Shown in pieces: positions 1-64,000 of a DNA stretch of 64,000 nt. Under the pieces are notes generated by a model. That model was not told where the DNA came from. It saw nothing but the letters and a program-made list of their open reading frames with translations, and ran no database searches. Position 1 is the first letter of the stretch; every line of letters starts with the position of its first letter. Source of the DNA: an uncultured Bacteroidales bacterium (GTDB lineage Bacteria > Bacteroidota > Bacteroidia > Bacteroidales > UBA932); the NCBI GenBank assembly GCA_944326315.1, contig CALVDP010000003.1, positions 3,842 to 67,841 on the forward strand. Reading direction: 5' to 3'. The translations under genes were made by a program, and so were the position numbers.

Positions 1-2
1 TG

Positions 3-635
3 AAAGAGACGGGATCCCCGACACTGAGCGCCATGATCATAGCGACAATCCCGCTTTTCTCCGTGGTGGCCGGGATGCTTTTCTTCAAGGAAAAAGTCAA
101 TCTGGTCAATATAATTGGCATAATCCTGTCCCTCTCGGGTATCTGTCTGGTAGTCATGAGCAAAGGCCAGGCCGGTGAGCACGTGATAATAGGGATCATA
201 CTTCTGGTAATAGCCGTGATAAGCGAAGTGGGGCATGCATCAGTAACGAAGAGCCTCTCAGCCAACTATAGCAGCCAGGTCATCGTGATGTACCAGTTCC
301 TTATAGGCTCTGTCTATCTGCTGCCCCTGTTCCTCACAAAGGGTCTGGACGGCTTCAGCATGGCATATCTCTCAGCCGATGTCATGTACCCGATAATCTG
401 CCTGGCTTTCCTGTGTTCCAGCCTGGCTTTCTCACTGTGGGTCAGCACGATCAAGAGCCTTGGAGTAGCCAAGTCTAGCATTTTCTCCGCACTTATACCG
501 GTGGTATCCGCCATCGCCGCCTGGCTTCTCGGACAGGAGGAGCTGAACGGAAGACAGGCCCTCGGGATAATAATATCCACAATAGGTGTAATCCTGTCAC
601 AGCATACGTTGAAGAAAGACAGAATCAAGGAATAA
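3..635 (+). CDS. DMT/EamA family transporter (5' truncated by window edge)
   Basis: Frame is open from base 3; hydrophobic helices with EamA-like pattern (IPVVSAIAAWLLGQEELNGRQALGIII). Confidence 0.8.
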   Translation, partial: KETGSPTLSAMIIATIPLFSVVAGMLFFKEKVNLVNIIGIILSLSGICLVVMSKGQAGEHVIIGIILLVIAVISEVGHASVTKSLSANYSSQVIVMYQFLIGSVYLLPLFLTKGLDGFSMAYLSADVMYPIICLAFLCSSLAFSLWVSTIKSLGVAKSSIFSALIPVVSAIAAWLLGQEELNGRQALGIIISTIGVILSQHTLKKDRIKE

Positions 636-644
636 AGCAGGAGA

Positions 645-2780
645 CTACAGCAGACGCAAGCCTATCCTGGAGCGCTCGGCATCCACGGAAATGACCTGGA
701 CCCTTACATGCTGATGCAGCTTGAGCACATCGGAAGGTGAAGACACCCTCTTGCCTCGTCCCATCTGGGAGACATGTATCAGGCCGTTCTGCTTGATTCC
801 GATATCGACAAATGCCCCGAACGCCGTAATGTTGGTAACAATGCCCGGGAGCTCCATTCCCTGTACCAGGTCGTCTATGCTTCTGATGTCCTCGGAAAAA
901 GCAAATTCCGAAGCACTTTCCCTCGGGTCACGTCCAGGCTTGACAAGTTCGTTGATTATATCATTCACTGTAGGGAGTCCGAAGTCAGCTTCTATGAAAT
1001 CTTCCGCATGTATTCTTGAGCACAGCCCTTCATTCGAGACCAGTTCCTCTGTCCTGACACCGAGACTGCCGGCCATCTTCTCCACGATATGATAGGCTTC
1101 AGGATGCACGGCGGAATTGTCAAGCGGATTGGATGCACCTGGAATTCTGAGAAAACCGGCACATTGCTCAAAAGCCTTGTCACCCAGCCTCCTGACTTTT
1201 TTCAACTCCTGCCTTGACCGGAAAGGTCCGTTCTCGTTCCTGTACTGTACGATATTGTCAGCCAGTGCGGGTCCGATACCGGAGACATAACTGAGAAGAT
1301 GACGGCTTGCCGTATTCAGGTTCACTCCGACACTGTTCACGCAGCTTTCCACGACATTGTCAAGCTTCTCCTTGAGCAGGCCCTGGTCCACATCATGCTG
1401 ATACTGCCCCACCCCCAGTGACTTGGGATCAATCTTGACAAGCTCCGCAAGCGGGTCCATCAGCCGTCTGCCGATAGACACTGCCCCGCGTACAGTCACA
1501 TCATAGTCAGGGAATTCCTCCCTTGCCGCCTCAGAGGCGGAATAAATGGAAGCACCATCCTCGCTTACAGAGAACACCCTGATATCCGACGGTTTAGGCA
1601 CTCTTCTGATAAATTCCTCCGTCTCTCGTCCGGCCGTGCCGTTACCTATCGCAATGACTTCCACAGCATATTTTTCAATCATATCCGAGACAGCCCGTAT
1701 TGACTTGACCTTCTCGCTGACAGGAGGATGAGGGAATATCGTCTCATAATGCAGGAGACTCCCCTGCCCGTCAAGGCAGACGACCTTGCAGCCGGTCCTG
1801 AAACCGGGATCTATGGCCATAACCCTTTTCTGTCCGACAGGAGGTGCCAGCAGAAGCTGGCGAAGGTTTTCCCCGAAGACCTTGATAGACTCGATATCCG
1901 CCTTCTCCTTGGCCTCCCTGATGACCTCGTTGGATATTGACGGCTCCAGAAGACGCCTGTATGCCTCGTCTATCGCAGAACGTATCTGTACGGCAAGGTC
2001 TTTTGGCGGATATTTCTTCTCGTGGCAGAAATCATAATAGAGCTTGTTGCCGCATTTCTCCGGATCGGCATCGACTTTAAGGTTCAGATACCCCTCTTCC
2101 TCTGCCCTCAATACCGCCAGGAGCCTGTGCGCTGCTATGTGAGACAGAGATTCCGAGAAGTTGAAATACCCCTTGTACTTGGCCGCCTCGGGAGAATCCG
2201 CCTTCCTTGTCGGCTTAGAAACAAGCCGCTTTGTCCTCAGCATCTGCCTGACAGTCTCACGCACGGATACCGTCTCGTTGATCTTCTCCGCAATAATGTC
2301 ACGTGCTCCGGACAAGGCATCCTCCGTGGATGCCACCTTGTCATTCACATACTTTGCGGCTTCTTTCTGAAGGTCGGATATGCGGAGGTCAAATATACCG
2401 TCAGCCAGCGGCTCCAGCCCTGCTTCACGGGCCACTGTCGCACGCGTGCGCCTCTTGGGCCTGAACGGCAGATAGAGATCCTCCAGCTCGCGGCTTTCCA
2501 CACATGATTCAATTGCAGACTCAAGCTCCGGTGTAAGCTTCCCTGCCTCAGATATCGTGGACAATATGGATTCCTTGCGTTTCTCCATCTCCGAGAATAC
2601 GTCTATCCAATGCCTCACCTCTGCCACTGCGACATCGTCAAGACCACCTGTCTTCTCCTTCCTGTAACGGCTTATGAACGGGACAGTCGCCCCCTCCTCA
2701 AACAGCTTTGCACAATTCTCGACCTGCCAGTCCCTGACAGAGAGCCTCTCCGCGATAGTCCTAATATACAAATCTTTCAT
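645..2780 (-). CDS. tex: Tex family RNA-binding transcription accessory protein
   Basis: GATVPFISRYRKEKTG, YqgF-like AIDPGFRTGCK, HhH and C-terminal S1 (NITAFGAFVDIG) motifs. Confidence 0.95.
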   Translation of the reverse strand: MKDLYIRTIAERLSVRDWQVENCAKLFEEGATVPFISRYRKEKTGGLDDVAVAEVRHWIDVFSEMEKRKESILSTISEAGKLTPELESAIESCVESRELEDLYLPFRPKRRTRATVAREAGLEPLADGIFDLRISDLQKEAAKYVNDKVASTEDALSGARDIIAEKINETVSVRETVRQMLRTKRLVSKPTRKADSPEAAKYKGYFNFSESLSHIAAHRLLAVLRAEEEGYLNLKVDADPEKCGNKLYYDFCHEKKYPPKDLAVQIRSAIDEAYRRLLEPSISNEVIREAKEKADIESIKVFGENLRQLLLAPPVGQKRVMAIDPGFRTGCKVVCLDGQGSLLHYETIFPHPPVSEKVKSIRAVSDMIEKYAVEVIAIGNGTAGRETEEFIRRVPKPSDIRVFSVSEDGASIYSASEAAREEFPDYDVTVRGAVSIGRRLMDPLAELVKIDPKSLGVGQYQHDVDQGLLKEKLDNVVESCVNSVGVNLNTASRHLLSYVSGIGPALADNIVQYRNENGPFRSRQELKKVRRLGDKAFEQCAGFLRIPGASNPLDNSAVHPEAYHIVEKMAGSLGVRTEELVSNEGLCSRIHAEDFIEADFGLPTVNDIINELVKPGRDPRESASEFAFSEDIRSIDDLVQGMELPGIVTNITAFGAFVDIGIKQNGLIHVSQMGRGKRVSSPSDVLKLHQHVRVQVISVDAERSRIGLRLL

Positions 2781-2872
2781 ATTATTATCAGTCAGATGTC
2801 ATTAATAATGTGTCAAAACAACAAAGGCCTCAGGCATGAAGCCAGGCAAATTTCCAGCGGCGGACAGGAATG

Positions 2873-4669
2873 TCAGTCATGCGAGACTTCCTTGAGCTGA
2901 TTCCTGTATGCCGAAAATATCTTCGACTTGGACACGAAACCAAGATAGGTCCTGTAATGGTCCACAACAGGAAGGTTCCATGCGTCGGTCTTCTCGAACT
3001 TCTTCATCACGCTGTCCATCTTCTCGTCAATATAGACATAGGCAGGAGAAGATTTCATGTAATTGTAGACATGCATCGTGTCGTACATGTCCTTCTTGAA
3101 CATGTCCTTCCTGATATCTTCCAGTGATACATAGCCCTGGAAATGCTTGCGGGCATCCAGTACGGGGAAAATGTTCCTTGTAGAATCAGACACGGCCTCC
3201 ACAAGCTCCCCGAGGGTGGCATCGATCTTCACCGGAGTGAAGTCCGTCTCTATCAGGTCGGATGTCTTCAGGAGGGTAAGCACGGCCTGGTCGCTGTCAT
3301 GTGTAAGCAGCTCCCCTTTCTTGGCTATACGTTTCGTATAGATGGAATACTGCTCCACTATCCTCGTGGCGCCGAATGATATCGTGGAAGTAAGTATCAG
3401 CGGCACAAGCAGGTCATAGCCTCCGGAAATCTCTGCTATGAGGAAGATGGCTGTCATCGGAGCCTGCATCACGCCTGCCATCAGCCCGGCCATCCCCACA
3501 AGGACAGAATTCTGCTCCGGCACTGACATCCCAGTCCCCGCAAGCACAAGATTGACAGTACGGGCCAGGACAAAGCCTGCGACAGCCCCGACAAAAAGTG
3601 TCGGTCCGAATGTTCCTCCCACACCTCCACCGGCATTGGTGAAAGACATGGAAAAGACCTTCAGAAGAAGAATCAGCAGGAAGAACAGAGGGACGGTCCA
3701 TGGCGTATCCATGAAAAATCCGAGGATGGTACGGTTCTCGAAAGTGATTTCCCCGCCGTTAAGCAGGACTGACAGGGAATCGTATCCTTCTCCATAGAGC
3801 GGTGGGAAAAGGAAGATAAGGAGTCCGAGGCACGCAGCCGAAATGAACCAGCGCTTGAAAGGCCCCTCCCACGACCTGATCCTGTCCTCAATCCACAGTG
3901 TTGTGCGCGTAAAATACACCGAGCACACGGCACAGAACAGGCCGAGCAGCATATAGAACGGGATGTTGCGCATCGTGAAGGGGGAAAGTGTACACTCGAA
4001 AGGAAGCGAATCCCCCAGGAACAGGTACGACACTACCGTGGCTGAAACAGTGGACAGCAGCAGCGGCAGTATCGAAGACATCGATATGTTGAACAGCAAT
4101 ATCTCAAGCGTGAAAAGCACTCCCGCAAGCGGAGCCTTGAAAATACCGGCGACAGCCCCTGCGGCACCGCATCCAAGAAGAATCGTGATGTTCTTGTACG
4201 AAAGGCCCATCTTCCTGCCGATATTGGACCCTATTGCGGCCCCCGTGTAAACTATAGGGGCCTCGGCACCCACGGAGCCTCCGAAACCTATGGTCACGGA
4301 ACTGGCCACAATGGATGACCACATGTTGTGCGGTCTGATCCTCGATTCATTCTTGGAGACTGCAAGCAGCACCTTGGTGACACCATGCCCGATATTGTCC
4401 TTTATCACATAGCGGACAAAAAGCATGGAAAGCAGCATTCCGATACCAGGATACAGCAGATACAGGAAGTTGTAGTCAAAATCTCCGTCAAACCAGGAAG
4501 TCAGTATATGGTGTATCCATTCGATGGAGACTTTCAGTACGACAGAAGCCAGGCCGCAGAAAACGCCTACAACAAGAGAAAGGACCATAACCTGGTCCTT
4601 TTCCGACATTTTCTGCAACAGACGTCTGATTGACGCATATACACGCTTTGTCTTCCTGTCTGTCCCCAA
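2873..4669 (-). CDS. ClC chloride channel family protein with C-terminal CBS pair
   Basis: GGSVGAEAP, GGVGGTFGPTLFVG, final Y-containing helix, CBS domains. Confidence 0.9.
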   Translation of the reverse strand: MGTDRKTKRVYASIRRLLQKMSEKDQVMVLSLVVGVFCGLASVVLKVSIEWIHHILTSWFDGDFDYNFLYLLYPGIGMLLSMLFVRYVIKDNIGHGVTKVLLAVSKNESRIRPHNMWSSIVASSVTIGFGGSVGAEAPIVYTGAAIGSNIGRKMGLSYKNITILLGCGAAGAVAGIFKAPLAGVLFTLEILLFNISMSSILPLLLSTVSATVVSYLFLGDSLPFECTLSPFTMRNIPFYMLLGLFCAVCSVYFTRTTLWIEDRIRSWEGPFKRWFISAACLGLLIFLFPPLYGEGYDSLSVLLNGGEITFENRTILGFFMDTPWTVPLFFLLILLLKVFSMSFTNAGGGVGGTFGPTLFVGAVAGFVLARTVNLVLAGTGMSVPEQNSVLVGMAGLMAGVMQAPMTAIFLIAEISGGYDLLVPLILTSTISFGATRIVEQYSIYTKRIAKKGELLTHDSDQAVLTLLKTSDLIETDFTPVKIDATLGELVEAVSDSTRNIFPVLDARKHFQGYVSLEDIRKDMFKKDMYDTMHVYNYMKSSPAYVYIDEKMDSVMKKFEKTDAWNLPVVDHYRTYLGFVSKSKIFSAYRNQLKEVSHD

Positions 4670-4697
4670 TGCGCTACAATATTATTTGGATAAGCCC

Positions 4698-5066
4698 CTA
4701 GTCCAGATCAGATTCCTGGACATCATCGTCAGGCGAGGCATATTGTGCAATATTGTCATCAGGAAGATCTCCTCCGTCCGAGCCGTTTCCTGATACTGTA
4801 TCATCGTCATCATCATCTCCGTCCAGCCACCGCTCGATATCCTCGGCATCGTCGGTCTTGACCTTGATCTTCACCAGATATATAGCTGAAGGTATCTCTA
4901 CCGTGACCGCATAGAAAGATGTCCCGTCCGGCTTGTCATACTTGAGCAGATCCGGAAGATAATCAGAGAATCCCTTAGGATACTTTTCCGCAAACGCTGC
5001 AGCCAACTCTTCCGACATGTTCTCATAACTTACGACAGCTCTCTTCTTCTGACTGCTCTTCTCCAT
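4698..5066 (-). CDS. Small hypothetical protein with strongly acidic C-terminal tail
   Basis: 122-aa ORF, AT-rich start context, D/E-rich tail (DGDDDDDDT). Confidence 0.75.
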   Translation of the reverse strand: MEKSSQKKRAVVSYENMSEELAAAFAEKYPKGFSDYLPDLLKYDKPDGTSFYAVTVEIPSAIYLVKIKVKTDDAEDIERWLDGDDDDDDTVSGNGSDGGDLPDDNIAQYASPDDDVQESDLD

Positions 5067-5140
5067 ATTTTCTTTCCTTGTTTTAAGATTCTTTTACGGT
5101 GCAATTATATAACATTATTTCGGATTGGGAAATATTTTTT

Positions 5141-6862
5141 TCACTTTTTTATGAAGAAAAATGATTTTTGTTTCCTTTTCTTCCCGATGTCTCTTTCGAC
5201 GAAAACTTCCTGCATCGTATGGGGGTCTATACCAGTATAGAACATCACTGAAGAGGTGGTCATCGGGGTCGGTGTGAAATCCTGTACCTGATCCGTACGG
5301 ATACCTTTCAGTGCCGGATTCTCCGACAGTTTCTTCATGTCAGCCATGGTGCATCCAGGATGTCCGGATATGAAATACGGGACAAGAACACAGTGCTTTC
5401 CCGTCTTGCGGACAAGTGCGTCGAATTCCTCTCTCAGGCGTACGAAAAGCGAGAACGGCGGCTTGGACATAAGCTTGAGCACCCTGCTTTCCGTATGCTC
5501 CGGAGCCACCTTCAAGATGCCGGAAGTGTGACTGGTGACAAGTTCGTTGAAATACGGCCTTGACGATCCGTCTACAAAGCCTTTCTCGTCCAGGAAGAGG
5601 TCATACCGTATGCCGCTGCCTATATAGAAATTACGTATTCCCCTGACACCTTTTATCCTGGAATAAAGCCCGAGCAGCCTGGCATGCGACCTGTCGAGAT
5701 TCCTGCACGGGGCCGGGAAAAGGCATGACTTGCGCCTGCACTTGCCGCACAGCTCCTGATCCCGGCCAGCCATACCATACATGTTGGCAGTAGGCGCCCC
5801 CACATCCGAGATATTGCCCGCGAAGCCGGGGACATTCTCCAGATTCCGAATTTCCTCAAGGATGGATTCCTCCGAACGGGACTGTATGAACTTGCCCTGG
5901 TGGGCCGCTATCGTGCAGAAATTGCATCCCCCGAAACATCCTCGGTGGGTGTTCACGGAGAACTTTATCATCTCATAGGCCGGGATATGCTTGTCCTTAT
6001 ACCTCGGATGAGGCCGCTTGGTGAACGGGAGATCCCAGAAAGAATCCATCTCGGCGGTAGTCGCCGGAGGATAAGGCGGGTTCACCTGGACATATCCGTC
6101 ACCGCACGGCTCTGCAATCACGGGAGGATGCATCATGTTGGCCGCGGTCTCTATCCGGTGAAAATTCTCCGCAAAAGCCCTCTTGTCCCTGAGGCACTGC
6201 TCGTAAGGATTGAGGATCAGAGCATCCTTTACCCGGCACCTGCCGCTCATGAAAAAGGCAAGCTGGGGGATTTTCCTGATATCGGATGCATTCCTTTCCG
6301 ACTCGATTGCCCTGGTCAGCTCCAGCATCGTACGCTCCCCCATCCCGTATGAAAGATAGTCTGCACCGCTTGACACCAGTACCGAAGGCATCAGGCAGTC
6401 TTTCCAGTAATCATAATGGGCAAGCCTCCGGAGTGACGCCTCTATGCCTCCTATGACCACAGGTATTTCCGGGAAAAACCTCTTGAGGATTTTCGTATAC
6501 ACCGTGACGGCATAATCGGGCCTTTGCCCCGCCTTGCCCAGAGGTGTATAAGCATCGTTGCTACGAAGCCTTCGTGAAGCAGTGTAGTGGTTGACCATGG
6601 AATCCATAGCCCCTGAGTTCACTCCGAAATACAGCCTCGGGGCCCCCAGTTTCCTGAAATCCCTCAGGTCATCCCTCCAGTTGGGCTGAGGCACCACCGC
6701 CACCCTGTATCCGTACTTCTGCAGATACCTCGCAATGACGGCCGTGCCGAAAGAAGGGTGGTCTATGAATGCGTCACCAGTGAAAAGTATGACGTCAATA
6801 TAGTCCCACCCCAAATTCTCGACCTCCTTCACGGAAGTCGGTATCATATAAGCTTCCGCCAT
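5141..6862 (-). CDS. ygiQ: YgiQ family radical SAM protein
   Basis: GDAFIDHPSFG N-terminus, HRGCFGGCNFC CxxxCxxC motif, QVQDFTPTPMT. Confidence 0.92.
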   Translation of the reverse strand: MAEAYMIPTSVKEVENLGWDYIDVILFTGDAFIDHPSFGTAVIARYLQKYGYRVAVVPQPNWRDDLRDFRKLGAPRLYFGVNSGAMDSMVNHYTASRRLRSNDAYTPLGKAGQRPDYAVTVYTKILKRFFPEIPVVIGGIEASLRRLAHYDYWKDCLMPSVLVSSGADYLSYGMGERTMLELTRAIESERNASDIRKIPQLAFFMSGRCRVKDALILNPYEQCLRDKRAFAENFHRIETAANMMHPPVIAEPCGDGYVQVNPPYPPATTAEMDSFWDLPFTKRPHPRYKDKHIPAYEMIKFSVNTHRGCFGGCNFCTIAAHQGKFIQSRSEESILEEIRNLENVPGFAGNISDVGAPTANMYGMAGRDQELCGKCRRKSCLFPAPCRNLDRSHARLLGLYSRIKGVRGIRNFYIGSGIRYDLFLDEKGFVDGSSRPYFNELVTSHTSGILKVAPEHTESRVLKLMSKPPFSLFVRLREEFDALVRKTGKHCVLVPYFISGHPGCTMADMKKLSENPALKGIRTDQVQDFTPTPMTTSSVMFYTGIDPHTMQEVFVERDIGKKRKQKSFFFIKK

Positions 6863-6868
6863 CGGATC

Positions 6869-8653
6869 CTACATTCGCTCTGGAAGCCCTATGCCAAGGA
6901 TATCCATCGCCTTCACCAGTATCCTTGCGATCACGGAAAGAAGAGTGACCCTGAACTGAAGCAATGACGGGTTCTCCTCCCTGAGCACCGGAGTGTCATG
7001 GTAGTACTGGTTGAACTCCTTGGCCAGGTCATAAGCGTAATTCGCGATTATGGCCGGAGAATGTGCCGCACCAGCTTCCGCGACCTTGTCAGGATACATG
7101 TCAATAAGCTTCACAAGCCGTATTTCCTTAGGAGACAGACCTGCATCCTCCGGAACACTGTCCGGCAATATGCCGCGGTCCTCCGCCTTTCTCAGTATGG
7201 ACTTGATTCTTGCATGGGTGTATTGTATGAAAGGTCCGGTATTTCCGTTGAAATCGATGGATTCCTTCGGGTCGAAAAGCATTGTCTTCTTCGGATCGAC
7301 CTTTATGATGAAATATTTGAGGGCTCCGAGGCTCAGCATGCGGAAGAGCTTGTCCTGCTCCGCCTCTGTCATGTCCTCAAGTTTGCCGAGCTCCAGTGAC
7401 GTCTCCCGTGCTGTGTTGTACATCTTCTCCAGCAGGTCATCGGCATCGACTACGGTACCTTCACGAGACTTCATCTTGCCTTCAGGAAGCTCCACCATGC
7501 CGTATGAAAGGTGGTAGATATTGTCCGCCCATGCAAAGCCGAGCTTTTTCAGTATCAGCTTGAGCACCTGGAAATGATAGTTCTGTTCATTCCCGACCAC
7601 ATAGATATGCTCGTCAAGGTTGTATTCTCCGAATCTCTGTTCAGCAGTACCCAGATCCTGGGTAATGTACACCGAAGTGCCGTCGCCTCTGAGCAGGAGT
7701 TTCCTGTCAAGTCCGTCGGCAGTAAGGTCGCACCATACAGAGTTGTCGGCTTCCTTCTCGAAGATACCCATGTCGAGACCTTTCTGTACAAGAGCCTTGC
7801 CGAGAAGATAAGTCTGTGATTCATAATATGTCCTATCAAAAGAAATACCGAGGTCGGCATAAGTCTTGGCAAAGCCGTCATATACCCAGGAATTCATCTT
7901 TTTCCACAAGTCTACGACTTCCTTGTCTCCGTTTTCCCATCTGAGGAGCATTTGCTGTGCCTCCTTCAGGACAGGGGCGTTTTTCTCGGCCTCTTCCCTG
8001 GACATCCCTCCTGCCACAAGTTCGTCGACTTCCTTCCTGTACATATCATTGAATGCGACATAGTAATCGCCGACAAGGTGGTCGCCTTTCTTTCCGGAAG
8101 ACTCAGGAGTCTCCCCGTTGCCCGTCTTCAGCCAGGCCAGCATGGACTTGCAGATGTGAATCCCCCTGTCATTGACAAGGTTGACCTTCAGCACCTTGTG
8201 TCCGTTAGCCTCAAGGAGCCTGGACACGGACCAGCCGAGAAGATTGTTGCGGATATGTCCCAGATGCAGAGGCTTGTTGGTGTTCGGAGAAGAAAACTCC
8301 ACCATTATGGTCTTCCCTGTCGGAGGAAGCTGTCCGAAACCTGCGTCAGAGGCGATGGAAGTGAACAGTCCTGCCCAATATGCATTGGCGAAAGACAGGT
8401 TGAGGAAACCTTTCACGACATTGAAAGACTCTATCTCGTCTGTATTCTCCTTCATCCACTCCCCGATAGCCTTGCCTGTGGCTTCAGGAGAAAGATGTGA
8501 AACCTTCAGAAGGGGAAACACCACAAGAGTGTAATCCCCTTCGAATTCCTTACGTGTCACCTGCACCTGGAAAGATGCGTCGGGCAATTCCGCCCCATAT
8601 AGTGCCGAGACTGCCGCCTTGGCTTTTTCTATGATGAATTTGTCTGGACTCAT
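6869..8653 (-). CDS. argS: Arginine--tRNA ligase
   Basis: EFSSPNTNKPLHLGHIRN (HIGH), GKMKSREG, GNTGPFIQYTHARI. Confidence 0.97.
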   Translation of the reverse strand: MSPDKFIIEKAKAAVSALYGAELPDASFQVQVTRKEFEGDYTLVVFPLLKVSHLSPEATGKAIGEWMKENTDEIESFNVVKGFLNLSFANAYWAGLFTSIASDAGFGQLPPTGKTIMVEFSSPNTNKPLHLGHIRNNLLGWSVSRLLEANGHKVLKVNLVNDRGIHICKSMLAWLKTGNGETPESSGKKGDHLVGDYYVAFNDMYRKEVDELVAGGMSREEAEKNAPVLKEAQQMLLRWENGDKEVVDLWKKMNSWVYDGFAKTYADLGISFDRTYYESQTYLLGKALVQKGLDMGIFEKEADNSVWCDLTADGLDRKLLLRGDGTSVYITQDLGTAEQRFGEYNLDEHIYVVGNEQNYHFQVLKLILKKLGFAWADNIYHLSYGMVELPEGKMKSREGTVVDADDLLEKMYNTARETSLELGKLEDMTEAEQDKLFRMLSLGALKYFIIKVDPKKTMLFDPKESIDFNGNTGPFIQYTHARIKSILRKAEDRGILPDSVPEDAGLSPKEIRLVKLIDMYPDKVAEAGAAHSPAIIANYAYDLAKEFNQYYHDTPVLREENPSLLQFRVTLLSVIARILVKAMDILGIGLPERM

Positions 8654-8689
8654 ATTGTTGAATTGTCGTCAGTTTAACGGATGACACCT

Positions 8690-9550
8690 CTATCCGAGGT
8701 AACTTTTGAGAAGCTTGCTTCTGGAATTGCTCCTGAGCCTGCGGATAGCCTTCTCCTTGATCTGCCGCACCCTCTCCCTTGTCAGGCCGAAACGCTCGCC
8801 TATTTCCTCAAGAGTCATCTCCTGGCAGCCGATACCGAAGAATGACTTGACTATCTCTCGCTCCCTCGGGGCAAGGGTCGACAATGCCCTCTCTATCTCC
8901 TTGTTCAGAGATTCATTCACGAGACCGCGGTCGGCGCTCGGCGAATCATTGTTAACAAGCACGTCAAGCAGGCTGTTGTCCTCACCTTCAACGAAGGGCG
9001 CATCTACAGACACATGGCGTCCGGACACTCTCAAGGTATCGGCGATCTTGTCCTTAGGGACATCTATCATCTCCGAAAGTTCCTCGGTAGAAGGCATCCT
9101 TTCATTCTCCTGCTCGAATTTGGACAGGGCCTTGTTAATCTTGTTCAAGGAACCTACCTGGTTCAGAGGAAGCCTGACGATACGCGACTGCTCCGCAAGA
9201 GCCTGGAGTATGGACTGTCTGATCCACCACACTGCATACGATATGAACTTGAAGCCTCTGGTCTCGTCGAACTTCTCCGCTGCCTTTATCAGTCCAAGGT
9301 TGCCTTCATTGATAAGGTCCGGGAGACTGAGGCCCTGATTCTGATACTGTTTCGCCACTGACACCACGAATCGCAGATTGGCCCTCGTAAGCTTTTCAAG
9401 GGCCGCCTGGTCGCCTTTGCGGATACGCTGTGCAAGCTCCACCTCATCCTCTACTGTAATAAGTTCTTCCCTTCCGATCTCCTGCAGGTACTTGTCAAGA
9501 GATGCGCTTTCACGGTTTGTGATTGATTTTGTAATTTTAAGCTGTCTCAT
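8690..9550 (-). CDS. rpoD: Primary sigma-70 factor, short Bacteroidetes type lacking region 1.1
   Basis: [45 protein letters not shown]. Confidence 0.95.
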
Positions 9551-9563
9551 ATATAAACAAAAC

Positions 9564-9612
9564 GTCTTCCGACGGATCTTTGATTATCATTTTCCCGGAT
9601 CCGCCGGAAGAC
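9564..9612 (-). terminator. Inverted repeat between degP and rpoD, possible leaky terminator
   Basis: 15-bp arms gtcttccgacggatc / gatccgccggaagac (1 mismatch), followed on the minus strand by GTTTTGTTT. Confidence 0.5.
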
Positions 9613-9638
9613 CAGTTTAAAACCGTTTCTGACGGGTC

Positions 9639-11069
9639 CTATTCTACTCCGAAGCCGAAATATGAAGGCCTGCCGTATGAGGTGACACCCTCAATGAACA
9701 CTGCCCTACGTGACTTCTTCACGATGTTCATGACATCTTCAGGAGTGCTGACAGGCTGGTCATTGACATACAGTATGACAAAGCCCTCGGATACACCGGC
9801 ATCCATTATCTTGCCCGGGCCCACGGATACTATCTCCACGCCTCTTTCAAGTCCGAGAGACTGAAGCTTCTCCTTCTCGGCCTTCTTGATCCTGGATCCG
9901 TAGAATGCCACTCCGCCGTCCTTGTCTACAGAGCCGTTGTCCACCATCGTACTCTTGAACTCGACCTCCACGACTTTCTCCTTGCCGTCCCTTATTACGG
10001 TAAGCTCGGCCTTGTCACCAGGTCTGTAGTTGTTGACAGCCTCCTGGACTGCAGCGGTACTCTTCACCTTGGCGGAATCGATTGCGACGAGAACGTCACC
10101 GACCTTGATCCCCGCCTTGTCTGCAGCACTCCCTTTCTGAACTTCAGTAATATATACGCCGTCAAATGAAGAAAGTTTCAATTCTTCGACAATTTTGTCA
10201 TCAATAGGCGACATTGTGATGCCGAGAACTGCCCTCTTGACGCTTCCGAAGTCAATAAGATCCTCCGCCACTTTCTTGACCATATTGGAAGGTATGGCGA
10301 AAGAATAGCCGGTGTAAGACCCTGTCTGGGACACTATTGCCGTATTCACACCCACCAGATTGCCCTTCTTGTCCACAAGGGCGCCGCCACTGTTGCCCGG
10401 ATTGACGGCAGCATCAGTCTGTATGAACGATTCTATCTTGAACTCGCCTTTATAGTTCGGCATCATACGCCCCTTGGCGCTGACAATGCCGGCAGTGATA
10501 GTGGAGCGGAGGTCATACGGGCTGCCTATCGCGAGCACCCATTCTCCCAGCCTGAGCTTGTCCGAATCCCCGAAAGGAATGACAGGAAGCCCCTCTGCGT
10601 CTATCTTAATGATGGCGACATCGGTAGCAGGGTCGGTCCCGACAAGCTGCGCATCGAACGTCTTGTTGTTGTTCAGGGTCACCTGTATCTCGGTAGCCCC
10701 TTCCACTACATGGTTGTTCGTCACGATATAGCCGTCCGGACGGATGATCACGCCCGAACCGCTTCCGACTTTCTCTCGCTCCTGTGGGGCGCCCTCGTAT
10801 CCGAAGAAGAAGTCAAATATGGAGCCCGGTATGCCGGTAACGACATCCTTGGCGACCACTTTCACATATACCACCGCATCCACGGCGGATTCCGCAGCAT
10901 AAGTGAAGTCCGGATAATCAGAAAGTGACAAATTGACAGTACGGTACTGGCTGCCGTCAGATGTGACTACGGTCATCTTCTCCGAAGTATCGGCATTCTT
11001 CACCACCGCATAAGCTGTCAGTCCACCTACAATGGCTGACAGAAGAATGATTAAAATTCCCTTTTTCAT
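9639..11069 (-). CDS. degP: HtrA/DegP (Do family) serine protease with two PDZ domains
   Basis: TNNHVV, TDVA, GNSGGAL catalytic triad motifs; start set at MKKGILII (11069). Confidence 0.93.
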   Translation of the reverse strand: MKKGILIILLSAIVGGLTAYAVVKNADTSEKMTVVTSDGSQYRTVNLSLSDYPDFTYAAESAVDAVVYVKVVAKDVVTGIPGSIFDFFFGYEGAPQEREKVGSGSGVIIRPDGYIVTNNHVVEGATEIQVTLNNNKTFDAQLVGTDPATDVAIIKIDAEGLPVIPFGDSDKLRLGEWVLAIGSPYDLRSTITAGIVSAKGRMMPNYKGEFKIESFIQTDAAVNPGNSGGALVDKKGNLVGVNTAIVSQTGSYTGYSFAIPSNMVKKVAEDLIDFGSVKRAVLGITMSPIDDKIVEELKLSSFDGVYITEVQKGSAADKAGIKVGDVLVAIDSAKVKSTAAVQEAVNNYRPGDKAELTVIRDGKEKVVEVEFKSTMVDNGSVDKDGGVAFYGSRIKKAEKEKLQSLGLERGVEIVSVGPGKIMDAGVSEGFVILYVNDQPVSTPEDVMNIVKKSRRAVFIEGVTSYGRPSYFGFGVE

Positions 11070-11206
11070 ATTTTCCAAATTATTGATTTCTCTGCAATAG
11101 CTGACGTCCTCCTTCTTTCCACACATTCCGGCGGGACTGCCAGGTTCCGGAACTGACGGTAAGCAGAAAAATCAAATTATATGCCATGATTAATGCAAGT
11201 TTTTTG

Positions 11207-11214
11207 TATATTTG
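11207..11214 (+). promoter_or_regulatory. Bacteroidetes -7 promoter box, probably for the dnaN operon
   Basis: TATATTTG matches TAnnTTTG; no other such box seen before the dnaN ATG. Confidence 0.55.
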
Positions 11215-11223
11215 CTTAATGTA

Positions 11224-11365
11224 AAGTGAATTCGATGAAATGAATGGAATGAATTTCAGAGAATTACCTCTATAGAGGACGAAGTCCGATGTAAGTTCTC
11301 CCTTACGCAGGGAAGAATTTAAGAGGGATGACACGGAAATGGATAAAGAGATTTCGAAGAAATCG
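11224..11365 (-). mobile_element. MITE-like element copy C (truncated, reverse orientation)
   Basis: Near-identical to reverse complement of 54421-54560; lacks the 55-bp left terminal hairpin and a matching target duplication. Confidence 0.8.
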
Positions 11366-11428
11366 CAATTCAGACCCCGTGACACGACATGCCATTTTAC
11401 ACGGATTTTAACAAATTTATCTTATTAT

Positions 11429-12547
11429 ATGAAACTGGTTATTTCTAGTTCGGAATTATTGAAAGGGATAATGACTGTCGCCAAGGCTATTCCGGCCAAA
11501 TCAGCGCTCCCGATCCTTGAAAACTTCCTTTTCGACCTGAAAGGGAACACCCTTGAGATCACGGCATCTGACTCCGAGCTCACAATGAGGACAAGTATCG
11601 AAGTCGACAACGCTGAGGAAGAAGGGCAGATAGCCATCCCGGCGAAGCATCTGATGGACCTTCTGAAAGAGCTTCCGGACCAGCCGCTTTCCATAAGGAC
11701 AGTGAGCGATACGTCTTTCGAGTTCAGCTGGGCGAACGGAGCTTCCACCCTTCCGTATTTTCCGGCAGGTGACTATCCTCCGTTCACTGACATGGAGGAA
11801 AGCGCAGTGACCCTGGACTTCCCTGCACAAGGCCTGATGGAGGGCATAGCATCTACAATATACGCCACGGCAGACGATGAGATACGGCCGACCATGAACG
11901 GAATATATTTCGACATAGATACGGAATCGACTACATTGGTGGCTTCAGACGCCCACAAGTTGGTGTGCTATACGACCAAGGATGTCAAGGCCTCCGAGAA
12001 AGCGTCATTCATTCTTCACAAGAAGCCGGCCGCCATACTGAGAAGCATCATAGGCAAGAATACGGAAAACGTGAGCATTGCCTTCGATTCGAAGAACGCG
12101 ATGTTCAGGTTCGACGACACAGTCGTGGTCTGCCGCCTTGTAATAGGGAAATATCCGAGATACAGGGATGTGATACCTCAGAACAACAGCAACATCATGA
12201 AGATCGACAGGCTCCAGCTCCTGAACTCCGTCCGCAGGGTATCGGTGTGTGCGAACAAGGGGTCGAACCACATCAAGTTCAACCTGAGTGCGAACTCGCT
12301 GGAGATTACGGCCCAGGATCTCGGCTTCTCGCTTGCGGCATACGAGAAAGTGCCTTGCGAATACGACGGCGACGAGCTCAGCATCGGCTTCAAGTCCACT
12401 TTCCTGATCGAGATACTTGGCAACATCGACTGCAACGAGGTGGTGCTCAAGTTCGCGGACGGGACAAGACCTGCAGTCATCGTTCCTTCCGAAGAAGAAG
12501 AGCAGAGCGAGAAGATATGTGGAATCCTCATGCCTAGCATTGCCTGA
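11429..12547 (+). CDS. dnaN: DNA polymerase III beta sliding clamp
   Basis: PILENFLF, ASDAHKL, GKYPRYRDVIP, IGFKSTFLIEIL; start set at MKLVISS. Confidence 0.95.
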   Translation: MKLVISSSELLKGIMTVAKAIPAKSALPILENFLFDLKGNTLEITASDSELTMRTSIEVDNAEEEGQIAIPAKHLMDLLKELPDQPLSIRTVSDTSFEFSWANGASTLPYFPAGDYPPFTDMEESAVTLDFPAQGLMEGIASTIYATADDEIRPTMNGIYFDIDTESTTLVASDAHKLVCYTTKDVKASEKASFILHKKPAAILRSIIGKNTENVSIAFDSKNAMFRFDDTVVVCRLVIGKYPRYRDVIPQNNSNIMKIDRLQLLNSVRRVSVCANKGSNHIKFNLSANSLEITAQDLGFSLAAYEKVPCEYDGDELSIGFKSTFLIEILGNIDCNEVVLKFADGTRPAVIVPSEEEEQSEKICGILMPSIA

Positions 12548-12552
12548 CAGAT

Positions 12553-13464
12553 ATGGAACTGAATCTTGAAAGGCCGATACTCTTTTTCGACATAGAGAGT
12601 ACCGGTCTGAACATTGCGACCGATGCCATAATAGAGCTCAGCTTCGTAAAGATACTCCCTGGTAACGAAACAAGGGTGAAAACATGGAGAGTGAGGCCAT
12701 GGGACTATGTCGGAGAATGCCAGAGGAAAGTAAATCCGAGCGCATACGAAATACACAAGATAAGCGACGAAGAACTTGCCGGAGAGAAAAGATTCTTCGA
12801 AATATGCGATGAAGTGGAAGAATGGCTGGACGGGTGCGACCTGGCCGGTTTCAATTCAAACAAGTTCGACCTCCCGATGCTAGCGGAAGAACTGGAAAGG
12901 GTGAGAAAATACAGGCACAAGGCCATCCGCACGGATCTGCACAAGATGAGAATGGTGGACGTGCAGAATATCTATCACCAGCTGGAGCCGAGGAACCTCA
13001 AGGCGGCCTACAAGTTCTACTGCGGAAAGGAACTGGAGAACGCACATGCCGCGGAAGCTGATACAATGGCCACATACGAGGTCCTCAAGGCACAGCTTGA
13101 CAAGTATCCGGACCAGCTGAAGAATGATGTTGCCTTCCTGTCGAATTTCTCGGAAAGGCAGAAAATCGTGGACTATGCAGGACGGCTCGTATATAACGAC
13201 AAGAAGGAAGTCGTGATCAATTTCGGGAAACACCGGGGAAAGACCGCGCGGGAAGTGTACGAGACAGAACCGTCATATTTCAGCTGGATCGAGAACGGGG
13301 AATTCACCCTTGATACCAAGCAGCAGTTCAGCCAGCTCCGGCGTCAGTTCGAGGCCGAGAAGCAGGAAGCGAAGAAGGCAGCGATGAAGAAGCTGACTGA
13401 CAAGGAACTGGAGAAGTCTGTCGGCTCTCTGGCAGAAAAATGGGGATCAGGCAGACTCTTCTGA
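12553..13464 (+). CDS. DEDDh 3'-5' exonuclease (DnaQ/epsilon-like)
   Basis: FFDIESTG, GFNSNKFD, AHAAEAD; C-terminal FGKHRGK motif. Confidence 0.88.
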   Translation: MELNLERPILFFDIESTGLNIATDAIIELSFVKILPGNETRVKTWRVRPWDYVGECQRKVNPSAYEIHKISDEELAGEKRFFEICDEVEEWLDGCDLAGFNSNKFDLPMLAEELERVRKYRHKAIRTDLHKMRMVDVQNIYHQLEPRNLKAAYKFYCGKELENAHAAEADTMATYEVLKAQLDKYPDQLKNDVAFLSNFSERQKIVDYAGRLVYNDKKEVVINFGKHRGKTAREVYETEPSYFSWIENGEFTLDTKQQFSQLRRQFEAEKQEAKKAAMKKLTDKELEKSVGSLAEKWGSGRLF

Positions 13465-14033
13465 TGAATATTACTGTCAAGACATACGGTTCCGGGCTTC
13501 TATGCAGACCGGATACGACCTGGGAGAGGGAAAACAAGGATTTTTACTCTCCCGGTTTTGTGCAGGAGATAAGGTATGCTCCAGTGGTGTTCGCCAGGAT
13601 ATGCAAGGCAGGGAAATGCATTTCAGGCAAATTCGCTGCGAGATATTATGACGGACTTAATTTCGGCATGCTGCTCTACCCTGCATTCAAGGATGAACCA
13701 TGGAATACGGCGTCCTCGTCAATATTGGACCATACTTCATTCCTTCCATTCCCTCTGTACCAGCCTGTTGTCTTCGGGAGCAGCGGAAACGGCTTCCGCA
13801 TCATGAAAGACGGAATGCCGCTGTTCTGCACGGAGACCAGAGACGGATATTTCATCAGGCTTGTCGAAGAGTGCCTCACCGAAGCCTCTGCATACGTAAG
13901 CCAGAGGATAGGCGATCTTGTAGCAGTGGAACTTGCCGGACCGGAAAAGCTCATGGGGGAAGACGAAAAAAAAGCCGAAATCAGTGCTTTCTTCTGTGAA
14001 AACGAACTGTTCCGGCTTTCGATATTCAAGTGA
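13464..14033 (+). CDS. Divergent fumarylacetoacetate hydrolase-like protein
   Basis: TGATG overlap with exonuclease; RICKAGKCISGKFAARYYD resembles Bacteroidetes FAH-family proteins. Confidence 0.6.
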   Translation: MNITVKTYGSGLLCRPDTTWERENKDFYSPGFVQEIRYAPVVFARICKAGKCISGKFAARYYDGLNFGMLLYPAFKDEPWNTASSSILDHTSFLPFPLYQPVVFGSSGNGFRIMKDGMPLFCTETRDGYFIRLVEECLTEASAYVSQRIGDLVAVELAGPEKLMGEDEKKAEISAFFCENELFRLSIFK

Positions 14034-14105
14034 GCCACTCACGGGGATCGAACCCGCGACCTACGCGTTACGAATGCGTTGCTCTACCATCTGAGCTAAA
14101 GTGGC
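14033..14105 (-). tRNA. tRNA-Thr(CGT)
   Basis: GCCACTT/GAGTGGC acceptor stem, TAGCTCAGATGGTAGAGC D arm, loop TTCGTAA, GGTTCGATCCC T arm; CCA not encoded. Confidence 0.95.
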
Positions 14106-14151
14106 TTGCTTGTTCTCCCTTTCCTTCACGAAGTGTCCGGAAAAGGGATTG

Positions 14152-14182
14152 CAAAAATACTATATTTTTTTGATAATGCAAA
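14152..14182 (-). promoter_or_regulatory. Promoter of tRNA-Thr
   Basis: Minus-strand TTTG (14179-14182), 19-nt spacer, TATTTTTG (14152-14159). Confidence 0.75.
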
Positions 14183-14210
14183 GAATTTGCACAGAGTCTG
14201 TGTTTTTCCG

Positions 14211-15506
14211 ATGAATGCTGATATTGTAATAATAGGCTGCGGCGCGGCAGGGCTCATGGCCGCCACAGGTGCAGCAAAGACAGGAGCCGGAGTACTTGTC
14301 ATCGAGAAGATGCCGCGTCCCGGAAGGAAAATCATGATAAGCGGGAAAGGCAGATGCAATATCACCAATCTCAAGGACTGGAACAGTTTCTCACAGCATA
14401 TACACCCGAAGGCGAATTTCCTGAAACCGGCATTCTACAATTTGCCGCCGGAAGAGACCATACGCTTCCTGAATGACAACGGGCTTGAAACCGTAGTCGA
14501 GCGTGGAGACCGCGTGTTTCCGGCCTCATACAAGGCTTCGGATGTCGTGGATACGCTGGTGAAGGCCATGAGGCAGGCGGGTGCAAGGCTTATGCCCGGA
14601 ACTGAGACAGCGGACATCTGCAAGTCAGGGGACGGCTTCACGATAAGTCTGGCTGACGGAAAGACAATTGCCGCAAGGAAACTGATCCTGGCTACCGGAG
14701 GGCTCTCCTATCCGGGTACAGGGTCCACCGGCGACGGATACAGGTGGGCGGAAGCGCTGGGACATAAGATAAACAGATGTTTCCCTTCACTGACAGCCCT
14801 TGTCCCCTGCGGATACAAGGCCATACCGGAAAAGGCTCCGGGGAAAGGACATATTGACAGATCCTTGCCGCTTTCAGACCTTGGGAAATCCCTCATGGGA
14901 AACCAGCTCAAGAATGTGACTCTGACAGTGAGTATTGACGGGAACGTAGTCGCGGAAGAATTCGGGGACATCGACTTTACTGACGGCGGGATAGAAGGTC
15001 CTGCAGGCTTCAAGGTAAGCCGGCGCTGCGTGAATGCGCTCTGCAACGGGTCCAAGGTGAAGTTCTCCATTGACCTGAAACCGGCTGTAGCGATGGAAAG
15101 CCTGGCAAAGAGAGTGGAAACCCTGTGGAATGAAATAGCCGGAGACAGACGGAGCAGAGGGAAAAGCGAAAAGGACATGTTCCGGATATTGCTCGGCAAG
15201 CTGCTTCCGATGTCGGTTACTGAAGGCTTCGTGAAGACATGTCCCGGAATGGATACCAGATCATTGTGCAGGAATCTCAAGAACTGGGAATTCAGGATCT
15301 GCGGATATGTCGGATACGAGCGCTGCGTAGTCACTGCAGGAGGAGTGTCCACAGACGAAATCTCTCCGAAGACAATGGAATCCAAAATTGTTCCCGGTCT
15401 CTACTTCGCCGGGGAGATAATGGACCTGGACGGTGATACCGGTGGATATAATCTCCAGACGGCGTTCTCTACAGGAATGCTTGCCGGGATGTCCGCAGCT
15501 AAATGA
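14211..15506 (+). CDS. HI0933/BaiN (YhiN-like) flavoprotein
   Basis: IIGCGAAGLMAA, GRKIMISGKGRCNITN, VTAGGVS, TGGYNLQTAFSTG. Confidence 0.9.
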   Translation: MNADIVIIGCGAAGLMAATGAAKTGAGVLVIEKMPRPGRKIMISGKGRCNITNLKDWNSFSQHIHPKANFLKPAFYNLPPEETIRFLNDNGLETVVERGDRVFPASYKASDVVDTLVKAMRQAGARLMPGTETADICKSGDGFTISLADGKTIAARKLILATGGLSYPGTGSTGDGYRWAEALGHKINRCFPSLTALVPCGYKAIPEKAPGKGHIDRSLPLSDLGKSLMGNQLKNVTLTVSIDGNVVAEEFGDIDFTDGGIEGPAGFKVSRRCVNALCNGSKVKFSIDLKPAVAMESLAKRVETLWNEIAGDRRSRGKSEKDMFRILLGKLLPMSVTEGFVKTCPGMDTRSLCRNLKNWEFRICGYVGYERCVVTAGGVSTDEISPKTMESKIVPGLYFAGEIMDLDGDTGGYNLQTAFSTGMLAGMSAAK

Positions 15507-16935
15507 CACCGGACCCTATCATCTCATCATTGTCATACCATACAGCGAACTGACCCGGGGAGACACCGCGCTGAGGCTCGTCGAAGAGTATGAAAAGTCC
15601 GTTGCGTCTCATGATGAGAGTGGCATCCTGAAGCGGCTGGCGGTAACGTATCCTCACCCTATACCTTCGGATCTCGCCCTCCTGCATGCAAAGGTCCTCC
15701 CTTATCCAGTGCAGGTCTTCCTGCAGGATACGTACGCAGCTTCTTGAAAGCCCCTTATGCGTATGCCCCTCCCCTACGTAAATCGTATTCGACTGTATAT
15801 CTGTCGCTATGACGAAAATGCTGTCCTTGTGGCCTCCGATGTTGAGCCCCTTCCTCTGTCCGATGGTATAGAACTGCGCACCATCATGTTTCCCGATAAT
15901 CCTGCCGTACGGATTATCCTTGTACCTTGTTTTCCTGACATGCTTTCGTCCGGAGCGGTAAGTCTCTGTCTCGAACTGTATGTCATAGGACACAGGCTCA
16001 GACAGGAGCCGGAGAGTCTCATCGGAAAGACCGGAAAGCTTGCATCTGTCGAAAGGTCCGTCACCGGAGCAGCCTCCTTCACGGGACGGGTCGCCCATGA
16101 CGGTTCTCTCATGGACAGCGTCATTGACCTTCAGGGATCTGGTTTCCGATATGTACGAAGTGACCATCTCCACCGGTGTGTCAGCACCGTCCTTGCGAAG
16201 GCCGCCAAGAGTCTGTTCCAGAAAGCGGTAATGCGCATTGTCATGGAAATAGGCGTCAAAGACTTCCACGACATCGCCCTCGGCCGGCTTGAGCTTCTGC
16301 TGGAGGAAGACCGGCAGGTCCACCTTGCCTACGAAACATATCCCCTGGGAATCCTTCTTGTCTGCAGAAGGCAGATCCGCTTCCGCCGCAATCCTGCGCA
16401 CCTCAGGCTTCTTCAAGTCTCCTATCGGGAAAAGCGCACGCGAAAGCTGACTCTGGGACAGCTGGCACAGGAAATAACTCTGGTCCTTGTCCGGATCCAA
16501 GCCTGCAAGAAGCCTGTATACCGGCATGCCGTCCGCGCCCTGTATCTCGTCTTTCCTGCAATAATGTCCTGTCGCCACATATTCGGCGCCAAGCCTGGCG
16601 GCACACTTCATGAAAGCATCGAACTTGATCTCACGGTTGCACAGCACATCCGGATTCGGTGTCCTTCCCTTCGAGTACTCATCGAACATATAGTCTACCA
16701 CGCGCTTGCGGTATTCTTCGCTGAGATCGACGAAATAGAACGGTATGCCAATCTTCCGGGCGACCATTTCCGCGACAAAACGGTCCTCTTCCCATTCGCA
16801 CTCCCCGTGCAACGTCCCTTCTGTATCATGCCAGTTCTGCATGAACAGTGCGAACACATCATAACCGGCCCTTTTGAGAAGAAGGGCGGCGACGCTGGAA
16901 TCGACTCCACCGGACAGACCGATGCATACTTTCAT
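15499..16935 (-). CDS. mnmA: tRNA 2-thiouridine(34) synthase with large internal insertion
   Basis: SGGVDS, NPDVLCN, KDQSYFL, DSQGICF, TIGQRKGL, PGQFAVWY. Confidence 0.95.
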   Translation of the reverse strand: MKVCIGLSGGVDSSVAALLLKRAGYDVFALFMQNWHDTEGTLHGECEWEEDRFVAEMVARKIGIPFYFVDLSEEYRKRVVDYMFDEYSKGRTPNPDVLCNREIKFDAFMKCAARLGAEYVATGHYCRKDEIQGADGMPVYRLLAGLDPDKDQSYFLCQLSQSQLSRALFPIGDLKKPEVRRIAAEADLPSADKKDSQGICFVGKVDLPVFLQQKLKPAEGDVVEVFDAYFHDNAHYRFLEQTLGGLRKDGADTPVEMVTSYISETRSLKVNDAVHERTVMGDPSREGGCSGDGPFDRCKLSGLSDETLRLLSEPVSYDIQFETETYRSGRKHVRKTRYKDNPYGRIIGKHDGAQFYTIGQRKGLNIGGHKDSIFVIATDIQSNTIYVGEGHTHKGLSRSCVRILQEDLHWIREDLCMQEGEIRRYRVRIRYRQPLQDATLIMRRNGLFILFDEPQRGVSPGQFAVWYDNDEMIGSGVI

Positions 16936-17036
16936 ATTTACTGCCTTTTGTTGTGATTATTATTCAAAAAACGCCAAAATTACAAGCATTTATAAGAAAA
17001 ACAATGATTTATATTCACAATCATAAGCAATTTTCT

Positions 17037-17044
17037 TATATTTG
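17037..17044 (+). promoter_or_regulatory. -7 promoter box of cdd
   Basis: TATATTTG 7 nt before the ATG at 17052. Confidence 0.6.
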
Positions 17045-17051
17045 CCTTACT

Positions 17052-17525
17052 ATGGAACAGAAAGAACTCAATATCAGCTATAAGGAATACGGCAATGTTT
17101 CCGAACTCAGCCCTGAAGACAGGCTCCTGGTGGAACAGGCAGTGAAAGCCACCCTTAATTCCTATGCTCCATACTCACGATTCCACGTCGGTGCCGCTGT
17201 ACGGCTCTCAAACGGGGAAACGGTATCCGGAAGCAACCAGGAAAATATCGCCTACCCTTCCGGGCTGTGCGCCGAACGGACCGCCATGTTCTACGCCAGC
17301 TCCAGGTATCCGGAGGCGGCAATGGAGGCAATAGCGATAGCCGCATCCAAAGACGGAGAACTCTGCAGCATGCCGGCAACTCCATGCGGAGCATGCAGAC
17401 AGGTAATGGCCGAGTACCAGACCCGTTCCGGAAAGAATATGAAAATAATACTTGCCGGTTCAGACAAAATCATGGAATTCGACAAGGTGGACGATATCCT
17501 TCCGTTTATCTTCGACAGCCTGTAG
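17052..17525 (+). CDS. cdd: Cytidine deaminase
   Basis: YAPYSRFHVGAA, CAERTA, PCGACRQ. Confidence 0.93.
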   Translation: MEQKELNISYKEYGNVSELSPEDRLLVEQAVKATLNSYAPYSRFHVGAAVRLSNGETVSGSNQENIAYPSGLCAERTAMFYASSRYPEAAMEAIAIAASKDGELCSMPATPCGACRQVMAEYQTRSGKNMKIILAGSDKIMEFDKVDDILPFIFDSL

Positions 17526-17586
17526 ACGTTTCCCTCTACGGCCATACCTCCATATATGCAGCCTGAAGAACATTTCCTGAATATTT

Positions 17587-17617
17587 TTTGAAATCCAGGA
17601 AAAAAACATTACTTTTG
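17587..17617 (+). promoter_or_regulatory. Promoter of SRP RNA
   Basis: TTTG (17587-17590), 19-nt spacer, TACTTTTG (17610-17617). Confidence 0.8.
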
Positions 17618-17621
17618 CATC

Positions 17622-17717
17622 GGGTAAGTCATACACGACCAGCTCCTGCTGAATCCCCCAGGACCGGAAGGTAGCAAGGGTAGGCGGTTGTAGCGGTGCG
17701 ATGTATCAAGCTTACCC
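17622..17717 (+). ncRNA. ffs: Bacterial small SRP RNA (4.5S)
   Basis: Domain IV motif CAGGACCGGAAGGTAGCA; terminal helix GGGTAAG/CTTACCC followed by a T-run. Confidence 0.9.
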
Positions 17718-17731
17718 TTTTTTCGTTTATC

Positions 17732-18175
17732 TCAGGCCTTCTTCGGATTATCCTTTGCAGCCGCCTGATGCTCCGAAGCCTTTTCCGGCTGTTTCTTGAG
17801 CAATTCGGCCGCAGCCTTCTCATAATCCTGCTCTGAAATCATCTTGCACGTGCCGTTGAAAGAGGCGCCGAGCTCAACAATAAGACGGCGGACCTTGAGT
17901 TCACCATCCACGGAACAGTCGCTCTTGATGGACATGATGTCCTTGACTGTAAAGCATCCGTGAGCCTTGCCCCATACATCGGCATTCACACAGACAACGG
18001 TAGCATTCACTTCAGCGCTCTCCCCTATCACTACCTTTCCTTCGGAAATGATGCTGCCGTCGAACTTGCCGTCGATGCGCAAATCATTCGGAGAGACGAT
18101 CTCTCCCTTGAAATAAGTTCCTGCAGATATACGGCTGACTAGATTGACATTAGCAGCCTGTTCGATTTTGGCCAT
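17732..18175 (-). CDS. Bactofilin (polymer-forming cytoskeletal protein)
   Basis: ISAGTYFKGEI, LRIDGKFDGSI, VVIGESAEV beta-helix repeats. Confidence 0.85.
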   Translation of the reverse strand: MAKIEQAANVNLVSRISAGTYFKGEIVSPNDLRIDGKFDGSIISEGKVVIGESAEVNATVVCVNADVWGKAHGCFTVKDIMSIKSDCSVDGELKVRRLIVELGASFNGTCKMISEQDYEKAAAELLKKQPEKASEHQAAAKDNPKKA

Positions 18176-18210
18176 AATATTTGGTTTTCTTGTTGTCAGT
18201 AAACTTTATA

Positions 18211-18256
18211 CGTCAGAGGAATGGTCTCAAACGGACTTTTGATCCACCCTCTGACG
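18211..18256. repeat. Degenerate REP-like palindrome downstream of secA
   Basis: cgtcagagg ... cctctgacg arms with internal caaa/ttttg, like other GAGGGTG..CACCCTC palindromes here. Confidence 0.5.
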
Positions 18257-18331
18257 AAATCTTTTGTCGGATCTGCGTACACAGGCATGTCCCATACTGC
18301 CTCATCCCCGACGGTCTGTCGCCGTACCGTA

Positions 18332-21300
18332 TCAGGCGAGGTTCTTTCCGTGGCAGTTCTTGTATTTCTTGCCTGAACCGCACGGGCACGGATCGTTCCT
18401 GCCCACTGTCTTCTCCACATGCACCGGCATCCTGCTCTTCTGGTCAGGACCGTTAGTGACAAGATCTGTCCTGCTGGTCCTCATCTGGCTCATGTCAGGC
18501 TTGCGTTCCTGTGTAGGGGCCTTGACCTGCGTAGTGTCCCTGAGCGGAATGTGTGCCCTGAAAAGGAAGGACAGAATATCCTTGTTCAAGGATTCAAGCA
18601 TGGACTTGAACAGGTTGAAACTTTCGAACTTGTATATGAGAAGCGGATCCTTCTGCTCATAAGTGGCATTCTGTACAGACTGCTTGAGGTCGTCCATGTC
18701 ACGGAGATGCTCTTTCCAGTGCTCGTCAATCTGATAGAGAGTGATGGTCTTGCTCAGTGCGCGGGCTATCTCCCTGCCCTCTGTCTCGTATGCCTTCTTG
18801 AGATTTACGGAAAGGGTAAGCATCTTCCTGCCGTCTGAAATAGGGATGGCTATATTCTGGTATATGGCACCCTGCTTCTCGTACACTTCCTTGATAATAG
18901 GAGCCGACCTCTGAGCCATGGTGTCCATCCTGCGGTCATAGACCTCACGCATGTTCTGGTAGAGCCTTTCGGCAAGCTCCTTAGGTGTAGCCTTGTTGTA
19001 GAATGCCTCGTCGAAGCCTGCATCTATCGACATCAGCCTCATGACCTCTTCATTGAACGAGTTGAAATCATATCCCTGGCAGTTGTCCACAAGGATGTCG
19101 GCAGTGTCCTGCATCATGTTCATGACATCGATGTCCACCTTGTCACCCACAAGGGCATTCCTTCTCTTGGTATAGATGACTTCCCTCTGGGAGTTCATGA
19201 CATCGTCGTATTCAAGGAGCCTCTTTCTGATACCGAAGTTGTTCTCTTCGACCTTCTTCTGGGCTCTTTCGATGGACTTCGAGAGCATGGAGGATTCCAG
19301 AGCCTCATTGTCCTGCATTCCGAGCTTGTCCACCACGGCTGCGATACGCTCCGAGCCGAAAAGCCTCATGAGCTTGTCCTCAAGGGATACATAGAACATG
19401 GATGAACCAGGGTCACCCTGACGTCCGGCACGTCCGCGCAACTGTCTGTCGACACGGCGGCTGTCATGTCTCTCCGTACCTATGATGGCAAGACCGCCTG
19501 CCTTGCGCACTTCGTCCGAAAGCTTGATATCGGTACCTCGACCCGCCATGTTGGTAGCGATGGTCACCGTACTTGTCTGGCCGGCATGCGCCACGACCTC
19601 GGCCTCACGGGCGTGCTGCTTGGCGTTCAGGACCTGATGCTGGATACCTCTGAGCTTGAGCATCCTGCTCAAGAGCTCCGATGTCTCGACATCGGTGGTG
19701 CCGACCAGTACCGGCCGGCCCTCAGAGGTCAGCTCCTCTATCTTGTTTATCACAGCCTCGTACTTGGCCTTCTTGGTCTTGTATATCTGGTCATCATAGT
19801 CGATACGGGCTACCGGCCTGTTGGTCGGTATGACCACGACATCGAGCTTGTATATCGACCAGAACTCACCTGCCTCGGTCTCTGCAGTACCAGTCATTCC
19901 GGCAAGCTTGTGATACATACGGAAGTAATTCTGCAATGTAATCGTGGCGAATGTCTGCGTAGCCGCCTCGACCTTCACGTTCTCCTTGGCCTCCACAGCC
20001 TGGTGAAGCCCGTCACTCCAGCGGCGCCCCTCCATGATACGGCCGGTCTGCTCGTCGACAATCTTCACCTTGTTGTCCATAATCACATAGTCGATATCCT
20101 TCTCGAACATCGCATACGCCTTCAAAAGCTGGCTTACCGTATGGACACGCTCCGACTTGAGGGCATAGTCCGCCATGATCTCGTCTTTCCGTACACTCTT
20201 CTCCTCCGGGGTCAGGTCGCTCTTCTCCACATCAGCCACGGCGCTTCCCACATCAGGAAGTATGAAGAACTTGGGATCCGAAAGGGTGCTGCTGAGCAGG
20301 TCATGGCCGTTGTCCGTCATCTCCACGGAATGCTGTTTCTCGTTGATGACGAAGTACAGAGGATCTGTCACTATAGGCATCTCCCTCTCGTTGTCCTGGA
20401 TATAGTAGTTCTCAGTCTTCTGGAGAATCTGTTTGATACCCGGCTCGCTGAGATACTTGATAAGCGGCTTGTATTTTGGAAGTCCCTTGTATGCACGCAG
20501 GAGCAGCTTGCCGCCCTCCCTTTCATCGCCCGAAGCGATCAGTTTCTTGGCCTCGTTGAGAGTCGATGTCACCAGTGTCTTCTGATTGCTGTAGAGCTTC
20601 TCGACATAAGGCTTGAAATCCAGGAACTTCTGGTCATCGCCTTTTGGTACGGGACCGGATATGATAAGAGGCGTCCTCGCGTCGTCTATAAGGACGGAGT
20701 CAACCTCATCGACTATTGCATAATGATGCTTCCTCTGGACAAGATCCCTCAGCGAAACAGCCATGTTGTCTCTCAGGTAATCGAAGCCGAACTCGTTGTT
20801 CGTACCGAATGTGATGTCGCAGGCATAGGCCTTCTTCCTCGCCTCGCTGTTCGGCTGGTGCTTGTCTATGCAGTCTACGGACAGGCCGTGGAACATATAA
20901 AGCGGACCCATCCACTCCGAGTCTCGCTTTGAGAGGTAGTCGTTCACTGTGACTACATGCACTCCCTTGCCGGCCAATGCATTGAGAAATACCGGCAATG
21001 TCGCCACAAGGGTCTTTCCCTCACCGGTAGCCATCTCAGCGATCTTGCCTTGATGGAGTACGATACCGCCTATAAGCTGGACATCATAATGCACCATATC
21101 CCAGGTGACTTCGTTGCCGCCTGCCATCCAATGGTTCTGCCAGATGGCATCGTCACCTTCTATCCTCACAAAATCCTTGGTGGCACTCAGCTGTCTGTCG
21201 AAGTCCGTAGCCTTTACACGTATCTCAGGGTTCTCCTTGAATCTTCTGGCTGTAGACTTCATCACGGCAAATGCCTCCGGAAGTATCTCTTCAAGCACCT

Positions 21301-21604
21301 TCTCTATCTCCTCATCAACCTTCTTGACAAGCTTGTCGGACTCTGTGGCCAGAGCCTCTTTCCTGTCCACCGGTATATCTTTCTCCAGTTCTTCCTTTAT
21401 CTGTGCTATACGGGTCTCGTCTTCGGCTATCCTGTCACGGATAATCTGCCTGAGTCCGGCCGATCTGGCCCTCAACTCATCCACAGGAAGCTTATCGATC
21501 TCGTCATACGCCTTCAGGATTTTGGCGAGTATCGGCTGCAGCTGCTTCAGGTCTCTCTCAGCCTTCGTCCCGAACATTTTCTTGAACAAATCTGCTACTG
21601 ACAT
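18332..21604 (-). CDS. secA: Preprotein translocase ATPase SecA
   Basis: [40 protein letters not shown]-terminal [13 protein letters not shown]. Confidence 0.98.
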
Positions 21605-21670
21605 ATAATTGGATTTTTTATTCTACTTAAAATATTCCTGACAGACCGTCTGGCCGTCAAAGCAATCCTG

Positions 21671-21678
21671 CAAATATA
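21671..21678 (-). promoter_or_regulatory. -7 promoter box of secA
   Basis: CAAATATA on plus = TATATTTG on minus. Confidence 0.6.
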
Positions 21679-21703
21679 CTAATATTTATTGATATAAAGA
21701 ATA

Positions 21704-21800
21704 ATATCCGCCATATCGGGATCATATCGACATATATCGACGCATATCGGCACATATCGGGATCATATCGACATATATCGGGATCAAATCGGAATCAAAT
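21704..21800. repeat. Tandem ATATCG array with 10-11 bp period
   Basis: ATATCG at 21713, 21724, 21734, 21744, 21754, 21765, 21775; AAATCG at 21786. Confidence 0.9.
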
Positions 21801-21842
21801 GCCGGGAAAGACGCGCCAAGGACCTATCCGACACGGCAGATT

Positions 21843-23039
21843 CTAACGTACAGTCCCCGGATAGCTTTCCAAAGCCTTTCCTATAAGGAATGCTGCACGT
21901 TTCAGATCTTCGGACTTCAGCACATAGGCCATCCTGACTTCATTCCTGCCAAGACCCGGGGTAATATAGAATCCGTTGGCAGGGGCAAGCATGACGCTTT
22001 CCCCTTCATACTGGAATTCAGACAGGCACCATGCGCAGAACTTCTCCGCATCATCCACAGGAAGCGCCGCCATGGCATAGAAAGCGCCGTGCGGTACGGA
22101 TACGGTGACTCCGGGAATTCGGGAAAGGGCATCTACAAGCACCTTGCGCCGGCTGTCGTACTCCGAGATGACATTGTCCAGATAAGACTGGTCTTCATCA
22201 CATGATGCCTCAGCGACAATCTGTCCGAGGAGAGGCGGACTCAGCCTTGCCTGACACAGTTTCAGGACGCCCTGTGTCACGGACCGGTTCCTGGTGATCA
22301 GGGCACCGACACGTATGCCGCACTCCGAATACCGTTTGGAGAAGGAATCTATGAGGACAACATTGTCGTCAAGTCCGGAAAAATGGCCGGCTGAAAAATA
22401 TTCCATCCCGTCATATACGAACTCCCTGTAAACCTCATCGGAAAAAAGATACAGGTCATGTTTCCTTACTATATCTGCAAGCATCTGCATCTCTTTCCTG
22501 TCGTACAGGGTCCCTGACGGATTGTTCGGATTGCATATCAGGATAGCCTTGGTCCTGTCTGTTATAAGTTCTTCGAAATGCTCTACCTGAGGCAGTGCGA
22601 AACCGTCGTCGATATGAGTCTTCAGCGTCCTTACCTTCACGCCGGCGACATCCGCAAAAGCAAGATAGTTCGCATAGGTCGGCTCTGTCGTGATAAGTTC
22701 GTCACCCGGGTCCATGCACGTAAGGAAAGCGAAAAGCACAGCTTCTGATGCCCCGGTCGTCACAGTGATATCCTCAGGGGTGAACTGCATGCCGTATCTT
22801 GCATAATATTCAGAAATCTTCTTTCTCAGCGAAAGGAAACCCTCCGACGGGCTGTATTCCAGCACCTGGCGGTCGATTTTCTTCAGGCTCGCCAGCCCCC
22901 TGTCCGGAGTCCTGATATCCGGCTGTCCGATATTGAGATGATAGATTCTGACACCTTTCGACTTCGCCCTGTCGGCAAGCGGGGTCAATTTCCGGATCGG
23001 CGAACTTGCCATTCCTGTGATCCTGTCCGATATTTTCAT
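21843..23039 (-). CDS. Class I/II PLP-dependent aminotransferase
   Basis: HLNIGQPD, CNPNNPSG, SDEVY, DSFSKRYSECGIRVG. Confidence 0.92.
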   Translation of the reverse strand: MKISDRITGMASSPIRKLTPLADRAKSKGVRIYHLNIGQPDIRTPDRGLASLKKIDRQVLEYSPSEGFLSLRKKISEYYARYGMQFTPEDITVTTGASEAVLFAFLTCMDPGDELITTEPTYANYLAFADVAGVKVRTLKTHIDDGFALPQVEHFEELITDRTKAILICNPNNPSGTLYDRKEMQMLADIVRKHDLYLFSDEVYREFVYDGMEYFSAGHFSGLDDNVVLIDSFSKRYSECGIRVGALITRNRSVTQGVLKLCQARLSPPLLGQIVAEASCDEDQSYLDNVISEYDSRRKVLVDALSRIPGVTVSVPHGAFYAMAALPVDDAEKFCAWCLSEFQYEGESVMLAPANGFYITPGLGRNEVRMAYVLKSEDLKRAAFLIGKALESYPGTVR

Positions 23040-23233
23040 CTGTTCCTGTCTTAAAATCCAACAATGTCGCTTTGCCGGCACGGTCCGGCTATGCAAATAT
23101 AGTCTTTTTTGACAGAACAAGCAGATCTAACACATGTTGTGCACACATGATGTGCACCTCACCGTTCTTGTCAACCTGACACATGCTGCCAAAATATCAG
23201 GAATATCAGGAATAAGACGTATATTTGCATCTT

Positions 23234-23680
23234 ATGGAAAATTCTGACGAGAAATACATGAAAGAGGCCCTTAAGGAAGCCTGCGCCGCATGTGAGGAAG
23301 ACGAAGTCCCCGTAGGTGCAGTGGTGGTCTGCGAGGGTCGGATAATAGGACGGGGACACAACATGACTGAAAGGCTCGGTGATCCCACAGCACATGCTGA
23401 AATGATAGCCATCACGGCGGCAACCCAGGCCATGGGAGGAAAATATCTGGAAAACTGCACCCTGTATGTAACGGTCGAGCCGTGCAGCATGTGCGCTTCA
23501 GCCTTGTGTTGGGCCCATGTCGGGGAAATCGTCTACGGGGCGGACGATCCGAAACGAGGATATTCCCTGTTCACTCCTTCCCTGCTGCATCCCAGGACAA
23601 AAGTGAGGAAAGGTGTCATGGCTGCAGAGTGCGGCAGGATCGTGTCTGACTTTTTCCGTGGAAAAAGGGAACAGGCATGA
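23234..23680 (+). CDS. tadA: Nucleoside deaminase, probable tRNA adenosine(34) deaminase
   Basis: EVPVGAVVV, AHAEMIAI, TVEPCSMC, YGADDPKRG. Confidence 0.85.
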   Translation: MENSDEKYMKEALKEACAACEEDEVPVGAVVVCEGRIIGRGHNMTERLGDPTAHAEMIAITAATQAMGGKYLENCTLYVTVEPCSMCASALCWAHVGEIVYGADDPKRGYSLFTPSLLHPRTKVRKGVMAAECGRIVSDFFRGKREQA

Positions 23681-24114
23681 CAGGGCTTGAAGAACTCGGC
23701 CTGCTCGGGCTGTTCATCGGCACATTCCTGGCCGCGACAATATTTCCATTCAGCTCGGATGCCTTGTATCTTGCTGTCCTGGCCGCAACCGGAAATCCTG
23801 CCGGATGCCTTGCCGCAGGGACATTGGGCAACTGGCTCGGAAGCGTTCTTACATACTTCATCGGATGGATCGGGCGGTGGGAATGGATAGAGAAATGGTT
23901 CAAGGTCAAGCCTGAGACCCTCGCCAGACAGAAAGAACGGATAGACAGATACGGTGTGTGGCTCGCCCTCATATGCTGGGTGCCGGTGATTGGTGATGTC
24001 ATAGCGATTGCCCTTGGCTTCTACAGGACAAGGCCGTTCTGGACAATAGTGCTCCTGCTTGTCGGCAAATTTCTTCGGTTCCTGGTCTGGAATCTTGTCT
24101 ATGGCCTGTTCTGA
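23677..24114 (+). CDS. YqaA/DedA (VTT domain) membrane protein
   Basis: FLAATIFPFSSD, GNWLGSVLTY, WVPVIGDVI; ATGA overlap with tadA. Confidence 0.85.
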   Translation: MTGLEELGLLGLFIGTFLAATIFPFSSDALYLAVLAATGNPAGCLAAGTLGNWLGSVLTYFIGWIGRWEWIEKWFKVKPETLARQKERIDRYGVWLALICWVPVIGDVIAIALGFYRTRPFWTIVLLLVGKFLRFLVWNLVYGLF

Positions 24115-24201
24115 CCGCATGTCAGACGTCTTCCACATTGCAGTCCGCGTCAGCAGTGCCGCCGCCGGCTTCATGCAAGCAGCAGAGACCCGGCCTTATG
24201 T

Positions 24202-24245
24202 GAAAACCGCCTGAATCCTTGTTTGACAACGACTCAGGCGGTTTC
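24202..24245. terminator. Likely bidirectional terminator between yqaA-like gene and tRNA-Gln
   Basis: aaaccgcctga / tcaggcggttt perfect 11-bp arms. Confidence 0.7.
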
Positions 24246-24247
24246 AG

Positions 24248-24318
24248 TTGAGATACCAAGATTCGAACTTGGACAGACAGAACCAAAATCTGTAGTGCTA
24301 CCATTACACCATATCTCA
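24248..24318 (-). tRNA. tRNA-Gln(TTG)
   Basis: TGAGATA/TATCTCA acceptor stem, ACAGA-TTTTGGT-TCTGT anticodon arm, GTTCGAATC T loop; promoter box TATATTTG at 24328-24335. Confidence 0.95.
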
Positions 24319-24363
24319 ATTCCGCTGCAAATATAGTCTTAAATTTGCTTATGTGCAACTCTC

Positions 24364-24394
24364 TTTGTTTTCTTGCGTATAAATGCTAACTTTG
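24364..24394 (+). promoter_or_regulatory. Promoter of aldose epimerase gene
   Basis: TTTG (24364-24367), 19-nt spacer, TAACTTTG (24387-24394). Confidence 0.75.
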
Positions 24395-24433
24395 GAAGCA
24401 GCCTTATCAATACTGATACAAGACATTCGTTAT

Positions 24434-25312
24434 ATGCGCAAGACACTTGACAACGGCATTCTGACAATCGAGGCAGACAGCCATGGCGCGGAACTTTGCA
24501 GTATCCGCAGGAACGGTACGGAATATCTCTGGCAGGCCGACCCGGCTTTCTGGGGGCGTCATTCGCCAGTGCTTTTCCCTATTGTCGGGAAAGTATGGGA
24601 AGACAGATACAGGGTAGACGGACGGGAATTCAGCCTGTCACAGCACGGATTCGCCAGGGACATGGAATTCTCGCCGGTACGGGACGAAGACAATGAGATG
24701 ATGTTCAGGCTGGAGGATACAGCCGCAACCATGGAGAAGTATCCCTTCCATTTCTGTCTTGAAATAGGCTACAGACTCGAAGGGGATGAAATCAAGGTGC
24801 TCTGGAAAGTCCGCAATACGGGTGACGGGACTATGTATTTCCAGATAGGGGCGCATCCGGCATTCCTGTATCCCGACTATGTGCCAGGGACATCCGGAAG
24901 AGGATTTTTCCATTTCGGAGGGAAAAAAGACATAGGGTACATACTGATCAGCGAGAAAGGCTGCGCCGACACCGCACACAGATACACCCTCGGCATGGAC
25001 GGGGAATATATGCCGCTTGATACGGGAACATTCGACAAGGACGCACTGATCATAGACAATTCCCAGGTGGACAAGGTCACGCTCTGCCGTCAGGACAAAT
25101 CGCCATGGCTCAGTCTGAGCTTCAAGGCTCCGGTCGTAGGACTATGGTCGCCTCCGGGCAAGGACGCACCCTTCGTATGCATCGAGCCGTGGTACGGACG
25201 CTGCGACAGGACCGGATACACGGGAGACATCAAGGACAGGGACTGGATGAATGCCCTGGCCCCGGGAGCGATATTCGAAAGCTGCTACACCATCAGGCCC
25301 GAGGTACGGTAA
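24434..25312 (+). CDS. Aldose 1-epimerase family protein (LacX-like)
   Basis: HGAELCSI, EYLWQAD, PVLFPIVG, HGFARD, FQIGAHPAF, FVCIEPW. Confidence 0.9.
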   Translation: MRKTLDNGILTIEADSHGAELCSIRRNGTEYLWQADPAFWGRHSPVLFPIVGKVWEDRYRVDGREFSLSQHGFARDMEFSPVRDEDNEMMFRLEDTAATMEKYPFHFCLEIGYRLEGDEIKVLWKVRNTGDGTMYFQIGAHPAFLYPDYVPGTSGRGFFHFGGKKDIGYILISEKGCADTAHRYTLGMDGEYMPLDTGTFDKDALIIDNSQVDKVTLCRQDKSPWLSLSFKAPVVGLWSPPGKDAPFVCIEPWYGRCDRTGYTGDIKDRDWMNALAPGAIFESCYTIRPEVR

Positions 25313-25380
25313 GAAATCAGACATCGCCAGACCCGGGACACGATAAGAAATCGGACACCATCAGGCCCGAGGTACGGTAG
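25284..25380 (+). repeat. 34-bp tandem repeat (~2.7 units) at a convergent gene junction
   Basis: acaccatcaggcccgaggtacggta at 25287 and 25355; degenerate middle unit 25310-25343. Confidence 0.85.
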
Positions 25381-25382
25381 TA

Positions 25383-27452
25383 TCAGGAATTGCCCATCGG
25401 GTCAGAAAAGGATACCATATCCTCCATATCGACCTGCTCCGGATAAAGGATGATGAAATTCCCTATCGACTGGTTCCGGAGCAGAAGCTGCGGAAGCTTG
25501 TCCAGAACCGGATTGTATGATATCGAGCCGCTTCTTGCGCTCACGACCACAAGGATATCCTCCGGTTTCATTTCCGCGGACATCTGTTCCTGCAACGAAA
25601 GCCTCTCGACAGGAAGGAATCTGGATGAGGTCCCGAATCCGTAATACGAAGCTTTCTTCCGGATCTGCTCCATCGTGACATTCTCGGATATGAAACTTAT
25701 CCTGCACCCGAGCTGGCCCGACATGCGGCCGAGATGTCCCATCCATCTTGAAAACCCGGCCTCGTATTCAGCACGTGGAGGGACTATGACATGTATGGCC
25801 TTGAGAGTATTGACAGGAATTGTCAGCCTTGCGACTATCACCTCCACACTCGTCCCCCTGAGCAGATTGCTTGTCAGTGCCCCGAAAAATGAATCGAGAA
25901 AGCCTGTCTTCTGATGAAGGCCAAGGACTATATCCGTAGCAGAATATTCCTTGAGAGTGTGTATGATACCTGTCGATATGCTGATATCGTAGCGGCTCAC
26001 CATGCTGAGGCTGACATCGGCCGCAGCCGCGATTTGCGCAGCCTTTTCCAGCCCGCGTCTTCCGCTTGCCGCCCTGTCACCGGCGTTGTCAGAATCCACC
26101 GTGACATTGAGGGCGACGAAATCCCCTCCTGCCCTCGGCTTCATTATGACAAGGGCAAGGTTGATAAGGTTCTCTATCGTATCCGGATTCGCTATCGGTA
26201 TCAGAATACGTTCCTTGGAATTGTCCCTGACCTCTGTTCCTGACGGCTGGCCGCCTGTCGCAAGCTTCCGGCCGGACCAGTCGGTGACAAGCGAACTGAT
26301 GATGCATGTGAAAAGTATCATCACCACTGTGCCGTTCAGCACATCATCGTTCAGAAGCCGCTCCCCGTTCTCCATGATTATCCCGTGTCCGACAAGGACC
26401 GCAGCAAGCGTAGCAGCAGCCTGAGCGTTGCTGAGCCCGAACATCATGCCTCTCTCGTCACGTGACATGCCGAACATCTTCTGAGTCCCCCATGCAGCAA
26501 GCCACTTGCTCAATGTTGCCACCACAGTCATGACCACCGCGACCTTCAGTGCCGTCCCTCCGGCGAAAAGCGTACGCACGTCTATGATCATCCCGACACC
26601 TATCAGGAAATACGGGATAAACAGCGCATTGCCCACGAATTCAAGCCTGTTCATCAACGGCGACACCCTCGGTATGAGCGGATTGAGCACAATCCCCACA
26701 AGGAAGGCACCGAGAATGCCTTCCATACCGGCAAGCGACATAAGGCCTCCCCCAAGGAAGACCATCGCGAGCACGAAGACGAACTGCATGACGGGATCAT
26801 CATACTTGCGGAAGAACCACCTGCCCAGCATCGGGAAACAGAATACTATGAGAAGGCTTATCAGCACCACATTGATGAAGAGAAGAAGCCAGTAGAGACC
26901 GTCGGAAGTTCCCTTGTACATGCCGCTTATCACTGCAAGGATGATAAGGGCCAGGGTGACAGTGATGACAGTCCCCCCTATCGTGATATTGACGCTCCTC
27001 TGCCTCGCGAGCCCGTACCTGCTTACTATCGGGTATGCGACAAGGGTATGGGAGGCGTACATGCTCGCCAGCAATATGGATGTCGTCAGGGAATAATCCA
27101 GGAGCGAGATACTGCTCCATATCCCGAGAGCCATGGGGATAGTGAATGTAAGAATGCCGAACACAAGTCCCTTGACCTTGTTTTTCCGGAAATCCTCCAG
27201 GTCCATCTCAAGACCGGCGAGGAACATAATATAGAAAAGCCCCACACGGCCGAACAGCTCGAAACTGCTGTCCCTTTCAAGGATATTGAAACCGAACTCG
27301 CCCACAGCCACACCGGCAAGAATCATCCCGATGATGTGTGGAATCCTCAACCGTCCGAGAAGAAGCGGAGCGAAAAGAATAATTATCAATACTATAAGAA
27401 AAATCCACGTAGGATCTGTTACAGGAAGGTTGAATACAGAGAGCAGGTCCAT
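25383..27452 (-). CDS. Cation:proton antiporter (CPA2) with C-terminal USP-like domains
   Basis: Many TM helices, EGILGAFLVG, FIPYFLIGVG; soluble RILIPIANPDT region. Confidence 0.88.
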   Translation of the reverse strand: MDLLSVFNLPVTDPTWIFLIVLIIILFAPLLLGRLRIPHIIGMILAGVAVGEFGFNILERDSSFELFGRVGLFYIMFLAGLEMDLEDFRKNKVKGLVFGILTFTIPMALGIWSSISLLDYSLTTSILLASMYASHTLVAYPIVSRYGLARQRSVNITIGGTVITVTLALIILAVISGMYKGTSDGLYWLLLFINVVLISLLIVFCFPMLGRWFFRKYDDPVMQFVFVLAMVFLGGGLMSLAGMEGILGAFLVGIVLNPLIPRVSPLMNRLEFVGNALFIPYFLIGVGMIIDVRTLFAGGTALKVAVVMTVVATLSKWLAAWGTQKMFGMSRDERGMMFGLSNAQAAATLAAVLVGHGIIMENGERLLNDDVLNGTVVMILFTCIISSLVTDWSGRKLATGGQPSGTEVRDNSKERILIPIANPDTIENLINLALVIMKPRAGGDFVALNVTVDSDNAGDRAASGRRGLEKAAQIAAAADVSLSMVSRYDISISTGIIHTLKEYSATDIVLGLHQKTGFLDSFFGALTSNLLRGTSVEVIVARLTIPVNTLKAIHVIVPPRAEYEAGFSRWMGHLGRMSGQLGCRISFISENVTMEQIRKKASYYGFGTSSRFLPVERLSLQEQMSAEMKPEDILVVVSARSGSISYNPVLDKLPQLLLRNQSIGNFIILYPEQVDMEDMVSFSDPMGNS

Positions 27453-27545
27453 ATGTCCGTTTTTAATCTGCAGGCACACCGTCAGGTGCACCGTTTTTTT
27501 TAACAAAAACAACGTCAGTGCGACGCATCAATTCATGTAAATTTA

Positions 27546-27862
27546 ACGTCAGTTCGACGAATTATTCTGTTCAGTATCAGAGATCCCGTCGAACTGACGT
27601 TACGATTTCTCCGAAATCCCTCTCCTTTTTCGTGTCACCCCTCTTAAAGAGGGTGACTCAAAAGTGACTTTTGGTCACCCTCAAACGTCTTTCTTCGAAA
27701 GACTGGACCCATCCTAACCCCCTGTACCCCCTATTAGGGGGATATCGCTTCCTCCGGTCGCGGTCCCTTCGGGACTTTTGACCCAGCCTCCTTACGCCGG
27801 ACTTCGTCCTCCATAGAGGTAATTCGATGAAATTCATTCCATTCATTTCATCGAATTCGCGT
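27546..27862 (+). mobile_element. MITE-like element copy A (317 bp, long central cassette)
   Basis: Ends ACGTCAGTTCGACG / CATCGAATTCGCGT; flanked by perfect direct repeats TAAATTTA (27538-27545, 27863-27870). Confidence 0.85.
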
Positions 27863-27936
27863 TAAATTTAGCAAATAACGGCGGATTTGCATGAAAATAT
27901 TTGCAGAAATGTCTTCAGAAATGTCTTCTGCGCCGC

Positions 27937-29043
27937 TCAGCTCTGCTTCTTGTATGTGACTACGGCAAATATATTGATGACCACAGCAAATACCGAAAGC
28001 ATGACAAAATCAAATGTCAGGTCGGAGAAGCTGCTGCCCTTCAGGCACACTGCCCTCAGTATATTCACGAAATACCTTGTAGGAAGGATGTATGTCACAT
28101 ACTGCGACCATGTCTCCATGGAGCTGACAGGAGTGAAAATACCACTCATCAGCATGAATATCAGGACAAAGAAGAGCATCAGGAAAACAGACTGGAGCAT
28201 GGTCTCGGAATAATTGGAGATGATTAGTCCGAAACCTCCCATGAACACGAGGAAAATCATTGAGCTCACATATATCTCCAGAAGACCTCCGTGTGATGCC
28301 AGGCCGTATACGAAATGGGCTATCACTATGGCCAGCGTGAATGCGAAGATCCCGAGAATCCCATAGAAGACGACCTTGGAAAGGATAAAGTCCCTTTTCC
28401 GCACAGGAGAGACATTGATCTGCTCGATAGTGCCGTTTTCCTTTTCGGAGACAATGCTCAGCGTAGGGAAAAAGCCGCCCACAAGAATTATGACCACAAT
28501 CATCAGGGCCGGGACCATGAAAAGTTTGTATTCAAGATGCGGATTATACCTGTATTGCGGGATAATTGTCAGCGGTGAGGAGGTCTCAAGGCCGGATGAG
28601 CCGGACAACTCGGCGGAATAGTCTGTCACGATAGACGAAAGATAGCCTCCGCCCATCGTCCCCTTGGTATTGTTCACGGCATTGGCCGCTATCAGTATCT
28701 CCACGTTCTCCCCGTTGCCGACAGACCGCTCCGCCCCCTCGGGTATCTCCATGATAATGTCCGCACGCCCCTTGCTGAGCTGCTCCATCGCATCCTCGTA
28801 GGAATCTTCATAGGAGGAAAAGACAAAGTATCCCGAACGAGAGATTCTGTCAATGAGCTGTGTGGACATGGTGGAACGGTCCCTGTCCACTATGGACAGC
28901 CGGACATCCCTCACCTCCATGTTGGCGGCAAGCGGGACCACAAGCATGAGGAGGAGAGGAAGCAGGATCAGGACCACCGGCATGAAAGGATTGGACTTGA
29001 ACTGCCTGGCTTCCTTGACGAACAGATATCCGAATGCTGACAT
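27937..29043 (-). CDS. ABC-2 type transporter permease
   Basis: SIVSEKENGTIEQINVSP, LMSGIFTP; start set at MSAFGYL. Confidence 0.9.
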   Translation of the reverse strand: MSAFGYLFVKEARQFKSNPFMPVVLILLPLLLMLVVPLAANMEVRDVRLSIVDRDRSTMSTQLIDRISRSGYFVFSSYEDSYEDAMEQLSKGRADIIMEIPEGAERSVGNGENVEILIAANAVNNTKGTMGGGYLSSIVTDYSAELSGSSGLETSSPLTIIPQYRYNPHLEYKLFMVPALMIVVIILVGGFFPTLSIVSEKENGTIEQINVSPVRKRDFILSKVVFYGILGIFAFTLAIVIAHFVYGLASHGGLLEIYVSSMIFLVFMGGFGLIISNYSETMLQSVFLMLFFVLIFMLMSGIFTPVSSMETWSQYVTYILPTRYFVNILRAVCLKGSSFSDLTFDFVMLSVFAVVINIFAVVTYKKQS

Positions 29044-29054
29044 AATATATTTAC

Positions 29055-30194
29055 CTATAGCTTGTCCTTGAATTTCACTACGGCAGCCGTGAAGAACATG
29101 GCCGCCATACCTGTCATTACCAATATTTCCATGGTCACATACCTGACCGGAACACCTTCTATCATGATCTTCCTGATGGCTTCTATGAACCATTTGGCCG
29201 GAATCACCTGGGCGAACCACTGCAGGGCCACAGGCATGCTTTCGATAGGGTAAAGCATGCCGCTGAACATCATCACCGGCACCAGGAAAATCATTCCGCA
29301 GATAAGCGTGGCTATTATCTGCGTACGTACAAGAGATGATACAAGCATGCCTATCCCGAGAGACAATATTATATAGATGACAGATACAAGAATCATCCAG
29401 AAAAAGCTTCCGGCCACAGGGACCTTAAGCACGAATATGGTCAGCAGCAATATGTTCAGAAGTACGACACATGCTATCACGAAATAAGGTATCATCTTGG
29501 CCAGCACTATGTTGATAGGCCTGACAGGAGAGACAAGAAGTACCTCCATGCTGCCTGTCTCCTTCTCCCGGACTATGGACACCGATGTCATGAGGGAGCA
29601 TATAAGCATCAGTATGAGCCCCATGATCCCGGGAACGAAGTTGTACGAACTCTTCAATTGCGGATTGTACAGCATGCGGAGGTTGGGGACAAGCATGCCG
29701 GACGCCGAAGACATGTTGGCCGACGCAGCCATACGCATGGATACGGACCTGGAGATGTCACTGCCGAAATATTCGTTGATAATACTGGCCAGATACATCA
29801 CTTCCATCGATGCGTTGTTCGGATTCGTGGCATCGGTGACGACAGAGACCACCGCACCTTCCGGGCTGTAAAGTCCTGAAGTGAAATCGCTCCCGAACAT
29901 CAGAGCCACGTCTATCCTTCCCTGCCTCATCGCCTCGTCTATCTCAGCCTCAGACCTCATCCATCCCACGCTTGTGAAATATCCGCTCTGGTCTATCTTG
30001 TCTGCAAGCCTTGACAGTACGGCATCTTCCTGCGGAGAGAAGAAGCCGATATTGACATTCCTTATCTCCGTAGAAATGGCAAAGCCGAACAGCACAATCA
30101 GCATGGTCGGCAGCCCTATGAGCACAAGAAGAGTCTTCCTGTCCCTGAAAATATGCAGGAACTCTTTCCTTACAAATGCGAAAAATTCTTTCAT
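29055..30194 (-). CDS. ABC-2 type transporter permease
   Basis: KEFLHIFRD, SIVREKETGSMEVLLVSP, FSGMLYPIESMP. Confidence 0.9.
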   Translation of the reverse strand: MKEFFAFVRKEFLHIFRDRKTLLVLIGLPTMLIVLFGFAISTEIRNVNIGFFSPQEDAVLSRLADKIDQSGYFTSVGWMRSEAEIDEAMRQGRIDVALMFGSDFTSGLYSPEGAVVSVVTDATNPNNASMEVMYLASIINEYFGSDISRSVSMRMAASANMSSASGMLVPNLRMLYNPQLKSSYNFVPGIMGLILMLICSLMTSVSIVREKETGSMEVLLVSPVRPINIVLAKMIPYFVIACVVLLNILLLTIFVLKVPVAGSFFWMILVSVIYIILSLGIGMLVSSLVRTQIIATLICGMIFLVPVMMFSGMLYPIESMPVALQWFAQVIPAKWFIEAIRKIMIEGVPVRYVTMEILVMTGMAAMFFTAAVVKFKDKL

Positions 30195-30237
30195 ACCCGC
30201 ACTCCGCTATCTCTGGTTATACTCCTCTCCTGCAACC

Positions 30238-30984
30238 TCACTCCGACCTCACCGCACCTCGCGCAAGTATGTCGAAGACCTCTGCTATGGACCCCGCACC
30301 GTAGCGCGCCTTCAGTGCCGCCGGACTGTCAAGGGCGTCAATCCTGCCGTCCACCATCATGGAAATCCTGTTGCAGTATTCGGCCTCATCCATGTAATGC
30401 GTGGTGACAAAGGCGGTAATGCCTTCATCGACCGCCTCGTATATCAATTCCCAGAACTGTCTTCTCGCGGCAGGGTCGACACCGCCGGTAGGTTCGTCCA
30501 GGAAGACAATCTCCGGCTTGTGGATTATCGACACCGAGAAGGCCAGCTTCTGTTTCCAGCCCTGCGGAAGGTCCTTGACGAGGGAGCCTCTCTCATGAGA
30601 GAGAGAAAGCCTGCCGAGAAGCTCGTCTATCCTCTGCCCGGCATCACGGCGTGACACACCGTATATGCCTGCAAAAAGCTCCAGATTGTCCTGCACGGTC
30701 AGATCTCCGTAAAGGGCGAATTTCTGGCTCATGTATCCGATATGCTTCTTGATAAGTTCAGACTGTGTCCATATGTCGAATCCCGCTACTATGCCCTTGC
30801 CCGACGTGGGGAAACTGAGTCCGGTCAACATCCTCATGGCAGTGGTCTTCCCCGCCCCGTTGGCACCGAGAAAGCCGAATATCTCCCCTCTGCTGACATG
30901 GAATGATATGTCATCCACGGCAGTGAAGTCGCCGAAACGCTTGGTCAGATGCTCTACCTCTATGACATGCCCCTTGTCCATCAT
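30238..30984 (-). CDS. ABC transporter ATP-binding protein
   Basis: GANGAGKT, LPQGWKQKL, LDEPTGGVD, TTHYMDEAE. Confidence 0.93.
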   Translation of the reverse strand: MMDKGHVIEVEHLTKRFGDFTAVDDISFHVSRGEIFGFLGANGAGKTTAMRMLTGLSFPTSGKGIVAGFDIWTQSELIKKHIGYMSQKFALYGDLTVQDNLELFAGIYGVSRRDAGQRIDELLGRLSLSHERGSLVKDLPQGWKQKLAFSVSIIHKPEIVFLDEPTGGVDPAARRQFWELIYEAVDEGITAFVTTHYMDEAEYCNRISMMVDGRIDALDSPAALKARYGAGSIAEVFDILARGAVRSE

Positions 30985-31904
30985 TCTTCCTCCAGATTCA
31001 TATAGCAGTCCTCAAGAGTGGCCGGTACGTCATAGACCTTCACCCCCTTGTGCCCGTATACGGACTCAAGTTCGGAAGCTATCATGGCTGCGTCAGCCTC
31101 TGTGCCGTCCTTCAATGTCACATGATGCGTGTCGCCGAATGTATAGCATTTCTCCACGGCATCCAGGGACCGGAGATCCTTGAGCAGTGAGAACATATTG
31201 TCGGAGCGCACGGCAAGCAGCCTTTTGCCGAAACGTTTCATTATGTTGCCGGGAGAATCCACAGTGAGAAAACGTCCCGACTTCATCATGGCCACACGGT
31301 CACATCTGTCAGCCTCGTCCATATAAGCCGTAGACACCACGACAGTCATCCCCGCAGCCTTCAGCTGGGCGAGATTCTCCCAGAGTTCACGCCGGGAAGA
31401 AGGGTCTACCCCTGTGGTGGGCTCGTCAAGGAAAAGTATGGACGGCGAGTGTATGAGCGAGCAGCACAGCGCAAGCTTCTGTTTCATACCTCCGGAAAGC
31501 TTCCCCGCTTTCCTTTTCTCAAAAGGCCTCAGCCTGCAGTAAATATTCTCTATAAGGTCATAGTTGCTGTCTATGTCCTTGCCGAAGACAGATGCGAAAA
31601 ACTCAAGATTCTCCTTGACGGACAAATCTGAGTACAAGGAAAACTTGCCCGGCATGTATCCGAGTATCGTACGGATCTTCCGGTAATCCCTGACCACATC
31701 CAGGCCTTCAAGCGTCGCGGATCCCTCGTCCGGATCCAGAAGTGTGGCAAGCATCCTGAACAGGGTGGTCTTCCCCGCCCCGTCCGGACCTATGATGCCG
31801 AAAAGCTCGCCTTTCCTGATGACAGTCTCGCCCTGAAGGCAGACAGCCGGGGGCTGGTCCTTCCTGAAACTCTTCCTGAGTCCCCGTATGACAATGGCAT
31901 CCAT
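30981..31904 (-). CDS. ABC transporter ATP-binding protein
   Basis: GPDGAGKT, LSGGMKQKL, LDEPTTGVD. Confidence 0.93.
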   Translation of the reverse strand: MDAIVIRGLRKSFRKDQPPAVCLQGETVIRKGELFGIIGPDGAGKTTLFRMLATLLDPDEGSATLEGLDVVRDYRKIRTILGYMPGKFSLYSDLSVKENLEFFASVFGKDIDSNYDLIENIYCRLRPFEKRKAGKLSGGMKQKLALCCSLIHSPSILFLDEPTTGVDPSSRRELWENLAQLKAAGMTVVVSTAYMDEADRCDRVAMMKSGRFLTVDSPGNIMKRFGKRLLAVRSDNMFSLLKDLRSLDAVEKCYTFGDTHHVTLKDGTEADAAMIASELESVYGHKGVKVYDVPATLEDCYMNLEEE

Positions 31905-31905
31905 T

Positions 31906-32811
31906 TCAGAAAACGATTCCGCCGTACATCCCGAGCTTTATCAGCCCGTCATTATCCACGGCCACCTTGACGGCATACACAAGGTTCTTCCTCTCGTCGT
32001 CTGTCTGTATATTCTTGGGAGTGAACTCGCTTCTGTCGGAAATCCAGGTGATCCGGCCGGTGTACTCCCTGGAATAGCCCTTGCCGTAGTCGGAATACAC
32101 CTTGACCTCCTGGCCTATCGTAATCTGAGACAGCTGCGCCGAGGTGACGTATGCCCGGAGGCAGACCTTGTCCAGATCCGCTACCTTGAAGAGCGGACGT
32201 CCGGCCGAAACGAATTCCCCGGCCTGCGCATATTTGGTCAGTATGGTGCCGCTCACAGGCGAGACGATACGGCACTTGGACAGCTGGTCCTTCACCTGCT
32301 CTATCTGCAACAATATGCCGGCACTCTGGGCGTCAAGGCTTGAGACCGAACCGGCAAGGGCCTTCTGCTGTGCATTGATCTGTCCGCGGATGACAGCCTC
32401 CTGGGCCTCGACGTCATCCATCTGCTTCCGGGTGGCCGCCCCGTCCGCAAGAAGACGCGAAATCCTTTCCTTCTCTTTCCCGACTGTCTTCAGCTGCTCT
32501 TCAAGGACCTGCAGCTGGGAACTGATGTCCGGACGGTTGTTCAGGACGGATTCCACGCTTTTCTCAAGCTGTCTTCTGGTGAGGTCCAGCTGCACGGTGT
32601 CGACACAGCCGAGGACCACACCGGCATCCACACGGTCACCCTCGCCGGCGGAGAAATACAATATTCTCCCGTTGGCTTCGGCAGATACGGTCACTTCCGT
32701 CGCCTCGAAATACCCTTCGGCATCATAGCCGCTCCTGTTGGCGTTGCACGAAACTGCCATGACAGCCGCAGCGGCCATGGCAAGGAATTCTGTTCTCATA
32801 TCAATATTCAC
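31906..32811 (-). CDS. HlyD family periplasmic adaptor lipoprotein
   Basis: Lipobox AVSC, GYFEATEV, coiled coil, SPVSGTIL, SEFTPKNIQT. Confidence 0.9.
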   Translation of the reverse strand: MNIDMRTEFLAMAAAAVMAVSCNANRSGYDAEGYFEATEVTVSAEANGRILYFSAGEGDRVDAGVVLGCVDTVQLDLTRRQLEKSVESVLNNRPDISSQLQVLEEQLKTVGKEKERISRLLADGAATRKQMDDVEAQEAVIRGQINAQQKALAGSVSSLDAQSAGILLQIEQVKDQLSKCRIVSPVSGTILTKYAQAGEFVSAGRPLFKVADLDKVCLRAYVTSAQLSQITIGQEVKVYSDYGKGYSREYTGRITWISDRSEFTPKNIQTDDERKNLVYAVKVAVDNDGLIKLGMYGGIVF

Positions 32812-32832
32812 GGATATTTTCCTTATTACTGG

Positions 32833-34116
32833 TTACTGATTAAGCACGATCTTGAGGTCATAGATGTTCTTTAGCAATTCCAGTTCATGTCTGGAACGCT
32901 CTATGACCGCATTGTTCTCATTCATTATGTCGCGGAGCAGGTCATTGACGGTAATCACTCCATTACGGTATTTGGATTCGGATGCCTGCCTGACCGAAGA
33001 CCGCAGGCGCACTATCTCGTCATCCGAAGCCTTGATGTCATACATTCTGTCAATCTCCTTGCTGATCTGGGTCTGCTGAATGTCCGTGTTCCACAAGAAG
33101 GCGTCACGCTGCAATTCTATGGAACGCTGCGACATCTCGATTTTCCTGAGGTCGTTCTTCCTCGTATAGAAACCGGATATGTCCCATTTGAAGGTAATGC
33201 CGGCTATCCCGTTCCAGGACATTTTGTTGTACATTATGTCATTGAAGATATCCAGCCCCGGCTTGCCGTACCAGCCCTGGGCGAAAAAGGCGAATTTGGG
33301 CATCACAGCCACATCAAGCATCTTTTTCTGTGTCTCGATCTCACGGATCCTCGCATCGAAAAGCTGCAGCTCGGTACGGAGGTTCATGTCCGGTTCGATT
33401 ATCCTCGGCTCAGGAGTCTCGAAGACCTCGGTATCCTCTATCTTGCGGCCGATCATTATGGCAAGCATGTCCTTGTACGTCCGTATGGAACTTTCAAGCT
33501 GCCTGCGCTGCTGGCGCAGAGAAAGTAGCTCGACCCGGATATTGTCCACATCGCTCTGCAGAGCCGCCCCGTTCCTGACTGCAGACTCCGCCACATCAAG
33601 ATTGGACACAAGCAGGGTATCCATGCACATGTTCGCCTTGAGATTGGTCTCCATGAGAAGGATGCCGAAATACATCTGGTTCACCCTTTTCCTGAGTTCA
33701 TCCATATCCTTGTCAAGAGTAAGCCTCGATACTTCCTGCTCAGCCTTGACTGCCTCGCGCCTGGCCTTGGAATAGCCGCCGTCCCAGATTGTCTGCGTGA
33801 GTTCCATCTGCACCTTGTACTGGTCCTTGGATAGTCCGGCCACGTCAGTGCCCGTCATTGCCATAAGAGATTCGAATATCTCCGGGAAAGCCGTCACGTC
33901 GCTCTGGTATGTCGCCTGCCCGGATACCGTTATCCTCGGCACATATCCCATCGCCGCGTTCTCGAACGAGAATCCCGACATGGCTTCGTTCAGTTCATAT
34001 TGCTTCACAAGAGGATAATTGTCCCTCACCATGCGGTAGCACTCTTCCAGGGTAATGGACCATGACGTGGAAGCTGCCGCAAGGAACAGTGTCAGAATGA
34101 CTGCATATCTTTTCAT
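32833..34116 (-). CDS. TolC family outer-membrane efflux protein
   Basis: Signal peptide, NYPLVKQY, helical repeats, position at head of HlyD/ABC operon. Confidence 0.85.
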   Translation of the reverse strand: MKRYAVILTLFLAAASTSWSITLEECYRMVRDNYPLVKQYELNEAMSGFSFENAAMGYVPRITVSGQATYQSDVTAFPEIFESLMAMTGTDVAGLSKDQYKVQMELTQTIWDGGYSKARREAVKAEQEVSRLTLDKDMDELRKRVNQMYFGILLMETNLKANMCMDTLLVSNLDVAESAVRNGAALQSDVDNIRVELLSLRQQRRQLESSIRTYKDMLAIMIGRKIEDTEVFETPEPRIIEPDMNLRTELQLFDARIREIETQKKMLDVAVMPKFAFFAQGWYGKPGLDIFNDIMYNKMSWNGIAGITFKWDISGFYTRKNDLRKIEMSQRSIELQRDAFLWNTDIQQTQISKEIDRMYDIKASDDEIVRLRSSVRQASESKYRNGVITVNDLLRDIMNENNAVIERSRHELELLKNIYDLKIVLNQ

Positions 34117-34127
34117 ACGATGATTTT

Positions 34128-35327
34128 TCAGCGTTTCCTGTATTTCTCAAAATATGGCACGTTGTAATATTTGAAGAACAGAAAAGAAACAATGCACAGG
34201 AATGTGCCGGTCAGATAGGCATACGAAAATGATGCCACCTGCCCTATGATTCCACCCGTTATCAGGCCCAGACCTATGCCCACATCCCATGACGTGAGGT
34301 ATGTTGAAGTGGCAGTACCCCTCTGGTTGTGGTCGGCAAGGTTCACGAACATGGTATTGAAGGCCGGGAACATCGAACCGAAGCCTACTCCCAGCACCAC
34401 TGCAAGGGAATAGAACAGATATTTCGTGAACTCCGGGAAATGATGCATCAAGCCTTCACACAGATAGAGTCCGAGGAATGCGGCCGTTGCCAGATACATG
34501 CCGAGAATCACAGTCTGCGTTATCCTGCCCTTGTCCACCCGGCGTCCCGAGAAAAGCCGGGAGATGGCAAGACCTGCCGCCATACAGGTGAAGAATATAC
34601 CGGTACCCTGTGTAAGTCCTATGCTCTTGGCATACATGGCCACATAAGTGGTGTTGATGCCGTACGGGATGGAAAGGAGAAGAAGGTCTATCCCCAACGG
34701 GATACCGCGGAGCAGTATGAACCGGTCGAGGGAGATATGAGGATCCTTCTGCATCAGCGGCTTGGCCGGTGTCCGGACTGTCATCGCGAAGCAGAAGCCA
34801 AGAGTACAGCAGACAAGGGCCGTAACGAATATCGTGTCAAACGAATAATAATCGTGCATGAAAAGTCCGGCCATAGGACCCAGGGCCATTGCCACATTAT
34901 TGGCAAGCCCGTAATAGCCGAGAGCCTCGCCTCTGCGTGAAGACGGGGTAATGTCGATGACGATAGTGTTGCCCGCCACGGTGACTGTTCCGAAAGACAG
35001 TCCGTGCACTATCCTGAGCATGACGAATACGGCAAGTGATCCGGCGACAATATATCCGCCGAAAATCAGAGTGAAAACGAAAAACGCGAAAAGATACAGT
35101 GGCTTGCGGCGGAAAGTGTCGAGAAGATAGCCGGAAAAAGGCCTCACCACAAGCGCAGCCACCGTATAGGCCGAAAGTATCACCCCGATCATGCCTCTCT
35201 CCGTCCCGAACTCCTCGACAAGATAGAACGGAAGTACGGGCATAAGCAGGAAGAACCCCGAATACAGCAGGAAATTCGCTGCCAGGATCGCACAATAGTC
35301 GCGGCTGACCAGTTTGTCCTTCATCAT
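34128..35327 (-). CDS. MFS transporter
   Basis: 12-TM pattern, VRPFSGYLLDTFRRK, RRGEALGYYG. Confidence 0.9.
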   Translation of the reverse strand: MMKDKLVSRDYCAILAANFLLYSGFFLLMPVLPFYLVEEFGTERGMIGVILSAYTVAALVVRPFSGYLLDTFRRKPLYLFAFFVFTLIFGGYIVAGSLAVFVMLRIVHGLSFGTVTVAGNTIVIDITPSSRRGEALGYYGLANNVAMALGPMAGLFMHDYYSFDTIFVTALVCCTLGFCFAMTVRTPAKPLMQKDPHISLDRFILLRGIPLGIDLLLLSIPYGINTTYVAMYAKSIGLTQGTGIFFTCMAAGLAISRLFSGRRVDKGRITQTVILGMYLATAAFLGLYLCEGLMHHFPEFTKYLFYSLAVVLGVGFGSMFPAFNTMFVNLADHNQRGTATSTYLTSWDVGIGLGLITGGIIGQVASFSYAYLTGTFLCIVSFLFFKYYNVPYFEKYRKR

Positions 35328-35349
35328 CTTGACTGTCCGATGCACGGGC

Positions 35350-36681
35350 CTATCTCGGCCGTCTCATGTTCCGCATCATGCCTGGCATGGCACCAAGCCC
35401 CATGGCGGACTTCATCATTTTCCGCATGCCTTCAAACTGTTTCAGAAGCCTGTTGACCTCTGCGACACTTGTGCCGCTGCCGTCGGCAATCCTCTTGCGC
35501 CGGCTTCCGTTGATGATCTCCGGCTTCTCTCTTTCCTTCGGAGTCATGGACAGGATGATGGCTTCCACGCTCTTGAAAGAGTCATTGCTCATCTCGACAT
35601 CCTTCAATGCCTTGCCTACACCGGGAATCATGGACGCTATATCCTTGATGTTTCCCATCTTCTTGATCTGCTGGATCTGGTCATAGAAATCCATCAGGGT
35701 GAACTGGTTCTTCGCCAGCTTCTTCTTGAGTTTGCGTGCCTGTTCCTCATCGAACTGCTCCTGGGCCTTCTCGACAAGCGTCACGACATCGCCCATACCG
35801 AGAATCCTGTCTGCAATCCTCTTCGGATGGAAGATATCGAGAGCCTCCATCTTCTCTCCGGAACTTATGAACTTGATCGGTTTCCCGACCACTGCCTTGA
35901 TGGAAAGCGCGGCTCCGCCCCTGGTGTCACCGTCCATCTTGGTGAGTACGACACCGTCGAAGTCAAGCCTGTCGTTGAATGCCCTGGCGGTCTCCACGGC
36001 ATCCTGGCCTGTCATGGCATCCACCACGAAGAGGGTCTCCGTCGGGACAAGCGCCTTTTTCAGTGCAGCTATCTCGTCCATCATCTCCTCATCCACAGCC
36101 AGACGTCCGGCCGTATCGACAATCACAAGGGAAAAACCTTCCTGTCTTGCACGTGACACGGCATTCCTTGCTATCGCCACCGGATCTTTCACATTGTCCT
36201 CGGAATATACCGGCACCCCGATCTGCTCTCCGAGCACCTTAAGCTGGTCGATGGCGGCAGGCCTGTATACGTCGCACGCGGCAAGCATGACCTTAAGGCC
36301 TCTCTTGCTCTTGCAGTTCAATGCAAGCTTGCCGCAGAATGTGGTCTTACCTGATCCCTGGAGACCGGCCACAAGCACGATGCCGGGATGGCCCTTGACA
36401 TTGATGTCCGACGATTCGCTTCCCATCAGGGCCGCCAGTTCGTCATGGACTATCTTGACCATCATCTGCTCCGGCTTGACGGCAGTGAGAACGTTCATGC
36501 CCAGAGCCTTCTGCTTCACTTCATTGCAGAAGTCCTTCGCTATCTTGTAGCTGACGTCGGCGTCAAGCAGCGCCCTCCTGATATCCTTGAGGGTCTCAGC
36601 CACGTTTATTTCTGTTATCTTACCTTCGCCCTTGAGTATCTTGAAAGAGCGCTCCAGTCTTTCTACTAAATTGTCAAACAT
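35350..36681 (-). CDS. ffh: Signal recognition particle protein
   Basis: GLQGSGKTT, DVYRPAA, DTAGR, TKMDGDTRGG, M domain. Confidence 0.98.
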   Translation of the reverse strand: MFDNLVERLERSFKILKGEGKITEINVAETLKDIRRALLDADVSYKIAKDFCNEVKQKALGMNVLTAVKPEQMMVKIVHDELAALMGSESSDINVKGHPGIVLVAGLQGSGKTTFCGKLALNCKSKRGLKVMLAACDVYRPAAIDQLKVLGEQIGVPVYSEDNVKDPVAIARNAVSRARQEGFSLVIVDTAGRLAVDEEMMDEIAALKKALVPTETLFVVDAMTGQDAVETARAFNDRLDFDGVVLTKMDGDTRGGAALSIKAVVGKPIKFISSGEKMEALDIFHPKRIADRILGMGDVVTLVEKAQEQFDEEQARKLKKKLAKNQFTLMDFYDQIQQIKKMGNIKDIASMIPGVGKALKDVEMSNDSFKSVEAIILSMTPKEREKPEIINGSRRKRIADGSGTSVAEVNRLLKQFEGMRKMMKSAMGLGAMPGMMRNMRRPR

Positions 36682-36728
36682 TGTCTTTACAGATTTATAT
36701 TTCCAAATGTCGGGGACCGGCCGTCACG

Positions 36729-37949
36729 TCAGGCCAGTTTCACCATTTTCATGCTGTCAGGGACTTCGCAGAGCCTGTCAAGGTAAACCGAAGGCGCGAA
36801 ATCACGCAGATTGTACCTGCTTGCCATGACCTGTCCGTATGCTCCCGCCGAGCGTATAGCCAGAAGGTCTCCCCTCACGCTTTCAGGCAGCGGTCTGTCT
36901 TCTCCCCAGACATCGCTGGATTCGCATACCGGTCCCACCACGTCATAGGTCTTCATGCCGCAGTCCCTGGCTGAAGCAGACAGGTTCTCCACCTTGTGGT
37001 AGGCTCCGTACAGGGCCGGACGGATGAGATCATTCATGCCGGCATCCGTGATAAGGAACGTCTTGTTCACCCCGTATTTCACATACAGCACCCTTGTGAT
37101 CAGAGAACCGCACTGGGCTACCAGAGAGCGTCCCGGCTCCACATGTACAGAAGGTCGGACGCAGCCTTCCTGAGATATGGAAGACATGCCCTCTTGCAGC
37201 GTCCTGAACCATGCCTCGAAATCAGGTACAGGATGCGCATCGGGATCCCTGTAGTCTATACCGAGCCCGCCTCCGAGATCGATATTCGTAGCGTGAAGCC
37301 CCTTTTCCGCAAAAAAAGCTACTACGGCCCTTGCCCTCTCGCATTCCAGTGAATAGACTTCCCCGACATCGAGTATCTGGGAGCCTACATGGAAATGAAA
37401 CCCCTTGAAATTGATATTGGCGCAGCCGGAAAGGAGTCCGGCCAGAGCGTCGAACTCATGCTCCGGAATGCCGAACTTGTTCTCGTCAAGCCCGGTGGTT
37501 ATGTACTTGTGGGTATGCGCATCGATATTGGGGTTGATCCTGACCATCACATTGGCCCTGACCCCCATGCGGCCGGCAATGCTGTCCACCACCTGTATCT
37601 CCTGAAGGGATTCGCAAGTAAGCGAGAATATCCCGTGGCTGACGGCCGTCTCTATCTCCATGTCAGTCTTGCCGACCCCGGCGAAGGCTATCTTCTCGGC
37701 AGGGAAGCCGCATCCGAGGGCGAACATCACTTCATTACCGCTCACGCAATCCGCCCCGAGGCCACGGCCGGCAATATACCTGAGTATGCGGCTGTCCGAA
37801 TTAGCCTTGACGGCGTAATGCACTTCCATACCGTAACGGCCCGCCATGAGCACAGCCTCGTCCACTGTCTTGCGAAGGAGCTCCATATCATACAGATAGA
37901 ATGGTGTCCTGATTTTTTCCAGTTCCGCTATTGTGTTGATATCCAGCAT
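36729..37949 (-). CDS. lysA: Diaminopimelate decarboxylase (group IV PLP decarboxylase)
   Basis: YAVKAN, HFHVGSQ, DLGGG, EPGRSLV, VGPVCESSD, AGAYG. Confidence 0.85.
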   Translation of the reverse strand: MLDINTIAELEKIRTPFYLYDMELLRKTVDEAVLMAGRYGMEVHYAVKANSDSRILRYIAGRGLGADCVSGNEVMFALGCGFPAEKIAFAGVGKTDMEIETAVSHGIFSLTCESLQEIQVVDSIAGRMGVRANVMVRINPNIDAHTHKYITTGLDENKFGIPEHEFDALAGLLSGCANINFKGFHFHVGSQILDVGEVYSLECERARAVVAFFAEKGLHATNIDLGGGLGIDYRDPDAHPVPDFEAWFRTLQEGMSSISQEGCVRPSVHVEPGRSLVAQCGSLITRVLYVKYGVNKTFLITDAGMNDLIRPALYGAYHKVENLSASARDCGMKTYDVVGPVCESSDVWGEDRPLPESVRGDLLAIRSAGAYGQVMASRYNLRDFAPSVYLDRLCEVPDSMKMVKLA

Positions 37950-38064
37950 ATGAAGTCCTTTTATTAAATTATAAGGTGAAAACGGTTGCAAAAATAGGGA
38001 AAAAATCGCTAATTTCGCAGGTTGATTCGGCAATAAATGGAAAATCGATCAGTTAAAATATAAA

Positions 38065-39045
38065 ATGAAAATGGAAAAAGGACCAATTTCTCAATTCATT
38101 ACACACCATTATCGTCATTTCAACTCTGCAGCACTTGTAGATGCCGCAAAGGCTTACGACGAGCACATAAACAAGGGAGGCAAGATGATGCTTGCCATGG
38201 CCGGTGCCATGAGTACCGCAGAGCTCGGGCTTTCCCTTGCGGAAATGATACGCCAGGACAAGATACATATCGTGTCCTGCTCCGCAAACAACCTTGAGGA
38301 AGATGTCATGAATCTCGTGGCACACAACCACTATTACAGGGTACCGAACTACAGGGATCTGACACCAGAGCAGGAAAAGGAGCTTCTGAACAACCACATG
38401 AACAGGGTGACGGATACCTGCATTCCTGAGGAAGAGGCGTTCCGCAGGCTTGAGGACCACCTTGTGGACATCTGGAAAGACATGAAGGCCAAGGGCGAAA
38501 GGCTTCTTCCGTATGAAGTCATCTACAGGCTTCTCAGAAGCGGTGTCCTGGAGAAATACTATGAGATCGACCCTAAGGACAGCTGGGTGCTCGCAGCATG
38601 CGAGAAGAACATCCCTATCGTGGTGCCTGCATGGGAAGACTGCACGACCAGCAACATATACACGGCCCACTGCATCAGGGGTGAGTTCGATCCTCTGATG
38701 ATAAAGGGAGGAATCGAGACCATGATGTTCCTGACCGACTGGTACAAGCACAATTCAGGCGGACAGGGCGTAGGATTCTTCCAGATCGGAGGAGGTACTG
38801 CAGGTGACTTCCCTATCTGCGTCGTGCCTATGATGGAACAGGACCTCGGATGGAAAGGCACACCGCTCTGGGCTTATTTCTGCCAGATTTCGGACTGCAC
38901 CACATCCTACGGCTCCTATTCAGGCGCAGTGCCTAACGAGAAGATCACATGGGGCAAGCTGGACGTCGACACACCGAGATTCATCATTGAATCCGATGCC
39001 ACTATCGTAGCCCCGCTGCTCTTCGGATACGTGCTCGGCTGGTAA
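38065..39045 (+). CDS. Deoxyhypusine synthase-like protein
   Basis: AGAMSTAELG, SYSGAVPNEKITWGKL, IESDATIVAPL. Confidence 0.85.
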   Translation: MKMEKGPISQFITHHYRHFNSAALVDAAKAYDEHINKGGKMMLAMAGAMSTAELGLSLAEMIRQDKIHIVSCSANNLEEDVMNLVAHNHYYRVPNYRDLTPEQEKELLNNHMNRVTDTCIPEEEAFRRLEDHLVDIWKDMKAKGERLLPYEVIYRLLRSGVLEKYYEIDPKDSWVLAACEKNIPIVVPAWEDCTTSNIYTAHCIRGEFDPLMIKGGIETMMFLTDWYKHNSGGQGVGFFQIGGGTAGDFPICVVPMMEQDLGWKGTPLWAYFCQISDCTTSYGSYSGAVPNEKITWGKLDVDTPRFIIESDATIVAPLLFGYVLGW

Positions 39046-39076
39046 CATTGCACCTGATACCGGGAGACAGACAGAC

Positions 39077-39129
39077 AACTGTGCCGGATCCGCACCGTCA
39101 AGGCCGGTTTCCGGCACAGTTTAATTTTT
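39077..39129 (+). terminator. Intrinsic terminator after DHS-like gene
   Basis: aactgtgccgga / tccggcacagtt followed by taatttttt. Confidence 0.75.
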
Positions 39130-39192
39130 TCCGGGAAAACATAAGATTTTTAACCATTGCCGGACAGGCGTCCGGCCAGAAATATTTCTCTG

Positions 39193-40356
39193 ATGGATTT
39201 CATTGCCGGCTTCAATGACATCAGGCTTTTCCAGTGGATAGCTATGATAACCGCAGCATCACTTGCCATAGTGATGATGATAATCAAAGTGCCGCAGACC
39301 GAGCATGCGACCAGGCTGACGAGAGCCAAGAACATCGTCGCGCTCAGCTATCTGTTCTGCGCATTCATATTCGGATACACACTTATCCACCACGACATCA
39401 AGGACTACGAAGTCTTTTCAGCCACGACGATGCTCATCAACGTGGCATTTTCAGCCACCACATTGTCCTTTTCCCTGATCAACCTTCTGGGACACAGATA
39501 CATAGACTTCAGCAAGCTGCTGATTACCCTTTTCGCCATATTCCTTGTCAGCATCGGGCTTGTGGAGCTGTTCTTCAACGGGGAGAAACGCATGATGAAC
39601 ACGGCCATGATAGCGAGCATGATCCTGTTCAGCCTCCTGTGCATCTATTACATCATAATATTCGACCGGTGGTACAAACACAGCATCATGATGCTTGAGA
39701 AATATTATGACGAAGACGAGGAACACAAGCTCAAGTGGGTGAAGTTCTGCTTCATACTTGCCCTGCTGACAGACATGTTCGTGCTTGTCTACCTTGTGTT
39801 CCTGAAAGGCTTCATGTTCATTTATATCGGCTTCTACATCCTTTTCCTCCTGTACTTTGCAGGAAATTTCATCTCGTTTCTCGGCAGCCACAAGCTGCTC
39901 CTTGACGCATTCGGGCACTGGACCATAAGCCAGGCGTCCAGGACCTCAAGGAAGAAGGAAAAGACTGTGAAAAAGAAAAGGCAGCAGGGCAATGAACCGG
40001 AAGCGGCGTTCAATTCCATTAAGAAAGCGCTCGACGAATGGGTCAGCCAGAAAAAATACAGGGAATACGACAAAAGCCGGGAAGAGATTGCCGAAGAAAT
40101 AGGCACCACCAAGGAACTGCTCAACCAGTATTTCTCCCAGGAGATCGGGAAAGATTTCAGGACATGGCGTACGGAGCTCAGGATCGAAGATGCCAAGAAC
40201 CTTCTTCTGACAGACCTTAAGATTTCCACCAATGTGGTAGGTGAGATTGTCGGGTTCAGCGACAGGTCGAATTTCCACAGGCAGTTTACCAAACTCGTAG
40301 GGTGTTCTCCGAAGCATTGGCGTGACACCAACGGAGGCAACACCGATATCGGATAG
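39193..40356 (+). CDS. Membrane-anchored AraC family regulator
   Basis: Several N-terminal TM helices; C-terminal double HTH (ELRIEDAKNLL, VGFSDRSNFHRQF). Confidence 0.88.
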   Translation: MDFIAGFNDIRLFQWIAMITAASLAIVMMIIKVPQTEHATRLTRAKNIVALSYLFCAFIFGYTLIHHDIKDYEVFSATTMLINVAFSATTLSFSLINLLGHRYIDFSKLLITLFAIFLVSIGLVELFFNGEKRMMNTAMIASMILFSLLCIYYIIIFDRWYKHSIMMLEKYYDEDEEHKLKWVKFCFILALLTDMFVLVYLVFLKGFMFIYIGFYILFLLYFAGNFISFLGSHKLLLDAFGHWTISQASRTSRKKEKTVKKKRQQGNEPEAAFNSIKKALDEWVSQKKYREYDKSREEIAEEIGTTKELLNQYFSQEIGKDFRTWRTELRIEDAKNLLLTDLKISTNVVGEIVGFSDRSNFHRQFTKLVGCSPKHWRDTNGGNTDIG

Positions 40357-40357
40357 C

Positions 40358-40888
40358 TTATTCCCTCGTGACCGGGACAGGGATGTTGTCCATCCGGTAG
40401 ACCCCTTCGCTGTCAATCATATGCTTTCCGAATTCTATATGAAGTATAGGATCAAACCTGGATGTGAGGCGGTATTGTCCTCCCGGGCGTGAAGGCATGT
40501 TGTCCTTGACAGCAAGCCTGAATGTCCAGCCTTCGCTCATGGCCCTGGTCCTTATGCTGAAAAAGCCGGAATCATCCGTGTATGAAGTGTCTCTGGCAAT
40601 GGGAAACTTGAAATTGATGTCATCTGACTCGTATGATGAGAGTATGACCATCATATCAGCGACCCCGCTGTCGGAATTGTCGTCATAGACGGTCCCCGTT
40701 ACCTCCAGCTCTCCGATAAAAGCCACGTCCGAGGCATCTTCAGCACAGGAATGAAGGCAGGAAAGCAGAGTAATTCCCGCCATAAACGTGAAACATGCGT
40801 AGAAGCCGCGAGTAATGCAAGTTCGGTTGCGATTACCGAGGCGCCACCGTATAAATGGCGAAGTCAAATATACCAAAAATCTAAACAT
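40358..40888 (-). CDS. Putative lipoprotein, probable beta-sandwich domain (start uncertain)
   Basis: LLSCLHSC lipobox-like site followed by acidic residues; VTGTVYD..DTSYTDDSGFF. Confidence 0.6.
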   Translation of the reverse strand: MFRFLVYLTSPFIRWRLGNRNRTCITRGFYACFTFMAGITLLSCLHSCAEDASDVAFIGELEVTGTVYDDNSDSGVADMMVILSSYESDDINFKFPIARDTSYTDDSGFFSIRTRAMSEGWTFRLAVKDNMPSRPGGQYRLTSRFDPILHIEFGKHMIDSEGVYRMDNIPVPVTRE

Positions 40889-41096
40889 CCGGCATCATTT
40901 AATATAACGTCTGTCCGACAAGTTATTTACCTGGGGCCCGGGGATTCATCGGACCTTCACCAAGGTCTTCGCCAAAATCCGGCCAAATTTCATCGGACTC
41001 TCGTCAAACAATATATCCGGTCAGGTCTGTACACGGATGCAAACTTACATATAAATTTCGATTCCGGCACAGGACAGACAAAAAAATGATACGTAA

Positions 41097-41139
41097 AACG
41101 TGAGGGCAGGCCAAAAACACTCGGCCACCCTCACGCGTT
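41097..41139. repeat. REP-like palindrome
   Basis: aacgtgaggg ... ccctcacgcgtt. Confidence 0.55.
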
Positions 41140-41248
41140 CCTGACTTTGACAGTCTGAGATTTCCATGGCTGTAATAGCTTAAAAATCAGCAATTCCCTA
41201 AAAAAAAACTTCATGGTGACGCGGGTGACGCATTGTCAAAGTCAGGAA
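41138..41248. repeat. Perfect 15-bp inverted repeat with 81-bp spacer
   Basis: ttcctgactttgaca (41138-41152) / tgtcaaagtcaggaa (41234-41248). Confidence 0.85.
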
Positions 41249-41392
41249 ATTGAAAAAAAGGGGATAATCCGGATGCCTGAGCATTGTCGGAGAACGGCCG
41301 GAGAATGGCCGGGAAAGATACGCGGAGATTCAGGAGAGGGGCAACGGAACTGCTTCTGGCCCGGGCTGCGGGATTCCGCGCTCCGTATAAAA

Positions 41393-41442
41393 CCTTAAGG
41401 GGGCTGCATCAAAATTTACATTTTGACACAGCCCTCTTAAGG
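41393..41442 (-). terminator. Long palindrome after the DUF4301 gene, terminator or REP-like
   Basis: ccttaagggggctgcatcaaaat-ttac-attttgacacagccctcttaagg, 20/23 paired. Confidence 0.6.
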
Positions 41443-41474
41443 GTAACGACCAAATTACAAGTACGTCTTACTCT

Positions 41475-43055
41475 TTATTCTGACTGATGGGCAGGCCGCA
41501 GCAGGTCGAGAACCACCTTCACAGGGTTGAAAGTCTCAAGCGGCACTTCCACGAAAAGCGTATTCCAGTCACTCATGGAACCGTTCCACAATCCAGGCAG
41601 CTCCAGAGCCTTCAGTTCTCGTCCCTGGTAGCTTTTCGAGCTGATGAATCCTGCCTCGTTGTCCACATGCTTGAGGAGGTCGAAGCTCTCACCCTTGTAA
41701 TTGTGAAGGCAGCACACTATGTCCACCGGATTGAAATGCGTGGCCGCAGCAAGAGCCGCAGCTGCCTGTATGTCAGCCTTGTTGATCTGGGCACCTTCCA
41801 GTATCTGGAGTGAAGTGGAGCCGTCCTTCTCCGCGATGATGAAAGGTCCGCCGCCAGGCTCGCCCTGATTCTTGACCATGCCGCAGACCCTGACAGGGCG
41901 GTTGAGCTTCTCCCTCAGCCTGATGACCCTGGTCTTGCAGTCATCTGCAGGCGGCATCTGTATGCACAATTCGTTGAGAAGGAAATTCTCTATATCGTTG
42001 CACAGGAGCTGGCAGGCATCGCTCTGGTACGCCTCGTCTGCACCTATAGCATTGACTCCCGGGATATTAGGATATACCTGTGTCATAAGCTTGTCACCTG
42101 TCACGGCATCCAGTTCGCGCAGGTAGCCGAAAATCCTGTCCCTGAGCTCCAGAGCCTTGCCCATAAGCACCTTCTTGTACTTCGCCGTCACCGGCAGGAA
42201 ACGCTCATTGGCAACATTGTCAATATTCTTGATGGATACAAGTTCCTCCTTGAGATTGTTCAGATTGTAGATAAGCGCCCCATGTCCGGCAGGACGGAAA
42301 AGCAGCCTGCCGTCCTCTGTCCTGAACGGCTTGTTCTCCATGTCCACGGCGATGGTGTCGGTAGCCTTGTCCTGATATGTGAAGGTGATGTTGTATTTCA
42401 CGCCGTACCTCTTCTCATACTCGTCCCTGACTGCCGCATACGCCGCCTCGAACAACTCCCTGTGTTCCGGTGAGATAGTGACCACGATATTCGCCGAGCC
42501 GTCGGCATTCCTCATATAATTCTGGGCTTCCACAAGATGCTCGGCAAAGGCTGTCCTCACCTCACCGTCCTTGTATTTGTGGAACTTCAGGACTCCCTTT
42601 GGCCTGGAGCCGTAGTCCAGTCCTTCCGATGTCAATGTCCTGGACAGTATCTTCCTGCGACACTCCGCAGTATCCTCAGGCTTGCCGAACAGAGACTCGT
42701 CATAGAAGGCAAAACGCTCTATGGCTGCCACAAATTCAGCCGCAGGCGAACCCGGGGCGACATCCTCTCCTCCATTCAGCTTCTCAAGACCGCTGAAAAG
42801 GTCCTTGAACATCCTGGATGCGGCTCCGGAAGCAGGCACGAACTTGCACTTCCCGGCAATCTCCGCGTTCTCGTAATACTCTGCCGCTTTTGCGGCTTCT
42901 TCATCGTCCAGGACGCATATACCCTTTCCCGGCGTGGCAGGAGCAAGTATCTTCATCCATGGAAATCCTTTCTTGAAAAGTTCCACCTGCGCCTGGGCAG
43001 ATGCTGCAGACGAGCCCCTGGACTCAATCTGGCTGATGTCTTCCTTGTTGAACAT
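41475..43055 (-). CDS. DUF4301 family protein
   Basis: KFVPASGAASRMFKDL, FRPAGHGALI, KNIDNV, GEPGGGPF, THFNPVD, LPGLWNGSM. Confidence 0.85.
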   Translation of the reverse strand: MFNKEDISQIESRGSSAASAQAQVELFKKGFPWMKILAPATPGKGICVLDDEEAAKAAEYYENAEIAGKCKFVPASGAASRMFKDLFSGLEKLNGGEDVAPGSPAAEFVAAIERFAFYDESLFGKPEDTAECRRKILSRTLTSEGLDYGSRPKGVLKFHKYKDGEVRTAFAEHLVEAQNYMRNADGSANIVVTISPEHRELFEAAYAAVRDEYEKRYGVKYNITFTYQDKATDTIAVDMENKPFRTEDGRLLFRPAGHGALIYNLNNLKEELVSIKNIDNVANERFLPVTAKYKKVLMGKALELRDRIFGYLRELDAVTGDKLMTQVYPNIPGVNAIGADEAYQSDACQLLCNDIENFLLNELCIQMPPADDCKTRVIRLREKLNRPVRVCGMVKNQGEPGGGPFIIAEKDGSTSLQILEGAQINKADIQAAAALAAATHFNPVDIVCCLHNYKGESFDLLKHVDNEAGFISSKSYQGRELKALELPGLWNGSMSDWNTLFVEVPLETFNPVKVVLDLLRPAHQSE

Positions 43056-43180
43056 ATTTCACAGTTTTAGTTATCGGGCAAGCGCCCGCGTTTGTATTAT
43101 CAATCAAGTGTTTAATTATCAATCAAGTAGTTGGTATTACCAATTATAGTATCCGGCCGGACATTCCACGGCCCTTGTGC

Positions 43181-44227
43181 TCAGTCTATGCATATTTCCC
43201 TCCGGTACCTGTATCCTGACCTCAGCTTTTCGAAGTCCTGCGGCGCCATACGGAACATGAAATCATCTGTAAATATAGGATAATTATATTGAAAAACCGA
43301 CGTGATCTCACCCTGATTCTTCCCGCGGAGATCAAGATGCACCGGTGCATGCTCCGCCTCATCATATTCCGGATAGAAGTCATAAAGCCCGCTGAAGCCG
43401 AAATGACGTGCCACAGCCTGCACCGCGGAAGCTGTACCGTTGAGCTTGCCCTGGAATGAATACCCGGCAATATGAGGCGTGGCAATGTCCACCATGTCCA
43501 TAAGCTCAAGATTGATGTCCGGCTCATGGTTCCATGTATCTATGATTACCGGTCCGAGCTTGGGAATCGCCTCCATCAGAGCAGCCTCATCCACTATCTC
43601 GCCCCTCGCGGCATTGATGAAGAATGTACCCGGCCTCATGAGGCTGAAAAAACGGGAGTCGGCCATGTTCCTTGTTGTCTCGTCAAGGGGCGTATGGATC
43701 GTGACAATGCCGGAATGGGAAAGGAGATAGTCAAGCGTACAGAATCCGTCAGGACCTTCCTTTGCCGCCCTCGGCGGGTCGCACCTGAGTATCCCGAACC
43801 CCAGATGGGCAGCCATGCTTTCTATCTTTCTGCCGACATTGCCCACTCCGATGATTCCTATTACAGGATGGTCGAGCTTGATGGACTTGCGGGAAGCCGT
43901 GCCGTAAAGCGCGGAGAACACATACTGCATCACGCCGCCGGCATTGCAGCCCTGAGAATTGTGCACCTCGATGCCCCTGGACCTGCAGAAATCCCCGTCT
44001 ATATGATCCGTGCCGATAGTGGCCGTAGCTATCATGGATATCCTCGAATCCCCCAGAAGGGCGGCGTTGCACCTGGTCCTAGTCCTTATGATCAGGGCGT
44101 CGGCATCCGCCACATCCTCCTTCCTGATATCCATCCCGTCAATATACACCACATCAGCGTATGGCTCGAATACCCCTTTGAGAAAAGGGATATTGCTGTC
44201 TGCCACTATCTTAATTCTTCCTTCCAT
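43181..44227 (-). CDS. pdxB: 4-phosphoerythronate dehydrogenase
   Basis: IVADSNIPF, ATATIGTDHID, GVGNVG, INAARG, TPHIAGYS. Confidence 0.9.
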   Translation of the reverse strand: MEGRIKIVADSNIPFLKGVFEPYADVVYIDGMDIRKEDVADADALIIRTRTRCNAALLGDSRISMIATATIGTDHIDGDFCRSRGIEVHNSQGCNAGGVMQYVFSALYGTASRKSIKLDHPVIGIIGVGNVGRKIESMAAHLGFGILRCDPPRAAKEGPDGFCTLDYLLSHSGIVTIHTPLDETTRNMADSRFFSLMRPGTFFINAARGEIVDEAALMEAIPKLGPVIIDTWNHEPDINLELMDMVDIATPHIAGYSFQGKLNGTASAVQAVARHFGFSGLYDFYPEYDEAEHAPVHLDLRGKNQGEITSVFQYNYPIFTDDFMFRMAPQDFEKLRSGYRYRREICID

Positions 44228-44267
44228 ATCCGAAATATTCGATACCGCGCCCGCCGCTTCCGGGCGT

Positions 44268-44594
44268 TCAGTTCAATACTATCCCCTTCAGCAATCCCGT
44301 AGACGGATCATCCTGCACGAAAAGCTCGTCTTCACGCAGATATGCATTGATCTTCTCCACCAGTTCGTCCCTGTGCGGGAAAAGCCGGCTCCGCACCACG
44401 GAGGAACTCAGGGAACAATACAGGATACCGTTCCTGAGATACCTGGACACCGTATATTGCGCCACTCCGGACACAGCGTCCCACGCATTGAAGATCAGCT
44501 GTTCGTTCAGGCCAGCAGCAATCTTCATGCTCCTGACATACTCCTTGACCACCTCTTCCATGGTCACGGCGTTTTTCCTTGACAATCTGCTCAT
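44268..44594 (-). CDS. DUF721 / DciA-like protein
   Basis: Small basic protein downstream of recF; AWDAVSG, LYCSLSSSVVRSRL. Confidence 0.75.
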   Translation of the reverse strand: MSRLSRKNAVTMEEVVKEYVRSMKIAAGLNEQLIFNAWDAVSGVAQYTVSRYLRNGILYCSLSSSVVRSRLFPHRDELVEKINAYLREDELFVQDDPSTGLLKGIVLN

Positions 44595-45688
44595 ATCCTT
44601 GAAAATGTCCCGTCTGCCGTTTCAAAATATGCCCTGTCACTCGTGATGGAATCCACTATGGATGCCATCCTCACCTTGTTGCTGTCCGTGATGAAAATCT
44701 GCCCGAACTCGTTTCCGGCCACCATGGACAGGAGATTGGCTATCCTCGTCATGTCAAGCTTGTCGAACACGTCGTCCAGGAGCAGCATCGGAGGATATCC
44801 GTAGCTTTCCTTCATGATTTCGTACTGGGCGAACTTGAGGGATACAAGGAAAGACTTCTGCTGGCCCTGCGATCCGCACCTGCGTATCGGGTGGCCGTCC
44901 ATCGTGAACACGAAATCATCGCGGTGTATCCCGGAAGTCGTGTATTTCAAGGCACAGTCACGGCCGCTGTTAGCCTTAAGCATGTCCGCCAGATCCCCTG
45001 ACTCCAGGTCGGACCTGTACTCTATGCCTACATCCTCCCTTCCGGAAGACAATACATTATAATATTGAGAGACCACGGGGCGTATGTCATCCGCGAATTT
45101 CCTCCTTGCCTCGAAGACAGGCCTGGCAAGCCGCTCCATCCGCTCGTCTATCACAGCCATCAGCCCCCGGTCGAAAGACGGGGACTTGAGCATCACATTT
45201 CTCTGTGAGAGCAGCCTGTTGTACTGCTGCAGGGAATACATGTACTCCCTGTCCATCTGCGAAAGCACGGAATTGGCGAACCTGCGCCTTTCTTCTCCGG
45301 ATTCGCTCACCAGAGAGCCGTCAGCCGGGGACACCAGCACCACCGGCAGCACACCTATATGTTCGGATATCCTTGAATAGGCCTTGTCGTCGGCACGGAA
45401 GCGTTTCTCACCCGACGCCCTGACATTGGCGGAGAACCTGCTCTCAAGCCCGTTCTGCATCCTGTACGTACCTCCGATGGAGAATTCCTCAGTACCGTAC
45501 CGGAAATTGTATCTGTCCGAAGAAGCGAACGCGCTCTTGGTCATCGACAGATAATACACGGCATCCAGCAGGTTCGTCTTTCCTTCCCCGTTATTGCCTG
45601 ATATGCAGTTGACATTGGGGGAGAAAAAAAGTTCCTGGAAGCGGATGTTCCGGAAATCGGATATTACTATTTTTTCGAGTACAGGCAT
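44591..45688 (-). CDS. recF: DNA replication and repair protein RecF
   Basis: FRN, GNNGEGKTNLLDA, GSQGQQKS, LLLDDVFDKLD. Confidence 0.95.
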   Translation of the reverse strand: MPVLEKIVISDFRNIRFQELFFSPNVNCISGNNGEGKTNLLDAVYYLSMTKSAFASSDRYNFRYGTEEFSIGGTYRMQNGLESRFSANVRASGEKRFRADDKAYSRISEHIGVLPVVLVSPADGSLVSESGEERRRFANSVLSQMDREYMYSLQQYNRLLSQRNVMLKSPSFDRGLMAVIDERMERLARPVFEARRKFADDIRPVVSQYYNVLSSGREDVGIEYRSDLESGDLADMLKANSGRDCALKYTTSGIHRDDFVFTMDGHPIRRCGSQGQQKSFLVSLKFAQYEIMKESYGYPPMLLLDDVFDKLDMTRIANLLSMVAGNEFGQIFITDSNKVRMASIVDSITSDRAYFETADGTFSRI

Positions 45689-45750
45689 GCCGGAAGCCGA
45701 TTTTGATGTTTTTATTATCTTGGCAAAGATATTAAATTAAAGGCAAATAA

Positions 45751-45781
45751 TTGTGGATTTATACATTTTTTTATAAATTTG
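45751..45781 (+). promoter_or_regulatory. Promoter of TPR-yebC unit
   Basis: TTG (45751-45753), 20-nt spacer, TAAATTTG (45774-45781). Confidence 0.6.
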
Positions 45782-45856
45782 CGCGCTGCTTTGTCCGGCT
45801 GTACACCGGTGTCGGAAAGGCGGCCATGAAGTTGCAAAATCTAAAAGTTTCAGAAT

Positions 45857-46531
45857 ATGTCTAAAGAAAACACGGAGAAGAACACTGCTGTAGCGGAAGC
45901 AGTCTCCAGAACAGAGCTTTTCTTCACGAACAACAGAAAAGCCATCATCATCGCCATTTCAGTCGTAATTATTGCATGTGCAGGTATCTTCATCTACCAC
46001 AAGTACGGATACATGCCGGCCAGGCAGGAAGCCCTCGGGCAGACGTTCCAGGCTGAAGCCAATTTTCGCAACGGTGAATATGACCTTGCGCTGAACGGGG
46101 ACGGCAACGTGCTCGGCTTCTCCCAGGTCATCGACGAGTACGGAAGCAAGGCCGGGAAGGCCGTATATCTCTACGCCGGCATCTGCGAGCTCAACCTCGG
46201 GAACTGGAACGAGGCGATAAGCTACCTGACTTCATACAAGGGTACTGACAAGATATTGAAGGCCAGGGCGCTTTCATGCATAGGCGACGCCTATACAGGC
46301 CTTAACGACTATACGAAAGCCGTACACTATTTCGAGAAGGCAGCCTCCATTGCAGACAATGCGTTCGCAGCCACATACCTGCTCAAGGCAGGCCTCACAT
46401 ATGAGGCTCTCGGAGACTACGGCAAGGCTCTCAACGCATACAATACGATCAAGGAGAGCTATCCTATGTCCGTAGAGGCAATGGATATCGACAAGTACAT
46501 ATCAAGGGCAGAAACAATCTCAGAGAAATAA
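45857..46531 (+). CDS. Membrane-anchored tetratricopeptide repeat protein (YfgM-like)
   Basis: N-terminal TM helix, TPR motifs (YAGICELNLG, IGDAY, KAGLTYEALG). Confidence 0.85.
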   Translation: MSKENTEKNTAVAEAVSRTELFFTNNRKAIIIAISVVIIACAGIFIYHKYGYMPARQEALGQTFQAEANFRNGEYDLALNGDGNVLGFSQVIDEYGSKAGKAVYLYAGICELNLGNWNEAISYLTSYKGTDKILKARALSCIGDAYTGLNDYTKAVHYFEKAASIADNAFAATYLLKAGLTYEALGDYGKALNAYNTIKESYPMSVEAMDIDKYISRAETISEK

Positions 46532-46542
46532 GAGGAACATAT

Positions 46543-47286
46543 ATGGGAAGAGCTTTTGAATTCAGGAAGGAAAGAAAATTCAAGCGTTGGGGACACATGG
46601 CCCGTGTCTTCACAAAGATAGGCAAGGAAATAACCATAGCCGTCAAGCAGGGAGGCCCGGACGTGACAGGGAACCCGAGGCTCAGGGCGCTGCTCCAGAC
46701 CGCCAGAAGCGAGAACATGCCAAAGGACAATATCGAGAGGGCGATCAAAAGGGCGAGCGACAAGGACCAGAGCGACTACAAGGAAGTGAATTTCGAAGGC
46801 TACGGCCCGCATGGCGTGGCTTTCCTGATTGAAGCAGCAACAGACAACAACAACCGTACTGTAGCTAACATCCGCTCATATTTCACCAAAAGCGGAGGCT
46901 CCCTCGGCACATCCGGAAGTACGGAATACATGTTCGACCACAAATGTCTCTTCCGTATGAAGAGCGACAAGCCAGTGGATATCGAAGAGCTCGAACTTGA
47001 GCTGATCGACTACGGTGCGGAAGAAGTATTCGAGGAGACGGATGAGGATGACAACAAGACCATTGTCATATACGGCGAATACACAGCCTTCAACAATATC
47101 CAGAAATTTATCGAGGACAACGGATACGAGCTTGTGTCGGGTGAATTCGTAAGGATACCGAACGTGGAGCTCAAGGATCTTCCGGCAGAGCAGCGTGCCG
47201 AGCTTGACAAGCTGATCGAAAGGCTTGAGGAAGACGACGATGTCCAGAACGTGTACCACACGATGAAGATCGTGGACGAGGAATAA
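46543..47286 (+). CDS. yebC: YebC/PmpR family protein
   Basis: [36 protein letters not shown]. Confidence 0.93.
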
Positions 47287-47333
47287 AGGCCGCGTCCGCC
47301 AGTATCAAAGAAAAACAAACAATACCAGAAGTT

Positions 47334-48896
47334 ATGAGTATCCAACAGGAAAAGATCAAGGAACTTGTCGAGCGCAGGGCGAAGGCCCGCATGGGCGGCG
47401 GCCAGAAAAGGATTGACGCCCAGCATGCCAAGGGCAAGTTCACTGCCAGGGAAAGAATTGCAATGCTTCTTGACGAAGGCAGCTTCGAAGAGTATGACAT
47501 GTTTGTCCAGCACCGCTGCACAAACTTCGGTATGGAAAAGACCAAATATGACGGTGACGGAGTCGTGACAGGACAGGGCACCATTGACGGGCGTCTCGTA
47601 TATGTCTTCGCACAGGACTTCACTGTATCCGGAGGTTCGCTTTCGGAGACAATGGCACAGAAGATATGCAAGGTCATGGACATGGCCATGAAGAACGGCG
47701 CCCCGTGCATAGGTCTCAATGACTCGGGCGGAGCACGTATCCAGGAAGGCATCTGCGCCCTTGCAGGATTCGGCGAGATATTCCAGAGGAACATCATGGC
47801 TTCAGGTGTCATCCCGCAGATTTCCGGCATATTCGGGCCTTGCGCAGGCGGAGCGGTGTACTCCCCTGCCCTCACAGACTTCAACATCATGGTCAAGAAC
47901 ACCTCATACATGTTCCTGACCGGACCTGCCGTGGTCAAGAGCGTCACGGGAGAAGTGGTGACCCAGGAAGAACTGGGCGGGGCAAGCGTTCATGCCAGCA
48001 AGAGCGGTGTGGCGCATTTCGCTGCCGAGAACGAGGAAGAAGGCATCAAGATCATCAAGGAAATCCTCAGCTACATTCCTCAGAACAATATGGAAGAGCC
48101 TCCGTATGTCCCTACTGACGACCCTGTGAACAGGGTGGACGACATGCTGAACGACATCATCCCGGACAATCCCAACAAGGCATACGACATGTACCAGGTG
48201 ATCGGCAGCATTGTGGACGACGGCAAGTTCTTCGAGATCCACAAGTCATGGGCCAAGAACATCATAATAGGATTTGCAAGGATGAACGGCAAGTCAGTCG
48301 GCATTGTGGCCAACCAGCCTAAGATACTCGCCGGCGTACTTGACATCAACGCATCGCGCAAGGCTGCACGTTTCGTGAGATTCTGCGATGCATTCAACAT
48401 CCCTCTCGTGACACTGGTGGATGTACCTGGCTTCCTCTGCGGCACACAGCAGGAATACGGCGGCATCATCGTGAACGGAGCAAAGCTCCTCTACGCATAC
48501 GGCGAAGCCACAGTGCCGAAAGTGACCGTGACCCTCAGGAAATCATACGGCGGATCACACATCGTGATGAGCTGCAAGCAGCTCCGCGGCGACATCAACT
48601 ATGCATGGCCTTCCGCCAACATAGCTGTCATGGGTGCTGACGGTGCAGTGGAGATTCTCTATTCCAAGGAAATCAAGGCTATCGAAGACCCTGCAGAAAA
48701 GGCGAAGGTGGCCGAAGAGAAGAAGAAGGAGTACAACGACCTGTTCTGCAACCCGTACAATGCCGCAAGCTATGGCTATATCGATGATGTCATAGAGCCG
48801 AGGAACACGAGATTCCGTGTAATCAGGGCACTTGAGCAGCTTTCCAACAAGAAAGTCACCAACCCTGCCAAGAAACATGATAACCTCCCTCTCTGA
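47334..48896 (+). CDS. mmdA: Acyl-CoA carboxyltransferase (methylmalonyl-CoA decarboxylase alpha / propionyl-CoA carboxylase beta)
   Basis: [48 protein letters not shown]. Confidence 0.88.
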
Positions 48897-48900
48897 TACT

Positions 48901-49122
48901 ATGGACAGACTTATGACACCGGAAAAGGCAGGCATGCTTGCAAGGGCCATGGAACAGACCCTTGCGGGAGAAACCTATGCTGCCATAGCAATGGCGCTGC
49001 AGATGCACGCCTGCGGGATAGTCCACGACCAGGAAAGCTTTGTCCTGACGATAAAGCCGACCTTAAGTGCATGGGCAGACAGACATTCCACACTCAGACA
49101 GCTGCCTGAGAGAAAAAAGTAA
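48901..49122 (+). CDS. Small soluble protein resembling the C-terminal part of decarboxylase delta/gamma subunits
   Basis: AAIAMAL..HDQESFVLTI..SAW..LRQLP; no TM helix. Confidence 0.6.
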   Translation: MDRLMTPEKAGMLARAMEQTLAGETYAAIAMALQMHACGIVHDQESFVLTIKPTLSAWADRHSTLRQLPERKK

Positions 49123-49141
49123 GAACTAAAATCCAGGAAAA

Positions 49142-49627
49142 ATGAGCCAGTACAAATTCAAGATAAACGGCAACGAATATAATGTCGAGATAAACTCCAT
49201 AAACGGGGACAGCGCAGTGGTCACCGTCAACGGGATACAGTATTCAGTAGAATCCGGCGTGGCTTCATGCTCTGCCGCAGCAGCAGCCATCCAGGCTCAG
49301 GCGGCAGCACCTGTGACACCGACACCGGCACCGGCCGCCAAGGTGGAATCTGCCCCGGCACCGACACCGGCTGCAGCTGCAGCTTCTCCGGCACCGGCCC
49401 CTGCATCAGGGAACGGAAAGCCGGTCACGGCCCCTCTGCCAGGCGTGATCATAGAGATTTCCGTCAAGGTCGGAGACACTGTGAAACAGGGACAGCAGGT
49501 AGCCGTGCTTGAGGCGATGAAAATGGAGAATGTCATCGAAGCCACACACGACGGTACTGTGACAGCAATTAATGTCAGCAAGGGAGATTCCGTACTTGAA
49601 GGCGCGCCGATAGTCACTATCGCATAG
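49142..49627 (+). CDS. Biotin carboxyl carrier protein (MmdC-like)
   Basis: Ala/Pro-rich linker, EAMKMEN biotinylation motif. Confidence 0.92.
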   Translation: MSQYKFKINGNEYNVEINSINGDSAVVTVNGIQYSVESGVASCSAAAAAIQAQAAAPVTPTPAPAAKVESAPAPTPAAAAASPAPAPASGNGKPVTAPLPGVIIEISVKVGDTVKQGQQVAVLEAMKMENVIEATHDGTVTAINVSKGDSVLEGAPIVTIA

Positions 49628-49649
49628 ATTTCTGACATTGCAATACATG

Positions 49650-49693
49650 ACCTGGAAATCTGCCGGAGGATCAGCGCAGGTTTCCAGGTTTTT
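49650..49693 (+). terminator. Intrinsic terminator after biotin carrier gene
   Basis: acctggaaatctgc / gcaggtttccaggt followed by tttt. Confidence 0.75.
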
Positions 49694-49730
49694 CGTATAT
49701 TAGCGTTTCCTGAAAAACATCCGATCGACA

Positions 49731-52700
49731 ATGATGACTGTTGCAGACAACAAGATACTCATCCTGGACGGTGCCATGGGTACCATGATACAGCGCTACT
49801 CCCCTGTTGAAGACGGGAACAACGACAGGCTGAACATAGAGGCTCCTGACGTGATAGCCGCCATACATAAGGAATACATAGAAGCCGGCGCGGATATCAT
49901 CGAGACTAACACGTTCAGTTCCAACCGCATATCGCAGGAAGAATACGGCCTTTCAGACAAGGCCGCGGAAATGGCTTATGCAGGCGCATGCATCGCAAGG
50001 CGGACTGCAGACAGCTATATCGCCGCAGGAAGGAAAGTCTATGTTGCAGGAAGCGTAGGCCCGACGTCCAAGTCATTGTCCCTGTCGCCGGATGTGAATG
50101 ACCCTGCGTACAGGCCGTATTCGTTCGATGAAATTTCAGCCGCATACAAGGAACAGATTGAAGCCCTGGCCAGGGGCGGTGCGGATGCGGTATTGATTGA
50201 AACATGCTTCGACGCGCTCAACGTCAAGGCCGCACTGTCAGCTGTCTCGGCACTCTTCCCGGAGAAGGATTTCCCGGTAATGATATCCGTATCTGTCGGG
50301 GACAAGAGCGGCAGGACTCTTACCGGACAGACACTTGAGGCATTCTACACCGCGGTCCGGCATTATCCTCTGCTGTCATTCGGTTTGAACTGTTCACTTG
50401 GAGCTGAAGGACTGGCACCGCTGGTGCGTGATGTGGCGTCATTCGCAGAATGCGCTGTAAGCTGTTATCCCAATGCCGGGCTTCCGAACGAACTCGGAGG
50501 CTACGACGAGACCCCTGAGAAAATGGCTGCGGACATGAAGGCCATGGCGGCAGAAGGACTCCTGAATATTGCCGGAGGATGCTGCGGCACCACCCCTGCA
50601 CACATCAAGGCCATTGCCGGGGCCCTTGAAGGTATCCGTCCCAGACCGGTTCCCATCAAGTCACACGGCACGGTCCTCAAGGTAAGCGGGCTTGAGACAG
50701 TGACACTTGACCGCTTCACCAATATAGGTGAACGCACCAATGTGGCCGGGTCCAGGAAATTCGCACGTCTCATATCTGAAAAGAAATACGAAGAGGCGCT
50801 TGCAATAGCCGCCGGACAGATAGAAGGAGGAGCCCCTGTCATCGACATCAACATGGACGACGCCATGCTTGACAGTACCAGGGAAATGACCGTCTTCACC
50901 CGTTACATATCCAATGACCCGAATGTGGCCAAGGCTGCGCTCATGATAGATTCTTCACATGAAGACACCCTCGTGGCCGGTCTGAAGAACGCACAGGGAA
51001 AGTCCATCGTGAACTCCATCAGCCTTAAGGACGGGGAAGAGGAATTCCTCCGGAAGGCACGTCTGGTCCACGACCTCGGCGCTGCCATGGTGGTGATGGC
51101 TTTCGACGAACAGGGGCAAGCCACATGCTACTCCAGGAAAACTGAAATATGTGCCAGGGCATACAGGCTGCTGACAGACGCGGGGATACCTCCGGAAGAC
51201 ATCATCTTCGACGTGAATGTACTGTCCGTGGCCACGGGCATTGCGGGCCATGCCAGATATGCGGCAGACTTCATCGATGCCGTCAGGTGGATCAAGGAGA
51301 ATCTTCCGGGAGCCCTCACTTCCGGTGGAATTTCCAATCTTTCATTTGCATTCAGAGGCAACAACAGGGTCAGGGAAGCCATGCATTCGGCATTCCTGTA
51401 CCATGCTCTGGAGGCAGGTCTTGACATGGCCATCGTAAACCCGTCAATGCTGGAAGTATATGATGACATCGACCCGGAACTGCTGGAAAGAATCGAGGAT
51501 GTCATCTTCGACAGGAGACCTGACGCGACCGACAGGCTTATTGAAATAGCAGGAAGGATCGCAGGAGAGACTGCCGCCTCCCCTGCCGGCGACAGTTCCG
51601 CTCATGGTGATGGCGCCACAGACGCAGGCACTCCTGAAGACAGGATACGGAAAGCCCTGGTCAAAGGCAGGGCCGACAATATGGAAGCAGACCTTGCAGC
51701 GCTGCTCAGGGAGAAAGGAAGTGCGGTAAGGGTCATCGAAGAGACCCTGATGTCCGGCATGGAGACAGTCGGGGAATATTTCGGGGAAGGCAAGATGTTC
51801 CTGCCGCAGGTCGTCAAGTCCGCAAGGATAATGAAGGATGCCGTGGACTTCCTGCAGCCGTACATGGAAGAGACTTCAGAAAGCCGGGATGCGCAATGTG
51901 GGAGGAAACCGGAAATCGTGATTGCCACGGTCAAGGGTGACGTGCATGACATCGGGAAGAACATCACCGCCATAGTATTGTCATGCAACGGCTTCCATGT
52001 CACGGACCTGGGTGTGATGGTGGAAAAGGAGAAAATCCTGGAAACGGCGGCAAGGAACAAGGCAGACATAATTGCGGTCAGCGGACTCATCACACCGTCT
52101 CTCTACCAGATGGAAGAGATATGCAGGGAGATGTCATCCAGGAAAATGGACACTCCGCTGTTCATAGGAGGGGCCACGACCTCAGCACTGCATACGGCAG
52201 TCAGGCTCGCTCCGCTCTATGACTATGTATTCTACGGGGCCGATGCCTCCGCAAGCGCAGTTATGGCCAAGAGATACATGATGGACAGGAAGAAGTTCAT
52301 AGAAGAAGAGCATCTGAAGCAGGAAAGGATACGGGCGCTCTACAATGAAGGGAAAAGGAAGGGAGAGACAGCCCCGCCTCCGTCATTCCCGGCAAAGAGC
52401 TACCTGAAGCCCGGTAATTTCTCCCTGCGGTCAATACCGGCACGCTGCATTTCCGCGGATGAGGTCATGAAACATTTCGACTGGAAACTTTTCTTCCTGA
52501 TATGCAGGATAACTGATACGGAAAGCCTGCAGGCTCTTGAACTGAAACAGGAAGCTCTGGACAAGCTCAGGCACATGGAGAAGGAGGAAGGGCTCAGGAT
52601 ATGCTATGCCATGGAATTCTACGACGCCTGGTCATCCGGCGATACTGTCGTCATGGAAAAGGACGGAACAAGCTTCAGTATCCCCATGCTGCGCCAGGAA

Positions 52701-53213
52701 GAGGCATCCGTACTCGGGGACGGCAGGAAAGCATGCCTGTCACTTGCGGATTTCGTCCCGCCGGAGAGAGAAGGTATCAGGACACCGTGCGGACTGTTCG
52801 CCATTTCAGCGGACACGGCCACCCGGCAGGACCTTACAGGGCAGGCGATCCTCGACACACTGGCAGAAGCCACGGCAACAATGCTTGACGGCATGATCAG
52901 GGATGCCATACACGAAGCAGGGACAAAGGTCATAAGGCCGGCGGCCGGATATCCGAGCCTGCCAGACCATTCTGTCAAGAAAGATATACTGGAGCATCTG
53001 CAAGGCACCGGGGAGCTTGGTATCAGTCTCACGGAAAGTTTCGGCATGAGTCCGGACGCATCCATCTGCGGCATGATATTCATGCATCCCGAAGCCACAT
53101 ACTTCGAAATAAGGCATATAAGCGGAGAGCAGTTCCTCGGCTACTGCAGGCGGAGAAACATGACCGCCAAGGAAGGAAGAGAGCTGATCGGACATCTCAC
53201 CGAAGAAGCATAA
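49731..53213 (+). CDS. metH: Cobalamin-dependent methionine synthase (single chain)
   Basis: LDGAMGT, GLNCSLG, GGCCGTT, IGERTNV, GDVHDIGKNI, C-terminal reactivation domain. Confidence 0.93.
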   Translation: MMTVADNKILILDGAMGTMIQRYSPVEDGNNDRLNIEAPDVIAAIHKEYIEAGADIIETNTFSSNRISQEEYGLSDKAAEMAYAGACIARRTADSYIAAGRKVYVAGSVGPTSKSLSLSPDVNDPAYRPYSFDEISAAYKEQIEALARGGADAVLIETCFDALNVKAALSAVSALFPEKDFPVMISVSVGDKSGRTLTGQTLEAFYTAVRHYPLLSFGLNCSLGAEGLAPLVRDVASFAECAVSCYPNAGLPNELGGYDETPEKMAADMKAMAAEGLLNIAGGCCGTTPAHIKAIAGALEGIRPRPVPIKSHGTVLKVSGLETVTLDRFTNIGERTNVAGSRKFARLISEKKYEEALAIAAGQIEGGAPVIDINMDDAMLDSTREMTVFTRYISNDPNVAKAALMIDSSHEDTLVAGLKNAQGKSIVNSISLKDGEEEFLRKARLVHDLGAAMVVMAFDEQGQATCYSRKTEICARAYRLLTDAGIPPEDIIFDVNVLSVATGIAGHARYAADFIDAVRWIKENLPGALTSGGISNLSFAFRGNNRVREAMHSAFLYHALEAGLDMAIVNPSMLEVYDDIDPELLERIEDVIFDRRPDATDRLIEIAGRIAGETAASPAGDSSAHGDGATDAGTPEDRIRKALVKGRADNMEADLAALLREKGSAVRVIEETLMSGMETVGEYFGEGKMFLPQVVKSARIMKDAVDFLQPYMEETSESRDAQCGRKPEIVIATVKGDVHDIGKNITAIVLSCNGFHVTDLGVMVEKEKILETAARNKADIIAVSGLITPSLYQMEEICREMSSRKMDTPLFIGGATTSALHTAVRLAPLYDYVFYGADASASAVMAKRYMMDRKKFIEEEHLKQERIRALYNEGKRKGETAPPPSFPAKSYLKPGNFSLRSIPARCISADEVMKHFDWKLFFLICRITDTESLQALELKQEALDKLRHMEKEEGLRICYAMEFYDAWSSGDTVVMEKDGTSFSIPMLRQEEASVLGDGRKACLSLADFVPPEREGIRTPCGLFAISADTATRQDLTGQAILDTLAEATATMLDGMIRDAIHEAGTKVIRPAAGYPSLPDHSVKKDILEHLQGTGELGISLTESFGMSPDASICGMIFMHPEATYFEIRHISGEQFLGYCRRRNMTAKEGRELIGHLTEEA

Positions 53214-53284
53214 CCTGGTCCGCGGCAGGCCTCCCGGAGAGAGAGGAAAATCCAACGGACCGACCTTAAACAAACAGCAGGAAA

Positions 53285-54208
53285 ATGAAAATAAAGGACA
53301 TACTTAAGGACAGCGCCAGACCGTTTCCGTCACTGGAAATAGTGCCGCCGATGAAAGGCATCACGAACAAGGAGCTCATAGAGTCTGTCAGGCCCTTCAT
53401 GGAGTTCAAACCGCGCTATATCAACGTCACCTGCCACAGGGACGAATACGAATACAGGGAAGAGATGAACGGCACCTTTTCCCGCCACCTCGTGAGGAAC
53501 AAGGTCAGCGAAGTGGCGGTGTGCTGCGCCATAATGACAGCATACAAGATAGACGTAGTGCCACACATGATATGCGGGGGCAACACCGCCGACGAGATAG
53601 ACAACAAGCTGAGCGACCTCAAATTCCTCGGCATCGAGAATATCATGGCCCTCCGGGGTGACTGTACAGCCGGTGAAAAGAGATTCACTCCCACGGCAGG
53701 AGGCTACAGATATGCGGACGAGCTGGTCTCTGCCATCAGGAATTTCGAGAAAGGCAACGGCATTTTCAGCATAGGTGTCGGCGGCTATCCGGAGAAACAT
53801 TTCGAGGCTCCGAACATGGAGACAGACATAGCAAATCTCAAGAAAAAAGTCGATGCCGGCGCAGATTACATAGTCACCCAGATGTTCTTCGACAACAGGT
53901 ATTACTATGACTATGTGGACAGATGCCGCAAGGCCGGGATTACAGTTCCGGTCATCCCGGGGCTGAAACCGCTTACCACGGCCCGGCAGATTTCACTCCT
54001 CCCGGAATCTTTTTCCATAGACATACCTGTGGAGCTTACGTCCGAAATACAGGCTGCCGGAGATGACAGACAGGCTGTCTACCGCATAGGGACAGACTGG
54101 TGCATAGCGCAATGCAAGGATCTGCTGGCTCATGGTGTCCCGGCCGTACATTTCTACACCATGGGCAAGGCGGAGAACATTGTCCGGATACTGAGGGAAT
54201 GCTTCTGA
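53285..54208 (+). CDS. metF: 5,10-methylenetetrahydrofolate reductase
   Basis: SLEIVPP, ALRGD, VGGYPEKH, GADYIVTQMFFD, HFYTMG. Confidence 0.93.
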   Translation: MKIKDILKDSARPFPSLEIVPPMKGITNKELIESVRPFMEFKPRYINVTCHRDEYEYREEMNGTFSRHLVRNKVSEVAVCCAIMTAYKIDVVPHMICGGNTADEIDNKLSDLKFLGIENIMALRGDCTAGEKRFTPTAGGYRYADELVSAIRNFEKGNGIFSIGVGGYPEKHFEAPNMETDIANLKKKVDAGADYIVTQMFFDNRYYYDYVDRCRKAGITVPVIPGLKPLTTARQISLLPESFSIDIPVELTSEIQAAGDDRQAVYRIGTDWCIAQCKDLLAHGVPAVHFYTMGKAENIVRILRECF

Positions 54209-54363
54209 CGAAACTGCATTGCAATAATGACGGCAGCCATGACAACAGGGTTCTACGCATGTTCGGAGAAAACGGGAATCCCGGATGAGGGGAAAGGAGA
54301 CGGGACTGCAGCCGTCGGTGACAGCGTGGGCCGGGCATGGTATTCCGGAAAGAAGTATCAATA

Positions 54364-54560
54364 ACGTCAGTTCGACGAATTATTCTGTTCAATATCAGAG
54401 ATTCCGTCGAACTGACGTTACGATTTCTTCGAAATCCCTTTCCTTTTTCGTGTCACCCCTCTTAAATTCTCCCCTGCGTAGGGGAGAACTTACGCCGGAC
54501 TTCGTCCTCTATAGTGGTAATTCTCTGAAATTCATTCCATTCATTTCATCGAATTCACGT
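54364..54560 (+). mobile_element. MITE-like element copy B (197 bp, short central cassette)
   Basis: Ends ACGTCAGTTCGACG / CATCGAATTCACGT; flanked by perfect direct repeats TATCAATA (54356-54363, 54561-54568). Confidence 0.87.
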
Positions 54561-54800
54561 TATCAATAATAAAAATCAAACATCCAGGACGATGTGTGTA
54601 TCATCTTAATGAGAGGGGGTTCGCGGTCCATTCAGGACTTTTGATTCCCCTCTCCTGTGTCAATAAAGTCCTGGTCGCGGATTGCCTGCCCGCGACTTGC
54701 CTGATACGGACTCCCGCATGGCCGGATGAAGGTCGTTCAGGCACTCCGGGTGACATGCACATATTTCCGTTTTGCGGAACAGATGCAAAAAAAAGTTTTT

Positions 54801-54834
54801 TTTGAAGTCTCTTCCGGTTTTTCTATTAACTTTG
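54801..54834 (+). promoter_or_regulatory. Promoter of V-ATPase operon
   Basis: TTTG (54801-54804), 22-nt spacer, TAACTTTG (54827-54834). Confidence 0.6.
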
Positions 54835-54891
54835 TTAGGATTGGTTTTTGCAAAACCGCAATGACACGATTATAACTAAAGATCAATAGAT

Positions 54892-55506
54892 ATGCAGAAC
54901 AAATTGCAGGAGCTGACGGACAGGCTGTACAACGAAGGTCTGTCCAAGGGAAGACAGGAAGGTGAAGCCATCCTCAACGAAGCCAAGGCGCAGGCGGAAG
55001 ATATCATAGCCAAGGCAAGGGCCGAAGCCGACAAGATACTCGCTGACGCAGGGAAAGAGGCCGACAGCCTGAAAAGCAAGGTCGAAGGGGACCTTAAAAT
55101 GGCCGCAGGACAATGCCTCACCGCTCTCAGACAGGATATCGGCAACATGCTGGTGAACAAGATTTCCGACAAGGAAATCACGGACGCCCTCACATCCGGT
55201 GAATTCGTCAGGGATGTCATCATATCCGTAGCCAAGGCTTTCAATCCAGACGCCTCAAGTCCGGAAGCGCTCACGGTCATCCTGCCGGAATCCTTCCAGG
55301 AAAAGACCAGGTCATATCTCCGCAAGGAACTCGCATCCGCCCTCGGACAGGGCGTCGAACTCGGTTTCTCCAGAAAGATATCCGGAGGTTTCACTATCGG
55401 GCCGAAGGGTGAAGGGTGGTTCGTCAGCTTCACCGACGATACATTCAAGGAACTGATATCAGGCTATCTCAGGCCAATGACCAGAAAAATCCTGTTCGGG
55501 GAATAA
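54892..55506 (+). CDS. V-type ATP synthase subunit E
   Basis: MQNKLQELTDRLYNEG, charged helical N-terminus, first gene of the operon. Confidence 0.85.
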   Translation: MQNKLQELTDRLYNEGLSKGRQEGEAILNEAKAQAEDIIAKARAEADKILADAGKEADSLKSKVEGDLKMAAGQCLTALRQDIGNMLVNKISDKEITDALTSGEFVRDVIISVAKAFNPDASSPEALTVILPESFQEKTRSYLRKELASALGQGVELGFSRKISGGFTIGPKGEGWFVSFTDDTFKELISGYLRPMTRKILFGE

Positions 55507-55517
55507 TCCGGAGCCAG

Positions 55518-56126
55518 ATGAACAACTACCATTATATCATAGCCGGACTTCCCGATCTGTCCAGAGACTGGATGGCCGGGGAAACCGATGCGGATGCCAT
55601 TATCGGCGAGATCAAGAAGCTTTGCTCGTCCAGGGATGTCTCTGTCATCGAATTCCTTGAAGACGGGTACATTGCAGAGAATCTCACGGAAGAATTCTAC
55701 TTGAAGGCCCTTTCACACGGCAACAGGTTCATCCGGGAATGGTTCAGCTTCGACCTGGATGTAAGGAACGCCAAGGTCAGGTATCTCAACAGGTCTCTCG
55801 GCAGGAATACGGACAAGGACATCATATCCATCCCTGGCAGGGAACCGGAGGACATGGAGAAGCTTGACGCCGTACTTGCCGGTACAGACATCCTTTCCAG
55901 GGAGCGAGGCATGGACGATCTGTACTGGGCCAAGGCTGAGGAGCTTACGCTGTTCCACTATTTTGACCTTACCGTCATCCTGAGCTTCATTGCCAGGCTG
56001 AAGATAATAGACAGATGGATGAAGCTGGACGAAGGGAAAGGCAGGGAAATGTTCCGCAGCCTCGTTGACGAAGTCATGAGTACTTTCAAGGGCGTGGAAT
56101 ATAGCCCGTCCGGCACAATTAACTGA
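55518..56126 (+). CDS. DUF2764 family protein (subunit C-like position in V-ATPase operon)
   Basis: YHYIIAGLPDL, W...D.D.RN, HYFDLTVIL; start set at 55518. Confidence 0.75.
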   Translation: MNNYHYIIAGLPDLSRDWMAGETDADAIIGEIKKLCSSRDVSVIEFLEDGYIAENLTEEFYLKALSHGNRFIREWFSFDLDVRNAKVRYLNRSLGRNTDKDIISIPGREPEDMEKLDAVLAGTDILSRERGMDDLYWAKAEELTLFHYFDLTVILSFIARLKIIDRWMKLDEGKGREMFRSLVDEVMSTFKGVEYSPSGTIN

Positions 56127-56148
56127 CAATCAAATAATACAATACTAT

Positions 56149-57900
56149 ATGAAAAGTACAGGAAAGGTTACCGGCATTGTTTCCAACCTTGTCACGGTGG
56201 AAATATCCGGCCCTGTATCGCAGAATGAACTCTGCTATGTGACATCAGGAGGCACCCGTCTCATGGCCGAGGTCATCAAGGTCAGCGGCAGGAATGCCTC
56301 GATACAGGTCTTCGAAAGTACGCGAGGACTGAAAAACGGTGACGATGTGGAATTTGAAGGCAAGATGCTTGAAGCCACACTCGGACCGGGACTGCTGTCA
56401 AGCTGTTATGACGGACTTCAGAACGACCTCACGACCATGACAGGCGTATTCCTCCAAAAGGGTGAATACACCAAGGCGCTGGACGAAGAGAAGGAATGGG
56501 ATTTCATCCCCCTGGCCAAGGCCGGAGACAAGATGATTGCCGCGGACTGGCTCGGAGAAGTCAAGGAAGGATGGCTGCCGCACAAGATAATGGTGCCGTT
56601 CTCTTTCCAGGGAGAATATACGGTAAAGTCCGTCGTGCCTGCCGGCAAATACACGGTGACACAGACAATTGCCGTGCTCACAGATGCTTCAGGCCGGGAC
56701 ATTGACGTGACAATGACACAGAAATGGCCGGTCAAGGTGCCGATCAAGGCTTACAGGGAAAAGCCGAGGCCTGCAAGAATCATGGAAACGGGTGTCCGTG
56801 TGATCGACACCCTCGACCCGATTGCAGAAGGCGGTACGGGCTTCATCCCTGGACCTTTCGGCTGCGGCAAGACAGTCCTTCAGCATGCCATAGCCAAGCA
56901 GGGCGACGCAGATGTGATCGTGATGGCCGCCTGCGGAGAACGTGCGAACGAGGTAGTGGAGATATTCACTGAATTCCCGGAGCTGATAGACCCTCATACC
57001 GGCAGGCATCTGATGGAACGTACCACGATTATATGCAATACGTCCAACATGCCTGTCGCTGCAAGGGAGGCATCCGTGTATACGGCGATGACAATATGCG
57101 AATATTACAGGGCGATGGGGCTCAAGGTGCTGCTCCTTGCAGACTCCACCTCAAGGTGGGCTCAGGCCCTGCGTGAGATGAGCAACAGGATGGAAGAGCT
57201 TCCTGGAGCAGACGCATTCCCTGTAGACCTGTCCGCAATCATATCAAGCTTCTATGCCCGTGCCGGGATGGTCGTGCTGAACAACGGACATACAGGCTCA
57301 GTGACATTCATCGGGACAGTCTCCCCTGCCGGAGGAAACCTCAAGGAACCTGTGACGGAATCCACCAAGAAGGCAGCAAGATGCTTCTACGCTCTTGAAC
57401 AGAAGAGGGCCGACCAGAAACGCTACCCTGCCGTAAATCCGATCGATTCCTATTCAAAATATCTGGAATATCCGGAAATACAGGAATACCTCTCGGCAAA
57501 AGTCGGGAAAGGATGGGTCGAGAAGGTTGAAAAGACCAAATACATCATCCGGCGCGGAAAGGAGGCGAACGACCAGATCAACATCCTCGGAGACGACGGA
57601 GTGCCGATGAGCTATCATGAACTGTTCTGGAAATCGGAGCTCGTGGACTTCATCATACTCCAGCAGGATGCGTTCGACCCCGTGGACAGCCTCACCCCTA
57701 TGGACAGGCAGGAATACATGCTCAATCTCGTACTTGGAATCTGCGACAGAGAGTTCGGATTCGAAGACTTCGAAGAATGCCGCAACTTCTTCAAGGAAAT
57801 GATCAATCTCCTGAAACAGATGAATTACTCCGAGTTCAGGAGCGCGGATTTCAACAAATATCAGGAACAACTCAATAATCTTCTGAACAATGGCAGATAA
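56149..57900 (+). CDS. V-type ATP synthase subunit A
   Basis: GPFGCGKT Walker A, ACGERANE, ADSTSRWAQALRE. Confidence 0.95.
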   Translation: MKSTGKVTGIVSNLVTVEISGPVSQNELCYVTSGGTRLMAEVIKVSGRNASIQVFESTRGLKNGDDVEFEGKMLEATLGPGLLSSCYDGLQNDLTTMTGVFLQKGEYTKALDEEKEWDFIPLAKAGDKMIAADWLGEVKEGWLPHKIMVPFSFQGEYTVKSVVPAGKYTVTQTIAVLTDASGRDIDVTMTQKWPVKVPIKAYREKPRPARIMETGVRVIDTLDPIAEGGTGFIPGPFGCGKTVLQHAIAKQGDADVIVMAACGERANEVVEIFTEFPELIDPHTGRHLMERTTIICNTSNMPVAAREASVYTAMTICEYYRAMGLKVLLLADSTSRWAQALREMSNRMEELPGADAFPVDLSAIISSFYARAGMVVLNNGHTGSVTFIGTVSPAGGNLKEPVTESTKKAARCFYALEQKRADQKRYPAVNPIDSYSKYLEYPEIQEYLSAKVGKGWVEKVEKTKYIIRRGKEANDQINILGDDGVPMSYHELFWKSELVDFIILQQDAFDPVDSLTPMDRQEYMLNLVLGICDREFGFEDFEECRNFFKEMINLLKQMNYSEFRSADFNKYQEQLNNLLNNGR

Positions 57901-59212
57901 GGCATTTCAAAAAATATATACGCAGCTGGAGTCAATCACGAAAGCGACCGTATCACTGAGAGCCAGAGGCGTGTCGAATGACGAGCTTGCGACCGTGGAC
58001 GGAAGGCTGGCACAGGTGGTCAAGACCAGAGGAGACCAGGTCACACTCCAGATTTTCGCAGGTACGGAAGGCATTCCTACCAATGCCGAGGTCGCATTCC
58101 TCGGGGAACCCCCAACACTCAAGGTGGGCGACGGCCTTGCAGGACGTTTCTTCAACGCCTACGGACAGCCGATAGACGGAGGCCCTGAAATCGAAGGCGA
58201 GAAGAGAGAGACCGGCGGACCGTCAGTGAACCCGTACAAGAGAAGGCAGCCTTCGCAGCTCATCCCTACCGGTATCGCAGGCATAGACCTGAACAACACC
58301 CTGGTGTCCGGACAGAAAATCCCGTTCTTCGCGGATCCGGACCAGCCGTACAACAATGTTATGGCCCAGGTAGCCCTGAGGGCGGATGTCGACAAGATCA
58401 TTCTCGGAGGCATGGGACTGACAAACGACGACTACCTGTACTTCAGGCATGAATTCGAGAATGCAGGAGCGCTGGACAAGATCATCTGCTTCGTGAACAC
58501 TACGGAACAGCCGCCTGTCGAAAGGCTTCTGATTCCGGACATGGCCCTTACGGCCGCGGAATATTTCGCAGTGGACAAGAATGAAAAGGTACTTGTGCTC
58601 CTGACGGACATGACTCTCTACGCCGATGCACTCAGTATCGTCAGCAACCGTATGGACCAGATTCCTTCCAAGGATTCAATGCCCGGATCCCTCTATTCGG
58701 ACCTGGCAAAGATCTACGAAAAGGCAGTACAGCTTCCTGACGGCGGTTCAATCACCATCATTGCGGTCACTACGCTGAACGACGGAGACATCACGCATGC
58801 CATACCGGACAACACAGGTTATATTACAGAAGGCCAGCTTTATCTGCGTGCAGATCCGGATTCCGGGAAGATCATCATCGACCCGTTCCGTTCACTCTCC
58901 CGTCTGAAACAGCTCGTGATCGGGAAACAGACCAGAGAGGACCACAACCAGGTAATGAATGCCGGCGTACGTCTCTATGCAGATGCACAGAATGCAAAGA
59001 CCAAACTGGAAAACGGCTTCGACCTGAGCGACTATGACCTGCGCTGCCTCGACTATGCCAAGGAATATGCATCACGGCTTCTTGCAATAGACGTAAACAT
59101 CAAGATCGACGAGATGCTGGATACTGCTTGGGAACTTTTCGGCAAATATTTCTCAAAGGCCGAGACAGGTATCAGGCAGGATCTCATTGACAAATACTGG
59201 CCCGGGGAATGA
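57890..59212 (+). CDS. V-type ATP synthase subunit B
   Basis: GQKIPFF, TDMTLYADAL, PDNTGYITEGQ, SLSRLK. Confidence 0.95.
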   Translation: MADKAFQKIYTQLESITKATVSLRARGVSNDELATVDGRLAQVVKTRGDQVTLQIFAGTEGIPTNAEVAFLGEPPTLKVGDGLAGRFFNAYGQPIDGGPEIEGEKRETGGPSVNPYKRRQPSQLIPTGIAGIDLNNTLVSGQKIPFFADPDQPYNNVMAQVALRADVDKIILGGMGLTNDDYLYFRHEFENAGALDKIICFVNTTEQPPVERLLIPDMALTAAEYFAVDKNEKVLVLLTDMTLYADALSIVSNRMDQIPSKDSMPGSLYSDLAKIYEKAVQLPDGGSITIIAVTTLNDGDITHAIPDNTGYITEGQLYLRADPDSGKIIIDPFRSLSRLKQLVIGKQTREDHNQVMNAGVRLYADAQNAKTKLENGFDLSDYDLRCLDYAKEYASRLLAIDVNIKIDEMLDTAWELFGKYFSKAETGIRQDLIDKYWPGE

Positions 59213-59228
59213 CTAAAATGGACATATT

Positions 59229-59834
59229 ATGGCTATAAAGTTCCAATACAACAAGACCTCACTGAACGACATGGGCAAGCAGCTCAAGGTCAGGCAGAAC
59301 GCGCTCCCGACACTGAAGAACAAGGAGTCCGCCCTGAGACTTGAGGTGCGCAAGGCCAAGGCGAAAGCGGCGGGGCTTATTGAAGATCTTGACGCCTCAC
59401 TGAAAAAATATGACTATCTCGCCTCATTGTGGAACGAATTCGAACCGGGTCTTATATCCATCACCGGTGTTGACCTGGGAACAGTGAAAGTGGCCGGGGT
59501 GAAGACGCCGGAGCTTAAGGGAATCCATTACGAGATCCACGACTTCAACGCCTTCGCCAAGCCGGCGTGGTACGCTGACGGAGTGGCCATCCTGAAAGAG
59601 CTTTCGAGACTGGGGATTGAATCCGAAGTCTACAAGGAAAAGAGCAGGATTCTGGATTTCCAGCGCAAGAAAACGACGCAGAAAGTGAATCTGTATGAAA
59701 AAGTCCAGATTCCCGGATACCTGGAGGCCATCCGGAAAATCAAGCGTTTCATGGAAGACGAGGAAAATCTGTCCAAGGCTTCATCCAAGATAGTCAAGAA
59801 CAGACATGAAGCGGAAGAGGAGGCAAGGATATGA
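59229..59834 (+). CDS. V-type ATP synthase subunit D
   Basis: LPTLKNKESAL, KTTQKVNLYEKVQIP. Confidence 0.92.
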   Translation: MAIKFQYNKTSLNDMGKQLKVRQNALPTLKNKESALRLEVRKAKAKAAGLIEDLDASLKKYDYLASLWNEFEPGLISITGVDLGTVKVAGVKTPELKGIHYEIHDFNAFAKPAWYADGVAILKELSRLGIESEVYKEKSRILDFQRKKTTQKVNLYEKVQIPGYLEAIRKIKRFMEDEENLSKASSKIVKNRHEAEEEARI

Positions 59835-61681
59835 TTACCAAAATGACGAAATACTCCTTCATCCTTCTGAGTGATGAAGCCGGGAAATTCCTGGAAAAAC
59901 TGCAGGAAATGGGCGTCGTGGACATCACCAGATCGGGCAAGCCTGTGGACGTAAGGTCTTCCGCAATGCTTGAAAAGGCGATGGAGACCAAGAAGGCTGC
60001 GGCACTGCTTGGCAGGACAGACTACGGGAAAGACCCTGACTGCGAGGCCATACTGAAGGCAAGCGAGGAAGCCTGGACACCGCAAGACATAATAAGGGAG
60101 ACCTACGGCACAATCGCGGAAATTGAAAGACTGAAGGCCGGCATTGATGCCGTGACGAAAGAAATGGAGGCTCGCATGCCGTGGGGTGATTTCGACAGGC
60201 ATGAGATAGACCGGCTCGAAAAGGAAGGATGCACTCTGAGATGGTACACGATGCCGAAAAAGAGATTCGACGAATCCTGGCTGGAACAATACCCTCTGCA
60301 GATTATATCTGAAAACAATTCCAGCATATGGTTCGTCACCGCATCTGTAAACGGGGATGAGTATGACTTTCCTGCAGAAGAGACTGCGGCGCCGGCCGGA
60401 AACTGGAAAGAATCGCAGGCAGAGAAGGAAAAGTTGAAGACAGCCCTCATCAGCATGAAAGGCCGCATGCTCATCCTCAAGAAGCATGTCCCCGAGCTGC
60501 AGGAGGCTTACCGGGAGCAGCTGTCCGAGCTTGACCTGTACCTGGCTGATGCATCCAAGGAAATGGCTGCGGAAAACATGCTCACCGTATTCACAGGCTT
60601 CGCTCCGGCAGACATGGAAGAAAAACTGTGCGCCGAATTCGACAAGATGGACGTAGCTTACATCAAGTCCGAAGCCGCTGAGGAGGACAATCCTCCTATC
60701 AAGCTGAAAAACAACTGGTTCGTGCGTCAGTTCGAGGTCCTTACCGGTATGTACGGCATGCCGGTATACAGCGAGTTCGACCCTACGCCGATTCTCGGGC
60801 CGTTCTTCCTGCTGTTCTTCGCCATGTGCATGGGAGACGCAGGCTACGGCATACTGCTGATAATTATCGGACAGCTCCTGAAAAAGACGAAAGGCAGCAT
60901 GGCCAGTCTGAGTTCCATTGTGACCACTCTCGGCATAGGCAGCATATTCGTCGGCATCATACTCGGGACATTCTTCGGCATAAACCTCGTGGAAGCGTCC
61001 TGGGTGCCTGCATGGCTGAAGAAATGCATGATTACGGGAGAAATAGCGGGCTATTCGGCGCAAATGGTGCTTGCGATCGGCATTGGTATATTCCATATAT
61101 GCCTGGCCATGACCATCAAGGCCATCTGCTACACGAAACGGTTCGGCTTCAAGGAGAATATCAGCAACTGGGCCTGGCTCATACTCATAGTAGGAGTATT
61201 GGCGACAGCCGGGATGGCACTTCTCGGAGTGATGTCGGAGCCAGTGGTCAAATGGACGGTAATTGTGCTCGGAATCATCTCCGGACTGGGTATATTCATA
61301 TTCAACGTGCCCGGAAGGAATCCTCTGATCAACATAGGGGCCGGACTGTGGGACACGTACAACATGGCCACGGGACTGCTCGGAGACACGCTCAGCTATA
61401 TAAGGCTGTACGCGCTCGGACTGTCTGGAGGCATGCTTGGAAACGCATTCAACAATCTTGCGGCCATGTTCCAGGACGGGATCCATATTCCTGGGCTCAA
61501 CTGGCTGGGCTTCATAGTAATACTTCTGCTCGGACATTGCCTCAACCTTGCCATGTCATGCCTCGGGGCTTTCGTGCACCCGCTGCGTCTCACCTTCGTG
61601 GAATATTTCAAGAACTCAGGCTACGAAGGCAAGGGTGCGGCATACAAGCCGCTTGCAAAGGAAGAACAGACCATCCGATAA
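59831..61681 (+). CDS. V-type ATP synthase subunit I (a)
   Basis: DPTP..FFAMCMGDAGYG, LSYIRLYALGL, HPLRLTFVEYF. Confidence 0.93.
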   Translation: MITKMTKYSFILLSDEAGKFLEKLQEMGVVDITRSGKPVDVRSSAMLEKAMETKKAAALLGRTDYGKDPDCEAILKASEEAWTPQDIIRETYGTIAEIERLKAGIDAVTKEMEARMPWGDFDRHEIDRLEKEGCTLRWYTMPKKRFDESWLEQYPLQIISENNSSIWFVTASVNGDEYDFPAEETAAPAGNWKESQAEKEKLKTALISMKGRMLILKKHVPELQEAYREQLSELDLYLADASKEMAAENMLTVFTGFAPADMEEKLCAEFDKMDVAYIKSEAAEEDNPPIKLKNNWFVRQFEVLTGMYGMPVYSEFDPTPILGPFFLLFFAMCMGDAGYGILLIIIGQLLKKTKGSMASLSSIVTTLGIGSIFVGIILGTFFGINLVEASWVPAWLKKCMITGEIAGYSAQMVLAIGIGIFHICLAMTIKAICYTKRFGFKENISNWAWLILIVGVLATAGMALLGVMSEPVVKWTVIVLGIISGLGIFIFNVPGRNPLINIGAGLWDTYNMATGLLGDTLSYIRLYALGLSGGMLGNAFNNLAAMFQDGIHIPGLNWLGFIVILLLGHCLNLAMSCLGAFVHPLRLTFVEYFKNSGYEGKGAAYKPLAKEEQTIR

Positions 61682-61714
61682 TCACAATTATGGAATAAAT
61701 AGTATTAACAATAA

Positions 61715-62149
<435 letters not shown>

Positions 62150-62185
62150 TGCTCCGGGCAGCGAATTACAATAAACAGTTTACAG

Positions 62186-62234
62186 CGTTGAGGGTGACCC
62201 GATAATTGCATTTTGGCACCCTCAAACGTTTTTT
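62186..62234 (+). terminator. REP-like palindrome acting as V-ATPase operon terminator
   Basis: cgttgagggtg / caccctcaaacg followed by a T-run. Confidence 0.7.
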
Positions 62235-62278
62235 AATGTCAAATTAAGGGATATCGTATCTTGAAACCATATCAGAAA

Positions 62279-64000
62279 ATGCTGGTAAATTACGGCATGA
62301 CGGCAGCCTGCATGGCTTGTGTGTTCATCGGCTGTCTCAAGTCTGCCCCGGAAGAAAGCCTCCAGGCTGAAGACGGACGTTTCTACCTGTACGCCGTGCC
62401 TCCCGGCGCCGCGTCCAGGACCGAGACAGACCCTTCGAACCTTACTGTGGAATGGTCGGCAGACGACAGGCTGTCTGTCCTTGCAAGGGCAGAAGGTGAT
62501 GACAGCTGGACACCTTACGAATTCGTCAGGGAAGACAAGATGGACAGGTTCTATTGTGAGGCCTTCACACCGGAGCCTGACACAGGATACGAACTCTGCA
62601 TACAGTATCCCTACGACAGGGACTTATCCTCGGCAGATGACAACCATACAGGTAACAGCGGGCTCCACATCGGGGAGCTTGTGACCGGCTTCCAGATCGG
62701 AGAAAAGTCCGCCTTCCATACAGACATGCCAATGTACGCGCATGTGGACGTGAATTCCTCCGAGAAGGCCGAGATACTGATGCATCATGCCGCAGCCATG
62801 TTTGAAATAGCCTTGACCAACTGTACGGAGAAAGAAATATCTGTCACAGGTCTTGACCTGTCAACGGACACAGGGCAGATGATATCAGGCTGTTTCAGCA
62901 TAAGTTTCAGCTCAGGCGAGCTTGTTCCCCTGACAGACAACAAGACATCCGTGTCCGCAACGGTGGAAGATTGCAGGCTGCCTGCCGGGGAGACATGCTT
63001 CTTCTACATAAGCTGCGCTCCTTTCTCGCTTGCACACGATGACAGCTTTACTCTGAAAGTATCCACCGGCGACAGCGGAATCCTGGAATTCCCGTGCACA
63101 ATACCGGAGGAAGGCTGTGAAATTAGGGCCGGCTCGATGAACAGAATCTCACGGAACATAGGTGAAATATATTACAGGGAAGTCACTTCGGAGCCGTCGG
63201 ACTGGACCGGAGACTATCTTATCACCTATACGGCGTCCGATGCAGTCAATGTCCTGGACGGCTACAGCCAGACATACGGGACAAGCAGCACGGACCTGTC
63301 CGGCAAAATGACAGACAACGGCATAAGAGCTGACGATGCAGACAGTTTCAAGGCTGAAATAAGAAAATTCGGTGACGGCTACTCCATCCTTGTCACAGGG
63401 ATAGGCTATATCGGCTACGCCGGCTCCGGCAATTCCCTTTCCAGGAACCAGTCAGGAAGCCCGGATTCGTCTACCGACATCTGGCACCTCTCCCACGACT
63501 CGGGAATCTCCCCTGCCAACGCCCCGGAAAGATCGCTGAAATGGAACACTTCTTCGCCACGGTTCGCCTGCTATCTGGAAAAAGCTACAAATTGCAAGCA
63601 TGTAACGCTATACAGACGCAGTTCAGATGCCTCCGCGCCATCACCGGATCCCGGTCCTGATGACCCTGATCCGACACCGGGCAGCGGGGCAAATACCAAC
63701 GGATGGCTCAGGAACCTCGAAATACCGGCTGCCGAAACGAGCCTTGGAGAGGATGAACCATACAGCACGAGCGTGAACGAATCCTATTCAGGAGCCATCG
63801 CCTACGTCTGCAACACTGACAATCCGGACCAGCTTATCGTCACACATACTTTCACGGAAAGCGGCAAAAGATACAGGAACTACACGCTCCTGTTCGACAA
63901 GAACAAAAAAGCCGCCCTGTGGGTTGCCTTCGGAATGCACAAGAACGTGTGGGAGGGCGATTCTGGCAGGAATGACTCATGGAAAGACGACCCGGCAATA
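62279..64000 (+). CDS. Lipoprotein with fimbrillin-like N-terminus and start of a DNA/RNA non-specific endonuclease domain (3' truncated)
   Basis: Open frame to window end (574 codons; absent from the ORF track); lipobox FIGC; ASRT..W.ADDRLSV; Pro-rich linker PSPDPGPDDPDPTPG; RNYTLLFDKNKKAALWVA..GRNDSWKDDP. Confidence 0.7.
   Translation, partial: MLVNYGMTAACMACVFIGCLKSAPEESLQAEDGRFYLYAVPPGAASRTETDPSNLTVEWSADDRLSVLARAEGDDSWTPYEFVREDKMDRFYCEAFTPEPDTGYELCIQYPYDRDLSSADDNHTGNSGLHIGELVTGFQIGEKSAFHTDMPMYAHVDVNSSEKAEILMHHAAAMFEIALTNCTEKEISVTGLDLSTDTGQMISGCFSISFSSGELVPLTDNKTSVSATVEDCRLPAGETCFFYISCAPFSLAHDDSFTLKVSTGDSGILEFPCTIPEEGCEIRAGSMNRISRNIGEIYYREVTSEPSDWTGDYLITYTASDAVNVLDGYSQTYGTSSTDLSGKMTDNGIRADDADSFKAEIRKFGDGYSILVTGIGYIGYAGSGNSLSRNQSGSPDSSTDIWHLSHDSGISPANAPERSLKWNTSSPRFACYLEKATNCKHVTLYRRSSDASAPSPDPGPDDPDPTPGSGANTNGWLRNLEIPAAETSLGEDEPYSTSVNESYSGAIAYVCNTDNPDQLIVTHTFTESGKRYRNYTLLFDKNKKAALWVAFGMHKNVWEGDSGRNDSWKDDPAI

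Follow-up and report, generated by a model that had tools for sequence, protein, structure and literature searches.

Three related segments lie between genes in a 64,000-nucleotide stretch of DNA from an uncultured Bacteroidales bacterium (here called the window), and the question that they raise is whether they are copies of a mobile element and, if so, what moves them. The window is Bacteroidales DNA of approximately 52% GC, with a Bacteroidales small SRP RNA at 17615-17721, and comes from a resident of the chicken gut, the host lineage being uncultured Bacteroidales of that habitat (Candidatus Cryptobacteroides and relatives). A reading made earlier from the letters alone (the sequence-only reading) had described three related intergenic copies of a MITE, and sequence comparison within the window placed all three, each intergenic, in a single family, with the extent of the third refined to 11224-11368. 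Copy A, the 317-nt long form, occupies 27546-27862 on the + strand, 94 nt upstream of a Na+/H+ antiporter gene (25383-27452, - strand) and with an ABC-2 permease gene (27937-29043, - strand) on its other side. Copy B, the 197-nt canonical form, occupies 54364-54560 on the + strand, with metF (53285-54208) before it and the V-ATPase E subunit gene (54892-55506) after it. Copy C is a truncated copy at 11224-11368 on the - strand, between htrA (9639-11126, - strand) and dnaN (11429-12547). It corresponds to positions 55-197 of copy B at 92% identity and therefore does not have the 55-nt hairpin that forms the left end of the other two; it has no flanking repeat, and its terminus has decayed from ACGT to ACTT. 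The element has no coding capacity: its sole open frame is without a start codon, and peptide searches with that frame gave only spurious ORFs called over other copies.

Copies A and B are each flanked by an exact 8-bp direct repeat, different at the two sites as had been claimed, with TAAATTTA at 27538-27545 and 27863-27870 around A and TATCAATA at 54356-54363 and 54561-54568 around B. Empty alleles of both sites were found in metagenome contigs from other samples, and each of them carried a single copy of the 8-mer. At the site of B, a contig of run X3 (1113 nt, depth 6.3, equal to the flank depth) connects 54355 to 54561 and omits 205 nt, which is the 197 nt of the element plus 8, with 9 letters fitting either side. 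At the site of A, a contig of run X4 (611 nt, depth 17.2, again the flank depth) connects 27537 to 27863 and omits 325 nt, or 317 plus 8, with 8 letters fitting either side. Since filled and empty alleles differ by the element plus 8 nt, the 8-bp repeats are true target duplications, and the empty sites with a single 8-mer demonstrate that A and B inserted recently and are polymorphic within the species. A was, moreover, not the first arrival at its site. A solo left-end remnant of 26 nt (ACGTCAGTGCGACGCATCAATTCATG, 27512-27537, + strand), one mismatch from the left-end 14-mer described below, abuts its target site upstream and is present in the empty allele also (the X4 contig covers 27250-27537), and A therefore landed beside an older fragment. 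An empty B site was also sought through metF orthologue loci; the strains at 99% identity all carry B, and in the relatives at 91% and 83% the spacer was much shorter and non-alignable, giving no clean empty site.

Target duplications were then compared over all of the independent, full copies for which both flanks were available, 13 in number, with left flanks paired with the wrong right flanks as the control. Repeats of 6 to 8 bp flanked 8 of the 13 copies, and the mismatched pairs had a repeat of at least 6 bp in 1.9% of cases (p ~2e-11 for the observed 8/13). The repeats are of 8 bp in two copies (TAAATTTA and TATCAATA), of 7 bp in three (TATATTA, TACATTA, and TCTCTTA), and of 6 bp in three (TAAATA, TATATA, and TATTTA); one further copy has a 7-bp near-repeat with one mismatch (TAATATA / TAACATA), and the remaining four have nothing beyond TA. 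The duplications always have TA at the end and nearly always at the start, and where copies stand in tandem in metagenomes, TA-rich spacers of 6-8 nt with TA at both spacer ends lie between them. The proposed TA-N4-TA form of the duplication is thus correct for the 8-bp case of A and B and does not hold as a general rule, the lengths being 6, 7, or 8 bp and one sequence being TCTCTTA. In that copy the right-hand repeat begins with TC, so TA lies outside the right end, and the alternative reading that had been offered, of TA-terminated ends with a 4-bp duplication, is excluded. Models of fixed length (8 bp, 4 bp with TA assigned to the element, or 6 bp with TA on one side) were tried as well, and none fits all 13 copies. 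The sequence-only reading had considered two observations that would speak against mobility, other copies without flank duplications and the absence of an empty site anywhere; duplications of at least 6 bp flank 8 of the 13 full copies, and empty sites were seen for A and B. These findings support its core inference of a recently active, multicopy, non-autonomous MITE mobilised in trans.

The prominence of TA raises the possibility of a Correia- or RUP-like MITE moved by an IS630/Tc1-type transposase, which would duplicate TA only. TA adjoins the left end in 16 of 16 flanks and the right end in 15 of 18, and 5 of the 13 copies (the near-repeat among them) have no repeat beyond TA, as such an element would produce. 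It predicts, however, empty sites that omit the element plus 2 nt, and those seen omit the element plus 8 nt; with one duplication being TCTCTTA, whose right-hand repeat begins with TC, we regard this explanation as extremely improbable. Correia elements of Neisseria duplicate TA only, and their terminal repeats, of 26 bp, base-pair with one another, whereas the duplications of the family are 6-8 bp, its hairpins are local, and its sequences are unrelated to theirs. The likeness is one of kind: both are small, numerous, and intergenic, with TA targets, size classes due to internal deletion, no transposase in the host locus, and the capacity to be cotranscribed with neighbours (review PMC10969869).

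Each full element consists of four modules, a left hairpin of 55 nt, a left sub-module of 48 nt, a central cassette, and a right module of 72 nt. The imperfect terminal inverted repeats that had been reported are present, the left end ACGTCAGTTCGACG matching the right end read inward, ACGTGAATTCGATG, at 11 of 14 positions and the right end in A, ACGCGAATTCGATG, at 10 of 14. In copy A, all on the + strand, the left hairpin (27546-27600) has the outer arm ACGTCAGTTCGACG and the inner arm CGTCGAACTGACGT, two inverted ends of the IS195/ISPg3 type. Its arms are perfect over 14 nt, or 16 nt when the flanking TA is counted, and the inner arm is an ISPg3-type end, as the earlier description of a 55-bp hairpin with an internal third end had it. 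The left sub-module (27601-27648) contains a small hairpin, GATTTC-NNN-GAAATC, and the tract GTGTCACCCCTCTTAAA. The central cassette of A (27649-27790) is a 142-nt block of at least three other high-copy palindromic units, standing in place of the 22-nt hairpin (TTCTCCCCTGCGTAGGGGAGAA, 54467-54488, + strand) that forms the cassette of B, and the right module (27791-27862), terminating in ...ATTTCATCGAATTCGCGT, is the most conserved part of the family. The left-end 14-mer, with up to three mismatches, occurs 15 times, compared with 4.4 +/- 1.9 times in shuffles. Local hairpins follow one another along the entire element, the single-strand fold z-scores being -8.1 for copy B and -9.4 for copy A, and the hairpins at its two ends show no relation to one another.

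These structures bear on two explanations that would dispense with a conventional transposon. The first is a derivative of a hairpin-ended single-strand transposon, either an IS200/IS605-type palindrome-associated element or a REP/BIME moved by a tyrosine HUH transposase. Hairpins at both ends and in most internal modules (fold z of -8 to -9), a left flank always ending in TA, and a modular, mosaic make-up would all suit it, and the units inside the 142-nt cassette of A are the best fit to the short GC-rich intergenic hairpins of REP/BIME mosaics. REP/BIME elements have neither IS-type terminal inverted repeats nor target duplications, whereas the family has both. Elements of these two kinds insert without target duplication, and here the alleles differ by the element plus 8 bp; the unrelatedness of the two end hairpins, and ends that are inverted repeats identical to those of a DDE insertion sequence, also argue against this origin, which we consider very unlikely. 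The second is that the segments are not mobile and represent a conserved structured non-coding RNA or a regulatory repeat under selection. Sequence conservation across species is extreme, and one internal position of the right module is occupied by three different sequences that all form a stem (GGAC-TTC-GTCC, GGATTCG-TTCCA-CGAATCC, and TCGGGG-ACTTCG-CCCCGA); copies also appear in metatranscriptome contigs, and copy C is fixed across the strains seen, with the same spacing in contigs L040-L046. Conversely, comparison across copies showed that the ends are the best-conserved parts, and the few substitutions in the arms of the end hairpins are uncompensated, which points to protein-binding sites and not to selection for pairing. 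A search of Rfam 15 gave nothing at gathering thresholds, the best matches scoring 12-21 bits against thresholds of 50-219; scans of the element for sigma-70 promoters and terminators gave no convincing signal, and no Bacteroides-type -7 TAnnTTTG motif was seen in it by eye. Together with presence/absence alleles bounded by target duplications and with copies at unrelated loci in either orientation to neighbouring genes, the uncompensated changes and the lack of an Rfam match make a conserved RNA or regulatory repeat highly improbable as the primary explanation.

The ends of the element resemble those of a known insertion sequence. The inverted repeats of ISPg3 of P. gingivalis are ACGTCAGTTCGA and TCGAACTGACGT (Klein et al. 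2015, Table 2, PMC4596501). The first 12 nt of the element are ACGTCAGTTCGA, identical to the left repeat of ISPg3 (12/12), and the inner arm of the 55-nt hairpin finishes with the 12 nt TCGAACTGACGT, identical to the right repeat of ISPg3 (12/12). The right end of the element is less close to the ISPg3 repeat, at only 10 of 12 positions, and matches the left end of MITE239 (ACGTGAGTTCGATA..., PMC4596501 Table 2) at 13 of 14. ISPg3 is the same as IS195 (PMC9328147), a member of the IS982 family of 1070 bp with a 300-aa transposase, 12/12 inverted repeats, and an 8-bp duplication (Fayad et al. 2020 citing ISfinder, PMC7335449 Table 1). The IS982 family has AC termini and direct repeats of variable length, 2-10 bp, with 7-bp repeats for IS1187 and ISPrsp2, both likewise from Bacteroidales (PMC7335449), and a composite transposon of ISPg3 gave 4- and 7-bp duplications (Naito et al. 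2008, PMC2575886). The duplications observed here (8, 8, 7, 7, 7, 6, 6, and 6 bp) fall within this variable range. The family consensus is AC(N)6T(N)5TT; both ends of the element, ACGTCAGTT and ACGTGAATT, fit its AC-N6-T part, and the TT further on is shifted in the element by 2 nt. The element therefore shares with IS195/ISPg3 the 12-bp repeat ACGTCAGTTCGA, at its left end and in the inner hairpin arm, as well as AC termini and an 8-bp duplication, and differs from it in being non-coding.

The sequence-only reading had named IS1595, ISL3, and IS256, makers of 8-bp duplications, as the likely parent families. The ends of these three families usually begin with G-rich motifs, not ACGT. Exact 8-bp duplications at the window copies A and B are what would be expected if a transposase of one of them were the driver, and, no parent element having been found in the window or in approximately 598 kb of related DNA, each of them is formally conceivable. 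The length of the duplications varies, however, from 6 to 8 bp, and the termini begin with AC and are identical to the ISPg3/IS195 repeat (12/12; PMC4596501 Table 2; PMC7335449 Table 1), with IS195 making 8-bp duplications too. AC ends, the 12-nt repeat, a variable duplication of about 8 bp, and a Bacteroidales host thus make these families less likely, to the point that we consider a driver from among them improbable. Conversely, a left end and an inner arm that are exact ISPg3 repeats, and a right end that is a diverged copy, make an IS195-like transposase of the IS982 family, acting in trans, the most likely driver. With terminal inverted repeats, target duplications, dispersed copies, a length of 78-317 nt, and no coding capacity, the family is a MITE; on the strength of 12-14 terminal nucleotides taken from a published table, it is probably one of the IS195/ISPg3 type, mobilised in trans. 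A DDE transposase supplied from elsewhere would bind the ends of the element and cut the target with a stagger of 6-8 nt, the target site being AT-rich and having TA at its end and nearly always at its start; the element would be joined in, and repair of the stagger would produce the flanking direct repeat.

We looked for such a transposase in several ways. Pfam scans of 30 ORFs and annotations of related contigs revealed none in the window, which holds only housekeeping genes and a few short ORFs without a Pfam match, in agreement with what had been said of it. Nor was an IS195-like gene seen in the window or the related contigs, and an autonomous element bounded by the ends of the family (TAACGTCAGTTCGACG ... 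CATCGAATTCACGT) was not found in the window or in approximately 598 kb of related contigs. A regex search of the 598 kb for end pairs 0.7-2.5 kb apart gave only chance matches, inside coding sequence of L010. Neither the open frame nor all six frames joined led to a long protein carrying a peptide from the ends of the element, the matches being short spurious ORFs throughout, and a full-text literature search with the end sequences as words gave no match, the link to ISPg3 coming from a table in the BrickBuilt paper (PMC4596501). Because short-read MAGs usually lose IS copies, the absence of an autonomous partner from these sequences is weak evidence. The matching insertion sequence is known only from P. 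gingivalis (PMC4596501).

The family is abundant, as the earlier expectation of many copies implied. A 23-mer from the right end was found at 14 loci in five species-representative MAGs, which are uncultured Bacteroidales bins and Ca. Cryptobacteroides intestinipullorum, and further loci (L060-L068) were obtained by searching the translated open frame of the element against spurious ORF calls. Copies occupy non-orthologous intergenic sites in at least five MAGs, in either orientation relative to the neighbouring genes. Copy B and copies in MAG BRZ_PT bin109 are 98-99% identical, and the genes of that MAG are 76-78% identical to those of the window. In four chicken-gut metagenomes the summed contig depth over the element was 200-17,000, compared with 6-17 for unique flanks, a ratio of 30-1000, and hundreds of different metagenome contigs terminate in the element; many assemblies of the species of the window break inside it. 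Exact pattern scans for the left and right ends in JGI metagenome contigs revealed no copy of the family, scans of viral contigs revealed none either (a single 18-mer match, in L049, is due to chance), and a BLAST comparison with plasmids and phages was likewise negative. Across copies, gene callers predict spurious ORFs of 44-116 aa (e.g., P0121-P0130; window 54285-54569, + strand; L016 and L060-L068), since one of the element's frames runs through it without a stop codon; these calls are useful for fishing out copies and are a source of false hypothetical proteins. In contigs of chicken-gut metatranscriptomes (runs X25-X27), family copies are joined to varied flanks, and the locus at 54200-54720 of the window is uncovered; read-through transcription of copies elsewhere is the likely source, DNA carry-over is possible, and we attach no specific functional meaning to these contigs.

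Copies vary in size around the canonical length of 197 nt, with variants of approximately 78, 133, 294, and 317 nt. The 133-nt form (in L010, in L024, and, apparently, in L004, whose contig begins inside the element) has 64 nt missing between two direct repeats CTCTTAAATTC, and L018 has a similar internal deletion slightly larger than these 64 nt; we infer that recombination between these internal CTCTTAAATTC repeats is what generates the deletion forms. Hairpin-less forms like copy C, beginning TA|ACGATTTC, are common, and some of approximately 78 nt lie within long contigs. The 294-nt form (L067) is diverged and has another cassette. In metagenome contigs, the 142-nt cassette of A had a depth of 2000-4000, compared with 8 for the flanks, with loose ends at 27649 and 27703. 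The same block is present in L006, there without the left module, and its units resemble the sequences at 62190-62233 and 54621-54644. The first of these is a terminator-like hairpin after the V-ATPase K gene, resembling one unit of the cassette, and the second a hairpin downstream of copy B (within 54611-54655), resembling another. The palindromic units of the cassette, being high-copy in metagenomes, point to further small-repeat families in the genome.

Exchange of the cassette is best seen at the site of A, where independent assemblies gave three alleles with identical flanks and the same duplication. The 317-nt allele is found in the window and L038, a 197-nt allele with the 22-nt hairpin in L030-L035, from four projects, and the third allele is empty. 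Both filled alleles have the private end variants of A, and the difference between them is the cassette and a few bases on each side, in short-read metagenome assemblies in which chimeric assembly through a repeat is possible. Since the filled alleles differ only in the central tract, the pattern is as gene conversion from another copy would produce, and we infer that the central cassette is exchanged between copies in this way.

Related species provide further examples of size variation. In a species with metF 91% identical to that of the window, a copy lies between metH and metF (L024 2353-2485 and L014 1-184), its length being 197 nt or 133 nt depending on the assembly; the metH-metF spacer of the window (53214-53284) has no copy, unlike that of the related species, and the flanks of L024 and L014 are too diverged from those of the window for a clean empty-site comparison. 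L004 (1-80) and L006 (2691-2904) both have a copy in an orthologous spacer, in species whose flanking gene is 72% identical. The copy in L004 is the deletion form, that in L006 consists of the cassette and right module only, and the immediate flanks differ too; these could represent an old shared insertion or repeated hits on one spacer.

The closest described relatives of the family are MITE239 and MITE700 of P. gingivalis, which have ISPg3 ends (Naito et al. 2008, PMC2575886). They come from the same bacterial order as the family and are likewise non-coding, intergenic, and multicopy with ISPg3-type ends, and MITE700 has variable internal insertions and deletions, as found here (PMC2575886, PMC4596501). 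In a comparison of the published ends, the left end of MITE239, ACGTGAGTTCGAT, matches the right end of the family, ACGTGAATTCGAT, at 12 of 13 positions. The two P. gingivalis elements are 239 and ~720 nt long, compared with 197 nt for the family, which differs from both in having a left hairpin of 55 nt in which two perfect ISPg3-type repeats are combined, and an exchangeable palindromic cassette. They are also present in 5-14 copies per P. gingivalis genome, whereas the family is far more abundant and occurs in several species at 98-99% identity. BrickBuilt/MITEPgRS of P. gingivalis and BOX of S. pneumoniae also have conserved end modules around a variable modular interior. The interiors of BrickBuilt and BOX are, however, tandem direct repeats (23- or 41-nt minisatellites and boxB units, respectively) and that of the family is a slot for different palindromic units; the ends of BrickBuilt are of the ISPg1 type (GAGACC...) and those of the family begin ACGT.

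The family is thus undescribed and of a known kind, set apart by its abundance, current activity, near-identity across species, and exchangeable hairpin cassette. Bacteroidota MITEs have been described so far only in Porphyromonas (review PMC10969869), and the assignment made here would mean that outside that genus, too, ends of the IS195/ISPg3 type drive a MITE, one that is very abundant and active at present in uncultured Bacteroidales of the poultry gut. A bolder reading, doubtful in our estimation, is that the family is a modular carrier whose central slot acquires and swaps small palindromic units (terminator- or REP-like), that it is now carrying them horizontally among chicken-gut Bacteroidales, and that the driver transposase resides on a transferable element, not on the chromosomes of the hosts. 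Horizontal spread is possible because copies from species with ~22% divergence in their genes are 98-99% identical. If the carrier reading were true, the 55-nt left hairpin would be the minimal transposon itself and the hairpin-less forms its excision products. For a MITE with IS195/ISPg3-type ends, the reading that we prefer, the 12-bp end and a duplication of 6-8 bp ending in TA provide a handle for finding the transposase. In practical terms, the element breaks short-read assemblies and generates spurious ORF calls, and the empty, short, and long alleles at one site offer a strain-level marker. Copies adjoin promoters, and with A upstream of the Na+/H+ antiporter gene, filled and empty strains constitute a natural expression experiment; some copies may have a secondary, domesticated role.

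Other repeats and insertions were observed in the window and its close relatives. Exact 25-nt direct repeats at 25287-25311 and 25355-25379, 68 nt apart, lie between the 3' ends of the aldose epimerase and antiporter genes, and exact 28-nt repeats 41 nt apart lie upstream of secA (21712-21801). Strains at 99% identity (L016-L018 and L021-L023) have an extra insertion of ~107 nt directly after the metF stop codon (window 54209-54211), which is absent from the window and from L015, L019, and L020; it is a second indel polymorphism in the metF spacer and is unrelated to the MITE.

Follow-up and report, generated by a model that had tools for sequence, protein, structure and literature searches.

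This locus raises the question of how two copies of one repeat came to carry different DNA between the same two anchors. Repeat finding and alignment across the window (i.e., the whole 64-kb stretch of DNA analysed here) identified three copies of an intergenic element, designated A, B, and C (Table 1). Copies A and B were 96% identical over the 105 nt to the left of the anchor CCCCTCTTAAA and 93% identical over the 74 nt to the right of the anchor CTTACGCCGGAC. Between these anchors, B presented a 22-bp hairpin (TTCTCCCCTGCGTAGGGGAGAA), C presented a variant of this hairpin with two substitutions, and A presented 142 bp (27649-27790), a cassette that we refer to as E2. This exchange of a 22-bp hairpin for a 142-bp cassette had been described in an earlier, sequence-only reading of the window, and our alignments found it at the same positions. 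The evidence presented here indicates that copy A is quite probably one non-autonomous mobile element nested in another, the outer one being a MITE (miniature transposon) and the inner one being E2.

Table 1. Positions of the repeat copies, their modules, and selected neighbouring features (window coordinates unless a contig is named).
Feature	Position	Strand	Remarks
MITE copy A	27544-27864	+	Long form, 321 bp, M1-M2-E2-M4-M5; repeat families D1/D2, empty-site contigs, depth
MITE copy B	54362-54562	+	Canonical short form, 201 bp, M1-M2-M3-M4-M5; empty-site contig
Copy C	11222-11372	-	Degenerate, no M1; between htrA-like and dnaN genes
M1, left terminal hairpin with left terminal inverted repeat	27544-27602	+	Perfect 16-bp inverted repeat TAACGTCAGTTCGACG / CGTCGAACTGACGTTA, 27-nt loop
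M2 (in A)	27603-27648	+	GATTTC-TCC-GAAATC hairpin (27604-27618), pyrimidine tract, then GTCACCCCTCTTAAA
M3, central 22-bp hairpin			In B and C; E2 stands in its place in A
E2, 142-bp cassette	27649-27790	+	Hairpins s1, s2, s4, s6; ends 14/17 inverted repeats
E2 s1	27649-27682		
E2 s2	27687-27703		GTCTTTC-TTC-GAAAGAC
E2 s4	27727-27741		CCCCCT-ATT-AGGGGG
E2 s6	27763-27775		GTCCC-TTC-GGGAC
M4	27791-27820	+	CTTACGCC, then GGAC-TTC-GTCC (27799-27809), then CCTCCATAGAGG palindrome (CCTC..GAGG)
M5, right terminal hairpin	27821-27864	+	AATTCGATGAAAT(11 nt)ATTTCATCGAATT plus right terminal inverted repeat ...CGCGTTA
Direct repeat TAAATTTA, left copy	27538-27545		8 nt; last TA also readable as element end
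Direct repeat TAAATTTA, right copy	27863-27870		
Direct repeat TATCAATA flanking B	54356-54363 and 54561-54568		
Extra half-site like terminal inverted repeat, CAACGTCAGTGCGACG	27510-27525	+	14/16; 18 nt upstream of copy A
Solo s1-like hairpin, GAGGGTGAC..GGCACCCTC-AAACGTTTTTT	62190-62233	+	77% over 44 nt
Solo s6-like module, TCGCGGTCC-ATTCA-GGACTTTTGA	54621-54644	+	Within GAGAGGGG/CCCCTCTC hairpin; 20/22 over 54623-54644
Na+/H+ exchanger gene	25383-27452	-	One side of copy A gap
ABC-2 permease gene	27937-29193	-	Other side of copy A gap
tRNA-Thr(CGT)	14032-14105		
Bacteroidales small SRP RNA	17615-17721		110.8 bits
tRNA-Gln(TTG)	24247-24318		
CCGGCAGAT(..)ATCTGCCGG hairpin family	L006:7600-7720; L011:9990-10030; L012:6380-6470; L015:13640-13700		

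The ends of the outer element are inverted repeats (ACGTCAGTTCGACGAA and ACGTGAATTCGATGAA). Over the first 18 nt, the left end (TAACGTCAGTTCGACGAA) matched the reverse complement of the right end (TAACGTGAATTCGATGAA) at 15 positions in B and 14 in A; in B, the alignment of the ends extends to approximately 41 nt, with a score that none of 1000 shuffles of B's end reached. Similarity boundaries of copy B clustered at 54362 and 54562, and the right end of M5 has the general form CRCGTTA. Copy C, in which this right end is mutated to ACTTTA, lacks the whole left terminal hairpin and presents an unrelated 21-nt left end instead; this copy is absent from L012, a contig syntenic with the window from SecA to htrA.

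Alignment of Logan contigs of chicken-gut metagenomes to loci A and B revealed precise empty sites at both. At locus A, one contig each in X12 and X25 joins 27537 to 27863, with eight letters (TAAATTTA) that fit both sides, while at locus B an X15 contig joins 54355 to 54561, with nine letters (TATCAATA(A)) that fit both sides; in these contigs, the duplicated TAAATTTA and TATCAATA are each reduced to one copy. The whole of A, cassette included, is an insertion flanked by duplicated target, and presence of the element is polymorphic among strains. Direct repeats abutting the ACGT...ACGT core were also found elsewhere, i.e., TCTCTTA (L020-L022), TACATTA (L006/L007), TATATA (L004), and TATTTA (L011), with lengths differing from 6 to 8 bp; no flanking direct repeat was found at L001 or L002. 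From these sequences, we read the target duplication as probably 7-8 bp long and located in AT-rich DNA, although A and B can equally well be read as having a 4-bp duplication plus a terminal TA. Across copies, a 4-bp duplication with TA inside the element was set aside in favour of 7-8 bp, since L020 lacks the right TA and has a 7-bp repeat directly adjoining ACGT; a TA-only (mariner-like) duplication was ruled out by the empty-site sequence. Inverted-repeat ends together with target duplications fit a double-strand DDE-type mechanism and not an HUH/RAYT mechanism.

Summed contig depth over A was 500-5500, as compared to approximately 7 in the flanks, and in four DNA metagenomes the depth of the element was 300-700 times that of the flanks; copies were found at unrelated intergenic sites in several metagenome-assembled genomes. 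Head-to-tail tandem MITE copies, 1-3 nt apart (T, AT, ACT), were represented by joints from 54562 to 54362 in runs X12, X15, and X16. No transposase was found in the 64-kb window (about 50 proteins scanned against Pfam), and no gene in approximately 290 kb of loci was surrounded by a matching pair of MITE ends. Being short and without a transposase of its own, with inverted-repeat ends, a target duplication, and many dispersed copies, the outer element is a bacterial MITE. BLAST searches of plasmids and phages gave no match to the family, scans of JGI metagenomes with the M5 loop and with the E2 pattern gave 0 matches each, as did scans of viral contigs, and no Rfam 15 model matched the element at its gathering score (best E-values 0.29-0.72, far below gathering). 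The ORFs inside the element (201-321 bp) are accidental open frames of 62-94 aa without a Pfam domain; the short form is open in one frame over its full length (54285-54569; 66 aa), and the long form yields a 62-aa ORF spanning the cassette (27658-27846, minus strand). Protein databases contain accidental ORFs of this kind (P0001-P0022), and none of these has a Pfam domain.

A search of the protein database with this 62-aa cassette ORF yielded 12 similar spurious ORFs, and the encoding contigs of eight of these were retrieved. Nine complete solo copies of E2, without an adjacent MITE module, were identified in eight other contigs (L012, L013, L014, L015 [twice], L016, L017, L018, and L019). 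All nine start with GAGGGTGAC and end with GACCCAGCCNC, and their flanks are mutually unrelated. In metagenome contigs with heterogeneous flanks, similarity likewise starts at 27649 and stops at 27788, and the same was found at the E2 borders in L003. The ends of E2 (GAGGGTGACTCAAAAGT versus the reverse complement GAGGCTGGGTCAAAAGT) agree as inverted repeats to an extent that only 1 of 1000 shuffles equalled. No target duplication was found at any E2 copy examined, and the 11 E2 5′ flanks share no motif and no tetra- or pentanucleotide target. No empty site for E2 was found at L003 in metagenome contigs, and the intergenic DNA of L012 is too diverged from that of the window for base-level placing of the E2 insertion.

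Several E2 variants were identified, including one with a duplicated s2 (L015), one with duplicated s4-s5 (L017), and a sub-family (L014, L017, and L018) in which GGTCCC-TTC-GGGACT has changed, in a compensatory manner, to GGTCAC-TTC-GTGACT. In L016, a 73-nt insert (CCATTGACGAAC...CAGTTTAAC; L016:802-874 within the E2 copy at 714-926) lies inside hairpin s2, where it replaces 2 nt; the junctions of this insert were also present in several DNA and RNA metagenome contigs (X5, X29, and X31), with loose ends at window positions 27700/27703. This insert is a third nesting level at a hairpin. Two modules resembling parts of E2 stand alone in the window (Table 1). The s1-like hairpin is located 41 nt after the stop codon of the gene for ATP-synthase subunit c and looks like a terminator.

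The left 105 nt of A are 99% identical to the short-form copy in L004, with which A shares a TCC loop variant. Its E2 matches the solo copy in L016 at 100% identity in four of five module segments (s1, s3-s4, s5, and s6), the s2 of the L016 copy being interrupted by the insert. On these matches, A belongs to a short-form sub-lineage that gained a current E2 variant. E2 replaces M3 exactly in A, and M3 is not split; this counts against a simple insertion, which would split or flank the 22-bp hairpin. The contig L003, from another genome, contains E2-M4-M5 with the same E2|CTTACG junction and no left arm, and L005 contains only the last 7 nt of E2 and M4-M5. The left junction (TTAAA|GAGGGTGAC) recurs with differing right-hand content in A, L008-L010, L011, and several metagenome contigs. 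In L008-L010, it is followed by an s1-like hairpin only, and in L011 (82-87% diverged), s1-s4 of E2 stand ahead of a retained M3-like hairpin. Forms without M3 and M4 were also present in metagenome contigs (joints from 27645 to 27831 and from 54464 to 54529). Because the left-arm junction recurs in diverged copies, the MITE middle counts as a recurrent junction, for which either a hotspot or shared ancestry is required. The GTCACCCCTCTTAAA at the end of M2 is complementary to the first arm of E2, and the MITE's GTCACCCCTC, also complementary to this arm, is near-identical to the second arm of E2's first hairpin, a likeness that provides homology for recombination or template switching. No contig with the short form was found at locus A, such that both an in-place exchange and the transposition of a pre-formed composite fit.

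There are thus two independent repeat families, one nested in the other, with a recurrent junction between them. The sequence-only reading had anticipated part of this: the cassette, of which it had seen single modules elsewhere, stands alone at nine other sites, the fixed internal site that it postulated corresponds to the junction of the left arm and the central hairpin, and both solo modules that it listed (at 62190 and 54621) are present. It had also named, as a case that would speak against it, a long form that arose by nested insertion only once and brought a target duplication along; the nesting found here is recurrent, and E2 lacks a duplication.

Folding of A as ssDNA predicted a chain of local hairpins, with z = -9.4 for the plus strand and z = -9.0 for the minus strand; B presented z = -8.1 (both versus dinucleotide shuffles). 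The four TTC-loop stems of the sequence-only reading (in M2, s2, s6, and M4) were predicted on both strands and had been read correctly, except that the substitution in A's GATTTC hairpin affects the loop (TTC to TCC) and not the stem. The window contains seven perfect stems of 5 bp or more that enclose a TTC/GAA triloop, as compared to 2.4 ± 1.3 expected (maximum of 6 in 50 shuffles); four of the seven lie in these repeats. The loop conservation that had been predicted was found in almost all copies. In s2 and s6, the TTC loop does not vary among the eight complete aligned E2 copies or in any other copy examined; the M2 loop is TTC in most copies (TCC in A and L004), as is the M4 loop (ATC in L002), and in L011 the GGAC-TTC-GTCC of M4 is replaced by an 8-bp stem with a TCC loop. 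On the opposite (minus) strand, s2, s6, and M4 of A and M2 of B and C read C-GAA-G and fall within the definition of the stable mini-hairpin; a GNA triloop closed by a C-G pair, of the d(GCGAAGC) type, forms an extraordinarily stable DNA mini-hairpin (PMC13037366, PMC3201870). The covariation that the sequence-only reading had proposed as a test amounted to a single compensatory pair among eight E2 copies that are 94% alike, a score reached by 15 of 500 shuffles; the MITE copies are 92% alike, and the double change in the central hairpin of C is not compensatory. With copies 92-94% identical and one compensatory pair, covariation is uninformative here. TTCGA-type motifs are present in every module, terminal repeats included, suggesting that the loops may owe as much to a motif bound by a protein in duplex DNA as to a single-strand fold.

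The sequence-only reading had interpreted the element as folded ssDNA or a cruciform, in which an HUH enzyme (IS200/IS605- or RAYT-type) or a structure-specific enzyme recognises C-GAA-G and captures or swaps REP-like modules at a fixed internal site. The TTC of all four triloop hairpins on one strand, with the very stable C-GAA-G on the other (PMC13037366, PMC3201870), the loops conserved almost throughout, together with one compensatory change in a stem, and the recurrent left junction fit this proposal, although L011 has a different stem and loop where GGAC-TTC-GTCC stood. Insertions do fall at hairpins (E2 at the central hairpin and the 73-nt insert inside s2 in L016 and in metagenome contigs), and E2 lacks a target duplication; however, E2 ends in inverted repeats, its 5′ flanks share no tetra- or pentanucleotide, and the outer element has inverted-repeat ends and 7-8-bp duplications, which IS200/IS605 and REP/RAYT elements do not make. 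Moreover, no GTAG tag is located next to any hairpin, the genes to which that reading had pointed (RAYT/HUH, DUF559, and GIY-YIG) are absent from the 64 kb, as is any transposase, and the orientation of the element is mixed, with A on the plus and C on the minus strand among same-strand genes and hence no orientation rule. We consider this mechanism quite unlikely, although for E2 it may still hold. A related proposal, i.e., hierarchical nesting aimed at hairpins, in which E2 and the s2 insert would be moved by an enzyme (IS110/IS1111-like or HUH-type) that recognises palindromes or extruded C-GAA-G mini-hairpins, with the MITE centre as its landing pad, appears unlikely as well; if true, it would represent an undescribed, hairpin-targeting mobile system in Bacteroidales.

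A functional role of the modules as RNA or transcription signals (e.g., terminators, mRNA-stabilising 3′ hairpins, or a small RNA), with the long and short forms as selected regulatory alleles, seems improbable to us. The strong folding on both strands is consistent with such a role, and the solo s1-like hairpin at 62190 is located past a stop codon and terminates in a run of T, while E2 in L003 begins 19 nt past a stop codon; however, the orientation to neighbouring genes is inconsistent for both elements, no Rfam family matches, and strains without A or B exist. All modules are present in metatranscriptome contigs, in which E2 showed an approximately 3- to 10-fold excess over MITE ends relative to DNA runs, but contig depth is a poor expression measure, RNA libraries may contain DNA, and the samples differ. 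Together with the solo hairpin at 62190, these contigs point, weakly, to transcription of E2-type hairpins, possibly as terminators. A chimeric misassembly of repeats, or chance, would also produce a long form, and repeats do break short-read assemblies, with Logan contigs ending at module borders. This seems extremely improbable to us, as an RNA-run contig covers almost all of E2 unbroken (27659-27790), the E2|CTTACG junction is also present in another genome (L003), and P0011, 98% identical to the ORF across E2-M4-M5 of A, comes from a separately deposited 58-kb contig, possibly locus A itself.

Nesting of E2 in the MITE, with recombination among selfish hairpin repeats, accounts most simply for a cassette pattern that is itself real. 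Each MITE end would fold back on an internal copy to form the terminal hairpins M1 and M5, and the MITE would insert into AT-rich intergenic DNA with target duplications of 7-8 bp. Its conservation is limited to the ends, with a dispensable middle that contains nothing, the 22-bp hairpin and M4, or larger inserts. E2, a second repeat whose own ends are imperfect inverted repeats and which contains four hairpins, would have taken the place of the central 22-bp hairpin in A's lineage; we infer that it either transposed into the palindromic centre or arrived through recombination or template switching between hairpin arms, the latter route being aided by GTCACCCCTC. The composite would then have moved, or been lost, as a single unit via its outer ends. 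The TTC/GAA-loop hairpins may most simply be regarded as sequence features of selfish repeats, with transcription termination or RNA stabilisation as possible side effects. The elements are an undescribed family of ordinary selfish intergenic DNA and do not by themselves reveal a new mechanism.

The closest analogues appear to be Correia, BOX, and ERIC elements and BIME mosaics (PMC3049150, PMC3333891, PMC3116915, PMC3733652). Similar to the elements described here, the Correia elements (CREE) of Neisseria are non-autonomous (about 100-160 bp), with terminal inverted repeats and a target duplication, and occur in hundreds of intergenic copies with length variants by an internal segment and strongly folded transcripts (for background, see PMC3049150). 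However, they have a TA duplication and 26-bp inverted repeats, while the MITE has a probable 7-8-bp duplication, each of its ends is a hairpin with an internal copy of the terminal repeat, and its internal variant is an independent repeat family and not a deletion; there is no sequence similarity. The BOX elements of Streptococcus pneumoniae (boxA-boxB(n)-boxC) are likewise modular, intergenic, transcribed, and highly base-paired, with conserved ends and a variable middle (PMC3049150), but this middle varies in tandem copy number of one module, while here it is the 22-bp hairpin, E2, or nothing, and E2 also occurs solo. REP/BIME/REPIN sequences, which go with RAYT transposases, form mosaics of short intergenic palindromes that, like E2, lack a target duplication, and are presumed to function in folded, single-stranded form (PMC3333891, PMC3116915, PMC3733652); other insertion sequences also insert preferentially into REPs (PMC1525189). 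In contrast, the elements described here have no GTAG tag, the outer one duplicates its target, and no RAYT gene was seen in the window. Membership in the CGTC-tagged REPs was rejected; CGTC overlaps s2 and M1, but the stems have 4-7 bp and the loops 3 nt, as compared to 8-9-bp stems and 4-5-nt loops (PMC3733652). A palindrome-associated element derived from IS200/IS605 was rejected as well, given the inverted-repeat ends and duplication of the outer element, the 14/17 ends of E2, and the lack of a 5′ motif in 11 flanks.

The enterobacterial 127-bp ERIC/IRU elements are imperfect palindromes of similar size in transcribed intergenic regions, but belong to another phylum and have another sequence. 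Longer ERIC variants carry extra DNA at fixed internal sites; this extra DNA is not known to occur as an independent repeat family. Among Bacteroidales, our literature search found MITEs only in Porphyromonas gingivalis, where they are small non-autonomous repeats of the same order (PMC2575886, PMC5771137). These are tied to known ISPg elements, whereas no partner insertion sequence was found for the family described here, and no sequence relationship between the two is evident. No match to the repeat family was found in literature, Rfam, plasmid, or phage searches.

The repeats are extremely abundant in uncultured chicken-gut Bacteroidales, with a summed depth hundreds of times that of single-copy DNA; they fragment short-read assemblies of uncultured genomes and seed spurious ORFs in protein databases. 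As strains differ in which insertions they have, the insertions provide ready strain markers. Bacteroidales MITEs are barely documented outside Porphyromonas, and a described family with a nested partner would aid annotation. The pair also offers a natural system for how elements without target duplications choose palindromic targets.

The window represents a Bacteroidales chromosome with housekeeping genes only (e.g., SecA, dnaN, recF, Ffh, MetH, and V-type ATPase). Its DNA is present in chicken and bird gut metagenome runs, and its closest public relatives are chicken- or animal-gut ‘Candidatus Cryptobacteroides’ and uncultured Bacteroidales metagenome-assembled genomes. Copy A is located in a 484-bp gap between two minus-strand genes. 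In L012, from a related species, 3090-15121 is syntenic with window positions 9639-21604 (including secA, bactofilin, dCMP deaminase, mnmA, dnaN, and htrA), and the two differ as to which intergenic gaps contain the MITE, E2, or an M1 fragment (L012:7917-7974).

At approximately 45688-45857, gene orientation flips from mostly minus to plus and the GC and AT skews change sign; recF and a DciA-like gene are located immediately to the left of this switch. A replication origin near 45.7 kb was considered, but the search for a DnaA-box cluster gave none to support it. The gap upstream of secA (21700-21800) contains about ten ATATCG-type motifs spaced by approximately 10 bp (CATATCGGGATCATATCGACATATATCG twice, and variants), which could represent a putative protein-binding array. 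A perfect 25-bp direct repeat (25287-25311 and 25355-25379) was found between convergent genes; in this small tandem duplication, the final codons of the aldose-1-epimerase gene, stop codon included, are copied 68 bp downstream. The gap between secA and the bactofilin gene contains, on the reverse strand (18175-18332), a hairpin (CGTCAGAGG...CCTCTGACG) with a loop that includes GGGTGGATCAAAAGTCC, resembling the inverted 3′ end of E2 (GGCTGGGTCAAAAGTCC); this resemblance may mark a relic or be due to chance. Several short intergenic repeat families are present in these genomes, including a further, often tandem, hairpin family (CCGGCAGAT(..)ATCTGCCGG; Table 1) that adjoins E2 or MITE copies at several loci.
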